Source: Tubiluchus corallicola
Lineage: Eukaryota; Animalia; Priapulida
Reading direction: 5' to 3'
Length of the DNA stretch: 64,000 bases
NCBI GenBank assembly: GCA_030141605.1
Contig: JAQGDQ010000002.1
Coordinates: 310,001-374,000 of the forward strand
Position 1 is the first letter of the stretch. Every line of letters starts with the position of its first letter. The position numbers and the translations under genes are program-made. Positions 1 through 64,000 of this stretch are shown here, piece by piece. The notes beneath the pieces are model-generated. The model searched no databases and was not told where the DNA came from. It worked only from the letters and a program-made list of their open reading frames with translations.

Positions 1-64
1 TACAGCACCAACTGATAAAATGCTTCACGGTTAACCCATCCGAGTAGATAAATTTCCATTTTAG

Positions 65-3000
65 GTCGTATCGGACTGCTGTCAGCATCAGTTGCCCAAA
101 TGAAAGCCAAAATGAAGTACTCGTCAGACACTCCTGCTGCATACAAGAATTTTGAAACACTTGAAGTGACTAGACCTCGCAGTTTCGTTGTACAAGTAAT
201 GCTAAATCGACCTGAAAAACTCAATACGATGAATCCAGCTTTTTGGAAGTATGAGCAGTATTTGGCATTTAAATTAATTTTAGGATACAATAAATTAGAA
301 TTTAGAATAGTGAATTAGACTTTATTTAAAATGCAGACCCTTAATGACTGAGTGACACTCAAAGTTGTCACTCTTTCACATCATGCATCCATGATGAGTG
401 GCTATGCGTTTAGACTTGGTTTTTACCTATGGAAAACAAGGCCAGCCACAGAAAAATTTGTTTCTGTCTTACCTCATGAGCTCAAAAGTTGTCAGTAGGG
501 AGGGAGGTAATAAAACTTTGGGAATGTTTAAAGCTGAATCGCGGTACAATTAAAATCAGTTGAAATCAAAGTTTGTTTAATTTTCACTGGTTACCAGCAA
601 TGTTTTAATGCACATTTTTTCACTCTGTTTTTTTTAGTTTCGTATACCAAATTATCGTATAATCTATTATATTATTGTATAGTCTGCTTTCTGTATCATG
701 AATGTATGTTCTGGTATTTATGGTATAAGCGGCAACACTACTCGTCCATTAATACACTGATTTGGCAAAAAAAATGTTATACTTTTTAGTTCGATTACAG
801 TGGGATATACAAAACAGCAACCCTAGCCGAAAGTTAGCCGTAAGAAACATAGCTGCGTCCTGTGTTCCCTAAAGAACGATGTTGTAATCATTGCATTTTG
901 TTTTAAATTACAAAAAATATGCTTTTATGTGAGTGTATGTGAGTATATCAAGTAAGTGTATGAACTTCCAAAAAGAATTATAAAACTCCCAGCCGGGTGT
1001 GCGATAAAAAATATTACCTTGGCTATTAGACGGACACAGAAGTATTTTTACTATCTGCTCAGAGTTTGCAACAAAAGACTGTAATTGAGTAAAACCCCAT
1101 CTCGAAAAGGTTGAGTTGGGGGTTGTCAGTCACGTGTGTCTAGACTATCGGGAAAGTGTTTCACTCACTCTCTTTCATGACAAATCATCGGGTATGCCTG
1201 GTCTAGTGGTCATAATTGCATATTGTCGCTGTTTGAAAAGTATATTGTAAAATTGCTCTGGAAAATTCAGCATTTAAAATGTGCAAAATGCGTCAAAAGG
1301 GTTGATATGAGAGCTTTTCAGAAGGACAGAAAAGTGCAAACAGTTTGAATCTTATCTATATAGTTGGATAGTCTGAAAAATAAATGTCCTTTCGACTGTG
1401 TAAATATTGATCTTTAAATAACTAGTGCATGACCTTTGAATTTTTACTATCTGTGGAAGAGGTATTTATATGTATAAATTATAGTTATAGTTATTTTTAC
1501 AAATGTAGAAAAATTTAATTAACACTTTTGAATGCTACATTAATTGTGTATGCAACATCTTATGTGATTTAGTCCATTCTGCATTTGCCACTAATATAAT
1601 GATATCCATATTTGGCGTCAAATATATGACAAACTCACCTAAATTAAATTAAATGTTGCAAACATATTCGCTTCAGTAACTTTTGCAAGACGGATTGCAT
1701 CATTCATTATTAAAAAAGAGGAAGAATGTCAGATAGTGTCTCTTTGATTGTGTAGATGCTTAATGATGATAAATTGTAAAAACAAATTCTGCCAAAGATC
1801 ATGATGTTTCTAGTATTTTATGAAACAGCACTTATAGTGATTCTTGCAAAGCCAACTGCTGACTTCTTAAAAATTTGTTCCAGCTTGCATGCAGGACAGG
1901 TGAAGCAACTTCATTAGAAAGGTAGAAAGAGTTGTGAAGCCCAATATTAGTCAGCTTTTTAATTTTGATAGTTTTGTGTGTCATATAACGAGCATTGCTA
2001 ATAACTTTGTGAAAAACTTGCATCAGCTTAAAATTCTAACTAACTAAGATTAATAAGAGAATTAACATTTTGAATTAAGAATGTGGAGTTAATTTACTGT
2101 AGTGTTTATTAGGTTTGTCCTTGCTCGCAATATTAAAAATATGCAGATGACATCTAAAAACTTGATTATAAAATAGTGACTGAACGAGTAGTATTTAAGT
2201 ATAAAATGAAGCATGCCAAGAAATATTAAATTCCAAAATCCAATTAGATATTATCCTCTATTAACGTTAAGGACGTATGAAACCACATATAAATTATAAC
2301 TTTTGAATATTACTGCTCCTGCATGACTTATTTGAAATTTGCTACAAAATTAGTATTGGTGGGGTCTTGTCAGACTCGGCATACTTGTAAATGATGTTGT
2401 TCTGGGTTTCGTGACTGTTGTTGGCAGAGTGGTAACTTGGTAAGGGTTAAAACTTTTTTGTTGCACATGTTTCCAGAAACTGTATGATGAGAAAAGTTTA
2501 TGAAGTTTTATCAAGTGTTGTAAAGAGGAATTATAATATGCTAAACCTCTGTGGATAAGTTTTTTGGAATTTTTTATCGCTTTTTAGGGAGATGGTGGAA
2601 TGTTTCAGTCAGGTAGGCCAAGATCCTGATTGCCGTGCCGTTGTCATTTCTGCTGCTGGTAAAATGTTTACAGCAGGTAATTTGCCATCTGCATCTGAGT
2701 TCTATTTTTCTTTGCATGATATTTAGTTAATATTCTGGATGATCATGTTGATAGTGATGGTGTTGGTGGTGGAGGCAGCTGAGGCAGCGGCAGGGACGGA
2801 TGAGATGATCATGGTGATAGTGGTGATAATGACGGTGGAGAGGACACTTGACTCCATAAATCTTGGCAAATGAACAGTCTAATATAATTCATCCTGGGCT
2901 GGCAATAACAGTAATCAATAACGCAGTACTGTAAAATTCATAGCATGTGAATCAAAATGCTTTAAAATTATGTAATAATTATGTTAATTTGGAGTTTTAT

Positions 3001-6000
3001 TACTGTTGGTAGTAGCTGCACTGTTTTTCATACAGCTAGCTCTGCAAACAAATTTTTAATTTTTATATTAACTCACTTACAAATATGGTTTTAGGTCTTG
3101 ATCTGATGGGCTTGCAAGATGTAATGGATACCATGTCTAGTGATGAACTTGATGTAGCCAGAAAGGCTGAATTTTTTCGCCAGTTTGTAATAAATTACCA
3201 AGAAACTTTCAATGTCATTGAAAAGGTAGGCTTTCTTCTGGTATCAAATTGTGAGTTTCTAAACATTTTATTGTTTTTCAGTTTTTTTGAAAATTTATAA
3301 ACTGCAAGTTGATTTGAATAAGTAGCAACTCTAAAAACCATAAACATGTACAAATGTGAAACTTTTAATGATATACATTTGTCAAATTAAAAACTTCAAA
3401 GTAGCTAATCTGTAACCACACCAACGTTTATTGGGCTTTTCTTTATGCCAGTGTCATGCCAAATGCCCTCCACAAAGTACCTTGGAAATTGTTTTAAATA
3501 GTTTTGCATAAAACTGCTTACTAATAGACAAACAAGTTAATGGCAATGAAAAGAAAGAGAGGTAATGTACCATGCACCTGCCTGTTGTACAGGAATGTTA
3601 AAAATGCAATTATAATCGATAAATTTATAACCGTTGCAGTAATGCCCACAATAACACTCAGTTTTGCAGGAATGTTTATTAAAATTAACCCTTTCCCACC
3701 AAAAATTGGGTGTTAAAAACCCAAATGTCTTTATTTAGTTATAACATTTTGTAATGTTCTCTATAGGCAAATGTCATTTGACCTTCTGTGTATTGCTTAC
3801 TTTGGTTATAATGTTAATTACAACTCAGTGGAGTGTATTTTCACACCAGGGCTGATGTAACCATCATAGTTACTTTCTTCAATATATGATCTAGACAAAA
3901 AATGAAAAAGTTAGCAAAATGCCAAATATTTTTAAAAATGGCCTATATTAGACCTTGTGGTCCTTATCGAGGGTTTGAAATGTAACTCGCTTAAGAACAC
4001 AGTTATTTCTGACAATTTTTTCTTGTAATCTTTTAAGAATATATCTAGTGCAGCATATCAATACAGCAATGATGCTGAAACACATGACTACAATACTGGA
4101 CTGGTAGGCACCAATTACAATGGCTTCACAATATGACTGACACATTTCACGCTACATGTTTTGTATATACTGTGCAACATGCTTTGTGCTAAATAAGTTA
4201 TTTTTCTTTCTTTATTGGCAAATTTTTACTGTGCATGTGTAAACACAAGCGTTGCCAGAGCAGCATTGATCAAATTTAAATTACCGACTGATAAATTACT
4301 GATATAGGTGGCACTTTCAACTTGACTTTCACATTGTTTGAGCTTTTAATTTTGATCATGACAGTTCAGTCAGTCATAATGGTTTAATTATTTTTTAGTG
4401 TTCAAAGCCGGTAATAGCAGCTGTTCACAATGCTTGCATTGGGGGTGGTGTTGATTTGATTACTGCATGTGATATACGTTACTGCAGTGCTGATGCCTGG
4501 TTTCAAGTTAAGGTAATATCTACGGAAAATTATAAACAAGAAACAAAATGCAAAGAATTAAAAAAAGTGTTTTTGGAATTATTTATCCTGTATATCAGTC
4601 AAAAGCTTTTTTTCAACATTGTGTCATGCAATATGGCTTGTTTAAACAGAAAGCTAATTAGTTTTTTGAAAATTTGAAGCTTATTTTAAAGTGCCCTTAA
4701 AGAAGAAATTTTTCATATACTATCCCATTTTCAAGTACGTTAAAAGTATACATTTTAACACCAGTAATACTGGAAAAGCGTTTCTGATAGTTAAATAATA
4801 TACTAAAATCTTAATTAGTGGAGGACGAGTCTAACTATTGATGATGTCACAAACAAACATAATTTTCAACAGCAGAAGTATTCCACGAGTGTGTTTCACA
4901 CATTTGTGAAAGAGAAAATTGAAGCACAGTGCTACTGTAACAGATTCAGTGTTTTATGATAAAACTTGACAAGTTTTAAGATAAAAATTCAAATTTCAAA
5001 TTGACCACTTGCTCACGCTTGAGCTGTCCAATGTGTGCAGTACATCAGAAACGAACACATCTGACCTCAGAGGTACAGCACCTGTTTTCTTGTAACACCA
5101 TTCACGGATTTGTAGTCAAAAATGGTAACTTTCAAAACTAAAACTTAAAGAAGGCAAAAAGTATATAAAGAAAATGGCCAAAATGCTATTATAATTCGTA
5201 ACTTAATCTATCAAATTTTGTCACATAGTACTAATAGTTTTTGTAAAATGATGACTTCATACAGTGGCTAGCTCATGTATAGGCACTGTGGAACTGCAGC
5301 ACAACCTATTTCCACTCGATATTATCGCATATATTCCATATAATGACTTTTCTTTAATTCTTTCTTTATACTTGTACATACTTGTAAATCTGTGTATAGA
5401 ACCAGAGCTCGTAACAAAACCGTGCGCTTCAAAGCTCCAGCAACGTAGTGTTTGGCTGTTGTGCGCATCAATTACAGATGAGTCCTGGTACTTCTTGTGT
5501 ATATATATAAAATGATGTGTAATTAATAATTGCAGTGAAATGAAATCTGTAACTCTGTGTATGACTTTATGCTTATGATTTTTAGGTTTGTCATGCAATA
5601 ATATAATTATGCAGTTATAAGCAATCACATTCATGCAGTTGAGAAATGCTCAGTTTAATGATGCACTGAATATTTTAATAAAATAATTTTGTCATTAAAT
5701 CTTCCTGTGTCTAGGAAGTGGACATTGGTATTGCTGCAGATGTTGGTACTCTGCAGCGGCTTCCTCGTGTTGTGGGAAGTGATAGTTTTGTTCGGGAACT
5801 TGTCTACACAGCTAGAAGATGTTATGCGGATGAAGCAGAAAAGTTCGGCCTTGTTAGTCGAATATTTCAAGGTAGACTTTGCTGCATGTGCACACTCATG
5901 CTATTGAAATTTGTACCATGTTATTGGTGATTAAGGTGTGACCACGACCAATCAAAATGTTAAGGAATCCTCTAATTTTGACACTGAACCAACAGAAATA

Positions 6001-7732
6001 TTTCAGCCATGTCTGAATATGTACACATCTTTTGCCAGCTATGCAAGTGTTCGCTAGCAGTTTAACAGATAAAATTGAACTTTATGTTCACCCATCCATT
6101 TACTGGCCAGGTTGGAGTCACTTAATTTCAGTTATGAAACACCCAGTCCGTATTATCCATATAAATAACAGGCTGTGAGTAAATACCAATACCCTAAAAC
6201 TTTGTGCATTTTATGGATTTAGATGATTTTTGAGGCCGTTTTGCAAATTAAAAATAATAATTTATGTTATGAAACGTTACATGTTTAGCTACCTAAACTG
6301 TTTTTTAGGGAGCACTTAAACACTATTATTGTCTTTGAATCATTTTTTCATTGTGCTTCTTACCTGTCCATGGGCTATCTTAGATATCAGGTCCTACTTT
6401 TTTATTAGTAAATTCACAGTTGCACTTTTATAAATGATTTATTAGTGTTGTGATTCTGTTTGGAACGCTATTTTGCAGATAAGGAAAGCTTATTAAAAGG
6501 TGCATTGGATTTAGCAGAAGATGTAGCATCAAAAAGTCCAGTGGCAGTCCAAGGCTGTAAAATTAATCTTTTATTTTCACGAGACCATTCTGTTGCTGAT
6601 GGCCTACAATTTATGGTACATTTATGTTGATAACATTTTACATTCATTAATTTAAGTTATATATATTCTATATATAAATAAATTCTATAAATTCTACATA
6701 CTGTGAACATGCAATGAAAGTCAGATATAGATAATCTTAAGCTTTCCTGCATAAATTTAAATTATGTGGGTAAAGAGAGTTTACTCCTCTCCCCACCTAT
6801 CCATCCTAGAATAATTCATAAATATTTAAAGGTTGGGCTTCGCTTCAAGGCTGCCATAAGAAGGTGGAAGGTAGTAGTCATCTCGGAGGATAAGAGATGA
6901 ATGCCATTTCATATCTTTTGTTATTTGACACAAACTGCTTAAATACCAAAAGATTTTTCTATTCTGCTAAGTACTAACTTGATTTTTTATAGCAGAATTG
7001 ACAAAAATTAATTAGTAAATTACTAGTACAAGCTTTTAAAACCTAGTTCCTAAGTTCTGAATTTTCCTTTCAATTCAGCGTTGCACTTATTTCTGATTAC
7101 ACTTATGTATAATGCTGAGTGATATTTGAAAAACAGTAATATATTTTCATGAGATTCAGATCATATTTCAAGTGTATAGTGCACCACTGTACAACATTGT
7201 AGCATTAGTTTAAGTGCACAAATTCATATAACAACAGATGTAATTTGAATTGCACCTGTTTTTCGCGTGGCTAAATTAAACTTTTTTCTCTGTTTTATAT
7301 TGTTTTGTTTTTCTACAATTATCAATAAGTAAGGAACCAATAATTATCGTTCTTGTCTGATTTTCTGGCTCACATGACTTGCTAAAAATAACAGGATGAC
7401 AACAGCCATTTTAGTTCAACTATTGTGTCACTTTTTTTTGCAGGTGCATCAAATAAAAGTGACACAAATTAGTCTAATGTGCAGCTAAGTATGAAATTAA
7501 AGAGATTGCCACTTTTGTAAAGATCAACTGGATTCCGATGCATTACTCTTCCTTAAGAGAAAGGCGCAAAAGTGTTGTACTAAACAAAAAGGCTAAAGAA
7601 TCGCGTCCATTTTAATGTTTTTTTTTTGTTTTACAGCAAGCTTGGAACATGTGTATGGCACAGTCTGAAGATGTCATGAAAGCAGCAATAGCCAACATAG
7701 AAAAGAAAACACCTACATTTTCAAAATTGTAA
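65..7732 (+). CDS. ECH1: Delta(3,5)-Delta(2,4)-dienoyl-CoA isomerase (crotonase family); 5' end uncertain
   Basis: Exons 65-248, 2588-2676, 3095-3225, 4399-4512, 5715-5871, 6479-6615, 7637-7732 join in frame with GT-AG sites. Motifs LNRPEKLN, CRAVVISAAGKMFTAGLDL, KPVIAAVHNACIGGGVDLITACDIRYC, KEVDIGIAADVGTLQRLP, SKSPVAVQG; ends TPTFSKL* (PTS1). Start codon could be upstream, ATG 20 or ATG 100. Confidence 0.93.
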
Positions 7733-8350
7733 TATGAACTCTTTCGAATGAAGAGAAGTTATGTGATATGAGTGTTATGATTTGTTGAACAGATTTACAT
7801 TGCAATTAGTTAAATAATAAGTGCTGTATTAACGAACAGAATGAAAAATGAGTAATAATGTGTAAATAAATTATGTAAATGCAGTAAAATACGAGTTTGT
7901 TTTAACACTTTCTATTTCTCTCACTTGTGAAGAAACTGTCATTCAGAACACGATATTGAGCATTAATCCCACAATATATAGTGCTAATTAATCCCACACA
8001 TTGTATTAACAAAAATTCGCTTTTTCTTTCATGTAGGAATAAGAAAGTAGTTCAAGAAAATAATTTCACGTTCTTTAAAAGTACTTTGCATACTGAAGTA
8101 AAGATGGCTGAACCTTCAAGCTTTTATATTTTATAGACTTACAGATTTTAAAATGTTACTTTATGAAGCTTCAGACGATGAGAAATGTATGCATACTAAC
8201 CTCTTCTGAGGCTTCAGCCCTCGCATCAACTTGGAGAATTAATGATGGTACCCCAGACCTGTAGATTTTAAGATTCTAAGGCCTAGGTCCTACAAGGTGT
8301 GTATGATGAAGGGAATTACTAATCGAATGATTATACTGTGCATTTAGCGA

Positions 8351-8420
8351 CCAAAGTTAAGCAATGCTGAATCTGGTTAGTAACTGGATGAGTTTCCACC
8401 AGAAAAACTGGATTCTGGGA
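8351..8420 (+). pseudogene. Degenerate 5S rRNA-derived fragment (5S pseudogene or SINE3-type head)
   Basis: AAGTTAAGCAATGCTGAATCTGGTTAGTAACTGGATGAGTTTCCACCAGAAAAACTGG aligns by eye to the 3' two-thirds of metazoan 5S rRNA (box A AAGCTAAGC, CTGGTTAGTA, box C TGGATGGGAGACC). The 5' third is not recognisable. Confidence 0.6.
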
Positions 8421-8749
8421 GATTCATTTGCCATACTGCCAACTAGATTTAGCAGAGTGAGAATGTAACTGATTTGTCACTTTGGGAATCGCAATCTATA
8501 CACCACACCTCTGTTTGATTGAAAACCATTCAGCTGAATAAAAGAAATGGCTGAAACGAGGAAGTTAGTAAAATTATTAGCTGAGATTAATATTGATCAA
8601 AGAGAATTCGATCTGAGAAAGTAAAAGATAGGTCTAGAAAAAACAGGAGCAGGAATACGTGATAGTGGATGAAACTGTGATGGCAGTCTTGCAGATGTGT
8701 CTTTACAGTTGGTAGCTAAAATGACACTGGTTGTAGGTCGCGGCTCACC

Positions 8750-9786
8750 TTGCCAGTGGACATTTGGGTAGTACACACTTGGACAGTGGCACTTGGGCTG
8801 CAGACACTTGGACAGTGAACATTGTGGGCAGTAGGATACTTGAGCAACAGAAATTTAGGCAATGGAACATTTGGGCAGTGAACACTTGGGCAATTGATAT
8901 TTGGACATTTTGGTGGCATAAGCTACGCTTGGGTAGTGGACGTTTGGGTGATAGACAGTTTGCAGTGTAGGTTAGTGCAATGAATACTTTAAGCAGTACA
9001 AGTGCTACAGGAGCAGGAGCACTACCTAGCTACTTACCTACCTGGTTACCTACCTACCTACCTATTTTTCTACACACCTATCTACCTCTCTACCTACCTA
9101 CCAACCTACTCGCTTGTTTCGCTCAATTACCTACCTAGATGTCTGCTTACTTATCCACCGCCTACCTGTCTGCCTGCCTACTTATTCTTATCTACCTGTT
9201 TGCCTAACAATCCATCTACCTAGCTGCCTTCTTACCTACACGACAGAGGTTGGACGCTGTAAGATACTGCATGAAAACAAACACACTCTTTCATTTTGAA
9301 AATTTCAGAATTGGGCAAAATAATTATACAACTGTTAATTGCTATAAGTTGTTGGTTAGCTAGCTAGCTGGCTGACTGATTGGGTGGGTAGGTAGGTAGG
9401 TATAGCTTAATAACTACGTAGGTAGATGGTGGATAACTAACCAATATAAGTAGGTAGATCAGTAAGTAGATGAGTCGGTAGGTAGGAAGGTAGGTGGATG
9501 GTGGGTAACTAATGGGTACAGAAGCAGGCGCGTGGGTGGGTAGATAAGAAGATAGATAGGATTAGGTAGGTTGGCGGAACTGACAATGTCCCCTTGCCAA
9601 AATATTTTACACTTGTGCTGCATAGTGTCAATAGTTCAAGAACCATTCCTCAAGAACGCACTGTCTTATTGTTCACTGCCCAAATGTCCTACTGCCGAAA
9701 TGTCCAGTTGTCCACTGCCCAAATCTCCACCATCCAAGTGCTTACTGCCAACGTGTCTACTGTCCAAGTGTCTACTACCGAAGTAT
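8750..9786. mobile_element. Foldback-type non-autonomous element with modular inverted arms
   Basis: The left arm (~8750-8970) is made of ~15-bp units like GGCAGTGGACATTTG and the right arm (~9670-9786) of their reverse complement. Inside, (CCTA)n-like 9020-9240 faces (TAGG)n-like 9360-9570. Confidence 0.6.
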
Positions 9787-10086
9787 TAACTATAAAAGAG
9801 GCCGGATTAATTTGGGTACATATATCTATGACTTCGAAGACCTGCAAAGTGCAAAGACGAACATAAAATGTTGCAGATGACGCCACATTCTCAATTATAG
9901 CTTGTGTCGCCACCTGTAAAAGTTATTTCAGCGACGCCATTGTGTAAGTAAGAAATGATATCATAGTATTTATGTCTGATTGTATGCCAAAATAAACAAG
10001 TTAAATTCTGTAGTAAGTATTCGTTGAAGAATACGGACAACGACTATTTGTCTAAGGCGTACGGTTTATACGTTTAACTTCGCAAA

Positions 10087-13000
10087 ATGAGTGAAGTAAC
10101 GCCAAAGAAAATGAAAGTAGCGGAGTTGCGAGCCGAATTGGAAAAACGTGGTTTAGATGTGAAAGGAAACAAAGCAATTCTAGTACAACGGCTTGAAAAA
10201 GCAATACTGGAAGGTATTAATTACGTTTATTACACGTAAAATAGTTTTTGCGTAGCCTAGCAGCCAATTGTATTATTGTTTGTCTGAACTACTTTCTTTA
10301 AGGAAATATCACGAAGGACTTTGTAGTTGTACATCTGCAGGCTTGCCCAGGATTTGAAAATGGCGGCATTTCAATGCGCTGTGGTGACTGTGCGGTATAC
10401 GTTGTGTTTTATCAACGAGTTTGACAGTCAGGTTTCATGACTGAAAGTTTTAAATTTTATCAAACTTCTCATCCACCACACTCAATTCTTTGCAAAACTA
10501 GGCAATGTTATGTAAGTTTACATTTGTGCACTGTAACTGAAAGAAGTGTTAGATGGGAGAGTCGGATGAAACTTGGGAAATCTGAAATTGCAATAATATT
10601 TTAATAATATATTTTTTATCTGCGTCAAACTTTAAATTGCGAGTAGATTCTTGGTCTCTAGTCGTAAATTAGGAAAAGTGGCGACAAAATGAGCTGGGCC
10701 TGTTATTTCTAACAAATTCTTGGATTTTTTAAAGGGTGAGTCATGACTGAGTAGGCCTATATTATAAATACAACGCTTGCAACCATTTGGCGAATTTAGT
10801 ATCCAGATTCAGGAAATCGTATTCATGGTATCCAGCTATAACGTAAACCATAATGTGTTATTGATTGTTGGCTGAATATTTTATATGCTATTGTTTAGTA
10901 ATTCGTAAATGTGTAGAGCTCCCTTTGCACCACTAATCACTACAACCACTGGATATAGTTGAATTCCAGTCTAAATCGATGTGCAGAGTGCGGACAAGGC
11001 TTTCTAGCATTAAGTCCTACTTGCAGTAACCACATTTTTGCAGACTGTGGCACAATGTGCGTGCGACTTTTGTCATTGTTTTGTTAATTGGCATCATAGA
11101 TATGATTACGTGTACAGTTGTGTAAAAATTAATTTTGCTAGGTTTCATGCAATGCAAAATTAATTTTTACACAATTGTACACGTAATCATATACAATTTT
11201 ATCCTCTTATACAACTGCAAGGTACTTAATAGTCTATAAATGTGTGCTTTTGTCTTAATGCTTTTACATTACCTTAAATTCAGCCACAGTAGGTCGTTCC
11301 TTATAAGAACACCCACATTGTTTTTACATTGCTGAACCCTCGACACCTTTATCTCGCTTAGCGATGTATGTCTCGTTTTACTAACAATTTTTGGCCTTAC
11401 TTTAAATGGTGAAATTTGTTTCTGAGCTTGCAGTCTCGCACTTTGTTAATACGCCTGCTACAGTACCCCAGATCACCGTAAAGAAGTCCTGTACTAACCC
11501 AAATCACATTAATAATTTTTCATGTGTCTAATTCATATTAAGAGAGCCATCTGCGAGATAACAATTTTGACACAATTCTCTCATGTTGCATGGTTGAGGT
11601 CAGTTAGCACTGAATGCACTTTGCTTGCATGTGACTTGAGTTGAGCCTTTATGTTTATACAATAATGTGAAAACTAATCAGGGGAGAAGCTGTAGAATTG
11701 CAAAGTTGCTACAGTAATATGTAATAAATTGTTATTCCTTACCTTTTAGTAAACAAACAAGTAAACCTCATAAAGAGTGTAATTGTAAGTCAAGTTTTAT
11801 TGTTTTTTGCTCGTGTTAGACAACTGAACGGTTTTACAATAGTTCCTATGGAAGGAGGAGTTTCATTTAATGATGTTTCGCTTAATGACATGTTTTGCTG
11901 GAATGCTTCAGTATTGTTATGCGAGAACTTGATGTACTTGTTAGAGGAAATTTCATGACGTGTGGATTTCACAATGTTATAAATTTTATAAGCTATCTAT
12001 GTCAAAAAGCAACTGTAAGAGGAAGAAGTTTGCAGTGGTTTTCCTTACTTGTCAATAAATGTCAGTAAATTTATATAAATACTATTAATAATACTATTTA
12101 CAATGCTTTTTCGCTATGCCTATTCTGTGGAAAATTTATTTGACCTAATGTCAAGGCTAGTGTGCTTGTATAACTGCTAAACCTGCTTTTTGCAGAGTCT
12201 GGCGATGGTGATGAACCAGAAACTGAGAATGAGAAAGATCAAATCGAAGTGGAAGGGTCACAATATGCGAAGGTAGAAGAGACGCAAGAGGAAACTACAG
12301 ATTTGCAGCCTGTAAGTACCGTGTTGTAGTCTGCTCAAAGCCTATATAATGAGTTAATGAGTTAAGCATATCATACAAATTATCACACTTATTGTTCAAT
12401 TTGTATGTTTCTTGTCTAGGAAGTTAATGGTGAGAAAGTTGGTACTGAAATTTTACCCCCGGAAGAATCGACACAGAAAGAGGAGGTATAGGATACGGCA
12501 TCATTTTTGTAATTTATATTTTGATACAAAACCAGCGATGCTTTTCGCTGGTAGTGAATATTTTGCTCTTAAATAGTAAATGCACATTCTATTTGAATAA
12601 ATAATTTGCATTTTCAGAAGCCTATCAGTAATGATGAAGCTCACTCGGAGGAAGTTAAGGATGAAGTGGCTGTGGATGAACAGGTACGACTATTTACTTG
12701 CCTGATTTATAACAAAGGGTTGTTATTACTTCAGCATGTGACTATAAAAAACTTTTCTCAGTTATATGTTAAAATTCAACCCGAATTCAATTTCAGGAAG
12801 ACATGGAGAACATGGAAATAAAGGAAGAGTGGAAAGCAGGTGAAGAAGAAGATGACACCAAGCCTAAAGTGGAGACGGACGGAGATAAAAGTGCGTCTAC
12901 ACGTAAATACAAGATAAAAGAAGCGGATATTGAAATCTCGAGTGTTCGTGTATCTAAATCTGGCAGGGCATACTTTTCTAATGAGCCCAGCTTTGAGTCA

Positions 13001-16000
13001 GGTACAGCATTAGTCGGTTGCTGTGCTTCTCTGTGACTTCTAAGCTCAAAGATTTGTCTGTGAGAGTTAAATTGTTGAAAATTAATGCAAGGTTGGTAGA
13101 TAAATGGCTAGAATTCATAAAAGCGTTCACTTAACTTTTGTTTGTGTATGCATGTGTATTTCAGAATCTGATGATGATGGTCGACATGGACGTAAGAGAA
13201 GGCATTCCCGCTCTCGTTCTCGAAGCCCCCACCGACATGAGATTAAAAGAGAACATTCTCCTCCTGTAAGGGATGAAGAAATAGATCTGATAGATCCTGC
13301 TCGGACTGTTCTTGATAGATGTGAGTGTAGCTTAGAGAGTTTGCGTGTAATGTAATTTACGTATCTCTCTGTAAGTAGGTTTTGAAATGCATCTTGCATC
13401 AAATTTATGATTATATTCTTTTTATTTATAAGCGTTTCGTAGCTTACTTTTTGTTGTAGTTCAAGTTGGTAAAAAATCTGTGTTACTGAAATACTATGTT
13501 TCGTCTCTATTTTATAATGTAAAAGTAAAAGTTGTGCAATAGTTTCAGGCTTTCTGTAATGATTTGTGGAGTTTGCAATGTCAACTTTATAGTTGAGTGT
13601 TTGCTGTCCTGTTGCAACAGTGTTTCAACATTTCCAATAATGCTATGCAGCTAGTATCCTTCGTAAATTGCACAGTAGCAAACTAGAACAATAATTATTG
13701 AAAATGCTTAAAGTTTGTCAGTTTTTTCATCTGGACTCTTTTTTACATATGCGTATTTGTGAATGCTGTTTAATACATACTTTGCTCATTTAATAAATTT
13801 ATAAAAGGCGTGCCTTAAAATGCAGCAAAATATTTCAGACAACTCTGATTTGAGTTTAAGAATAAACAAGGAATCGTTGTCAGCTTCTCCTCTATCAAAG
13901 TTTGGCTTTGCTTTTATGTGGTCTGGAGTTCGTGCAACGTATGGAGTGAACAAGGGCATTGTGTGTTTTGAGTGCAAAGTAAGTACCGTTTGGCACGTGT
14001 GAGATAAAAAATGTAATAAATTTCACATATAGTTCCGTTTTCTGCCGTAAATGCTGTGGTTTCCATAAGGTATTGCAAGCACCAATAGGCAGTAGTATGT
14101 TAAATAGTGTGGCATTGAATAAGAAATTTTTTTCATAGTTGAGGTTTTCTTTGTTTTGGCAGAAATTTAAATTATTTGATAAAAATGCCAGTTCTGTATT
14201 TATTATGTAACTAGATTTTTTTTTGTTATTTATATGCCTGTTATATTGTTTCGTAATGAAAAGTTTGTTGTACTTGTGACTGTGTAAGTGGCTTGTCTTG
14301 CAAGGATAACGGTGAAAAAATGGGCATGTTGGCTATGTATATACATATTTCTTGCAGGATAGTCGTTGGACTGAGGGGGGGTTTTGTTTTCAGAAAGCAT
14401 GCTAAAATTTTAGTTCCAAACACACTTTTGTTCTATACCTATGTTATCTCTTATCCTTCTTTTTATGTTGAATTGTTTGAAAATTTACATTGTTTTATCT
14501 TCATCTTTCTTGAATTACCCAGTGAAACTAATTAAATCAACCTGCTGCTGCTGATTGAGCAAATTCTTAAATGTCTTTGTTATAATAGGCCAGATAACTT
14601 CCATTATTAAGAAAGCCGTGCAATATGTAATCTCAATTAGAAAGTCAATGCTTACATTCCTTTAACAGTAAAGTGTATGTAGTCAAGGCTAATGCAAGCT
14701 TAACAACTAAAGACATGACATGCATTGTTGTGATTTTTCATCAAAATACGGAAACAGCAGAGCAAGTTACAAATCAGACATCAACTTTTGCAAGTTTCAT
14801 TTAATTATTTTTTTCTTTGTTTAAGCTGTTTGTGTTTCTTGATGTTGTGTATATTTACAGTAGCAATTATATTGTGCTGTGATGTTTGATGTAGATTGTA
14901 GATGAGATGGAGACGACATTCACAGAAGCCGAACAGGATCCTTTTGTTGTCCGCGTAGGTTGGTCAACAGACTACTCTTCATTGCAGCTTGGTAAGCTAG
15001 TCTAGGTTACGTAACATCATTGATTACCCCTGCTTTTGTGTTTTTATTCTGTTGCTTCGTATTCCTATTGCACGTGCACCGAAAATTGCATATTTTCAGT
15101 TTCTTCATCATATTTTGCATTTTTATTTTTGACATTAATGTACCCAACAGATGTAAACATATTTATTTATATCTTTAAAAGTATGTAAATTAAGCAACCA
15201 ATTAAATGTGATATTAGAACGATACAAAATGGTATAATGTCAGAGAAAGTGTCAAGATGGTGGAAGAGAAAGACTAGTAGGTCACTTACCCTCATTTACA
15301 TTGTTTATGATATAGCTTGTGAAGCAGCACTTTAAATGCATATGTTCTAATTAACATTTCAGTTAATCACATCCTAAGTCAAATTAATACATATTAAATA
15401 TAGTAAGGTTTAACTGCCTGTAGGTGAAGAACAACTGTCTTATGGTTATGGAGGAACTGGGAAGGCATCTGCTAGTTGCAAGTTTAACGACTTTGGTGAC
15501 CGCTTTGGAGCTGGTGATGTCATTTGTAGTATGGTGGTATGTAGTTTTTTTATTAGATTACCAAACTTGACAAATTTCATTTCAAGGCATGAAAAATAGT
15601 ATGATTTTCTTTTTTTATTTGGAAAATAGTAAATATAATCAGGTTTCTATTTATTTTATTTAATGTATACATTAGTATCTAGAATAACCTCAGTTGTGGT
15701 AATTACAGGATTTCACTTCTTGGCCCGTGAAGATTTCGTATGTGAAAAACGGTGAAGATCTAGGTGTAGCATTTACCATTCCAGAGAGTGACCTTGGTGA
15801 TAGGGCGCTCTTTCCTCACATCTTGACTAAAAACATGTCATTTGAAGTGAACTTTGGTCAGAAGGATGAGCCGTATTTTCCTACTCCTGAAAGCGCAACA
15901 CTGATTGATAAACTGCCATTGGAAGACAGGGTTAGAGGGTCTATTGCTCCTGACAAAAAAAGTGACTGCACAGTAAGTTTTGCTTACAGTAATTAATGTT

Positions 16001-19000
16001 TCTTGTGAAAATGTTACTACTAATATTTTAATTTTAGTTGTTAAATTGTTTTGTTATGTAACTAGCTGCCAAAATATTGTACATTAAGTTGTGAATTGCT
16101 TCTTAATAATTATTTTGAAGAACCTTGGTAGGTATTTTTGAAGAACCTTGATAGGTATTTTAGTTATGGCGGGACTTTTTTTTTGGTTGAGCTAACTACT
16201 TAAATTGACGTAATGATAATTAATATTTTGCAGTTTGTCATGATGTGTGGATTGCCAGGGTGTGGCAAGACTACTTGGGCTCAGAAGTTTGCTAGTGAAC
16301 ATCCGGAGGACAAATACTATATTCTTGGAACCAACAATATTTTGGATAAAATGAGAGTGAGTGTAGTTTTGGGCACGATTTTTTCTTATTGCTTTCTTAA
16401 AAAAATCTATGAATGTCACTATCTCTTATTTGTCGTAGACATTTATGTATTATATATATATACTGAATTAAGTTATTTTTTTAATAGGTAATGGGTCTAC
16501 CAAGAAAAAACAACTACCATGGTCGATGGGATGTCCTTATTGACATGGCAACAAAGTGCTTGAATAAAATGTTTGAAATAGCTGTTAGACAAAAACGCAA
16601 TTATATATTGGATCAGGTAATGGTGTTATGTAAAGAAACCAAAATTTTTTGCAATCATTTAGTTTTAATTCGTTTAATAGAATCAGTCTGCATTGAGTAA
16701 ATGCTGAATGTCTTGAATTTACTGAATATGATCCAGATGATACTCGATTTATAAAAGTGTAGCGATGACACTGCTTAACACGTTCCAAAAGTAATAGAGA
16801 ATTTGTATGTTTGATTTTAGTGTGCAGACTTGGTAATATTTGATAGCGGTGATATAGTTGCTCTGAGGCTGACTGGTAGGATTCTTGATGAGCTATGTTT
16901 ATGAGTAGAACAAGTTTTGCAAGCTTAGGTATGTTTAGGAATAATGGCTGCCAACTGCTGTCGACGCAGTTGACACATGGATATTTACATATGCTAGAGA
17001 AGTATTTGACATTTAGCTGCTATCGACGCAGCTTGGATTACATCGCACAGCAATGCACCTAATAGTGATTATGTTCACAGTGACCATTGAGATGCAGATA
17101 AACTAATGCTGGTGTACAGCCAAATATAAATTAGATCAAAGTAAGCCTAATACCAGCTATAGTGGTTTTCCTATCAGCTGCTATTGATGCAGCTTTGAAG
17201 TGAACCAATGAAGATGACATCACCTAACGTGACTAGAACAGTTTACTAATGTATGCAGAGTGCTAGAGAAACGTGAAATAACTAGGAAATCCACAGTTTG
17301 GTGTTAGAGTATAAAACATATCAGTTACGATTGGTATCACTGCAGTCTGACTAAAGTTATATTAAAACTTGACAGTTGTTATAACACCATAATAAAGGGC
17401 AGAGGGTGCTACATCTGGTAGTAATGATATGTGAGTGATAAATTGACCTCGTGTTGCCAACATCATGGCAAGTGAAGCACAAAGCATATAATGTCGTGAA
17501 TGTACCAAGAAATGTTCTACAAAACGAAAGTCATTACAGACTTCCAGTGTGCTTATTTATAGCAAGTCATATTTGTACTCGAGTGAAGCAATGTATCGCC
17601 AGGAAAAGCGTATTACCGTCGCGATATAGAAGAAATGTCCTAATCATCACTTCCGTTACAAGTTTGCACACTAGTGAACAAGGATGATTGTTCACAGACA
17701 TTGATATTATTGAAAAGTATTACAATGTGCAAATTTAAAGCAGGAGTAGAACCACTTAGGAATGGTTAAGGTACTTTTTGTAAAGTTAACCACAGAGCAA
17801 CTATGGTCTGTTTGCGTGACAAATATATTTGAAAAATGCCTATTTTAATATTTACTTTGGGGTTGGAAATAATGAGAATAACTCTGCATATGTTTGGACA
17901 GAAAAATCTATAATTTGTAAGTATTATTCTTAGCTGTAATATGCCAAATTTGATATTAGGAATAGCTGAGTAGTATCAATAGTAAAATTGCTATTGGTGA
18001 GTATATACTAACCAGTTTTTCAAGTTACTCAAAGTTATGTTTTCAGAAGGCATTTTTCAAAGATAAAAAGGTAAGCAAGATTTTTTTACTATTACACAGC
18101 AGAAGAAAAGCTGGACTCTTATGACGTGAGTATGTCATTTAATTTGTTATCGTAGGACTTATTGTCTCTGTAAGGGATAGGTGCTGTGCAAGAAATATGA
18201 CAATATAAAACTATTAGTCAATGAATTTAGCAACATAGCTTAGCTAATAAATAAATGTTTTGTGTGCATTTTTTGTACGTGTATTGCACAGTGTATATTT
18301 TGATGTTATTCACTTACATTGCTGTGAGAGATTTGTTGGAGTTTATACCTGTGCTTGTTATTGTTATCATCGTTGATTTGCTTCAACCTAACATGATTTT
18401 TTGAATGGATTAGTATTGAACATGTCCAGTGTTTAGGAGCAGAGAACATTTAATTGTTAACACATGTTGTATTTAAACTCGACAAATAATTTTTGACATG
18501 AGTAAACATACTCTGCATTTTGAAGACACCATTTGAAGTATTTGCTTTTGTTCATGGTTGATTACCTTTCAAAATGGTGTTTTGTCATACACGCGACTTT
18601 GCAACCGGAGATGTCTTGTTTTGATGGAAAACTCTACGAACCGCATTTCTTTTATGTGGGAAACATGTTTGCTTGTTGAACACATTGAAGCATTTATAAT
18701 AAATTGAGAGGTAATGTTGAAAACCTCGATGCTCAGTGCACAGAAGTTATTATTTTGAAAGTGGTTTTTGGTTTGTTGTAAGCAGTAATTTGAAACTGTA
18801 CTATTGAAGATGGTGCATGTTGCTCAATGCTCAGCTTGCTAGCAGTATTAATGACGTTAGGGGATGTGCTCTTTTGAGATCTATGTTAAGATTACTAAAA
18901 CAAGTGTTTCTTGCTTTTAATGTAAAGTTTTTTAAGCAAAATTGTAATCTGAATTGTTGAAATAAGAAAGTAGATAGAATTGATTAATACAGTAAATATG

Positions 19001-22000
19001 TGAACCGAGTTGTAAGCAATTGGCATCCATCACACTTTATTGATGAATTTTTTGACTCACTACATGAACATTCAGAAATATTATTATATATCAATGTAAT
19101 TTTCATCTTTTTCAAAAGATAATGTATCTGATGTTTGTACTTTTTCAGTTGACTATAGTTAGCTCCAGCTGAACTGAGATTTTTACTAGAAATTTTACTG
19201 AAAAACTGTGTATTAAACAGTGATTAGATGTGTCATACTAGTTATTAAAGATGTTTCTCAGTTTGGGGTTAATGTTTTATCTCTGCTAATTTAAGTTGGA
19301 GTTTTCTATGTCAAGGTTTTTATGTAATAATACAAGCATATTTATAAAAAATCAAATGTCATTTAAAAATCTTTCTAATAGTATTGGTAAGCTTGCTTAG
19401 GGTGTTGTAGCATTAAAGTATAATACTCCACGAAGGACTTAAGCTTTTGCCACTTTTAGCTATTTTTATGTTTATGGAAATGTCATTGTGCAAGTACACA
19501 GACCCATAGCTATCAGCTGGTTGCCAGTGGCCAATAAGCTAGCCTGTGCTTGAATATGTTGGCAGTCAAACAGTGCTAATATAATTGTTAGTTTGTAGGC
19601 CTTCCTTTAAAGACACAATACTTACTTGAGCGCTAAGGACATTTTTTAAATAAAATTCATTTAAAAAATTAAAATTTCCTTAACCTGTTCTGCAAAAGCA
19701 TGATAGGTAAATGCTGTTGTCAGATTGTTTTTGTACTGATAAGATTTGCAGAAACAGAAGATTCTATGAAATTAAAAAGTACTGATAAGTTAAGCTGAGT
19801 TATATATTTGTTTATTTCACTTGTTTTATATGTAATCTGCATATCTTATTGTCTCAGATAGAATGCTAATTATTATTAGTGCATAAGTCACGGCTGATGG
19901 ATACCAAGGCTTGCTGTGTGTGTTTAAATGTCATTCATTTTTCACAAAGAGATAGGCATCTTTGCAACTTGTCATCACAATGTTTTCTTGTGGTTCGTCA
20001 TTGTAAATAATCAGGAGTTTGTCATTGATAATAAATTTCTGACTAGTTAAAATATATAAAAAGTATATGTTACAAAATTAATTAAGTTACACATTAACCG
20101 TCATTAATTACAGTTTGTTAAGTCTCTGCGCGATCATTACCGAGTAAGTTAAGGTCAGTGTAAGATGTTGAGTGCTTATGAGCTTTTTGACGTATTTTTT
20201 GATCATTGTTGTTATATATACATATGTATTTGGAAAAGCGTTATAGCTTTTGATTGGAAGATATGTGATGTTTATTTCTGTTCACCGTTTGATATCACTT
20301 GATTCTAGTTGTTTACGTTTAAGAATTTACATTTTTCCTTGACGTTCAGTTGTTTGTATTAAAGATAGCATAGTTAAATGTCTGTGAGGTAATTTATTGT
20401 AACATATTATTGAAAGTTGGATGCCAATTGAATTTTACATATTATGATGTACAGTATTGATATACATAAGCAATTGTACATATATAACACATAATGTGTC
20501 CAGTAAACTAGTTGTTTGAATGTCATGTAAGTTCGTGGCTGGATCAAGGTAAGTGGGGCGAGTGGGTTATGGGTTGGGATCATCCATTGTACGCGACACC
20601 AAATTAAAGCATCCGTGCAAGCTTTTTATTGCAGTTGATATATATTATTACACATCAGGAGGGCATTGGTCTTGCAGACCATGCTTAGCCTCATGTTGCC
20701 ATGACAATGATCATGTGATTATAACAACCATTATGTGTCCAGACCAATGTATATCCATCAGCACAACGGAGAAAAATGCGTCCGTTTGAAGGATTCAAGC
20801 GAAAAGCTATTGTCATTGTACCAGAGGATGAAGAATTTAAGATTCGATGTGAAAAGAGAACAAATGAAGAGGGAAAATTAGTACCTGATAGCGCCGTAAA
20901 TGAGATGAAAGGTAAGGTAATTGTAAGGTACTGGGTTTGTCATCACGTAATACTTAAATAACTGACTATAGTTAAATGTAGTTATGATTTATTAACAAAT
21001 CCTTGTCATGGTGTGTCTATTCTGTTTGCTCCTCTAATGTTCCATTGCAGTGTACCAATTATGAAACTGTCCAGCTATCTGCACTGCTTAAACTAGTTAC
21101 CTATCATAGAGGCATAATTATAGTAGAAACAGACTGCTATTTTAGCCAGTGGTGCACCTCTTGAAGCTTTTGGCTAGTTGTGTGTGTTATTTTTTCTTTT
21201 AGTAGCTCAAGTGCTTTCAAAGGATGGATGGTTTCATAAATGGCACATACATTAAAATTCAAGTTTGCAAACGTACAAAAAATTGTTGCATGCTCATTAC
21301 CTTCCCTACCTACAATATGTCGCTAGAAGTTCTGTGTTATGTGTCGTCTCTGTTATGTAAGAATTTATATCAGCTGCAGAATCAAAATTACTGTGCACTT
21401 ACAATACAGTTGTTATTTGCAGCAAACTTTGTCTTACCCAATATTGGTGATCTCTTTGATGAAGTGGAGTTTGTAGAACTGCAAAGAGAAGAGGCAGAAA
21501 AGCTAGTGACTAAATATAGAGAGGAAGGAAGGGCTGCTCTTCCTCCGGAGGCTAAACGCCGCCGTGAAAGTTTTGATCGTCCTCGCGGTGGTGGTGGTAG
21601 CAGTGGTGGCAGCTTCCGTGGCCGTGATGACAGAGGCGGTGAGATTTTTATTTAAACGTGTTGCTCTTAGCAGTGGCTGACTACAATGAAAAGATTGTTT
21701 GCAAAGCAGAGTTATGTTTTTTCGTTTTGTGATACTTGAGTTTTTGTGCTTATTTATAGGGTTTAGAGGTGGATTTCGTGGGAGAGGCGCTCCTGACAGA
21801 TTTGGAGGGGGCAGAGACATGTTCCGAGGAGGACGTGGTGAAGGCTTTGGGGGTTACCGAGGTGGCTATACACCCAGAGGTTCACGGGGAGGTAACATTG
21901 GTCGTGACGATCGTAGATTTGGAGGAGGCAGCAGTTTTAATCGAGGTAACATGCGAGGTAATATGAATTATATTGTAATGCATGTGTACGCATGAATCAC

Positions 22001-23284
22001 TCAAAGCGGTGAGCAAAGGTATGACTTGTTCATACAAGAAATAACCACTTAGCTAATGTTTCCTAGAGCTCTGTTTGCTTTGTTAAAGTTAGTGAGAGAT
22101 AACTATTGTAATTTAGAATGAATTAAACGACACAATTGACCATGTAACAACATTTGTACTCTCTAGTTTGATGATAATGAATGGACTCTTCAAAACAAAA
22201 CTAACAAACCGTTAAGGGATAACTTTTTTATTAGTCATAGCAGTTACTGTTTGCATAGCAAATCGAATCAGCAATTAAAGTAGGTCCACTGATTTTCATC
22301 TATCAAATCTATCTTCTTAGTGTTTGAATATTAACAATTATTAATACTTTAGTCATTTGAAATGCTGTACTTAAATCATAATTTTAGGTGGAAGAGGAAG
22401 CTTTGATCGTAGTTCACGTGGCGGATCTTCATATGGCGGTGGCGGATCTTCGTATGGTGGAGGCTCATCTTACAGAGGTGGGAGTGGTGGCTCGTCTTAC
22501 AGAGGCAGTGGCGGCTCATCTTTTGGAGGAGGTGGCAGTGGCGGCGGCAGAGGAGGCGGCGGCTACAAATCTGGAGGAGGCACATCATGGCAAAGTCGTA
22601 ATCAGGGCGGCTATGGCAATCGATCATCTGGACAGGTAGAGACAATTTTTTACAACTTTACGGTTATAATTGATATTACAATTTTGAAACAGGGAGATAA
22701 ATTTACATATCTTTTACAACAAACAACAGAGATGTGTTGCTCTTTTTTCATTAGCAACTTGATTTAAATTCTGACCTTGTTTACTCTATATAGTCAAGCT
22801 GGGGTGGCAGCAGTTATAGTCAGCAGGGCTACGGCAGTGGTAGTAGTGGTGGTTATGGTCAGTATGGACAGAGCGGTGGATATGGAAGCCAACCTAGCAG
22901 TTATAGTTCTGGTTATGGGCAGGTACCTATTTTAGTTAATATATTTTTAAGCGCTTTACTTCCTTTTATGGTTAAGCTGTTCGTCACATCAAATTAGTGC
23001 TTGCCAGAATGTGAGTGCTTCGGCTTAATTTTACAGTGACACTTTAATTTATGTTCTTTTTAAATTACTTATATAACCTTTGCGTATAGGGCTATGGACA
23101 GCAGTCCTATGGTGGGCAGCAATCTGGACAGTACTCTAGTGGATACAATTATGGTCAAGGCAATTATTCTCAGCAGTATCCACAGCAGTACGGTCAGCAA
23201 CAGTACTCCAGCGGAGGATACAATTACGGCTCGTACGGTACTAGTGGAACTGGATACGGCGGTTACAGTGGTGGCTATAGGTAG
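10087..23284 (+). CDS. HNRNPUL1: Heterogeneous nuclear ribonucleoprotein U / U-like 1 family protein
   Basis: 18 exons: 10087-10213 (SAP: [29 protein letters not shown]), 12196-12311, 12420-12485, 12618-12683, 12797-12890/12902/13001, 13165-13320, 13839-13978, 14895-14991, 15424-15536, 15709-15972 (SPRY), 16234-16356 (Walker [10 protein letters not shown]), 16488-16616, 20743-20911 (YILDQ/TNV), 21423-21638, 21760-21957, 22388-22635 (RGG), 22794-22922, 23090-23284 (SYGQ-rich, TAG). Splice phases are all consistent. Confidence 0.93.
10357..10367 (+). promoter_or_regulatory. YY1-type motif near hnRNP U 5' end
   Basis: AAAATGGCGGC, the canonical YY1 site, early in intron 1. A GCCAT motif also precedes a likely non-coding exon donor at ~9944 (GACGCCATTGT/GTAAGT). 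Confidence 0.4.
11100..11192. repeat. 39-bp inverted repeat (hairpin) in hnRNP U intron 1
   Basis: ATATGATTACGTGTACAGTTGTGTAAAAATTAATTTTGC, 15-nt loop, then GCAAAATTAATTTTTACACAATTGTACACGTAATCATAT; one mismatch, which is G-U on the sense RNA. Confidence 0.9.
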
Positions 23285-24313
23285 ACTGTTGTTATTGCCT
23301 GGTTTAGTAGACACTTGGTGTGCTTTATAGGCACAATATTGTCCCTTGCTGTGTTTGTGGTAATTTTTAATCGCATTTATTACTGATGTTTGCATAAATC
23401 CCAAAAATATAATTATCATTGCTACTTTGGCTGAGAAAATTATGGTGTATGCATTTAGCACACGTTTGTCAGTTTGTGAATATTGTTATGTTAAAGTGGT
23501 TGCAGGCAAGCATGATGTAATATGTGTAAAGATATTCTTTTAATCGTCTTGTGAAAATTGCCGCAACTTTAATCTTCCAAAAAAATCATCATTAGAAGTG
23601 TATTCAATGATATACGTATTGCACAATATTCAAGACCTGTAGATATTTAGTGGTCCTCTTGTGTCTTTTTATCGAACAGATTTTTTTATCATACAAATTT
23701 GCATTTGATCTGAATTACTTTGTTGAAATTTGAAGTAGAAAAATGCTTGCTAATTTCTTATGAAGTTATTATTCGTTAGTAACAAGCAGCAACCTGACAC
23801 AGTTGCACAAATCTATCATATTTAGTTGTTTTCTCATAACACATTTTGGCATAAAAATGCAAAGTTTGTTCATTTCGCATATTCATTAATTGTTACTACA
23901 TTCATGAAGCGTCAAGATCTTATGCATGGTTTGTATTAATAGAATACAAAAAAAACAGCGACATACTATTTGAAATTTACACAATCAGTGTTTGAATTTC
24001 TCATGATGTACATAGTAAGCATTGTATAAAATATCTTTGCATGGATGTTAGCAAAAAAAGTTCTTAACAGTTCTTGTGGTTATTATGTTAGTTACCATAG
24101 TGCTGATGCAAAATTACAGTGACCATTTTAGTAACCTGAATATATAATCATGCGTGTTTAGTTTACTATTTTATTGCTACCTAGACCTGTTACAGTTCTC
24201 CAAGAAAATGTGAATGACAAGTGAATCTTGAAATCGCAAACAAAAATCAAATTTTGAACTTTTGTCTGTTCGGAATGCCTGTAAAAAATTATTTGTGTTC
24301 AATTTTTCTATTC

Positions 24314-24319
24314 AATAAA
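24314..24319 (+). terminator. Probable polyadenylation signal of hnRNP U gene
   Basis: AATAAA ~1 kb after the stop codon, followed by T/GT-rich sequence. Confidence 0.45.
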
Positions 24320-25684
24320 GTTCTGGTAAGTACACTGGTTATTTCTCTTTTTAACTCTATGAAAAGATGGATGGCATTTGTGAACACATTAATTAATGTT
24401 TCATAAAAAATACAAAAACTGGATCTGCTTCATTTTATATTGCCATATATTGCAAATCTTCAACAACAACAAAGAATTTAAAGATAATGATCAGCATTAT
24501 TAACAACATCAAATTGTACATGTTTTATCAACAGTGGCATAAATTACAGGTAAGGCAGCCAGCACAGTGATATACAAGATCGGCAGCAAGTGTTAAGCCC
24601 CACTTACCAGGCCCATTCTCGGTGTGCTGTTGAAAATGTTCAGTTTGACGTCATCACTCCTTGGGCTTGCTGGCCGTTGAAAAAGTTTTCAATTTTCAAC
24701 CTATTATTTAATTATCAGCATTGCTATAGATGTTAAAATCTATACTTTTTACCATACTCTAAAGGTAGGATATAAAAAATCGTACTGTTTTCCTTTAAGC
24801 AAATCATTGCAAAGGGTTCAATCATTTCACTCAAAAATGTGAGTGTTATATTAAGATTTTGTGTGAATGATTAAACATTGTTACTTTCGGTCAAAATGCT
24901 GGGCATCAACGAAAGAATGTCAAATATATATTTTTTAATTATAATGCAATAAAATTAGCTCCACAATGCCTTGGTACAAAATTGATACATGATCAGTATA
25001 AAACATAAGTATGGGTTTAAACAACATGCTACTCCAGTTAAGCTTAGTGAAAGTGTTCAGCTCATGTTCTCTCTCACGTGCTTTTGATAAGTCTTTTAGC
25101 TTAGAGAAACTTAATAAATCCAATTTTTTTATCTTTCCAGGCGCTACACAATAATATATATCTGCATGAAGTTTCCCATGTACAACATTTCACCATTATG
25201 TCTCTGTTTTGCTAATGAATTTAGTTGCAGAAATTCTGTATGGATTGAAAACATAAACATAATACTAACAATGCACTCTTGACTTTGACTCTGGCAGTCT
25301 ATTTCAATATATTCTCCAGGTATATTTGTGAGTAGCTTTTGTGACAGTGCAGCAGCCCATGAGCTAGTAATATAAAAGGAAATCTTGACATCTCTGCTGG
25401 TTGATGGATGTTTCCCAATCTGTGTATTTGTCATCAGGCAATACTGAGACATTACATTCTGTGAGGACTACAATTACTGCAGCTTCCTTGCCCTAGTAAT
25501 GATTTTCAAGAACAAACAGCAGTTGTTTTGTTTTGTTATTTACAACAAATGTTCAAATTACCCATAAAACCATAATGATGCAGCAATCATCACCAACAGA
25601 TTTGATTGCACAACAAGTAAATCTGTCATCATCTTAATTACTACTATTTACTAACATCACTAGCCATATAATGAACATAGGGTT

Positions 25685-26077
25685 AATAAGCCTTTTCACA
25701 GTTCCAGCGATTGATAATGAACGTGAACCAGACAATGCATACTTGTGTACACTTGACATTGCCTTGCAGCCCATGTAATAGTAACAGTTTTAACAGCTAG
25801 TTAGAACCGTGCCTAGTTATTTTTTCTTGTTTCCAAGTTAGATCCTGCTAGTAAATCATTCTGCAACGCACAGACTAATGCATAATTAAGTAAAGTCCAC
25901 GTGAAACAACAAGGAAAGGCATTGCAACTGAAGTTGTTGAACTGTACCTACGGCTTTGCTTTACCCACACATCATGTGACGGTTGTCGTTAAGACGCATT
26001 GCTCGGGTACACTTAGCCTTTGACCTATAGCAACTGTGTGTTCACATGATGAAACTGTGGAATTGAAAAGGCTTATT
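25685..26077. mobile_element. MITE-like element with ~20-bp terminal inverted repeats
   Basis: Left end AATAAGCCTTTTCACAGTTCCA; right end TGGAATTGAAAAGGCTTATT, whose reverse complement is AATAAGCCTTTTCAATTCCA. Confidence 0.6.
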
Positions 26078-26655
26078 TATAAGACAGCACTTTTCATTGG
26101 TAATACTGGTCAGAGTCTTTTACTGATCTAAGTCTAACTCATATAACTGAGAAGCTGCTATATAAAAGCCATTTTCTTCAGGATTACAATCACTGTGTTT
26201 TCCTAATTCGTATATTAATGATTTTCACTTTGAAAACGAACCATCTGACCAATCAACATTTACAAAATCAAAAAAATTAATGTACATCTATAGATTATAA
26301 ATATAACAAAGCGCACTGCATTAGAACTACAAGGCGAAAAGTTACTGGAGAAAATCCTGTATTTTCACTCAAGTGTATTCATTGTTATCAATGGCATTCT
26401 AATACTTATTACTAAAGCAAGTAGTAGGCAGTATTAATTTTAGTATTACTGTATTAGCTTATTTACATGGTGATCATCAGGCAATGTATCTCAAGCATAA
26501 ACAGAAGAAAATGTGCACATCAAATTAAAAAGCAAATAACCATAAATTAAATAAATAAGCTTATATACAAAAATCGTAATGGCAGTAAGACGTTTGTGCC
26601 GCTATCTCCTGAACAGTGCATTTATCTCATTTGACGGGCTATAAAATCTACTGTA

Positions 26656-29600
26656 CTATAAAATCGAGTCCATTAGTTGAAAAGTTGCCCCGAGGCTCCA
26701 GCTAGTTTCTGCTCCATTTATTTTCTTCTTGAGCTATAACATACACAACACATATATTTGCAGGGTCAAGAACCTAGGGGTGGATTCTCAAAGCTTCTTA
26801 TGAACTGTTTTATTTATAAGAACATTCTCAGGCTTATGATAGAATTCACAAAGGTTTCCTAACCTGACAAGCTTATTAAAAGCAATCGTAACTTGCGAAA
26901 TCTCTTATAAACATGTCAGTAAATCCAGTTGTTTGATGTTGCTAATCTATGAATGATTAGTGACTGGGTCCCAAAAGAAAAATTAATAAATAAATCGTGC
27001 ATCCGTAAAACGTTGTACACTGCAGTGCACAGTATGTTTAGAACTGAAATAGTAGCTACATGTATACTATAATTCATAGTTAACCCGTAGTAATAATTTA
27101 AGAGTTTCCACAATAAGAAAGATCAAGCTTTCCCAGACATTGTTTTCCATGTCACACCAATAAGTCTGAAGGTGTCTATTCTGCATCCATCAGACATCCT
27201 TCATTCTGTCACCAATTTTTATTTGGAACCAACAAAATACTTACCAACAGCTTTGCAGATTTATCAAAACCAAAACCATGGTGTAGCAAGGCACTGATGT
27301 AGGAGAGATCCATACAGAGGAAAGTATGCTGAGAATCAATAAATGAGCATTCTGAACAAAAAATACATACATTTAAAATACACAAGTACATATTGGGCAT
27401 ATTTATAGCTTGAATGAGAGAGAGAGAGAGAGAGAAAGATTGGCTAACTGACCGAAATATTTTATGCCCATACACACAATAAAAATGATAAAGCATAAAA
27501 ATTGTTTGTTGCCAGTTTACTCTATGGGCAGGTAGTATTTTATTTTTTGGCATGTGACTACGTTTGATTAGAATTAACCAATTTTTGATTAGATTATCAA
27601 ATCTTATTTTGACGAGTTCTTCCTTTTTTGCATTTATTCAAAGATATCATTTTTGTTAAAGAAATATAGCAATTCTTTTTTTAACTAATTAATATAAGGT
27701 AAATATAGTTCTGCATCCTTAACTTTTCTTTTTCAATTAAAATGGTATAAACCATCATATGAACATGCAACTGTAAGCACTAGTCAGGCCTGGAAAATCT
27801 TACCAGACTGACGGACATAGTCCGTGGGACACTTCTTGTACAGGACCCAATTTTTTCTTAAAGTATTTTTTCTCAAAATTTTAATTGCCATTTTTCTCTC
27901 TTTATTAGTAAAAACGACATAACTGATCCACATTCTAATACTCATAAAGTCAAAACGTAATTATTACTTGAGGTAATATTTTATTTGCATGCCTGACATG
28001 CTATGCTGCAATTTGTCCCTACTCAAAAACTTGGCAGTGGCAGAATGTGCGGGTATCATGTATGTGCATAATAACTATGCAGTAAGTGTAGCTGAACTAT
28101 TATAGTAGTGATCTCGTTCTACAAATTGGCAGCTTGCTGTTATATTGATTTTTGCAGTAATCCAGTTAGATTTCCAAGCCTCATTGAGTGAGATAATTTG
28201 CAGAATTGTTGTTTGAAGTTGTGTCCTAACAAAGCGATAGAACCTGTAAGCCTAACAAAATAAAGGTCTCCTTTCTTAGTACAGTTCTAAGAACTTTTGT
28301 GGAACAGTATTTAAGATGAGGCAAAATTATCTTGCTAAGCAATACAGTTTTAAATCACTTAACTCTAAACTACAAATTATTGTAATGAGCGAGTGTGTAA
28401 CATAACTGAAATAATGTTTGAAGATAGCAACTGCATTAGCAATGGGAATATATTTAAGTGGTGAAAATTCCAATAAAATTGACATTTTAGAAGTCCAACT
28501 TTTTAGATCTTCATGGAGCTTTGTGGCTCTTGGCTGTAACCCCCCCCCCCAACAACTATCTCGATACTAGATACTTCTATAAAAATCTCTGGGCTTGGTC
28601 CATCACCAGGATGCCAACTATACCTCGTTTTGCTGCATGAAAGAAGTCCCACACAGTTACAATGCCACCTTGCTTTTTGCTGATGATGCCAGCGTCAACC
28701 GCTCTATCAAAATAGTATGAGAAGGCATGAAAGACTTCATGCTTAACTTCCAAAGGCTTATGAATATGATGTTCTTCTATTAAGCTTCTAGCTGTTTTGT
28801 AGCACTCCCAGAACCCATGAGGAACAGTGGGATCATTTCTAAAATGAAAGCAATGCAACACCATACAATAATAAGTTTATTTTACAGTCACATACTAATG
28901 CAATTTATACTTTACTTCTTTAAAAAGAATGCATTTTCTTCTTTCAGTGTCATTTAAGATAATTTAATACACACTGCAGTTTATATAAAAAGATGAACTC
29001 GTATTTTTTTAAATTAAACAATTTAATTGGGCATTCCATTAGACATACGTTATGTTGTAGTCGGCACCACCATGTGTCCACAAATTGACATGCTCAGGTG
29101 GAATACAAGGACTCCGAAGTGTAATGGGTTTCTGCACCCAAGCTCTTCTAGTTTCTTCTGGCTCCTCTTCCTCACCCATCATTTCAAGTCGAGCAGCCAT
29201 CAGACCCAATCCTAAATAACTAGACAAAGACAAAGCTTATACTCATGTTCATTCACTAAAAAGGTTTGCTAAGAAAAAGTTTACTTTTATTAATAAAATA
29301 ATAATTATTTTATTAATAAAAGTATATGTAAATGTAATTTAATGCATTTGTTAGTAAAATGCAGTTGCCAATACATTACAATATGTGTAATATCTTAAAC
29401 TCAGTTTCTGAATGGCAAGAATGACCATTACCTATCAATAACTATCACTCATACAAATTTTTTATAATGAAAACAAGTAAAAATAAGTTTGTCGGTTACA
29501 CTGTCTTGCTTGTGTATCGATGCATTATACATTAATTTTATGCTCAGTATTAACTTTTGGAAATAATGGTTTGTTATCATGTTTATCATTTTTTAATGAA

Positions 29601-32600
29601 ATAGCTATTTTGAATGTGTTACTTTTAAATAGGCAAAATTTGCATTCTCGCAACACATAATTTAATGTGCCAAATGGAACTTTGAAAATATGTATCTATT
29701 GTGCGTGTCATCTGATGCTTTAAATTTGAACACGTACTAAAAAGTTTAAAGCTTTTAAGCTTTTTTTGTTCACATTTCAAACAAATAGAAGCTTCTCCAT
29801 TTATAACACAACACAGTTCCAATTTTAATTAAATTATTTTACTAGAATGTTATCAAAATTTATTTCTAAGAAACTATTATTTTTCATGCGCTTATGTACA
29901 AACCCATCTTAAATAGAGGACTGATTAATATTAAAAATAATTAATATAGATCTAGCTCTTTACAAAAAACAATCTTCTGAAATATTGACCCAGCAAAAGC
30001 GTTCTTGTCATGTTTGCACGTATATATACAAATTCTACAAAGAGGAAAAATAAAGGGTGGAAGTAAGCCACATGAACACCTATCAATCACCTACCTATTT
30101 AATAACCAGGCCCTGCACTGCTCAACTTTGTAACAGAGCACAGACTGTGAACACTACCTCTGCATTACTATTAAGGACATCTCATTGACAATACTATTGA
30201 ATATCAGCTTGTTACCTATGTGTATACAAATCAAAAGTCTGCCCCAAAACATGATATTTGTGCATGAACCCGTGAGGTGCACTCAGTGCAGAAGCCTGAC
30301 TCTCTGGCACAAATGTTATCTGAGTAGAAGCCCCACCAAGATCTAATGCTCCCTCTGTATCTGCTAGCTGTGTAAGCTTGTCTGAAAATAAAAATAGATT
30401 GTGTACTCACTAAACAGATTCAGAAACGACTAATTGTAATCTTTACCCCAAATTTTTTTTATGGTAAACGCTTTCTACAATTAGTTATTAATCATATTGA
30501 AATTTACTATGAAGGTTCTCAGACAGAACTGTTAGGACTTTTTGCATCAAATTATTTGGACTAATAGAAGTTCTTACATGCCAAAACAGATTTAAAACAT
30601 ACAGAAAAATTGGGTAAATTGTAAAGACATAGACAGGTTAGTCTCAAACGTGTGTTAATCAGAACTTCCTCAAGATTGGCAAAGAACATCACTAAGAGTG
30701 TTAACAATCTTTAAATGCAAACAAGAAGTCTAGGGACAACACCTACTGTGCACAATGCTGTTAAAACAAACTGGCTTTGCACAATTATGTTGATAGAAAG
30801 TATCTTTCCAAAAAATATGATATGCTATAGTTATTTCAAATATTCCAGTGTTTTCTACAAAACCAATTAATTATTATCTGGCAGTTGTCATTCTGTAGTT
30901 GCTCTAGTTACTGTGTTGTTAGTAATGGCAATGAAATACAATTATTCAACTGTAGTGGCACTGAATTACATCCTTACCAACTAAAAAGTTGACCGTGAAC
31001 CACGAAAATATTCCTTCATTAATTCCATCCAGGATAGCAACTTTATTCTTTTCAGTGATAAAAGGTAAATAGTGAAAAATTTTCCATACCTGTAAGATAT
31101 TGTCAACACGTCTGATTTCAGACAATTAACTTTTTCTAAAAACTGAACAAACTATGTACCTTGACTTTCAGAGTATTTGATTCCGTAAAATATGTGTAGT
31201 ATGAAGTCATATCACATGCACTTCTTGTATAAAATTAAGGTACAATGACAATATCATCAGAAATCTTGCATTAAACAAAATTGTGATTAAATTAAACCAG
31301 AAATCAGGTGATTGCTTACGTTTGCACAAAATAAATAATATTATGTGGATTAAGTAAATATCAACTGCTCAAATCATACAAAATAATAATGTCATGCAGT
31401 TAAAGATGTACACTGCCTTGAAAGAACTTCACTTTAGCAGTAAGAACAGTTTTTGCACATACGTTATACCTCATAATTAAAAATTATACAGTTGAAATAA
31501 TAACCAAAGGCCAAAACAAATTACACTTTTATTAATGCCAGCAGTAGCACTTCATTAAAAAACATTTAAAAATAAAAAAACAATTATAGATGCCGATTTT
31601 GCAAAAGCATGTAGCTTATGTAAAATTTGTTTGTAATGTGTGCCACATGTTATGTACAGATTTTGTAGTATTTATTTACAAAACTATATAAAGAAAAAAA
31701 AACAGCTCCCTGAATCTTGAAAAAAGCTCACTATATATTGTTTTTTAAAGTGGCCCTCTTTGTTTTGGAAATTACTTTAAGTAACCGTTTTGCTATCACC
31801 ATTAATTAGAATGTGAATGGACAATAAACTTTGGGTTGTAAAAATGCATTGACAACTGCAAAAGTTCTTACCTCTTTTATTAAACTATTAGCTTTCTTTT
31901 CTGAAAGAAGCCTCAGACCAGCAGTTGCATAGAGGGCCATAGGTGTCATCTGCCATTGTTCCTGAGGCACACTTTGTTTAACTACTTGTAAAAGTGGTGC
32001 AAGGTATTCATTTACCTAAAACAAAAGTAACAGTTGTTAAATAAAATTATGTGCAAAACAATAATTAGTTGAACGTCAATGGTAAAAGAAATAAAGTGAG
32101 ATGATCTTTTGATAGGTATTAGCTTACCATACAAACTTTTGTAAATAAACATAAATCAAATAGGAATTCAATTAACTAACAGATTATTAGTACTGAGCAA
32201 AACTTTAAAAACTGGAATTAAAGTCAGATGCTCATTTCCTAAACCCTAATTGACAGAGTAATTTTGCTGTTCAGATTAATCAAATTAATCATGTAGTTCA
32301 AATGTGTTCAAGTATGAATATTCCATGCCTACTACCTAGTACTACTGTTTTAATTATTTTGTTTTAACCTTTGATAATTTGCACCTTATCTGGGCCAAAA
32401 GTTCATTTTTTCTGCATAGAACGAATATACTAAATACGATCACAAGAGTCTGACAAAAAAAACCTTAAAGCAAACATGTGCAGTTACTGGCGGTCCGTGT
32501 ATAAATGTGATTTGCTATAAAATCAAAACAAAACAACTTACATGTGTAGGATTGTCCACAAAACTTGATAAACCTGGCTGAACTTGTTCAAAAACTTCTG

Positions 32601-33535
32601 ATACAAGCTTTATGTGATTCCCTAAACACAAAAGGCAATATTAGATCTATTCCGACGTCCATACAGTCAAGAACTGCAAGACTAAATCTATGGAGATTAT
32701 CTTTACACTACAGTTACCTTATGGTTACTAAAAGTTATTACAAAAGAGTTAAATAACAAAACAGCCATTTCAGTACTTAAAACAAAATAATAATACAAAG
32801 AGGATTATTTTGCAGAAATATGCGAGAACTGCAATTTTAAATGCATTGTTAACATAAAAAATAATGAAAGATACAGCAAATTGTTACTCACTCCACTTCA
32901 GAATACTATGCCAATATTCACTGAAAGTCTAATTAAAAAGTATATTTATTTTGGAAAATAAGTTATAATAGCAGCAATTGAATAGAGACACAGGTATATT
33001 GTATTGTATTTTTCTTTGTTGGGGCAAAGGCAAACAAACGGTAATTTTCCAGGTCTCTTTTCTCTAGGGCTGTGAATATCACCATATAATTCATGCTCTA
33101 GTTAGCTATCATATGTGTTGCTTGAGCAGTCACACCACATTAATCGGCTAAATGTAAAACAATAAACATACTGAGATATCATTAGGTACTTAGATATACT
33201 TCTAAACATTAGAAATACTAACAACTATCCAACAAGCGATGAAACTTGAAGATGTGCACACGAGTACCCGTACTTCCAGCATCAAACATGACACAATAGA
33301 ATTCTTTATGGTTAAAAGCATTATCAGCTACTTGCATATATGCACCGTTGTTTAATTTGTCCATGTCTCTGAAATCTGGATAATTTATTCCAGTGACTGG
33401 GAAGAGCCATGGCGAGGCCAAACACAGCACAAGGCACAGCAATCCCACAAAGCAGCACATTGATACAAAGCAGATGAAATATGGGGCAGATCTGCGAGAA
33501 CGTGATAATGGTGGAAGAAGATCGCTGTAATGCAT
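26656..33535 (-). CDS. ENTPD5: Ectonucleoside triphosphate diphosphohydrolase 5/6-type (GDA1/CD39 family) NTPDase
   Basis: Exons 33535-33223, 32621-32542, 32015-31872, 31089-30978, 30381-30216, 29219-29049, 28838-28624, 27351-27245, 26733-26656. All five apyrase regions are present: DAGSTGTR, ATAGLRLL, DGINEGIFSW, DLGGASTQ, SWSLGA. One N-terminal hydrophobic segment and no C-terminal TM, which fits the ENTPD5/6 clade. Confidence 0.92.
27785..28182. mobile_element. Degenerate hAT-like MITE in ENTPD intron
   Basis: CAGGCCTGGAAAATCT ... AGATTTCCAAGCCTC inverted ends; no clear target-site duplication. Confidence 0.4.
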
Positions 33536-33953
33536 TAATAAGCAATGTACATGTTAACCAGTTGTAATGATTTGTAGAAAATATCCACACAGCCATCTAA
33601 CATTATCTCATCGGAACTCTCACTGAAATAATAATAAAAAATTGTGAACTGAAGAGATATCACCAATACAGCTTGTCACCTGTTATATGACTTATAGTCT
33701 ATATATATTGGGTGGCGACGAAAAAATGTGCCAAAGTTTAGACTATAATAATATTAGAAGCAAATGCTCTATAAAGTTGAAATTTTACAGTTGTGTGGTA
33801 CTACACTGCATTAGATTTTGATGTTGAAAGTTAATGAAAGTCAAAAATTTATAGTTTTAGTTCTTTTTAAATTATAGCCGAAAAGTTTTCGCATGTTAAA
33901 AAATTAGATACAATGTCAGCTAATCACCAACTGAAAAACAGCCACACTGACAT

Positions 33954-34258
33954 CAGGGGCATTGCAAGATTCTAAAGTTGGGGGGGGGGGGGGGAAGCAC
34001 ATAAAAAAGGCACCGTAAACCATGAAGCAATTGTATGTTTGCCTAGGCCACAACATACAGTATCAGTGTGTGACAGGAATATATTATAATAATTGGAATT
34101 GGGACAATTTGATCCTTGGTTCAATCAGTCAACCTTGACAAATAAGTTGCATAAATGCATGTTCATTTCAAAAACATGGGAGGCAGGTTGGTCAAACAAA
34201 GCAATAAAGCTGGTTGTTGAAAAGGCACCACTTGCTCCCCGTATTATCTATGCCACTG
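33954..34258. mobile_element. hAT-like MITE
   Basis: Ends CAGGGGCAT...ATGCCACTG; flanks ACTGACAT / ACTGACTG look like a degraded 8-bp target-site duplication; internal poly-G and repeated AAAAGGCACC. Confidence 0.55.
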
Positions 34259-35459
34259 ACTGACTGATGTAGAAAGCATTCAATACATGGCAGCAAAATT
34301 CGCTAGCAAAACAATAAAGATAAAACCAGTTTATATCATGGTCTTCACTACAGAAAATAAAGCACTGATAAAGATTTGTTGTCAAAAAAATGACTTAATC
34401 CTTTGTACTGAATTTCCTTTACATTAAAGAGAGTGTACAATGGCAGTAGAAAGCTATTTGAAGAAAACCAACTAAAAGCAAAAAAATATTAAGTGCTAGG
34501 ACCAAATACCCCTCAATGAGTGAGAAATTGTATCAGCTGGCGCAAAAAATGCCTTAATTTAGTTTGCAGATCTGTATATCTATGTGTAAAGTACTCACTG
34601 CAAATTTTTACAATACAGTTGTGACAAATAAACAATGAAATTTTTCTATATATATTTTTTGACTTGTTGATTTAAAACTTCAATATCTTTGGAAAAATCC
34701 AAATGAATGGCCTAAAATTTTCACATAAGCGCTATGGGAACAATCCCTCCATTTGAAAAACTTGAAGAAAATATGAACCTCCTTCATTATTAATATCTTC
34801 ACTTTTCTGACCTTTTATCCTTGATTTTAGCAAAAGTCTCATTTTTCTGGAGATCACTTCATGGCAAATCGTTAAAAACATGTCTACTTTACCACTTTTA
34901 AATTCTACTGCTCGTGTTTACTTTGTAATAATACTTGTAGTATAGTATTTATGGTCAGATAATTGTATAGTTTATATACATAAACTATCATTCACGACTG
35001 CTATCTCGCAAATATTTGCACTCTGTACATGTGAACTGTTACACAGCATTTTTATCATACATTAGAAATTCAAATTTTTAACTACAGAACGAAAATAAAA
35101 TTAACAGAAAATTAATTTGGGCTAAGGTTAAGGTAAGGGCTAGGGGGTAGGGTTAGAATTGGAGTCATTCCTTTTTTTCTGTACCTCTTTTCCCCGTGAC
35201 TTTTTTACCTATGACTTTATCACAAATCAGGATTCGTCGAGGCAAATCACTTTCACGATGTAATCGACCAGTCAGCCTATCTAAAATGCAGAAAACGGAT
35301 CAGTTTACATGGCTGTGCCCCTGGTCCTCGCCTGAAACCTTACAAGCTAACCACAATCGTAACTACCTTATGGTTAATGAACTAAGATTGCTAATATAAT
35401 TTCCAAACGGACTTATAGATAACTAACTATACTCAGTATATTGACTCATAATCCTTATA

Positions 35460-35715
35460 AACATAACCACGTGGACACTAAGTCATGTGACTATAAACAA
35501 TGTCATGTGACCATATACATATCAAAGTTTTTTTACTAAGTTTCTTTTATAAAAAATAGAAAATGCTAGCTTGATTTGTAGGAATTTAATTTTGCACTAA
35601 CTTATTATTGCTTATGTAATTTGCTTGATTTAAAACATTTTTCATTATTTTAATACAGGCATGTGAAAAGTTTGTTTTACAAGAGCGTCATAGCAACGAA
35701 GAAAAACGGCAACAT
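35460..35715. promoter_or_regulatory. Candidate bidirectional promoter ENTPD/BBOF1
   Basis: Lies between the divergent genes. CCACGTGG 35467-35474, GTCATGTGAC twice (35482, 35502), RFX X-box-like GCGTCATAGCAAC 35685-35697 and GGCAAC half-site 35708. Confidence 0.55.
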
Positions 35716-36270
35716 AAGGATTGTGTTGTAAATTAAGAGCTAATGCATGATGCCAATAAAAAAAGTGAACAACAAGAAAAAGTACAATTATAACTTGTAA
35801 TTCATTATGTTCCTAGAAACTTAATACTGCTGTAATTTTAAAGGCTTTAATTTACGGTTTATGCGTCACAACGTATGGTTTACGGTTTAGTTAGTTATAC
35901 AAATTGGGCTTTTAACTCTTTTTCTGTAAAACTCACGTGATAAATGTCGACTCACTGTTTTAATAAAGAAACTAAGTCAATTTTTACTAAACTACTGCGT
36001 TCACTGTAACTTTGTGTTAGTGACATTGTATAAGTCTCAAAGAATAATATATTTGCAAACAAGTTTATAATTTCACAAGTGAGCATTGTTTAATAATCTG
36101 AGAATTAACGTTGTCAGTATTCATGAACTTTAAATAACAGCTGTTAAAGCCAGTTGTAGACTATTGACTATGTTGCGTTTGTTTTATTATACTTACTGCT
36201 GAAATAGATGAGTAAAGCTAGCTAGGAGGCTAACTTGTCATCAAGTCATTAGTGGGTATAAACTGCAGTC

Positions 36271-38599
36271 ATGTCTTCTGATGACGATTACGATGCTGAC
36301 GATTTTGATGTTGAGGACGAAGATGGTGATGAAGAGGGTGACGAAGAAGGGGAAGAAGAAGAAACTGCAGAAGTTACTGGTGATGAAGATGAGAATGAAG
36401 ACGATGCACGTACTGAAGTTGGCACAGAGGTCGGAGAAGAGATCTCTTCAGAGGGTACTTTCTCTATGATTACGACTGGACCCATAGAATCTAGTGGCCC
36501 TGACACTATGGTCGTTAGGCCAGGATCAGATCGTAAAAGTAAAGCAGTAAAGAAAAAAGTGAAAGTGTAAGACAATGGACACTGTAAGAACATAGATGTT
36601 GACCACTGTTTGTGTGTGCATTGATTGTCGTGTTTTCACTATGATTTGATGCACTAACTCTTTGATTACTCAGTGTAAGCAGGTTAGCAAAGCTTGTTTG
36701 TTGGTGTTTGTGTACTAAAGTCGCTAGCTTTTAACTCTATTATCCTAATGCTGTTTGTAATGCTTTCTCATTATGAGAAGTTTTTATTTCTCTGGTCTTT
36801 TTATATTGATTGTGTATGATCGCACAGCCATACTTGTGTTGATTTGTTATATCATGAACAATAAATTTGCCTCTGATGTTTGAGATTGTTTTGTAGGTTG
36901 TGCCGTAGTTTATTAGTTTTGTGTTGAATCTGGCTTTATTAAACTTCCATGACTACCTACATATTAAACTTGCTAACAAAATAACATTTGGCAATGAGAG
37001 CAAGATGCCATTTTTACGTTTATTGGTTTATTAACCATTTTTATGTGATTTTGTTGTGGTTCACCAGTTGAAAATATTCATTGGCAAATATGCAGTTTAA
37101 ATCTGTTAGCTTAATAACTAGTACATACGTTTTTTAGTTACCATATAAACTAGAACAACTTGTCAAGTCTAACAGTAGTAGATGAAATCAACCTTGAATA
37201 TATAAATTATATGGAATAATTTATCGTCGTCTGAAAGCTGGATTTAGATTTTGATGGCTTCATTGTATTAGAATTTAATTCAAATGTATTGTTTCTGTTT
37301 CAGGAAGAAGACCAAAAAGAGTAAGAAACCTAAACAAGCACAAATTGAAGAAGCATCTATAAAAGTATGGGAGAGCAAAATTGAGGCACTTCTAAATTCC
37401 CGTAATGAGTACAGGTTTGTCTGATGAAACACACACGTGTGACTGTGGAATTTTATTACTTTTTTTCATGAGTGTATGGTTTTTTTAAGAAGAAGAATGA
37501 ACATCATTTCCATAGTTATGCCAATATACAGCTTTTATACTTACAAAGCCTCTGCACTCAAAGAGAACAAGTTGCTAAAGCCCACTGCTAGGCTGCCTTT
37601 CTTCCCCTAGCGTGCAAGCAGGTATTGATTTACGACTGAATAGAGCTAGGAAGGCGACCAGAAAGTTAGCCCGCAAAATAATATTTGGCCCAAAAACCAC
37701 GATATGAAATTTAAATCCGGAAGCACTGGATAGGTAAGGAAGACATTGGCTGCCGCACATGTTTTTTGTAAGATTGTAATTTGTTACACACATGTTGGTC
37801 TGTAGGAGTTCCGTACTAGTTCTGCAACTCTTTCTGTAATATTGGAATTATGCATGCTGGTAGAAAATATTTTCTCACAAAATGCCAATGTTTTGGTTTT
37901 GCAGGGAAAGTGCAAGGCAACTTTGCATAGAAAATGAAACCCTGCAGACTCAAGTACAGCAGCTTGAGAAGGATACTTTAGAAGTTTTAACTTTTCTCAA
38001 ACAGAAGAATGAAGAAACGCAGGAGGAAAGTAAAGAACTGAAAGAGGATGTAGAAAAAACGAAAGAATATTATCGACAAGAGAAGGAGAAGCAGGTTGGT
38101 CTATGTAGTAATTCTGTTTGTTTTTTCGTTAGTAAATTGTGGCAGCTATATTACAGCATTTGCCTTCCCCATGAAATGCTGCAATATGTTATATAATAAT
38201 AATCCTCAATCATTTCTAAAGTTTTCTAATCATTCATAATAAATTTATGTTAAATATACATATCCCAAATGTCTTTACTTTTTGTAAGTGTCAGATTTTA
38301 TAAGTTACTAAATTACTTACAGAATTACTTACCAAAAATTGGAAAAAACCTTGAAATAATTTCATTTATCAAAAGTAAGCCGTGAAAATTTTATTTATCA
38401 ACTTTATATAATACATTAATTTTGCAGAAATTATGTATTATATAAATATCCTACAAAGGCGTAACCTGTCCTACAGACTTGGTTATCACAAACAGACATC
38501 AATGAATGGTCTGTAAAAATTTACAAATGTCAGTAAGTCGATCACTATTTCGAAATAGTAATATTTTAATTTTAGAAGACTTAATTTCATTTAATCTCT

Positions 38600-38644
<45 letters not shown>

Positions 38645-41600
38645 GTCAACCTCGGATATAAGGGACATTTCCGGACGGGAAAAAATCGTCCATTAGATCC
38701 TATGTCCCTTATAGCCGAAGATGAGTCAGTCCGAGGGTGTATCTAGACCTGCAAGCTCTATATAGCTCCTCTGGTAGCCTAATGCCCAGTGAAGCATTTG
38801 TTGCAATGTATATAAGATTTAATGCAAACACATCCAATCGTCTTGAACTGAACACAAAAATTGATGTTTATTCAAACTCATCCCAATTACAAGCCATTTT
38901 ACTACTGATAGTTATGCTAATAATGTTTATGCAAATGTTTAAGCAGAGTCTTTAGGACATTTTACTCTAACGTAATCAGCAATTTTACTCCGAGTTTACT
39001 TATTATTCATTTGTTTCCAAAAAAGTCCAACATCTTTTTCTGGGTTAACCTAGACACCTACTGTTGAATGAGAAAAGCAATTAGCTTATCCGCCGATAAT
39101 ATAGCCTCATTACGATTGTCCTCTGACAAGAGGTATGTGCCCACCAACTAGTTACCCACATCATTACAGCCACAAGACCAAACCGTAGTCCAAGGGAATA
39201 CAGTCTGGCCCGTGCGGGGTCTCGGCATAGGCTTTTTAGGATGTAAAAAATATTTGATCATGGGTCCCTTATATGCGAGGTAATTTACTTGGGTTTCTAT
39301 TACGCGGAACCTGAGGGTATCGTCCCTTATAACCGAAAGTCGGTTATATCCGAGTACCTTACATACAAAGATTTTTTTATAAGGAAAAATGTTACGAAAA
39401 ATTGGGACCAGTGCTGGTGGTCCCTTATAAGTGAGTCACCTTATACCCAAGGTTGGCTGTATATGTATATGTATATATATATAAACACATTTTGGTTTAT
39501 ATACTTTTATCAATCCACTGTCACATAATCAAACCCATTACACTGTATGACACAAGTCTTAATGAGTATCTAATATCCCTTGTAGAGCACGCTTGGTAAA
39601 CATTTTCTTATATTCGTAGCATTTTTACAATGGAACTATATTCCTCCAAATGTTAATAGCAGCAAGTCTATAAATCTTTTTAAAAAAATCTTCTAATATT
39701 TCTGTCTTAATATGTTTAATAGGGAAAAAAATCATTTGGCTAGTGATTTGTTTCATTCTATAGCGGATTGTGTAGCGAGATCATCCATAGAGGATTTCTT
39801 GTTAAAAATCAGTTACAGCTAATCTGAATGTGACCATTGTTTTCTTTTCTTATGTTTTCTTTTTGACTTCTTTCAACTAACTACTGCATAGCTTTTCTTT
39901 ATTCGTCTCTTTCAAAATAACCTCTTCTCTCATATTCTTCATTCTACATTTCACACTTCAATGTGGTTTAACAAGGTCCCCTTCATAACTATGAGGCAAA
40001 TTTCAAAACCTTATGTAGGAATTTCAGCCAGAAGTGTAGTGATTTTATTTATTTTTGTGTTTTAAACTGTGCTGTAATAATTTGTATTTGTAATTTTACT
40101 ATTTACTAGGGAAAATCAATTGAATTTGAATTTGAAAAAATTATAATTTGTAAATATCTTCTTGAGCGTAAATGCATACATATCATCAAGTAACCAATTA
40201 CTACATTTTAGGTGGCAGTATATATGAAACAAATAGAAGAACTAAAGAAAGAAATTAGAGCGAAGGATGATGCTCTTGCAAGTGTGGAACATAAGCTTCA
40301 ATGTGTGAAAGAATTTCAGCAAAACCGCGAAGCTACGTCACGCGAAATAGACACAGTATGCAGTTTTTTTATACATTTTTATACATATTTACATTTTTTA
40401 TTCATTACACTGCAAGCCGAAATCTAACAAATCAAAGACAAGACTTGCCACAATCGATCAAGATGTTTATGACATGATGATGCCTGGCTCACTGTCAAGG
40501 ATATCCTTCTGAGATGAGCCTCTGAACCAGAAGAGATGCTTCAACCATGTACCGATATTTGGATGTTAGTTTTTTAAACAGGTTTATTCAAAACAAACAC
40601 TGAACATTAGTTAAGCGCGCTGGTGTCAGCATGTAAGTAATTGGGTGCAAATTTTACTGGAACGAAGAAAAACAAGTTGCCTATGAATAGGAAGTCAAAT
40701 CCTAGTAAAATAACTCTTGTGAGGTAATATTACTGCAATTCTTTGATTTGGCTTTCCTTGTGCGTAGTCCATTTTCAAAATTGTTTGTTTTATAAGTAGC
40801 TTATATTTGCGCCTCCTGATTTGTTAACATGCAGAAGTACATAGAAAAGCACATAGCACATTTGAACTTATACATCAAATAAGTATCTATAGTACATTTT
40901 ATATGTGCTTTATATCTAGTTAAAAGATGCTCTTCTACATGCAAAACGTGAACACAAGTCTGTACTGTATAAACTGGAACGCAGATTCTTAGAGGAAAAG
41001 CTTAAACTGCAGGATACCGCTAAGCAACAAATAGCTGTCCTGTCTGAGCAAGCACACAGCCAAGCTGTTGCGTAAGTTTGTTGTAACAAAACATTTTATT
41101 CTTTTTGCCCATTTTGTTGTGACAAATGACTTGCCCATTTTTACCGTGATTATATTTTAATTAGCCCTTTTTATTTGTGCACAAATTTTAAACTTATGTG
41201 ATCTCACAAACAAAATTTTGTATTCTGTTTTCTTATAGCATACTACAAAATTTTATACTTCTATGATTACGTTACATACTACAAAATGTGTAGATTGTGA
41301 ATGTTGTGCATGCTCGAACACTGCTAAAACATTGCAAAATTTATTTGCATTGTACTATTTAATCACTGTTGTCCATCATCAATAATTTTTTATGGTCATT
41401 TATTGCATTTCTTTTAAACTAGGCACTTTTAGCTAAATCACCTGACTCATTTTTCCAATATTTTGTAGCTTGCACACATTTTTTTCTTTGAAGAAACCTG
41501 GATGAAACAACTAAGCAAATGTACAAGAATAATGCTCACATGGCTGAAGTCTTAAACTCGCAAGTGAAAGACAGCGATGCAATGAGAACTAAGCTGGAGA

Positions 41601-44600
41601 ATTTGCAGAAAGAAAACCAGAAACTGCAGCAGGGTAACGAACTTCACGAAAAAATAATGTATGATAAAATACAGGAAGCCAAACGAAGCCAAATTGAAAA
41701 GTCCAAGGTACTGCAAAAACTAGTTTGGTCTAGGAATGCCTTTATATGTTTGCTCTTCATAAAGAGCAGTGACTGCAGAAATTTTTTGCACAATATAGCT
41801 TTGTTGATCTAAGTTTATATGAAAGCCTCGGTTCCACATATACAAATAGTTTAACATTGGGTGTAGGCCTATAATTCTTGTTATAAAGCTGAACATGAGT
41901 CGCTTGTGTTACTGATAGGTCATGTAATTCAGCCGTCTTGTCGGTATTTACATTGTGCAGCCCAACAAGCAATTTAAAAAATGAGTTTTATGTATGTTTT
42001 ATATCATCGTCAATTTTTGAAAATGGTAATGATCTGTCAAATTTTTTGATATTTGGTATGGACCAACACATACTATGCCTCAGCCAGGTTCAGTTAATCC
42101 TAGTTAATCAACTAAATGATCATCTTTGATTAGGTTGTTTGAACTGTGAATTGATATCCTTTTAACAGTAGTTTAATTTGGAGAGTATTAGGGCACGCAG
42201 GAGCTTAATTGCAATTACATATGCGCTGTAACAAGATTACAATAATTACAAAAAATTGTGCAAGACATGTTTATTATTAACAGACATTTTAAACAGAGAC
42301 ACAGCAACTTGCCAGCAAATTATATTTTCCATGGTATAATCATATTTTTAAGCTGCAGTCCAGGACGCTAGATCAGAGAAATTGCACCTACCTATGATGT
42401 GCAATTCATTATTGATGGAACAAAGCATTTTGCAGATAGCAGTAACTACAAAAAATGTGGTTTATTGAAATTGTTTATTTAATTATCTAAATTTAATTGT
42501 GGACATTATGCTTAGTCATCAGCTTGAGGTGCCTGGGATTTTATACTTATTATTGACTAAGGTGATGTGGAGGGAGTGGAAAAAATGGTTTATCATGGAT
42601 ATATTAGTCAGTGCACACAGGGAAGGCAATACATTGAAAGCTACAAGACTACTATAGGACAAAAGTGTTATATAAATGTTACCTGAAAGAATGTCTTAAT
42701 TCTTGACACCATGTTAACTTGATAATATATATATATATATATATATATATTATCAAATTTACATGGTGTCAAGAATCAAGACATTCTTTATATATATATC
42801 AGTAATTTGGCACTAGATTTAAAACGTTCAAAAATAACACAAAGTTGGCAATTGATGTTGAGAACAAAAAGTAAAAATGTTGCATTGCAATTGTAAAAAC
42901 TTCAATTGCACACATAGTCTGTGGAACAATGGATAATACAGGTGAGGAAGTAATACAATTACAAGGTTTTCTTAAATTATTCCAGTTTGAGAATAATTTC
43001 AGTTTTGTATAATAGCAGTGCTTAAATATACTAATCATGGTACATGACTTAATGCTGTCAGTAGTAAAGTGCCCTGATATCAGACAAACTTATCAGAATT
43101 TGCCATTGTTACTATACAGAGTTGGTTACTTCTGCGAAATGTTAAAATAATAAAAAGAAGGGCGAAACATTGCCGTTATGGCATCATTGTGTTAAGCATA
43201 GCAGTTGGCACATCTTGCTGATTTAATTTCTTTAATGTGTCCAGGTGCCATAATCTTAAAGAAATACTTTGGAAATAATGTTCTTACATTGTAAAACACT
43301 GTAAGCTAATGTGCCAACTCAGCTCTGTTTTAGTTTTGATCACGTGACATTCAGCCACCCAAATGTTCAAACCACGCTATTTGGCAGTTTCAGTAATCTT
43401 ATTTTAACAGTTGCAAGAGGAGATTGCCAATCTGGAAAAGGAACTTATAATTTTATCTGAAAAGTATGAGACTGATAAAGGAACAATAATTCAAGAAATG
43501 AAAGCAGATAATCAAGCTAGTCAGCTGAAAGTGACAAAGTTATTAAAGGTAAGTTTCATTTATAAAAATAATAATATTATTATTATTCTTACTTAACATT
43601 AAATACTCTGTCATTACACATCTGAATATTTTGTACTACTGTGAAATAGCTTTATGAAGGTGTGCAGCTCATACAGGCTCATAGGTCATCTAATGGGTTG
43701 TGTTCTCTGTTTTTGTCACATATGGCTATAAGTTTCAGTAGCACTGCATATTTTCTGATCTCCTAGGCAGCATGATCATCGTGTCTAACACACATATCTT
43801 TATGCCAACTTCATAAGTTTTGTTAGACCTAAAATCTAGAGCTAATTAATACTCGTCATTTAGATTTTTTATAATCCATGTATGATTTGCAAATAATTAA
43901 ATAGGCATTTTTATAATATCAAGACAAACTGTATCATCTGCTAAACACTTAACTCTCAATGTCAGGACCTCAAATGTATCATAGTGGAGTGCATCCAACT
44001 GACAGGGCATCACCAAACATGTCAAATTTCCGTTCTCGTCAATATTGATTTTTCGTCTCAGGTTTTGCAAATGTGATTGCTTACAGCAGGCCCTACATGC
44101 CTTGTACAGAATGAATGAGTTTATTCGGCCTTAACAAGCTATGTGGTATTCTAAGGAGATTAGTAATTTTTGTGTGTGAAAATTCATCAGTCATGTTAAG
44201 CAGCAGCGATCACATATCACTGGATGCTTGCACAGAAGTAATGCTGCAACCACAGTTACAAGCTGCGTGTAAGTTTAATTATGGTAATAAATGCTTCTTC
44301 TATAAGCTTTTAGATGAAAAGAAGAAAGAAGTGGCCAAAATCAGGAAGTTAGCCAAGAATATCCTGGAGCAAAGAAGTGAAATAGAACAGTTCTTTTTGG
44401 AATCATTAGAATATGTCAAGAATGAAATAACAGAAACAAGGTGAGCTAAATGAAGGTTTATTGTTCGTAGCTTTTCGCGACGGAAAGTGTGTGTGTTTTT
44501 AAACTTTCGTTAACAACGGATTTTAATGAATGGCATTAGTTTTTAGATGAAGTTTTTGGTCTAATGAAGTTTTTAGATTATTTCAAAAAATGGCCTAGAT

Positions 44601-46478
44601 TACTTAGGTCAATGACAAAATGTAAGAAATCTCAAGCAATGATGCGTTCAGCAAATTTGAAAAACGTGTGTTTGCTGGTCTGACATTTTGGGATTCAGGT
44701 TTCTGTTATTGTAGGGGAAAATTGTGTCACCATGACAAATCGAAAGAGTCCTTGTGGCAATTACGAGGTCGAAATTCTCAATGAAATGGATAGAGTGTTG
44801 AGTTAAACTGAATCAGCACAAATCCAGGGCAATAATTTCGTATTATTTATAAGTCAGCTTGAAGTGTAAAAATTTTCACATGATCAAGTTTTATTTTTGT
44901 ACAAAGTTATACACATTTTTCAGACATTACATATTTACAATCTGTTTCATCTTTGTTTCAGGGCACAACAGTGGCAAGAAGCACAGCAAAAGTACAATCA
45001 GCGCATGAGATTAGCTCATTCGGGACGCAGTACATACCCTAAAATTAGAACATTTACAAAGAGCGATGCCAGTACCAACACCATTTTAACTGAACTAGAC
45101 TATGGCAGAAGATGGTAAGCTTGTTTAGTAGGGGTGAAATATTTCGTTAGTGGAACAATAGTACTCTTCTGATGCATATTTACATATGAGAAGGCTTTTT
45201 TTGCAGATTAACATTATTCCATAAAATTATTATAGTCATTCCCAGTTCTTTGTAGCTTCCAGATAATGTATTTCTACTTGTTCATGGTAGGCAAAAAATG
45301 AAAAGGATACCCCAGTTGTAATCTGTTTTATCAAATTCACAAACTTTCGATACTTATAGTGGAAACTTGTCTTTTTATTAGGGAGTTATCTTCGTCACGT
45401 AGCTCTTTTAAAATTTGTTTGAAAAAACAGTCTGTTATATTGAATAATAATATAAATGTACAAAAACTTTAAAATATAATTTCACTGTGCAGTTATAATT
45501 ATTTGTAAACTGAAATAGTAATGTAAATCATTGATCTACAACACTTGAAAATTAACTAGCTCTTTCTGAATTTGCACAATGCAGCATGGAGTCCCAGACA
45601 CCGTAAGTAGTAAAACTAATTACATTAAATTTTATTTGCCGCAAAGTATAATCTTACAGAAACCAGCTATTTTGTAAACTTAGGTCGGCAATAAATTTTA
45701 CTCAGAAAAATATTTCAAACTGTCAATGGAAGTGATTTGAGCAACATTTAACGTATACAATCTTTCAAACAAAACTTTTTATATATGTATGCGAGCTATA
45801 TCTTACTTGAGATTAATTACAAAAATATGTGATTATTGCATTAAACTAACAAATTTCTTTATGTTTTATGCAATATTTATTATAGGACTGGCATTAATGG
45901 AAAGGTTGATATAGCAGATCTGACATGGGAACAAAGGGAACGAGTACTTCGCTACCTCTTCACAAAAATGAACCAAAATCCAAGTGAGAAAAAGTGTAGG
46001 AACTGTGCTGCCCGAAGAACAAGTCTCAACTCTCACAGCAACAGTGCCAGGTATGCTGTAAATTAGGTTCAACATTTTATTAATCTTATAATTGCATTAG
46101 TGATTGAGAAGTAAATGCTACAGTTTGTTTTGGTTATTATTTACTTCATACTTGGGCATTTTGAGTATTTAGTTGAGACTTGAAAATCGATTTTTTGCCA
46201 TTCCTTATGTACGATGTGATCTTAAAGGTAGTTAAAAATGCCTTGTAAATAGTGTAAAATCTGCCAAAATGTTTGTTTGCTAGGTATAAAACATGTAATG
46301 TAGAAGCCAACAAATCACTAAAACTTATAATTTCTTGTCTGCATATTCTAGTTCTAAAGATGGCATTACAGGAGATAAAACGTTCATCACACAAGCGAAT
46401 GTGGACAGATCTGGTCGTTTACCCGGACAAAGAACGCCACCTGTACTGCAACCCATCTCACTACATACTACACTGTAA
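36271..46478 (+). CDS. BBOF1: Basal body orientation factor 1 (CCDC176), coiled-coil ciliary protein
   Basis: Exons 36271-36566, 37304-37414, 37905-38094, 40212-40355, 40920-41071, 41494-41707, 43411-43548, 44307-44440, 44962-45114, 45886-46050, 46352-46478. Family motifs WESKIEALLNSRNEYRESAR, RFLEEKLKL..IAVLSEQAH, KLAKNILEQRSEIEQFFLESL, PKIRTF, VDIADLTWEQRERVLRYLFTKMN, TFITQ. Confidence 0.9.
38603..38641. repeat. (AT)n microsatellite
   Basis: Perfect TA run directly abutting the MITE at 38643. Confidence 0.9.
38643..39459. mobile_element. Tc1/mariner (pogo/Tigger-like) non-autonomous element inserted in TA repeat
   Basis: TIRs CAGTCAACCTCGGATATAAGG and CCTTATACCCAAGGTTGGCTG (18/21 match); repeated subterminal GTCCCTTATA motifs; TA-rich flanks on both sides; no transposase ORF. 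Confidence 0.8.
42686..42789. repeat. ~104-bp palindrome centred on (AT)n
   Basis: AAAGAATGTCTTAATTCTTGACACCATGTTAACTTGATAA-(TA)n-TTATCAAATTTACATGGTGTCAAGAATCAAGACATTCTTT; 3 mismatches in 40-bp arms. Confidence 0.9.
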
Positions 46479-49400
46479 TACACGGATATGGAAACGTGTT
46501 TTAAAATACAAATTGTAGTACTTATTATTCACACAGTATGGTATAAACTAATTACTTATGCTATCAAATTATTGAAATCCCATTGTTAAAATCTTACACT
46601 GTACACTAGTTAAGCTGTGGAATATATATAAATATATTATTTACTTAGATACTGTTCGTTATTGTTGCCAAAATATTGAGTGGATTATAATCACTGTTTC
46701 CTTTATGTATTTGTATGCAGCAAATCAAATCTGTCACAGGGCCGATTGTGCAATAAAAAGTCGAAAGATCTCACTATTGTGCATGTTTACTTAAATGCGT
46801 ATTTGATTATCTCCTCTGACTCCAGTAGTTTCCCTCCCCTACCTGTGTTTTCTTCAGGTCTTGTATGTCACAAAAGAGTCTATAAATGTCTTAATAACAA
46901 TGCATAATAAAGACATCTTGAAATTTCTGAAATACAAGTTTGCTGCTGCGAGAAATATTTCTGTTTTATAAAGCTATTTTTAATGTTTATGCTACAACCA
47001 ACATACTGTAGGTTAACATTCCATGAAAAAGGCTGTAACGTAACTAGCTTTTCAGTACTGAAAACAAAACTGCTATGCTTTTTATTTACCAACAAGTTTA
47101 TATTTAACCGCTAATACTTTAGATTATTTGTCTTCTACCATTTTAGGAAAAAAATTAAACATTGGCATTTAGTAAATATCACAATCGTTCCAGATAGTGC
47201 AAGGACTGATTAGCAAATCACTTAAGTTAAAAAATATTTTAAATTTGCTTTCTAGTATCCATACCAATTGGACTTCGAGCGATGAATAAGTTGTATATAG
47301 CATAAATTATCATCAATAACAGACAATCTATTAATGTAGTCTTGTAGGCACTGTACAATAGTATGAAATTGAATAAAAATGTACGAGTGAGAATTTTTAT
47401 TACATTCTATATTACGTAATAATGGCATTAAAACGAAATCTTAAGACATCTCATGAGGCATAAGATATGTGTATTGAGTTTCAAGAACTACAGTGATATC
47501 AAATGGTTCCTGCTTGAGGCTGCACTGTATGCTGCACAACCTAACCTGTTCTTGATCATTTAGTAATACAGTGTTAAAAGTTAAGAAATGCAAACTTAAA
47601 ATCAAAAACTTATATTTCAGATTTAATTTGCATATAAATGTCATCAAACTTAAAGATTATTATTATTGTCTTGACTATGATCCACAAATTTACATTAATT
47701 TTAGAAATGATAAGATATATTTTGGGAATAACAAAATATGCAATATGCTTAGCACTTATTCATACTAAAGCAATTTGTTTTAAGCAAATGCAGCTCTAAT
47801 TGAACATCTTGTTTGACAGTCTTTGTGGCAGTTAATTCATTGTGTCATTATGCAACTTTCATATAATATGCATGATAGATTTTATTCACATTGCACACAT
47901 CATAAAAGCAACAATACATAGCACTTGGATTAAAATTGCAACAAGAGCTTCATATGCTACTATATAAATTACTACCTAAAATGTGTATTTGTGAGTTTTT
48001 ATAAAACTTGCAAAACTATTAAGACCAGACTAATAAAAACCAATACACCAAACACAAATATATACAGAATACATAAAAATCTCAGATGCAATATTTAAAG
48101 CAGTTTTTACAATTAACTTTCTACGTAATTTTTACCCAGCTGCCTATATCTTACAAAAATATTTTGCTACTATAAACATATACACTACAAGATGTTTTAT
48201 TGAGAAGTTGACATAATTAGTTTATGATTATAAATGTGACATGATACATACAACTCGAGAGACAAGCAATAACACAATATACTATTTAAACCCATTCACA
48301 ATTAACTGTATGCATGACATTCACCCAACCTGCTTAATTCTGGCAAAATTTTTTAGAATGCATTATGATTAAATACTTAAAACAATTATTGTAGCCCAAT
48401 CAAAACTTAGTTGGATTATTTCACAATCTTGTCCAATCGTTTTTTGAAAAAGGACCATAATAATCAAGTTTAAAGTTATCAAATAAATTCAAGACATTAA
48501 TTGAGACTTACTACAAATGCAAAAGTTATTACATTTGGTAGCCCTTAGTAGGTTTACAAAACAATAATCTACCAGGTAAGGCACAGTGGTAATTCTCTCA
48601 TGTAAAGTCACCCTTTGGGCTTTTCATCAACAAAAATGACAAAATATTTCTTTGGATTACATTGGACCTTGGTACTGGCTGTACTGTGTTGAAAAAACAG
48701 GAAGGCATTGTGAAGGACGGGTCTTCTTAACTTTTAATTATGGCAAGTACCCTTTGCAAGCTTCCCAGTGCCTATCCACTGTAGCGCTGGTGCTACCCAC
48801 ACTACTTTGTAAACTGTATCTAACAACGCACTACAGCATTATTGTAATAATAACACAAGAAAGCATTAGGAGTGTATGATACTGTACATTAACAGTGTCT
48901 CATGCTACCATAAAGTGAATTAAATTACCACTAAAACTAATTAAATAAAAAAACTAATGATAGTAAAAACAGCATTATTACAGTCTACAACATACGAAAA
49001 TATTAAAACCCTCGTAATACTAGCTCAGCATAAAAACACTGATAAATAAAGTGGGCTAATTCAAAACAATGACACAGTGTTCTGAAAGTGTCTAAATGTA
49101 ATTACAGCAGTAAAAGAAGAGCTTTACATGTTTTCTCCTTTTTGTACCATGCACTTTACACACAGCATATCCATATTTAAAAGGCTAACTGAACCTTACA
49201 AGATAAAAATGTGTATACATCAGCCTATGCAACTTTAATAAAATCTGTACACCATGTATAATCATCTATATTTTACAGCATACACAAGTTTTACTAAAGA
49301 CACTCGGTACTGTGTAAAAATACTATGTTTAAAAATACTATGATATCAAAGTATATGCAGGCAAAATAGAATGTCAGCTTAATTTGAAGCAAAAATAAAT

Positions 49401-49545
49401 GCTGTGAAACTAAGAAATGCCACTTAAACATAATCGTTAAAAGCATATGACACTGTGTATATATTATATTTCATAAACTTAAAAGCTGAACTGAAGGCAG
49501 GCAAGAAATGACTTCTAACAAATGTTCCTATTAATTACTAACTAC

Positions 49546-52500
49546 TCATCTCGTTACAAGTGAAACCAGAAGAAAAGAAAAGAGGGAACCGCAGAAGAGA
49601 CCAAATGTTAACATGAATGCACATACAGCACCGGCAGTCTCTGCAAGCTCATTATTAACTTTTCTGTAAGAAGAAAATTTCTTTGTGTAAACTTTTTCAC
49701 AGCATTTAAATAAATAGAACACAAGTCTAAGTAAATCTATACTAAATTTACAATCCGAATTGCTAGTTATTAGAAAATCAGCTTTTTGGGTAAGAAGGAA
49801 TGCCACCGAGAGAAAGGAATATTGCAAAATTTCCATCTAGAAACTAATAGTAAACATGTACGGTATAGTTTTTAAAGGTTAATGTATAATGACAAAGAAC
49901 GGATTCATAAACAATATCAATAAAAAATCAGTACAGTGTACAAGTATGCTTCATCATGTGTAGATTCAATATTACCTGGTGACTTAAACATACATTGTTT
50001 AACAAAAAAATTAAATTAAGTCTTCATACTTTGTCTATAGGTAGTGATTAGTTTAGTAGAACTGCTTACTTAATGACTGCTTGGTGACATATAGGTGTTA
50101 CGAAAGGACAAGCATAATAAACGAAGTACATGTACGAGCTATCCTGCCTGCTGTATAAACTAACTCACTTGTGAATGAGTTAGTTCAAATATGTACTATT
50201 ATGTTGTTGTTTTCAATCTTATTTAATTCGTTTTTAATATTGCACTTTGCCAACTGAACACTCAATTCCTGTAATGCTGGTGATAGTAATTTAATTCCGA
50301 TAGCTTACTTGAAACGCAGCTTGCTTTCTTACAAAACACTAAAGGCTTTTGACTACATCAATTTCCTAACCAAAAGAAATTTAGCATTAAGTTTTCTGCC
50401 TTTGGTCACTTTAAAAAACACTTGGATTTGCTTGTTAGTTCCTGTTTGTATAGTATTGCATGTTGCTAATGCGACGTGAACAATTCTATTATCATGTAAA
50501 TAAATAAACCATGCTTGTTGCAGGGGAAAAATCCAGTGTACAAGTTGTAGAAGCATTCTAACTAGTTAAACCACTGCATTTCTAGATACCAATAACAGAA
50601 TGCTGCAAAAAATGTACTATGTCGTGAAATTTAATAGCCATAAGAAGGCTGGATGAAAGGACAAAGGGACAGGTGCTCCTTGTGTCAAGGCCAGCAATTC
50701 TGTGCAACAGGATATTAATAATAAAGTCTGCCATAATAGGTTTGGACTATTCAAATAAATACTTTTTGCACAACAAGCTCTTGAAATTATGTACTTACTG
50801 AGGTCCATGCATCATTGATATTGTGCCTAAATAACCATTTGTTATTGAAAAGCCCAGCATGAAAACTATTGGCCATGCATCATGATTGAACACTACTGGG
50901 ATGTCATTTCGTGGCTGTATATTACAAAACAAAAACAATGGGATGAAGACGACGCGTAATGCACAGAGAAGTGGAAGTAATCGGCTACCTAGCTTTGGCT
51001 GAAACACAAAATAAAACATGATCAAAATTAAAAATATTAAGAAGTAATATACACCACAAAAATTTTCAAAGACCTTTAAGAGGGACGGCTGAAAAGAGGT
51101 TTCATAAAGCCATCACTAAGTTAAAGACATCGTTATTACATTCACTTAACTATTAATACTGAATCTTTGAGCTAGTGATGGTTTTGTGAAAATGGGCCCT
51201 GGTTCAGACTTATAACAATAATTAGTTCTATTATGCACATTTAGATTTGTTAATTAATTTTTCCAAAAGCAAAACATAAAATCTAAAACAGATAAATTTT
51301 TATAATATAAAAGAGAGAATTACTATTAGTTTGTAACTCAGTAAAATTACGTTCAGGGCAAATGACAAAATGTAAATATTTAACTAAGTCAGCATAAAAG
51401 ATATGAACATATATCAAAGTATAAAGGAAACAGTTCACATGTAATAACTAATAACACATAAATTTTTAATAACTAACTAGACAGAAACAACGATAGAATT
51501 TCAGTTATCAAAACACCATTTATAAGAATAATTGATTACTGTAAAGGTACAGTATAGCAACACTATAAGTTTTACATTTAAGACATGCAACTGCTAAAAT
51601 GATTTAAATGCTATAAGCTTTAAACAAATATCACAAAAAGGATTAGATAAGTAAGCTTCGTATTGTACTGAAAGTATAGGAAAATCCTGTTTTGTCTAGA
51701 TAAACATGTAAGTAATAACTATACGAACCCAGGATAAATAATCTATTAAGAATCTACCTAAAAGATCTCCAACACCATACAGTAGAAAACAGGCAATAGG
51801 AATAAATAATTTATCTGCAAGAAGAAAAATTACAGACTTGATAAAAAGAGAAAACCAAAAGTGAAGAAAAATATAAATTCATGCATGAAATGCAGAGCTT
51901 GGATACAACTAAGTGTCATTAGTAGGAAAACCGCCTGTCGAAGTGACAAAGATTTTTCAACGAAGGCAAATGCAACTAAGTAAGGTGTGAACATTTTTAC
52001 TGAGTGGTCAGTGCTGATCAAATGTCAGCCAAACTCTACAGTCTACATCATCACTATGTGTTTTCACAGCTAAATAAAGAAAGACAAAGAATTTAGGAAA
52101 TAAGATCAGTGGTGCAGTAAATGTCTTATTGCGCCATTTTATCATCGATTACTACTCGCTTAGCAGAAAAACAAGAAGTACCATTTTAAATCTTTGACAT
52201 GACTTTGGTAATCATAACCTACCAGAAGAAAAGCAAACTCAGTGGCTCTCAAAATGTTGAATTACAATGCACCAGCAGCACGCTACTGGCTGCAGAAACA
52301 AAATGACTTGAATAAGTGGTAACTGCAGAGATCTATTCTAGGCTATCAGTAAAGAAGGAAAAATGACTGCTATGACCATAGTGACTAATTGCAGAACCCT
52401 GCAAAACTAACATATCTCCAGTCTATAATGATCATCAAAATTAGCATTTTGTTTCTATGCTGATATTGGAGTTGTCTCACACAATAATGGAGTCACTTTC

Positions 52501-55500
52501 TAAATTGGTGAAGTTGGTGAACATTAAAGCCTAACAAATGCATTATTATAATGCATGAATTTGAATTATTGTAATGTAAATTTCCAAAGTCATGGTGCAA
52601 TTTACATGACGTATAAATGATGAGGTTATACATGAAAAATATATTGATATAACTACCACACAAATAACACAGTCTTCAGGTTTTGCTCTTGGGCTTGATA
52701 TGATTACCAAGAAGCGATCCTAGAAATACATCTACTCTAACATATGAAACATACCAACACATCGTTAAAGGAAGTTTTAATAAGTTAGTCATAAGTGACA
52801 CACACGTACACACACACACAGAGAGAACACTGAAAACAACACTGAGTATGTGAAAGTTGTAACTGTATATTTTAGGTGCTGCCATCTATTGATTAGTTAC
52901 TTTAACATTTACTAGTTCAATTCACCCCTAGTACAATTGTTCGGTCAAGTGAATATTCAAACTCACTGTATCTCCCCTATTTTACTGTAATGGGATATGT
53001 GAAGCCAAGTTTTTGCATAGTTCTCTACATATATAAACTGGCTAGATTTCACTGCTAGTGACTCTCTGTCTCAGGCAGTGCAGTCGTGCAACTCGTGGGA
53101 CACACTGTCTCTCTGTCACACACTCAGTGCTGTGCAGCAGTTGTGATCTTCATTTTACTTGTGCATTTTATTATGTATTTAGTGCAATAAAAGTGTTCCA
53201 GTTTTTGTGCAAACATGCAATCTAGTGTTTAGTTGTTTTCTACAAGTGTTCAATTTCAACTTCACCAATAAAATTCACAGAGTAAAAAGAAAAGGATATG
53301 ATTACACATGCAAAAAACAATTTTATCTACTAGAAAATCATTCGCAAGAAAAGTAGTATATGAAGTAAAATGCATGCAAATCCGGAAAATAGACATTGTA
53401 TCATACCCATTCAACAATGCCAGTAATGATTCGTCCTAACAAATCTCCAAAGTTGAATAGTAGAAAGCAAACTACGGGGATGAACAATTTAGCTGCAGAA
53501 AACACAGGCATTACTCACATTTTAAACTATTTCAGATTTTATAATCCAATAGTTCACTCAGTCTGTATAGCATAATTAAAAATAGCATTTTTCACGCAAA
53601 AGCTAGTAGTTCACAAAATTTGTCAAAAAATTACATTAAAGCATACAGTTTATAGTAATATAAAAGTAAATGTTGCAATATTAAAGAATTATAATAATTT
53701 GTAATCAGTCAAGAGTGAACATAAAAGTATTCTTTGAAAGAGAAGTCATGTAGCAAAGAATTTTGCAACAAAATTACGATTGATTTGATTTTGTCTGCAA
53801 AGTGTGTCATTAAAGCACACGGCTGTAATACCAAGAAGTGACTTTACTTTGCATTCTAATGTGCCAAAAAACTCAAAATATCATGTCAAAATGCATCATT
53901 TACCCCTAATTCAAAGACAAAAGGAATCACTGATTGTCCACATTCAAGAATAAAGTCAAATGAGCAATGTCCAGTGTGAACAACAATGGAAAGTAAAATG
54001 AGCGAATACTTACTTGACCACAGATTATTACTAGGTGTGTTCATACTTTGTATGTTAGAGCAAATTGGTGGAAAAAGACACAGTGTTACGAAGAATACCA
54101 TCCAAACTGATATGGCTTCTGTTTTTACCTGAAGAAGAAATGGTATTAAAAGAAAAGGTGCAAATGTTTTTTACAGTCTCTGACAAAGAATTACAATAAC
54201 AGAAAAATTTCCTAGGTGAAAAGTTTGTGGGTAAAAAACAACCAAGTTGGGAAAGTTAAAACAAAAAATTCTGAATGCCTTATTATGCCAATGCAAAAAT
54301 GAATCCATTAGAAATGAAGGGGTGGGAGCAGACTTAACTTAATCCCATTACCGGAACATTACCATCTTAAGTCAAACAGATTTCACTAGATCTGCCTCTG
54401 CATGTACAACAAATAACCAATTTTACAAGAAAAAGGGTTGGCTCACTTCTCCCTAAATACAACAAACCTCTATTATTTTGTTATGTTTGTCAAGCAATTT
54501 TTACGAGTCCCTATAACTTAACCACGCTAGTCCAAAAAGCGATTCTGTATTACTATTATTCACGATGACACAACTTAAAAGTAACCAATGATTTGCCTTC
54601 TCTTTTATGCAATTACTCTTCAAAATTTCCTTTTCAATGTTCTAATTCCCAAACAGTTTTGTCAACAACATGACAACAAGCCTGAACGCCTCCTGCAGTC
54701 GCTTCTAAACTATAAATTCGGGTAGTATTGATTGCTATTGTTGCATGCACAGTGCAAACATAAAAAGGCATGATACTATATAATACATACTAGCCAGAAT
54801 ATTTTTAGAAATGGTGGTGTTTTTTGTTTTGTCTTGGTTTTTTCCTCATGTTCCATCGAACCAGATACAGAAAGCATAATTTCAGAGCTTGCTGAATGTT
54901 GCCATTCCACTTCTTTATCTTCAGTTTTGCCAGCAGCTAGGGCATTAGCAATGTCACTTTCGTCAACTTCGACTTTGTAGTAATCATAAAGGTAAAATCG
55001 TCCAAACACCTGGAAAAATATTCTACTGCATTACAACTTAAAAGGCAATAATTATGCTGGTTGTTGAAAAGGCACAAAAATATTAAATCAGTGAAATAAA
55101 GTATTATCTAAAATTGGTCTCTTAAAGATGAAATGTGCACAACTTCATAATCATCAGACTGCAAACAAATAAAAATTATGTTAACTTAAACACTACGGTA
55201 AATAAAGTAACTGCAAAAAAAAAGACTGAACGAATTCAAATTCAATAAATGCAAATGTAATAACATGACAATGTTTACACCTGACTATACTTGGTCAATA
55301 CTTGTAAATTACTACACTCAAGGTTACTAACCAGTGTGCGCGTTGCTTGTAACGAATTATTATTTGACTGTACCGTTTGCCCTAATTTTAAAATTTTAGT
55401 TCCTGTCTTGGGCCTTTTAGAGGTATTCGATATTATGCATTTTGGCTCTATCACGGGTGCGTAAAAAATCCCAGTTTTTTAAAACTCTACCTCACAATTT

Positions 55501-58500
55501 CAAGGCATTATTCCATCCCAGGCGTGTCTACCCTGCAAGCATTGTAACTCTAGCACTGTAATTAACATGAATTAAACAGTGAAAAATTGGATGCCGAGCG
55601 TAATGATGAAAAAACCCAGTGTATGGATTCTCTTAGAGCTGTGACGCTCACGCTCATGGATAATTACCACCAAGTTGGGAACACAAGATGAGGTTAATAT
55701 TAAAAAAAAAACATATACTAATTTCAATAATCTGTGACTGGCAAATAGATGTTTATTCTCAAGCTTTCATTACCGGACTTCAAGTTTAAAATTATATGTT
55801 GAAAACATCAGTCCGAGTTATTTTAGTTAGGTTACTTTTTATTTAAACTTCTATTTCTCCCAAGAAGCCACATTCGAATAAATCTGTTGTAATGAGGTCT
55901 GCATTAATGACGGATCACTGCGCTTACAGTTTCTGGAGTTCACAAATTTCGAAAGTTATAGACTGCCTACACGTGAGCGAGTTTTTGCACATACAGCCTT
56001 GCTGATTACTGGAACTAGTGAGCACATCACAGGATAATTAAATATATTGATTTTACCGTATGTGATAGGCTCAAATAAGCTATGATAGCGACGATAACTG
56101 CAACAGTAGCTGTGAGAAAAAAAGCGAGTGCACTTGTTTCGGGTGTCTGTCCACCTGCTCCGACAGTAATTATACTTGCTATAGCAGCAAACAAACCTGC
56201 GGCAGCCTATATACATTAGAAAAAAAGAAATATATGTATATTTGCATTTACCTAGTTTAAATGAAAATGAATGGTTACGTAAGCCAAATCACAAAATGCC
56301 AAAAAACAAAACTAATTAAAACAACATTCATGCATTATTAATACTTTCATCTTTATGTTGCAACTTATATCATTTCAATGACAAATTGGGTGTAAGTTAA
56401 TTATGGTATGAATGCAGCAGCTTGCAGGAACAATATAATGTGAAAGCCAGAAAGACTTTGTTACTGTATGGCAAGTTATCCAGCAGTTTAGCCATTAACA
56501 ATATTCAAAATACAGCAGCACATAAACTGCTGAATTCAACTCTAATGTGCTTTAAGTCTATTATATTGTCCATCGTGGAATTCAGAAATATCATACTTTT
56601 TCTGAAGCACATACAAATCCAGCAGATGTACAGTGACTCTTGTAACGAAAGATTTCAGTTACCAAAAAGGTAACTACAATCTGAACGTGATGCACATCTG
56701 CTTAATTATATATGTTTCTTGTTACCTGGCCTTTCATGGTTGCTGTAGTATAACGGGGCGGCAACATGGCTGACAGTCCGAAAATACTAGCCTGAATTAT
56801 TGCACAAGCACCTGGCAAGAAATAACAAAGCTCTCATAATATGCATAGCTGTAAGGTCTGTGTAAATGGATGTGTCTTAGCCCTGCTTTAATGATAATAG
56901 ATATAGTAAGCAGTCATAGGCAAAGCAGCTATTTAGTTTCACAGGAAGGCACACAGCATCTAATAAAAAGTAAAAAAGTTAGAAATTTGACACTAAAATT
57001 CTTCTAATGACACTAATAAATTAAGAAGAATTCGGGTTTTATCAAATGCAGAGAACTACCAATTTCAGTTAAAATGCGCATCTCAGTTTATAGAGTAATA
57101 ATTTATGTGAACGCGTCACCATCAAAATTACGTTAAACAGCTTACAAGCTTTTACTTTTGGCTCTTATTGACAAAGACATGATTTCATTTGATTGTCTTC
57201 ATAATCAACTAAAACTACCATTTAGGAGCATTATTGTTTTATAGAAGGACCTCAAGCTTCCAGATAGAAAATGGGACACCACACTTAAGAAAGGCAGAAA
57301 GGCTAAGGTTCTCATCAAAGCTTTGTCAATTTTGTGCAAACTACAAGTACAACACCTTGTATTTTTTGATTCTCTAAAAATGAGAAACACCTATTCCTGA
57401 ATTACAAGTTGCACAACCTCCAACACAACACTAATAAATAAAAACACAAGAAGTTCACCGTTGATCTCTGTAAGTACCCATATACACATGGACATTTCAC
57501 ACAAAAATCAGGGAGAATCATTTGTAACTTTACGATAATCTTCATCACGTGGGTCACTAAAATAGTTATCAATGGATGCATTCAACAATACATACGTAGC
57601 TTTGTTAGTCCTTAAAAACATCAACAAAAAAATATACGCATTAAGCAGAAAAACAAAAACAGGCATAACTGTGCAGTATTCAGAACAGTCAAACTATCAA
57701 CAATATTGCCCCCGTCATACGATACAGCTGTTAGGGTTTCTACGTCCAGCCACCAATATTAACTGCCAAACAAAAAACATTCTAAAGAGAAAATGCAAAA
57801 AGTAAAGAAAATGAAAAAATAATCAACATTATCAAAGCACTAGCAAATGAGAAGCACAAATTTGTCAAACTTTTTGGCTTTTCCAGTGATCACTCTACTT
57901 ATTGTTTCTCCTTATTACAGCCAACAAAATCCATGATGCAAAATATCTTATGCCAAGCAATAAAATCTATCTCCTTAGTGACCTCTACAGAAACCCTCTC
58001 CCTAACAAAATTCTTAAACATTTCCAGCAAGTAAAATCCTCTTCACAGTTCACTTTACATGTTATTTGTTTTCAAGTCAAATGGCATTAAATTTGAACAC
58101 ATAATTTTTTTGTAGTAGAATGAAGAGTTTTTTCCAAGCACATGACTGCAACATTGTAAACTGCATTTTGACACCCCTTCATCTCAACTCAGACAGCCCA
58201 AATTTTCAATTAGAACATTTGAAAATCAGAAACATAAGTTAACAACAATACTTGTGAATATTGAATATCCGACTATATCGTATGCGAATTAATTCTTGTT
58301 AACATCCAGGTTTGCCTATCGTAAAATCAATTGTAAAGTAAACATTTTAGCTTTAAAAAGAAAGCTTAGATAATTAGAAAACAGAAGGTAAAATAAACAA
58401 TTTTCATGCACAGAATACAGCAGCAAATTAACTACCTATTTCCATTAAGCTGAGCTCATTAGTGCAATGTTAAAGGAGCATGCAAATTCTTCAAAATCAT

Positions 58501-61500
58501 GCAAGTAAAACTTTCAAGTTCCTACCTGCTCACAGTAGGAAGGCAAAACTTCAACAAGTATACTTACTACTTAATGTGGCTACACAGACAACCGTGATCA
58601 CAAAGAAAACCATCTGCCCTGAAATAAAAATCAAAAGCAGTTGAAATGATAGCATCCTGTAACCTCACTTTCCTCAAGATCTGTTAAAGCTATGGAACTA
58701 TTAACAATATGTAAAAAAGTACTTATTAATGTGTGCAAATCTTCTGGTTAGATTTCCCACGCTTTTTATCTCTTTAGTTGTAACATTTGAATTTAGTCAT
58801 TTTCATTATTGTCGATCTTTATGCAGTTTGGCAGTTTTTAAGCTTGTAGACTATAATGTAGAGTATTCAACAATAGAGCCTACTTGATGCAAATGGCTGT
58901 GGCAAAACCAAGATCTAGATCATTTTCAAAGGAATCCTGTAAGAGGAGATACTGAACTTGCTGAGATGCATTAGACAAGCTTAATGTACAAAACCTTGCC
59001 AATGACGCAACTAACTGGAGATAGCATCCTGCCCCCAACGGATGTAGCAATGAAACCGCCCCCAAAGCAACTCAGAAGCAATTTCTGCAGTGGTCACCTT
59101 CCCCAAATTGATTTATTAGCCAGCCTACAACATTGCAGTTTCTAACTAATAGATTGTGACCCCTCAGCTATTCATACTAACCGTGTTTTATTTTATTTGG
59201 CCTGGTCTTTACTGTTTAATATATTACACTAAAAAATGATTTCTAAACAGGCTTGAACACTGACAGTGGTAAACAGATATCTACACTATTATAAAAACAA
59301 TATCAACTAGTACAGTAAAAGTATTTATAAATACACTTACACGTGTCCGTGTTAACTTGAGTGAGAACTGTTGTTAAAATGAAGATAACTAACATCATGA
59401 AAAGCGAACTTAACATCCGTAATGATGCTGAAAATCTGAAACAGGCAATGTAGTAACATTAATAAAATATTCTGTAGGAAGAAAGGTGCATGAAAGCAAA
59501 ATTTAATGTTAGTATTTTGATCACACCCAGCGGAGATTACTGTCAAGACTAGCAGATGTCAAAATTAAGTACACGATACAGAAACCTTTATTACCCGATA
59601 TCACAGTATTGTAACAACGTTACAACACAAAATGTAATCATTAAAAATACAATTTACAAAGTAATAAGAGAAAAATTATAAGATGATTAATAAATGACAA
59701 TAAGCTATACTCAATAAACAAAACATTCCAAAAATACGCTTCGAAAATGTTGTTTTGCGAAGTTTAAAGGAAACAACATTAGAAAATATGTAAAACGCTT
59801 TTTTAATCGAATTCTTGTATTCGGGATTTAGTGTTGAGAAATGTGCCAACTTGCCGTATTGTCAAAACATGGTGTCATTATTTTTTAACAACTTTGGTTG
59901 ACCAGATCTACCATTGCAAACAGGTTGTCTTTTGCTAATGAGTCAATATGTAGCCGTTCTGCCTAATTACTTCTCAATAGGCCACTTAGCTATCAATTCT
60001 AAATAGGCTTCCTACATTATCTATATATTTTCTTAAATTGAGTTGAGTTAGCATAGTATGTTGCACAACACTATGATATCTATGAAAACTCCTTATCAAG
60101 GATATTCTGTAACCTCAGTATAAAGGTATGATTCACTTTTGTATTACATAACATTGTAAATGTTTATTTACAATGTAAAATCTAATCAGTACATCTCTAT
60201 CATTGATAAATTACATTAGTAAATTATACTATACTAATTTATTTATATTACTAAAATGTATAGTTAAACTGTTTAATATTGTAATGTAGCAGTTTCAACA
60301 TATTTATATGCTACAAATATACTTTACTAATATAAATCATCTCATGTAGTCATTGTACATATCATAATGTGAAATCTCAATAATAATTATGTGCATATTT
60401 TGATCCCTTGTTGTTAATTTTTTTCAGAAAAACATGACAGCAATGAAAAAAGCAGCAGTTAAAACATACATATTTTGGGGGTCCGAAAAAAGTTTAGGTT
60501 TTTGAATGTGTGGGCAAAATTGAGCACTCAGACTGTCAATCTCACCTTTACGATCAAATGAACAATAAAAATAAATCCATTTTTTCTTTATTTTTGACAT
60601 TTGGAAATTTACTGCATAAATTCTCAATGTTTCCAAAACACTGTTCTTATATCCTGGAAGCTTTAAAGCTGTTATGAATGAATTTTTTAATGAATGTATC
60701 TTGCTCCAGAGAAAAAATGGTTTATTATGATGAACGAATTTTTGGGGTGCATTAAAAAAACTTTTATTGATTTCTCCATAAGTTTAATAGTTTGAAAACA
60801 TGCAGCCCCAAGAATAAGGGATAGGTATTCTTTTTTTATAAATAATACAAAAAGCATTAGTTTATCAAGCATTTCTTTTCTTCTGTGATAATTACTCATA
60901 AAGTAAAAAACAGTACCACTAGAGCATGTAAAACTCAATAAACTTACAAAAAAAGTTTACAGAATCATGCTAGACTGTGATATAATTAAACTTACAAAGT
61001 TAGTAATATCGTACTCAAAAACACAAACAAGATATTTGCGACCATAGAGCTGATGCTAAACCAATTCTCAAATGTAACTTGTAGGTATGTTTTCTGGTAC
61101 ATCCAGTCTGTCTCATTTAAAGATGTGTTTCTAAGCTTGTAATTGAAATACTAGAAAATACAAAAAAAGTTAAAAATTATACACACCACTTTGTAAATTT
61201 CAAACTCAAAACTCATTCATTCCTCGCAAGACTAGCTGAGCCTAAAAGCACACTATCTTTTTTGGCACAACATCATTGCAATGTAACTATGCATCCAAAT
61301 ATAACTAAGTTCAGTGTCTCGACTGCCTCCTCCAAGGGGTATGTCTTTCGCAGTTTGCCAGGTATAACCTTGCCAAACAACCATCTTACGAATCTTACGA
61401 CTTATATTGGGCACTGCTGCTGCTAATAATAATTTATTATACCTTTAATAATATCTCTGAACCAACCGAAAACCATATTAATCTTAATAATGTTCACCCA

Positions 61501-63109
61501 TATTGATGTAACTACACACACGCTAGTATATATCCATTTCTAACAAAACCAGTATCCCTTTCAAAGCCAGTTCTCTCAATTAGAGGTGAGCATCGAACGT
61601 TCAAATTCGATTCGAACAAGTTTTTTAGTTCGAATTGGATTCGAACCAAATCAAGATCAAAATCAGGTAATATGTATGATTTTTGTCAAACCCATTTTTA
61701 TTAATGATTCGAAAATCTTTAAAAGTGAATTCAAATTTGTTTTGGATTCGAAAATGCTGAAATTCAGTTTGATTCAAGTTCGAAGGCCACAAATTTGATT
61801 CGAATTTGCTTTGTAGTAGAGAATGCTCACTCAACCACAGATTTAGCAACAATATGGGCTACACTGCAAGCCATTTCTAAAAGTGACTGCACATGCATAT
61901 CTAAACTTTCTGTTACATAACCAAAGAATTTGGTAAGTGATATATGTAATTATTAGAAAGTTGTAAGCACCCTTACATCATTAGCAGTGATATAGAAGTT
62001 CCACGGAAGTAACTGTCCCATTCCAATGAGTGCAAATATGATGTAAACCACATTGTATCTGAAAAATGACCAGTTAAAAATGTAAGCAAGTTTTGATACT
62101 GCTAGCAGGTGCAGTGCATAGGTAAACTGCGATATGTCCTAGAAATTTTCTTTCCAAAGTTATCAGCTAGTCAAAAGAGAACTATTGATTGACTGAGCAC
62201 TACACTGTGACTGCAGCACATTTTGGGTGACCAAGTCAGACCTTGGTAATGACTCAAGATCATCTGCATTTCTACGATAGTTCCTTGTCATAATTAATCA
62301 CATTAACCTAACAACAACTATCTTAACTTTACAATATGCCTTAAATGAGGATTCTGCTTACCACAGATTACCAAGACATGTAAGCATAGGTATTACACAG
62401 ATGCATGCCAATACACCTTTAAAAGGTCTTGCACATTATTCACAATTACATGCTCCTGAAAAAACTGATTCAACAAAAATACTTTTAAGTGGATGATAAT
62501 GACCTTTTACATATAGCATTTTACATATTTTCATTCTGAGGTGCTCAGTTAACCAAAAAATACACAAATCAGTAGACTGCTAGACAGCAACTTATCTTTC
62601 TTTTCTACGTACATTTTGGATTTTGGTTTTTTATATTGATCACAGCAAAAAAATTCTGATATTTGTTTGATGTACTCAGTCAAACAAATGCATTCAATGC
62701 ACTTTAAGTGCATCATTCATTCATGTGAACAAAAGGTAACTCATAACTTTCTCAAAAAACTTTTTTTAGCATACTCCAAAATTATAAAAATTTTGCATTT
62801 GCATATAAAACAGCAGGTAAAACTTTTTCAGAAGTTTATAGATATCATGAATATGTGTAATATATGAATGGAACAGAAGCCTTTCTCTCTCATTGTCTCA
62901 CACACACCCATAGACTCCATCAACCATCAACCTACCAAACACCCATATGACTCTCTATCTCTCTCTCTCTTTCTCTTCTGTACTCACTTGTCTTTTGGTC
63001 CTGGTTTACCATCTACAAGTCCGAGTCTGGAATCAACACGTTTAATCACAGGCTTCTGTATCAAAGCATCAGTTTCTTTAGGTTCTACATCATCATATGT
63101 TGTCCCCAT
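49546..63109 (-). CDS. SLC29A1: Equilibrative nucleoside transporter (SLC29A1/2/3 family)
   Basis: Exons 63109-62988, 62058-61977 (GMGQLLPWNFYITA), 61150-60996, 59435-59341, 58618-58568, 56811-56726 (QASIFGLSAMLPPRYT), 56206-56057, 55009-54791, 54128-54014 (VTLCLFP), then 53492-53407 or 51814-51729, 50998-50799 (RVVFIPLFLFCN...SITNGYL), 49663-49546. Exact paralog assignment is uncertain. Confidence 0.92.
51100..51200. mobile_element. Short PIF/Harbinger-like MITE remnant (28-bp inverted arms)
   Basis: TTTCATAAAGCCATCACTAAGTTAAAGA ... TCTTTGAGCTAGTGATGGTTTTGTGAAA (23/28), followed by ATGGGCCC. Confidence 0.5.
51729..51814 (-). CDS. ENT TM8 exon, variant B (mutually exclusive candidate)
   Basis: ttgcag|AT KLFIPIACFLLYGVGDLLGRFLIDYLSW |gttcgt; 86 nt, same phases as variant A. 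Confidence 0.82.
53407..53492 (-). CDS. ENT TM8 exon, variant A (mutually exclusive candidate)
   Basis: ctgcag|CT KLFIPVVCFLLFNFGDLLGRIITGIVEW |gtatga; 86 nt, phase 1 to 0. Confidence 0.9.
61581..61834. mobile_element. hAT-like MITE with TTCGAA subterminal repeats
   Basis: TAGAGGTGAGCAT ... ATGCTCACTCAA inverted ends; many GATTCGAA/TTCGAA motifs inside. Confidence 0.6.
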
Positions 63110-64000
63110 TGTTGTATCTTCTGTATTCACTGATGTAGTTACTCTATCAATGTTATGTCTTCATCATATATTTTACTAGACATTAGTGGCAAGCAACGAC
63201 AACTCAAGGTGGTGTCACTATACAATCCCAGGACTGCCATTAGTAAATATTCAATTTAAAGCTTAACAGACACCACAAATTCCTGAAAAATAGTAAACAA
63301 TTGTGTATCGGTCATTACATTACAGTCTAACAGAATACTGTTAGACTACCTCATGAACTCATGCATACACGTATATTCAAAGCTAGTTTAGGTCACATCT
63401 ACATGCACTTTAGATACTGATAACAGTAGACAAACAGCATAGGACATTCAAATACAACAGACACACATTTATGTTGATAATAGTAACACAGAAATGCTCT
63501 ATGCTCAGCTGTACTTAATCTGTAAGAGAACACTGGCCTGAAGTAGTTGCTTGTTAAATTTTCACAGTAACAAGCAATCAGGCAATCAAGTATTGCTCCC
63601 TTTAGCAGCTGCAGTGAAGGTGACTGCATTTCACTGCCATGGAAAGCGCATTGAAAAGTTGATGTAAAGAAAAGCGATAAATGAAAAAGCAGTGAAGTGT
63701 TTTTCCTTCAGTTTGACATACTGACATACTGAAACTTACCTAACCTATAAAGCTAATAAGAAAAGTCATGCAGCCCATGTTTTGGGGTTAACTACAAGAT
63801 AAGAGTCCATTCCCCGACACTTAGCATTACCATAGAATTCATACCCTCAGTTCCATAATAATATTGCAGAAATACAAAAATATATACTCATTTAATTTTA
63901 ACTCACACGCTTCTGGACATACAGATTATTCTCCTGATTAACATCTTTGAATAGTAAGCTGACTGTAGGTTACTTTTTAGTTTTAAGCATCAGGTCCAAC

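What the first reader, a model, noticed from the sequence alone, without database searches (positions are those of the whole stretch)
16617..20742. Oversized hnRNP U intron splitting Walker B, loaded with 5' splice sites: candidate detained-intron/decoy autoregulatory module
Seen: at 4.1 kb this is the largest intron of the gene (next is ~2 kb, most are under 0.5 kb). It has no obvious TE ends, a weak A/C-rich true acceptor (ATAACAACCATTATGTGTCCAG) and many sense-strand donor-like sites: GTGAGT 17431, GTAAGT 17917, GTGAGT 17997, GTAAGC 18071, GTGAGT 18126, GTAAGG 18170, GTAAGT 20144, 20527, 20549. It interrupts ILDQ/TNV of the P-loop domain, so any insertion should inactivate the protein. Known: RNA-binding-protein genes often autoregulate through poison exons or decoy-exon-driven intron retention (SF3B1 intron 4, OGT intron 4, HNRNPL). 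Inference: a homeostatic splicing module in an invertebrate hnRNP U.
Basis: partly seen in the sequence, partly recalled or inferred. Interest (0 to 1): 0.7.

Follow-up and report, generated by a model that had tools for sequence, protein, structure and literature searches.

The report
Ancient decoy splice site, hnRNP U
One intron of an invertebrate's gene for the RNA-binding protein hnRNP U hides a strong splice donor about 200 bases before its end, the same signal sits at a similar place in fish, arthropod-like and other animal copies of the gene, and it likely works as a decoy that would hold back or spoil part of the message and so limit how much of this dosage-sensitive protein is made.

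Summary
The intron is real (16617-20742, 4126 nt, largest of 17; joined in an RNA contig of a close relative). Overall donor density is only borderline (p 0.03-0.08), the acceptor is not weak for this gene, and large size is not kept in all relatives. The real signal is narrower: the two strongest donors of the gene lie 216 and 194 nt before the acceptor, behind a near-copy of that acceptor, framing a 23/45-nt pseudo-exon that starts with TAA. A GTRAGT donor lies 50-300 nt before the same acceptor in 9 of 12 animal lineages, against 6 of 68 other introns of these genes; orthologous acceptors are T-poor and orthologous introns carry about twice the donor density. The pseudo-exon varies from 0 to 45 nt and was never seen spliced in; four protein records read into this intron with upstream exons joined (two do so at the next intron). 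Best reading: a conserved decoy that favours retention; poison inclusion is the main rival. Use of the site and autoregulation are not shown. Not found described for hnRNP U in nine paper searches; an unchecked scan note reports a similar silent micro-exon in a sawfish HNRNPUL1 (intron identity not verified).

The parts
10087..23283 (+). hnRNP U / hnRNPUL1-family gene, 18 coding exons (SAP, SPRY, P-loop domain, RGG and QG-rich tail)
   Evidence: Open 877-codon model; 12 joints listed for RNA-type contigs of run X2 match modelled introns; relatives carry PF02037, PF00622, PF13671 and hnRNP U-like names
16488..16616 (+). Exon 12 (129 nt), ends in ILDQ
16617..20742 (+). Intron 12, 4126 nt, phase 0; retention gives a stop at 16698
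16929..16934 (+). Donor-like site at +313 (7 of 9); possible counterpart of the strong donors at about +125 to +425 in orthologous introns
   Evidence: correspondence inferred
17917..18175 (+).
20481..20503 (+). Cryptic acceptor: near-copy of the true acceptor (last 10 nt identical, 78% over 23 nt; about 0.002 such 10-mers expected in the intron by composition, post hoc)
20504..20548 (+). Candidate decoy/poison pseudo-exon, 23 nt (to 20526) or 45 nt (to 20548); first codon TAA in frame after ILDQ
   Evidence: never seen spliced in
20527..20532 (+). Cryptic donor GTAAGT at -216 (8 of 9 U1 matches)
20549..20554 (+). Cryptic donor G|GTAAGT at -194 (8 of 9); positional equivalent found in most other lineages
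20630..20658 (+). Arm complementary (83% over 29 nt) to 21350-21378 in the next intron; would loop out exon 13; nominal and not shared by other lineages
20720..20742 (+). True acceptor
20743..20911 (+). Exon 13 (169 nt, starts TNV); skipping shifts the frame to an early stop

Best explanation
The Walker-B intron of hnRNP U genes carries a conserved strong hidden donor 100-250 nt before its acceptor, and this site likely acts as a decoy that would engage the splicing machinery non-productively, so that part of the transcripts would keep the intron (or part of it) and make no protein. Shown: the site, its position across lineages, the T-poor orthologous acceptors, the donor excess, and that every aberrant outcome in this genome (retention, 23- or 45-nt inclusion, use of the late donor, skipping of exon 13) ends in an early stop. 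Inferred: U1 bound at the late donor, often with a small acceptor just in front of it, competes with the true donor for the acceptor of exon 13 and slows cross-intron pairing; a second set of strong donors 125-425 nt into the intron would add competition. Inferred with less support (about 1 in 3): that hnRNP U level itself sets the balance.
For: GTRAGT at -300..-50: 26 of 30 orthologous introns (18 of 19 in clade A, 8 of 11 other lineages including the window) vs 6 of 68 other introns of the same genes; clade A counted once, 9 of 12 vs 6 of 68, p=4e-6; without window and clade A 7 of 10, p=6e-5, and p=0.017 against the 12 controls from those loci only. Antisense 0 of 12, about 0.09-0.22 expected per lineage. 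Lineages include one grouping with fish hnRNPUL1 (support 95) and three with arthropods (98). In clade A the acceptor-donor pair is among the few conserved islands of the intron. Donor-like density outside the last 300 nt: 75 in 23.4 kb vs 109 in 67.6 kb, same direction in 5 of 5 non-clade-A loci. Orthologous acceptors: 2.7 vs 5.2 T, p=2e-5. The spacer between upstream AG and donor is 0-45 nt, in or out of frame, which fits a non-coding role. Four protein records with SPRY and P-loop exons joined end by reading into this intron (P0005, P0125, P0126, P0127). Tandem donors and non-coding short cassettes are described for OGT and SF3B1 decoys (PMC6097662, parts read).
Against: No junction to or from the hidden sites in any data: the X2 contig, all 9 spliced loci and the 122 proteins checked show only the normal junction or no such region. 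The read-through records are not specific: 2 records read into the next intron (P0049, P0109), and the search that found three of the four favoured proteins ending here. Three lineages lack GTRAGT (L004, L007, L061; they have weaker or different donor-like sites) and one clade-A locus (L015) has none. The -300..-50 interval was chosen after seeing most loci; 50 of 68 controls come from one clade. In the window the acceptor is not T-poor and total donor load is borderline. Decoy-type retention is described mostly for introns over 1 kb, while most clade-A introns are shorter. Intron 13 of clade A is as conserved at its 3' end (33 vs 31 invariant columns), so conservation is not unique to this intron.
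Confidence: 0.45

Rival explanations
1. True poison splicing: the 23/45-nt pseudo-exon is spliced in, or the late donor is used alone (leaving 3.9 kb of intron in the message), and the product is destroyed by nonsense-mediated decay.
For: In the window the pseudo-exon starts with TAA and has an acceptor nearly identical to the working one. Frame-breaking candidates in L055 (19 nt), L059 (25/31 nt), L003 (13 nt); in clade A 11 of 18 start with a stop codon and 2 shift the frame. NMD would hide such joins from contigs.
Against: 9 of those 11 stops are a TAG that can equally be the acceptor (leaving 3 nt in frame); 5 of 18 add two in-frame codons; L048 gives 24 nt in frame and L007 zero nt. An AG within 45 nt upstream is expected by chance, so acceptors outside the window and clade A are weak evidence. 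No inclusion seen.
Confidence: 0.25
2. The element regulates skipping of the 169-nt exon 13: U1 just upstream, a T-poor acceptor and pairing between the flanking introns would silence the exon and shift the frame.
For: Exon 13 is the only one of 16 internal exons whose flanks pair above shuffles (p=0.007; 29-nt arms); skipping gives an early stop; clade A has a conserved self-complementary element in intron 13.
Against: p is 0.11 after 16 tests; only 1 of 21 loci (the window) shows such pairing at p<0.05; no protein record with exon 12 joined to exon 14.
Confidence: 0.1
3. Recursive (two-step) splicing or a neural micro-exon: the AG-donor pair is a normal stepping stone or adds one or two residues.
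For: Zero-length CAG|GT arrangement in L007, L036, L047; 3- or 6-nt in-frame readings in most clade-A loci.
Against: Lengths 3, 6, 7, 8, 19, 23 nt and encoded residues are not conserved; no insertion at this junction in 122 proteins; the introns are short (0.7-1.2 kb in clade A) and the site is only about 150 nt from the end.
Confidence: 0.08
4. An ordinary long intron; the donor-like sites are chance.
For: Whole-intron enrichment in the window is borderline; 3 of 15 other 250-nt stretches of this intron also hold GTRAGT; only normal splicing seen; size not conserved.
Against: 9 of 12 lineages vs 6 of 68 controls, none antisense, exact conservation in 18 of 19 clade-A loci, T-poor acceptors.
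Confidence: 0.12

Closest known systems
Decoy exons of SF3B1 intron 4 and OGT intron 4 (Parra et al. 2018, PMC6097662; parts 1 and 3 of 6 read)
   Same: Short non-coding cassette with its own splice sites inside an intron of an RNA-processing gene; tandem donors as in the OGT decoy; rarely or never seen included.
   Different: There the cassettes are conserved in sequence among vertebrates and retention was measured; here only position and donor strength recur across phyla, the spacer is 0-45 nt, many orthologous introns are under 1 kb, and retention is not measured.
Poison exons and poison 5' splice sites of RNA-binding-protein genes (e.g. HNRNPL exon 6a, SR proteins; PMC6547761, passages read)
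   Same: Hidden splice signals whose use would create an early stop in a splicing-regulator gene.
   Different: No inclusion, NMD sensitivity or self-binding shown; several orthologues would stay in frame.
Annotated human HNRNPU unproductive event ('essential 5' splice site', row in table ST2 of PMC10123112, supplement rows seen)
   Same: Same gene family, unproductive alternative donor.
   Different: Its downstream exon is 100 nt by the listed coordinates, not the 169-nt exon that follows the Walker-B intron, so it is a different intron (inference).

Membership tests
hnRNP U / hnRNPUL1 gene family | SAP + SPRY + P-loop (AAA_33) + RGG-rich tail | tested here: met
   Gene model; 45-62% identity to named hnRNP U-like proteins with these Pfam families. 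Placement within animals unresolved.
Decoy exon (Parra/Conboy type) | Cryptic cassette with 3' and 5' splice sites inside the intron | tested here: met
   20481-20503 acceptor copy, donors 20527 and 20549; conserved AG-donor pair in 18 of 19 clade-A loci examined
Decoy exon (Parra/Conboy type) | Evolutionary conservation of the cassette | tested here: met
   Donor position conserved in 9 of 12 lineages; sequence conserved only within clades; no genome close to the window's was available
Decoy exon (Parra/Conboy type) | Host intron is measurably retained | tested here: inconclusive
   4 read-through protein records vs 2 at the next intron, biased search; one 174-nt RNA-type contig inside the intron; contigs cannot give levels
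Decoy exon (Parra/Conboy type) | Host intron larger than 1 kb | tested here: inconclusive
   Met in the window (4.1 kb), L048 group (7.5-7.8 kb), L003, L061; not met in most clade-A loci
Decoy exon (Parra/Conboy type) | Splice-site mutation abolishes retention; U2AF binds the cryptic acceptor | not testable with these tools
   needs minigene and CLIP
Poison (AS-NMD) exon | Inclusion creates a premature stop | tested here: met
   In the window both forms begin with TAA; not so in all orthologues
Poison (AS-NMD) exon | Inclusion observed, and raised by NMD block | tested here: inconclusive
   No inclusion; no raw or NMD-inhibited reads available
Autoregulatory splicing loop | The gene's own protein binds the element and changes its splicing | not testable with these tools
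   none
Intronic snoRNA/known ncRNA host | Match to an Rfam family in the intron | tested here: not met
   No match in 16617-20742 at E<=5; none at gathering score in 8 orthologous loci

The most novel reading that the evidence does not exclude
hnRNP U genes have kept, since the last common ancestor of fish, arthropods and spiralians, a feedback switch in the Walker-B intron that is conserved as geometry (strong donor about 150 nt before a T-poor acceptor) and not as sequence; it survives in human HNRNPU or HNRNPUL1, explains why loss of one allele lowers expression by only about 25%, and could be blocked with an antisense oligo to raise protein in HNRNPU haploinsufficiency.
Probability: 0.2. 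Interest if true: 0.75.

Novelty: new member of a known kind. Interest (0 to 1): 0.5.

Why it matters
Many splicing regulators limit their own level through unproductive splicing, but my searches found no such element described for the hnRNP U family. Heterozygous Hnrnpu mice and human organoids lose only about 20-26% of expression and the compensating mechanism is stated to be unknown (PMC10569524, passages read). A positioned donor kept across animal phyla gives a precise, cheap target to test in public human, zebrafish and fly data, and shows a regulatory element that alignment-based conservation scans would miss.

Tried and rejected
No whole genome is held for this window, so no genome-wide background. 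Sequencing runs: no RNA holder listed; only contigs of one DNA-like run (X1, 99% alike, no conservation information) and one RNA-type run of a relative (X2) could be laid; lack of X2 cover over most of the intron says nothing. Rfam: nothing in the intron or in 8 orthologous loci. Folding of 20440-20790, 19600-19800 and 16930-17220 gave z = +0.4, -1.1, -1.0: no special structure. A 239-nt tandem duplication as the origin of the second acceptor: not supported beyond about 23 nt. Conserved pairing between introns 12 and 13: 1 of 21 loci (first attempt, timed out). 'Oversized intron' as a conserved trait: rejected. 'Weak acceptor' in this genome: rejected. In-frame micro-exon isoforms among proteins: none in 122. 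Naming the organism: the tree leaves it unplaced (quick tree only). Earlier scan notes by place and by sequence: nothing.
Full report
Gene and intron. The window holds an hnRNP U-family gene on the + strand, 10087-23283, with 18 coding exons that read open for 877 codons. Contigs of run X2, an RNA-type run of a relative about 90-97% alike in exons, give 12 listed joints that match modelled introns, including a 4126-nt GT..AG skip between exon 12 (…ILDQ) and exon 13 (TNV…). Intron sizes are 1982, 108, 132, 113, 274, 518, 916, 432, 172, 261, 131, 4126, 511, 121, 442, 158, 167. That the Asp of ILDQ is the Walker-B Asp is recalled; PMC13066744 (passages) gives D505 as Walker B of human hnRNPUL1 and calls the domain a dead polynucleotide kinase, and PMC5473940 (passages) shows Walker-B mutants of SAF-A alter oligomer turnover. 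The organism is an unplaced invertebrate (quick tree).

Checking the observation. Their number is only borderline: GTRAG 16 vs 10.1+-3.0 in 500 dinucleotide shuffles (p=0.052), GTRAGT 7 vs 3.8 (p=0.08), sites with 7 or more of 9 matches to the recalled U1 consensus 12 vs 5.9 (p=0.028); against the other 16 introns p=0.08, 0.25 and 0.024. The acceptor has 9 of 17 pyrimidines and 5 T in -12..-4, ordinary for this gene. What stands out is local: the only two 8-of-9 donors in the gene's introns, stronger than all 17 true donors (5-7), lie at 20527 and 20549, 216 and 194 nt before the acceptor. They follow a near-copy of the true acceptor ending at 20503 (10 nt identical, 78% over 23 nt; 0.002 expected by composition, post hoc; intron 1 has a 9-nt T-rich suffix match). 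The framed piece is 23 or 45 nt and begins with TAA in frame. Retention stops at 16698 and skipping of exon 13 shifts the frame.

Relatives. One scan of metagenome contigs with exon 13 returned 63 loci. Nine are spliced transcripts with the normal junction, L008 and L014 have too little upstream DNA, and the 52 others have an acceptor at exactly this position. I kept 29 after dropping near-duplicates; 19 form one unnamed clade (A), the other 10 are separate lineages: L059 groups with fish hnRNPUL1 (support 95), L007 with sea urchins (99), L048, L055, L060 with arthropods (98), L004 beside clade A (99), L003, L005, L061, L063 unplaced. Other introns of the same genes were mapped by protein alignment; four doubtful ones were excluded by rule and those under 320 nt were left out, giving 68 controls, 50 from clade A. 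A GTRAGT lies at -300..-50 in 18 of 19 clade-A loci and 8 of 11 others including the window, against 6 of 68 controls; G|GTRAGT 24 of 30 vs 3 of 68; 8-of-9 sites 20 of 30 (4 of 11 outside clade A) vs 3 of 68. With clade A as one lineage, 9 of 12 vs 6 of 68 (p=4e-6); without window and clade A, 7 of 10 (p=6e-5), or p=0.017 against the 12 controls of those loci. Antisense: 0 of 12; expected 0.09-0.22 per lineage. The interval was chosen after I had seen most loci; the L048 group was read later and has the site at -178. L004, L007 and L061 lack GTRAGT but have GTACGT, CAG|GTGGGT and G|GTAGGT in the interval; L015 has nothing. Orthologous acceptors are T-poor: 2.7 vs 5.2 T outside clade A (11 vs 32 acceptors, p=2e-5; six doubtful controls excluded by rule), the window being the exception. 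Excluding the last 300 nt, 22 orthologous introns (17 clade A) hold 75 donor-like sites in 23.4 kb vs 109 in 67.6 kb of controls, in the same direction in 5 of 5 non-clade-A loci, with strong CAG|GTRAG sites recurring 125-425 nt after the true donor. Size is not conserved: 666-1171 nt in clade A, often below neighbours of up to 2.9 kb; 968-1617 in L055, L003, L061; 7.5-7.8 kb in the L048 group.

What lies before the hidden donor. In clade A a conserved TTTGYAG stands 6-8 nt upstream in 18 of 19 loci examined: 11 begin with a stop codon (9 of them TAG, which could itself be the acceptor and leave 3 nt in frame), 2 shift the frame, 5 add two codons. Elsewhere candidates are 0 nt (L007), 13 (L003), 19 (L055), 24 in frame (L048), 25/31 (L059), but a nearby AG is expected by chance. 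Variable length and frame fit a signal that binds the spliceosome more than an exon that must be included.

RNA and protein evidence. No inclusion was seen: one X2 contig, 9 spliced loci, 122 proteins (118 normal by pattern, 1 normal on inspection, 1 hnRNPUL2, 1 without the region, 1 ending in the intron). Four records have SPRY and P-loop exons joined in one frame and then read into this intron: P0005 (555 aa, 1954-nt contig, identical to spliced L002 where they overlap), P0125, P0126 and a carp hnRNPUL1 model P0127. Against specificity, P0049 and P0109 appear to read into the next intron, and the search that found three of the four (84 hits) favoured proteins ending here. A 174-nt X2 contig maps in two pieces to 19625-19761; it may be retained intron, pre-mRNA or a small RNA. 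So retention is hinted, not measured.

Mechanism. Most likely (0.45) a decoy: U1 at the late donor, with a small acceptor in front of it, competes for the exon-13 acceptor and slows excision, diverting transcripts to a retained, untranslatable form. Poison inclusion or late-donor use with NMD (0.25), exon-13 skipping (0.10; flanks pair with p=0.007 in the window only), recursive or micro-exon splicing (0.08) and chance (0.12) are the rivals. The first three are all unproductive-splicing controls (together about 0.8). Feedback by hnRNP U itself is an untested inference from the class.

Literature. Nine full-text searches (listings and abstract starts seen) gave no description of such an element in HNRNPU or HNRNPUL1. 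Read: PMC6097662 parts 1 and 3 of 6, supplement search without a hit (one file not searchable); passages of PMC10569524, PMC13066744, PMC5473940, PMC9073674, PMC11628860, PMC13542418, PMC6547761 and bioRxiv 2023.07.22.550030; supplement searches of PMC6547761 (one file held; only data-set lists), PMC10123112 (one human HNRNPU event, in a different intron by exon length), PMC13078869 (file cut; expression rows only), PMC7726792 and PMC4737145 (no hit; one file each not searchable). Subscription papers, splicing databases and unseen supplements may list the event, so absence from print is not established. An unchecked scan note (e1-10284257) reports a 22-nt micro-exon with strong sites but no RNA joins in a sawfish HNRNPUL1 intron beside an exon with conserved flanks; I could not check whether it is this intron and do not count it as support.

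Verdict. A real, phylum-spanning splice signal in a known class of control element, apparently new for this gene family; function inferred, not shown. Interest 0.5.

Noticed in passing
window 16955-17192: Three copies of a 15-nt near-palindrome (16955, 17017, 17178), found nowhere else in the window (0.02 expected); copies can pair with each other, overall fold not above shuffles. Origin unexplained.
   Followed up: partly
window 19625-19761: A 174-nt contig of the RNA-type run X2 (depth 36 vs 254 for the spliced contig) matches here in two pieces; no Rfam match, imperfect C/D-like boxes only, fold z -1.1.
   Followed up: partly
L031:10906-11221 and equivalents in 20 other clade-A loci and L004: The last 300 nt of the next intron (intron 13) are conserved in clade A and match the opposite strand of two stretches near that intron's start, suggesting a long-range RNA structure; no counterpart in the window, no Rfam match.
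   Followed up: partly
window 11100-11192: Near-perfect hairpin in intron 1 (39-nt arms, 97%); below-threshold microRNA-family scores only; probably a MITE-like element. 11861-11919 behaves as a dispersed repeat in both runs.
   Followed up: no
window 8755-9791: Inverted-repeat element (arms about 8755-8884 and 9670-9791, internal short repeats, CCTA-rich middle) just upstream of the hnRNP U start; likely a non-autonomous transposon.
   Followed up: no
proteins P0136-P0173: About 37 unnamed short records lack the intron between exons 11 and 12 and leave the reading frame about 10 residues before Walker B, pointing to a lineage with a differently placed intron; whether it has the Walker-B intron is unknown.
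   Followed up: no
proteins P0127, P0129-P0132: Fish-like records that read into the Walker-B intron share similar tails, hinting at sequence conservation at that intron's 5' end in fish.
   Followed up: no
window 1-7750, 27000-33600, 36000-46100, 48000-61000: Neighbouring genes look like an enoyl-CoA isomerase (ECH1-like, +), an ENTPD-like apyrase (-), a coiled-coil basal-body protein (+) and an equilibrative nucleoside transporter (-); names recalled from ORF fragments, not tested.
   Followed up: no

Follow-up and report, generated by a model that had tools for sequence, protein, structure and literature searches.

Two tandem, selection-preserved TM8 exons in a priapulid nucleoside transporter gene, likely to be spliced in mutually exclusive fashion

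Introduction

On the minus strand of a 64,000-nucleotide stretch of the Tubiluchus corallicola genome (the window) lies an ENT/SLC29 gene running from 63109 to 49546. It has a 12-exon coding structure and holds two tandem exons of 86 nt for transmembrane helix 8 (TM8), here called A and B. ENTs control adenosine signalling and the uptake of nucleoside drugs. Tandem mutually exclusive exons (MXEs) are a well-known class, enriched in transporters.

All features described below are on the minus strand. Coding exons E1-E8 (54791..63109) were placed by the gene model and by tblastn of P0001, a protein from a relative: E1 at 62988-63109, E2 at 61977-62058, E3 at 60996-61150, E4 at 59341-59435, E5 at 58568-58618, E6 at 56726-56811, E7 at 56057-56206 and E8 at 54791-55009. 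The constitutive E9 (TM7; 54014..54128) supplies the donor common to A and B. Exon A (53407..53492; residues 360-387 of a 492-aa model) has the canonical F337/N338 form; exon B (51729..51814) has Y337/G338 and keeps D341 and R345. The intron between them (51815..53406; 1,592 nt) contains, at about 52750-53260, an interspersed repeat of high copy number. Downstream of the pair, constitutive E11 (TM9-TM10; 50799..50998; 200 nt) provides the common acceptor, and E12 (TM11 and the stop; 49546..49663), the last coding exon, is single copy within the window. Two sequencing runs bear on this structure. X2, taken by guess to be RNA, comes from a relative some 92-95% alike; one of its contigs lacks introns E4-E5 and E5-E6, so that E4, E5 and E6, and no other exons of the gene, are joined. 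The other run, X1, behaves like DNA sequence and is possibly the source sample.

Results

Both TM8 exons are flanked by AG and GT. As the initial annotation had described, they lie at these coordinates, each is 86 nt long, and each is entered in phase 1 and left in phase 0. The frame logic that it derived also holds: A alone or B alone leaves 492 aa open, inclusion of both leads to a stop at codon 406, and skipping of both to a stop at codon 363. Joint inclusion and joint skipping are non-productive, as in tandem MXEs, and the products would presumably undergo nonsense-mediated decay. The pair also shares with tandem MXEs that the two exons are neighbours and homologous, agree in length and phase, and encode the same region of the protein.

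The two exons are identical at 51/86 nucleotides, and a recount returned the earlier figures of 16 shared amino acids out of 28, nine of the 16 encoded by different codons. The introns beside them are unrelated, with only 23/60 and 19/60 positions identical over 60 nt on either side. A TM8 profile made from homologues and run against all six frames of the window scored A at 56 bits, B at 35 bits and the next match at 12 bits. The other 12 exon profiles detected no second copy of any other exon within the window, and a second TM11 exon, also looked for within the window, was not found. The B donor matches the U1 complement at 7/11 positions versus five for A; pyrimidines occupy 16/23 positions of its acceptor versus 14 for A.

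Judged from its sequence, the gene product belongs to the SLC29/ENT family and is a predicted equilibrative nucleoside transporter. P0001 scores 245 bits with Pfam PF01733, against a curated cut-off of 29.8; from the window, E11 alone scores 64.8, and exons A and B, at 28 aa too short to reach the cut-off, score 27.8 and 20.8. In the AlphaFold model of P0001, which represents the A form (pLDDT 88.9), the TM8 exon forms a single helix (353-381). The model matches the human ENT1 structures 6OB7, 8TZI and 6OB6 at E <= 1e-21, the match to 6OB7 having E 2e-23. The A form has the 11-TM ENT fold of human ENT1/SLC29A1 (TM-score 0.96 by target length) and the same D341/R345 motif in TM8.

Both exons match PF01733 positions 181-207 (A, E 2.2e-6; B, E 2.9e-4) and residues 296-322 of the human ENT1 construct 6OB6 (A, E 0.00095; B, E 0.036). 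The 6OB6 alignments, together with the residue roles given for ENT1 TM8 in the available parts of PMC10353158, PMC9678926 and PMC12061832, bear out the proposed mapping to TM8 and to F334, N338, D341 and R345. The ribose-binding Asp/Arg pair, D341/R345, is present in both exons. The change from FN to YG that had been reported for B is real, but it lies at 337/338 (F337Y, N338G); F334 is kept in both exons. These two adjacent columns are the only highly conserved ones (at least 87%) that B alters. Both forms have L336, C154 and I33 (human ENT1 numbering). According to the parts available of PMC9678926 and PMC12061832, the residue at 338 points into the cavity of human ENT1; in those of PMC10353158, N338 belongs to an outer 'opportunistic site 1' that is used by dilazep and not by NBMPR, and it contacts dilazep rather than ribose.

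Synonymous sites are saturated between A and B (pS 0.81 versus pN 0.27), and only 1/5,000 bootstraps gave pS <= pN. The contrast is sharper in codons 1-20 (pS 0.85, pN 0.16); the last eight codons, at the cytoplasmic end of the helix, hold 6/12 of the differences and have a pN of 0.55. B keeps seven of the nine columns that are conserved at 80% or more in 151 homologues, and when these 34 changes were placed at random, a fraction of 3e-5 of 200,000 trials had no stop and at least 16 identities. Synonymous saturation against low pN backs the earlier claim of long purifying selection on both copies and, together with the unrelated flanks, leads us to conclude that both exons were long under selection. 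The A/B ratio sums both branches, so the figure is compatible with a recent loss of B. With the family profile B scores 41 bits and A 58. The YG pair occurs in 0/151 homologues and G at 338 in 2/151; among the 15 homologues without N338, 13 keep D341 and R345, two of them with G.

The relative's protein P0001, of 489 aa and encoded on a contig of 1,925 nt, is 460/489 (94%) identical to the A model. It has one TM8, which agrees with A at 26/28 residues and with B at 16/28; this protein record thus carries A alone. Searching proteins with exon B extended by 12 in-frame codons of intron yielded 0/2 candidates, a weak result given that the same mode found 1/16 for E11, and a degenerate exon-B pattern matched nothing in metagenome contigs. 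X2 contigs, compared at 85% and at 80% likeness, fell on none of E9, A, B and E11 alike and so give no evidence either way on B. Of the isoform clusters of 18 homologues, the six with more than one member were aligned, and they showed no difference in TM8. Four long homologues have two TM8 profile matches 160-490 residues apart; they are likely fused or tandem models, not exon pairs.

Known means of enforcing exclusivity were compared with the locus. Steric hindrance requires less than about 50 nt between donor and branch point, through a short intron or a distal branch point. The A-B intron is 1,592 nt long and an AG lies 24 nt upstream of the B acceptor, leaving no long AG-free zone; this mechanism was rejected. 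A docking-site/selector arrangement of the Dscam type, in which a single intronic site pairs with a selector beside each alternative exon, drew no support from 24 short inverted pairs in 50700-54200, counted without a shuffle control: none was seen to share one arm between A and B. Four hexamers TGCATG, which we take to be Rbfox-type motifs, lie in the A-B intron at 53378, 53312, 53219 and 51885. Within 250 nt there are three downstream of A, and one upstream and one downstream of B; three or more per window occur in 0.35% of 2,550 minus-strand windows, a figure to be read with the facts that constitutive E5 also has three, that one of the three downstream of A falls inside the repeat, and that the strands show no bias (32 versus 35). 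Rbfox-type control of the exon pair is a weak lead.

Discussion

We consider it fairly probable that this gene has two tandem, selection-preserved TM8 exons that are productive one at a time, likely through mutually exclusive splicing into a canonical (A) and a variant (B) transporter, whose predicted difference lies in affinity or turnover and not in substrate class. Neither an RNA nor a protein containing B turned up, which makes its use and the switching predictions. B would be spliced in some tissue or stage. Exclusivity would be imposed mainly after splicing: with both exons or neither, a transcript meets a stop well before its last junction and would be removed by nonsense-mediated decay.

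What would the swap do to the transporter? B retains D341/R345, which clamp the ribose, and an aromatic residue at 334, and would lose the Asn one turn above D341. It would also remodel the cytoplasmic end of TM8 (I348, D349), and the outer vestibule and gating would be retuned. N338 is also said to have been reported, by Visser in 2007, as a determinant of protein folding, a point against this reading. The initial annotation had proposed a different substrate or inhibitor specificity; this is weakened by the identity of D341/R345 in both forms and by the place of N338 in the outer dilazep site. Since N338 contacts dilazep in that site and not ribose, tuned kinetics are likelier than a new substrate class. 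The NBMPR and dipyridamole assays suggested earlier may read insensitive for both forms and possibly be uninformative, because both carry insensitive-type residues (L336, C154, I33).

It is unlikely that B is a formerly working alternative now silent or decaying, a remnant or the source of a misfolded product, with A effectively constitutive. The sole relative's protein found uses A, B alters two columns conserved at 87% or more, its D349 occurs in 0/151 homologues and its I348 in 1/151, and its donor is non-consensus at +3/+4; human MXE clusters, in the parts available of PMC5740500, usually pair one ubiquitous with one restricted exon, which fits mutually exclusive use of A and B equally. 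Against decay, length, frame and both splice sites of B are intact despite unrelated flanks, and its count of family-rare residues is ordinary (three, the median for natural family members). In neutral simulations with synonymous change split evenly (0.45 per site) this state was kept in 0/100,000 trials, and at 0.3 in 0.3%. Against the main reading, with only 15-20% change per site on the B branch a neutral copy stayed equally intact in 5-13% of trials.

Quite unlikely, too, is a swap that alters folding, stability, trafficking or contacts with lipids or partners rather than transport kinetics, with both exons in use. The unchanged D341, R345, F334 and L336, the clustering of differences at the cytoplasmic helix end and the fact that the documented N338 contact is a synthetic drug all suit such a swap; the confinement of highly conserved changes to 337/338, and the cavity-facing position of 338 in human ENT1, argue against it. 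It is very improbable that B arose through an error of assembly, is merely allelic to A, or belongs to another, paralogous gene. None of the sequencing contigs examined spans both exons, but the synonymous saturation lies far beyond allelic difference, other exons have no second copy within the window, and a contig of X1, possibly the source sample, spans 51790-52039 across the B acceptor with one differing letter.

Mutually exclusive use of A and B would have parallels in other families. Tandem-duplicated MXEs are described in human SLC12A1/NKCC2 (exon 4a/b/c), SLC7A2, SLC39A14 and SLC25A3 in the available parts of PMC8373072 and PMC5740500. SLC12A1 is alike in having homologous tandem transporter exons whose joint inclusion leads to frameshift and nonsense-mediated decay; NKCC2 variants that differ in exon 4, which codes for a membrane helix, have different ion affinities (PMC6873903, available part). 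Those genes differ in family and fold, and there both exons are cDNA-supported and function was measured, whereas here only A is supported. SLC29 gave 0 matches in the available portions of the human MXE catalogues (PMC8373072, PMC5740500; 1 and 10 supplement files), where human ENT1 has, as far as they show, one TM8 exon. The described ENT2 splice variants are truncations without transport, not helix swaps, in the part of PMC7732376 available. As the initial annotation had supposed, we found no such SLC29 arrangement in print.

The closest named relative is ENT1-like of Priapulus caudatus (X1-X4; XP_014663895-9), 55% identical and sister on the tree (SH-aLRT 100). Its isoforms, which are database predictions, also swap a homologous cavity helix, but TM11, via alternative last exons: the point of divergence coincides with the E11/E12 boundary, and 13 of the 36 residues after it are identical. 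TM8 is the same in all four predicted sequences, compared here at the protein level, and the TM8 duplication probably, on weak grounds, followed the split from the Priapulus lineage. A more far-reaching reading, which we regard as possible but doubtful, is that splicing yields two versions of the pocket, with B a natural Asn338Gly transporter whose substrate range has moved, for instance in the direction of nucleobases, or whose outer gate is altered. In that case a cavity helix would have been duplicated on two separate occasions among ENTs of the priapulid lineage: TM8 in this gene and TM11 in that of Priapulus caudatus.

The impact is limited by a known mechanism class, an obscure invertebrate host and the predicted status of B's use. 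If B is used, the gene would provide the first productive switch between isoforms that literature searches could find in the ENT family, and a natural test of the role of the conserved Asn338 for physiological substrates, the published contact being with a synthetic inhibitor. If both priapulid-lineage duplications are true, they would be natural experiments on the determinants of ENT selectivity.

Results

The two TM8 exons of this ENT (SLC29) nucleoside-transporter gene lie on the minus strand, exon A at 53407-53492 and exon B at 51729-51814. Each is 86 nt long, flanked by AG and GT, entered in phase 1 and left in phase 0. They share 16 of 28 residues, nine of the 16 encoded by differing codons, and 51 of 86 bases. 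Re-reading the minus strand returned every figure that the initial annotation gave for the pair: coordinates, length, phases, 16/28 and 9/16 synonymous. The introns around A and B measure 521, 1,592 and 730 nt, and the 60-nt intron flanks of the two exons have only 23 and 19 bases in common. The intron between A and B holds a high-copy interspersed repeat (~52750-53260; summed contig depth >1,000, with many variants, in X1, a sequencing run that behaves as DNA). Short repeated elements at 51100-51191 (inverted, with 28-nt arms separated by 36 nt) and 61580-61830 are found too in contigs of X2, a run guessed to be RNA from a relative.

Our gene model runs from 63109 to 49546 and comprises 11 coding exons that are constitutive, with A or B as the twelfth; either of the two alone yields 492 amino acids. 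Including both or neither breaks the frame, as had been claimed. With both, a stop falls within B at codon 406, ~230 nt ahead of the last junction; with neither, it falls at codon 363, ~12 nt into the 200-nt exon E11. Under the usual last-junction rule, both products would be targets of nonsense-mediated decay (NMD). Two observations support the model: P0001, the ENT protein of a close relative, matches the window at all 13 exons by tblastn, and one X2 contig joins E4, E5 and E6 without the intervening introns. P0001 scores 245 bits for the Pfam domain PF01733. Its predicted AlphaFold structure (pLDDT 88.9, from an alignment of 66 sequences) places the exon on helix 353-381 and finds its best structural matches in human ENT1. 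Profiles of 13 exon-sized segments detected a second copy in the window for TM8 only. Exon E5 (51 nt, a multiple of three) is followed within 160 nt by three TGCATG hexamers (58410-58503) and could be a regulated cassette.

Has selection maintained exon B? Between A and B, pS is 0.81 (saturated) and pN 0.27 (Nei-Gojobori), an order reversed in one of 5,000 codon bootstraps; the long purifying selection proposed earlier for both copies is upheld. We compared the exons with 151 homologous helices (168 proteins less P0001, nine cluster mates and seven gapped rows). B keeps seven of the nine TM8 columns that are at least 80% conserved, changing only 337 and 338 (human ENT1 numbering), and the A/B differences tilt towards variable columns (p 0.047). 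When the same 34 changes were placed randomly, an open frame with at least 16 identities survived in 3e-5 of 200,000 trials. This null is sensitive to the assumed rate: a simulated neutral copy keeps its sites, frame, 16 identities and 7/9 columns in 13% of cases at 0.15 changes per site and in 4.6% at 0.2, but in only 0.27% at 0.3 and 0/100,000 at 0.45. Synonymous saturation favours the higher rates, though B might still have lost its function recently. B has three family-rare residues (G338, I348, D349), the median of natural members, and A two; on the helix profile B scores 41 bits and A 58. Judged from these comparisons, A and B are a real, old, selection-preserved exon pair.

Both exons align ungapped to residues 296-322 of 6OB6, the human ENT1 crystal construct; human numbering was assigned from the spacing of T336, N338, D341 and R345 in published work. 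B leaves F334, D341, G344 and R345 unchanged. The initial annotation had FN becoming YG with D341 and R345 kept. The YG is present, at 337/338, and D341 and R345 are indeed kept, but F334 itself is unaltered. Tyrosine at 337 is a common variant (17/151 homologues); position 338 is N in 136, S in eight and G in two of the 151, and none has the YG pair. D341 and R345 persist in 13 of the 15 homologues lacking N338. P0074 and P0093, natural homologues with Gly at 338 and both residues kept, are comparators for B. Six of the 12 A/B differences fall in the last eight codons. Visser 2007 reportedly concerned residues 334 and 338.

P0001 (489 amino acids) is encoded on a 1,925-nt Logan contig that is likely a spliced transcript. 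It is identical to the A model at 460 of 489 residues. Because its single TM8 is A-like (26/28), E9-A-E11 splicing without B would exist in the close relative, provided that the relative has B at all. X2 carries a base change giving the same Met-to-Thr as P0001; the two may be one lineage and are therefore not counted as independent support. No RNA or protein covering B was found in X1 or X2 contigs or in protein or metagenome searches, which are too weak to weigh either way.

A tree computed quickly from 49 proteins out of the 168, the careful search being incomplete, places P0001 as sister to Priapulus caudatus (SH-aLRT 100); identity is 55% to Priapulus versus 40-44% to four other named animals, which points to a priapulid or related host. 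Four TM8 residues are common to A and B but absent from Priapulus, against three shared only by A and Priapulus and one only by B and Priapulus; this faintly suggests that the duplication postdates the split from the Priapulus lineage.

Discussion

How might the exons be kept exclusive? Steric blocking is ruled out because the intron between them is long (1,592 nt) and an AG lies 24 nt upstream of the B acceptor. No docking-selector pairing is evident among inverted pairs around A and B. The TGCATG sites that lie downstream of A offer a weak lead for splicing control. The best-supported safeguard is frameshift coupled to NMD, which would remove the A+B and neither products. In human clusters of mutually exclusive exons, 60% have lengths not divisible by three (excerpt of PMC5740500). 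On the sequence evidence, A and B are quite probably used mutually exclusively.

Mutually exclusive exons born of tandem duplication have been described in SLC12A1, SLC7A2, SLC39A14 and SLC25A3, and in flies they are enriched among transporters and channels (PMC8373072, in part). The variants of NKCC2 (SLC12A1) differ in ion affinity (PMC6873903, in part). Our literature search, by title and abstract start and covering mainly openly accessible papers, found no SLC29 case, and a search for look-alikes also came up empty. SLC29 had no matches in the supplementary material available from two human exon catalogues (PMC8373072, PMC5740500), the accessible text of a review of ENT2 splice variants describes truncations only (PMC7732376), and that of PMC8246967 held nothing further of relevance. 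In Priapulus caudatus we newly note that four annotated ENT isoforms have a single TM8 and two TM11 versions, splitting at the E11/E12 boundary. These versions (P0167/P0165/P0166 versus P0016) are two homologous last exons, identical at 13 of 36 residues, whereas the Tubiluchus gene has one last exon (49546-49663). L442, a purine-versus-pyrimidine determinant in TM11 of human ENT1 (excerpt of PMC10353158), is kept in both. In Babylonia areolata, isoforms X1 and X4 (P0011 and P0012, versus P0003) carry 10 inserted residues where TM10 ends, close to the last exon boundary; the insertion repeats the neighbouring motif.

What would the swap change? Both forms have L336, of the NBMPR-insensitive type, C at 154, and I at 33, which we take to be of the insensitive type too. 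In the available portions of the human ENT1 literature, D341 and R345 hold NBMPR by its ribose hydroxyls, while F334 and N338 contact dilazep in an outer 'opportunistic site 1' unused by NBMPR (PMC10353158, PMC9168172, PMC12061832, PMC9678926, PMC8899516, PMC13118991). Serine at 154 lowers NBMPR inhibition ~2,500-fold (PMC10353158, in part), and by analogy cysteine may act likewise. Since B keeps D341 and R345 and both forms carry L336, C154 and I33, drug assays may fail to separate them, and the different substrate or inhibitor specificity first suggested gives way to a subtler change: the swap likely tunes affinity, turnover or gating for natural substrates. Exclusive use together with such functional retuning is the full explanation towards which we lean, with less assurance than for exclusivity itself.
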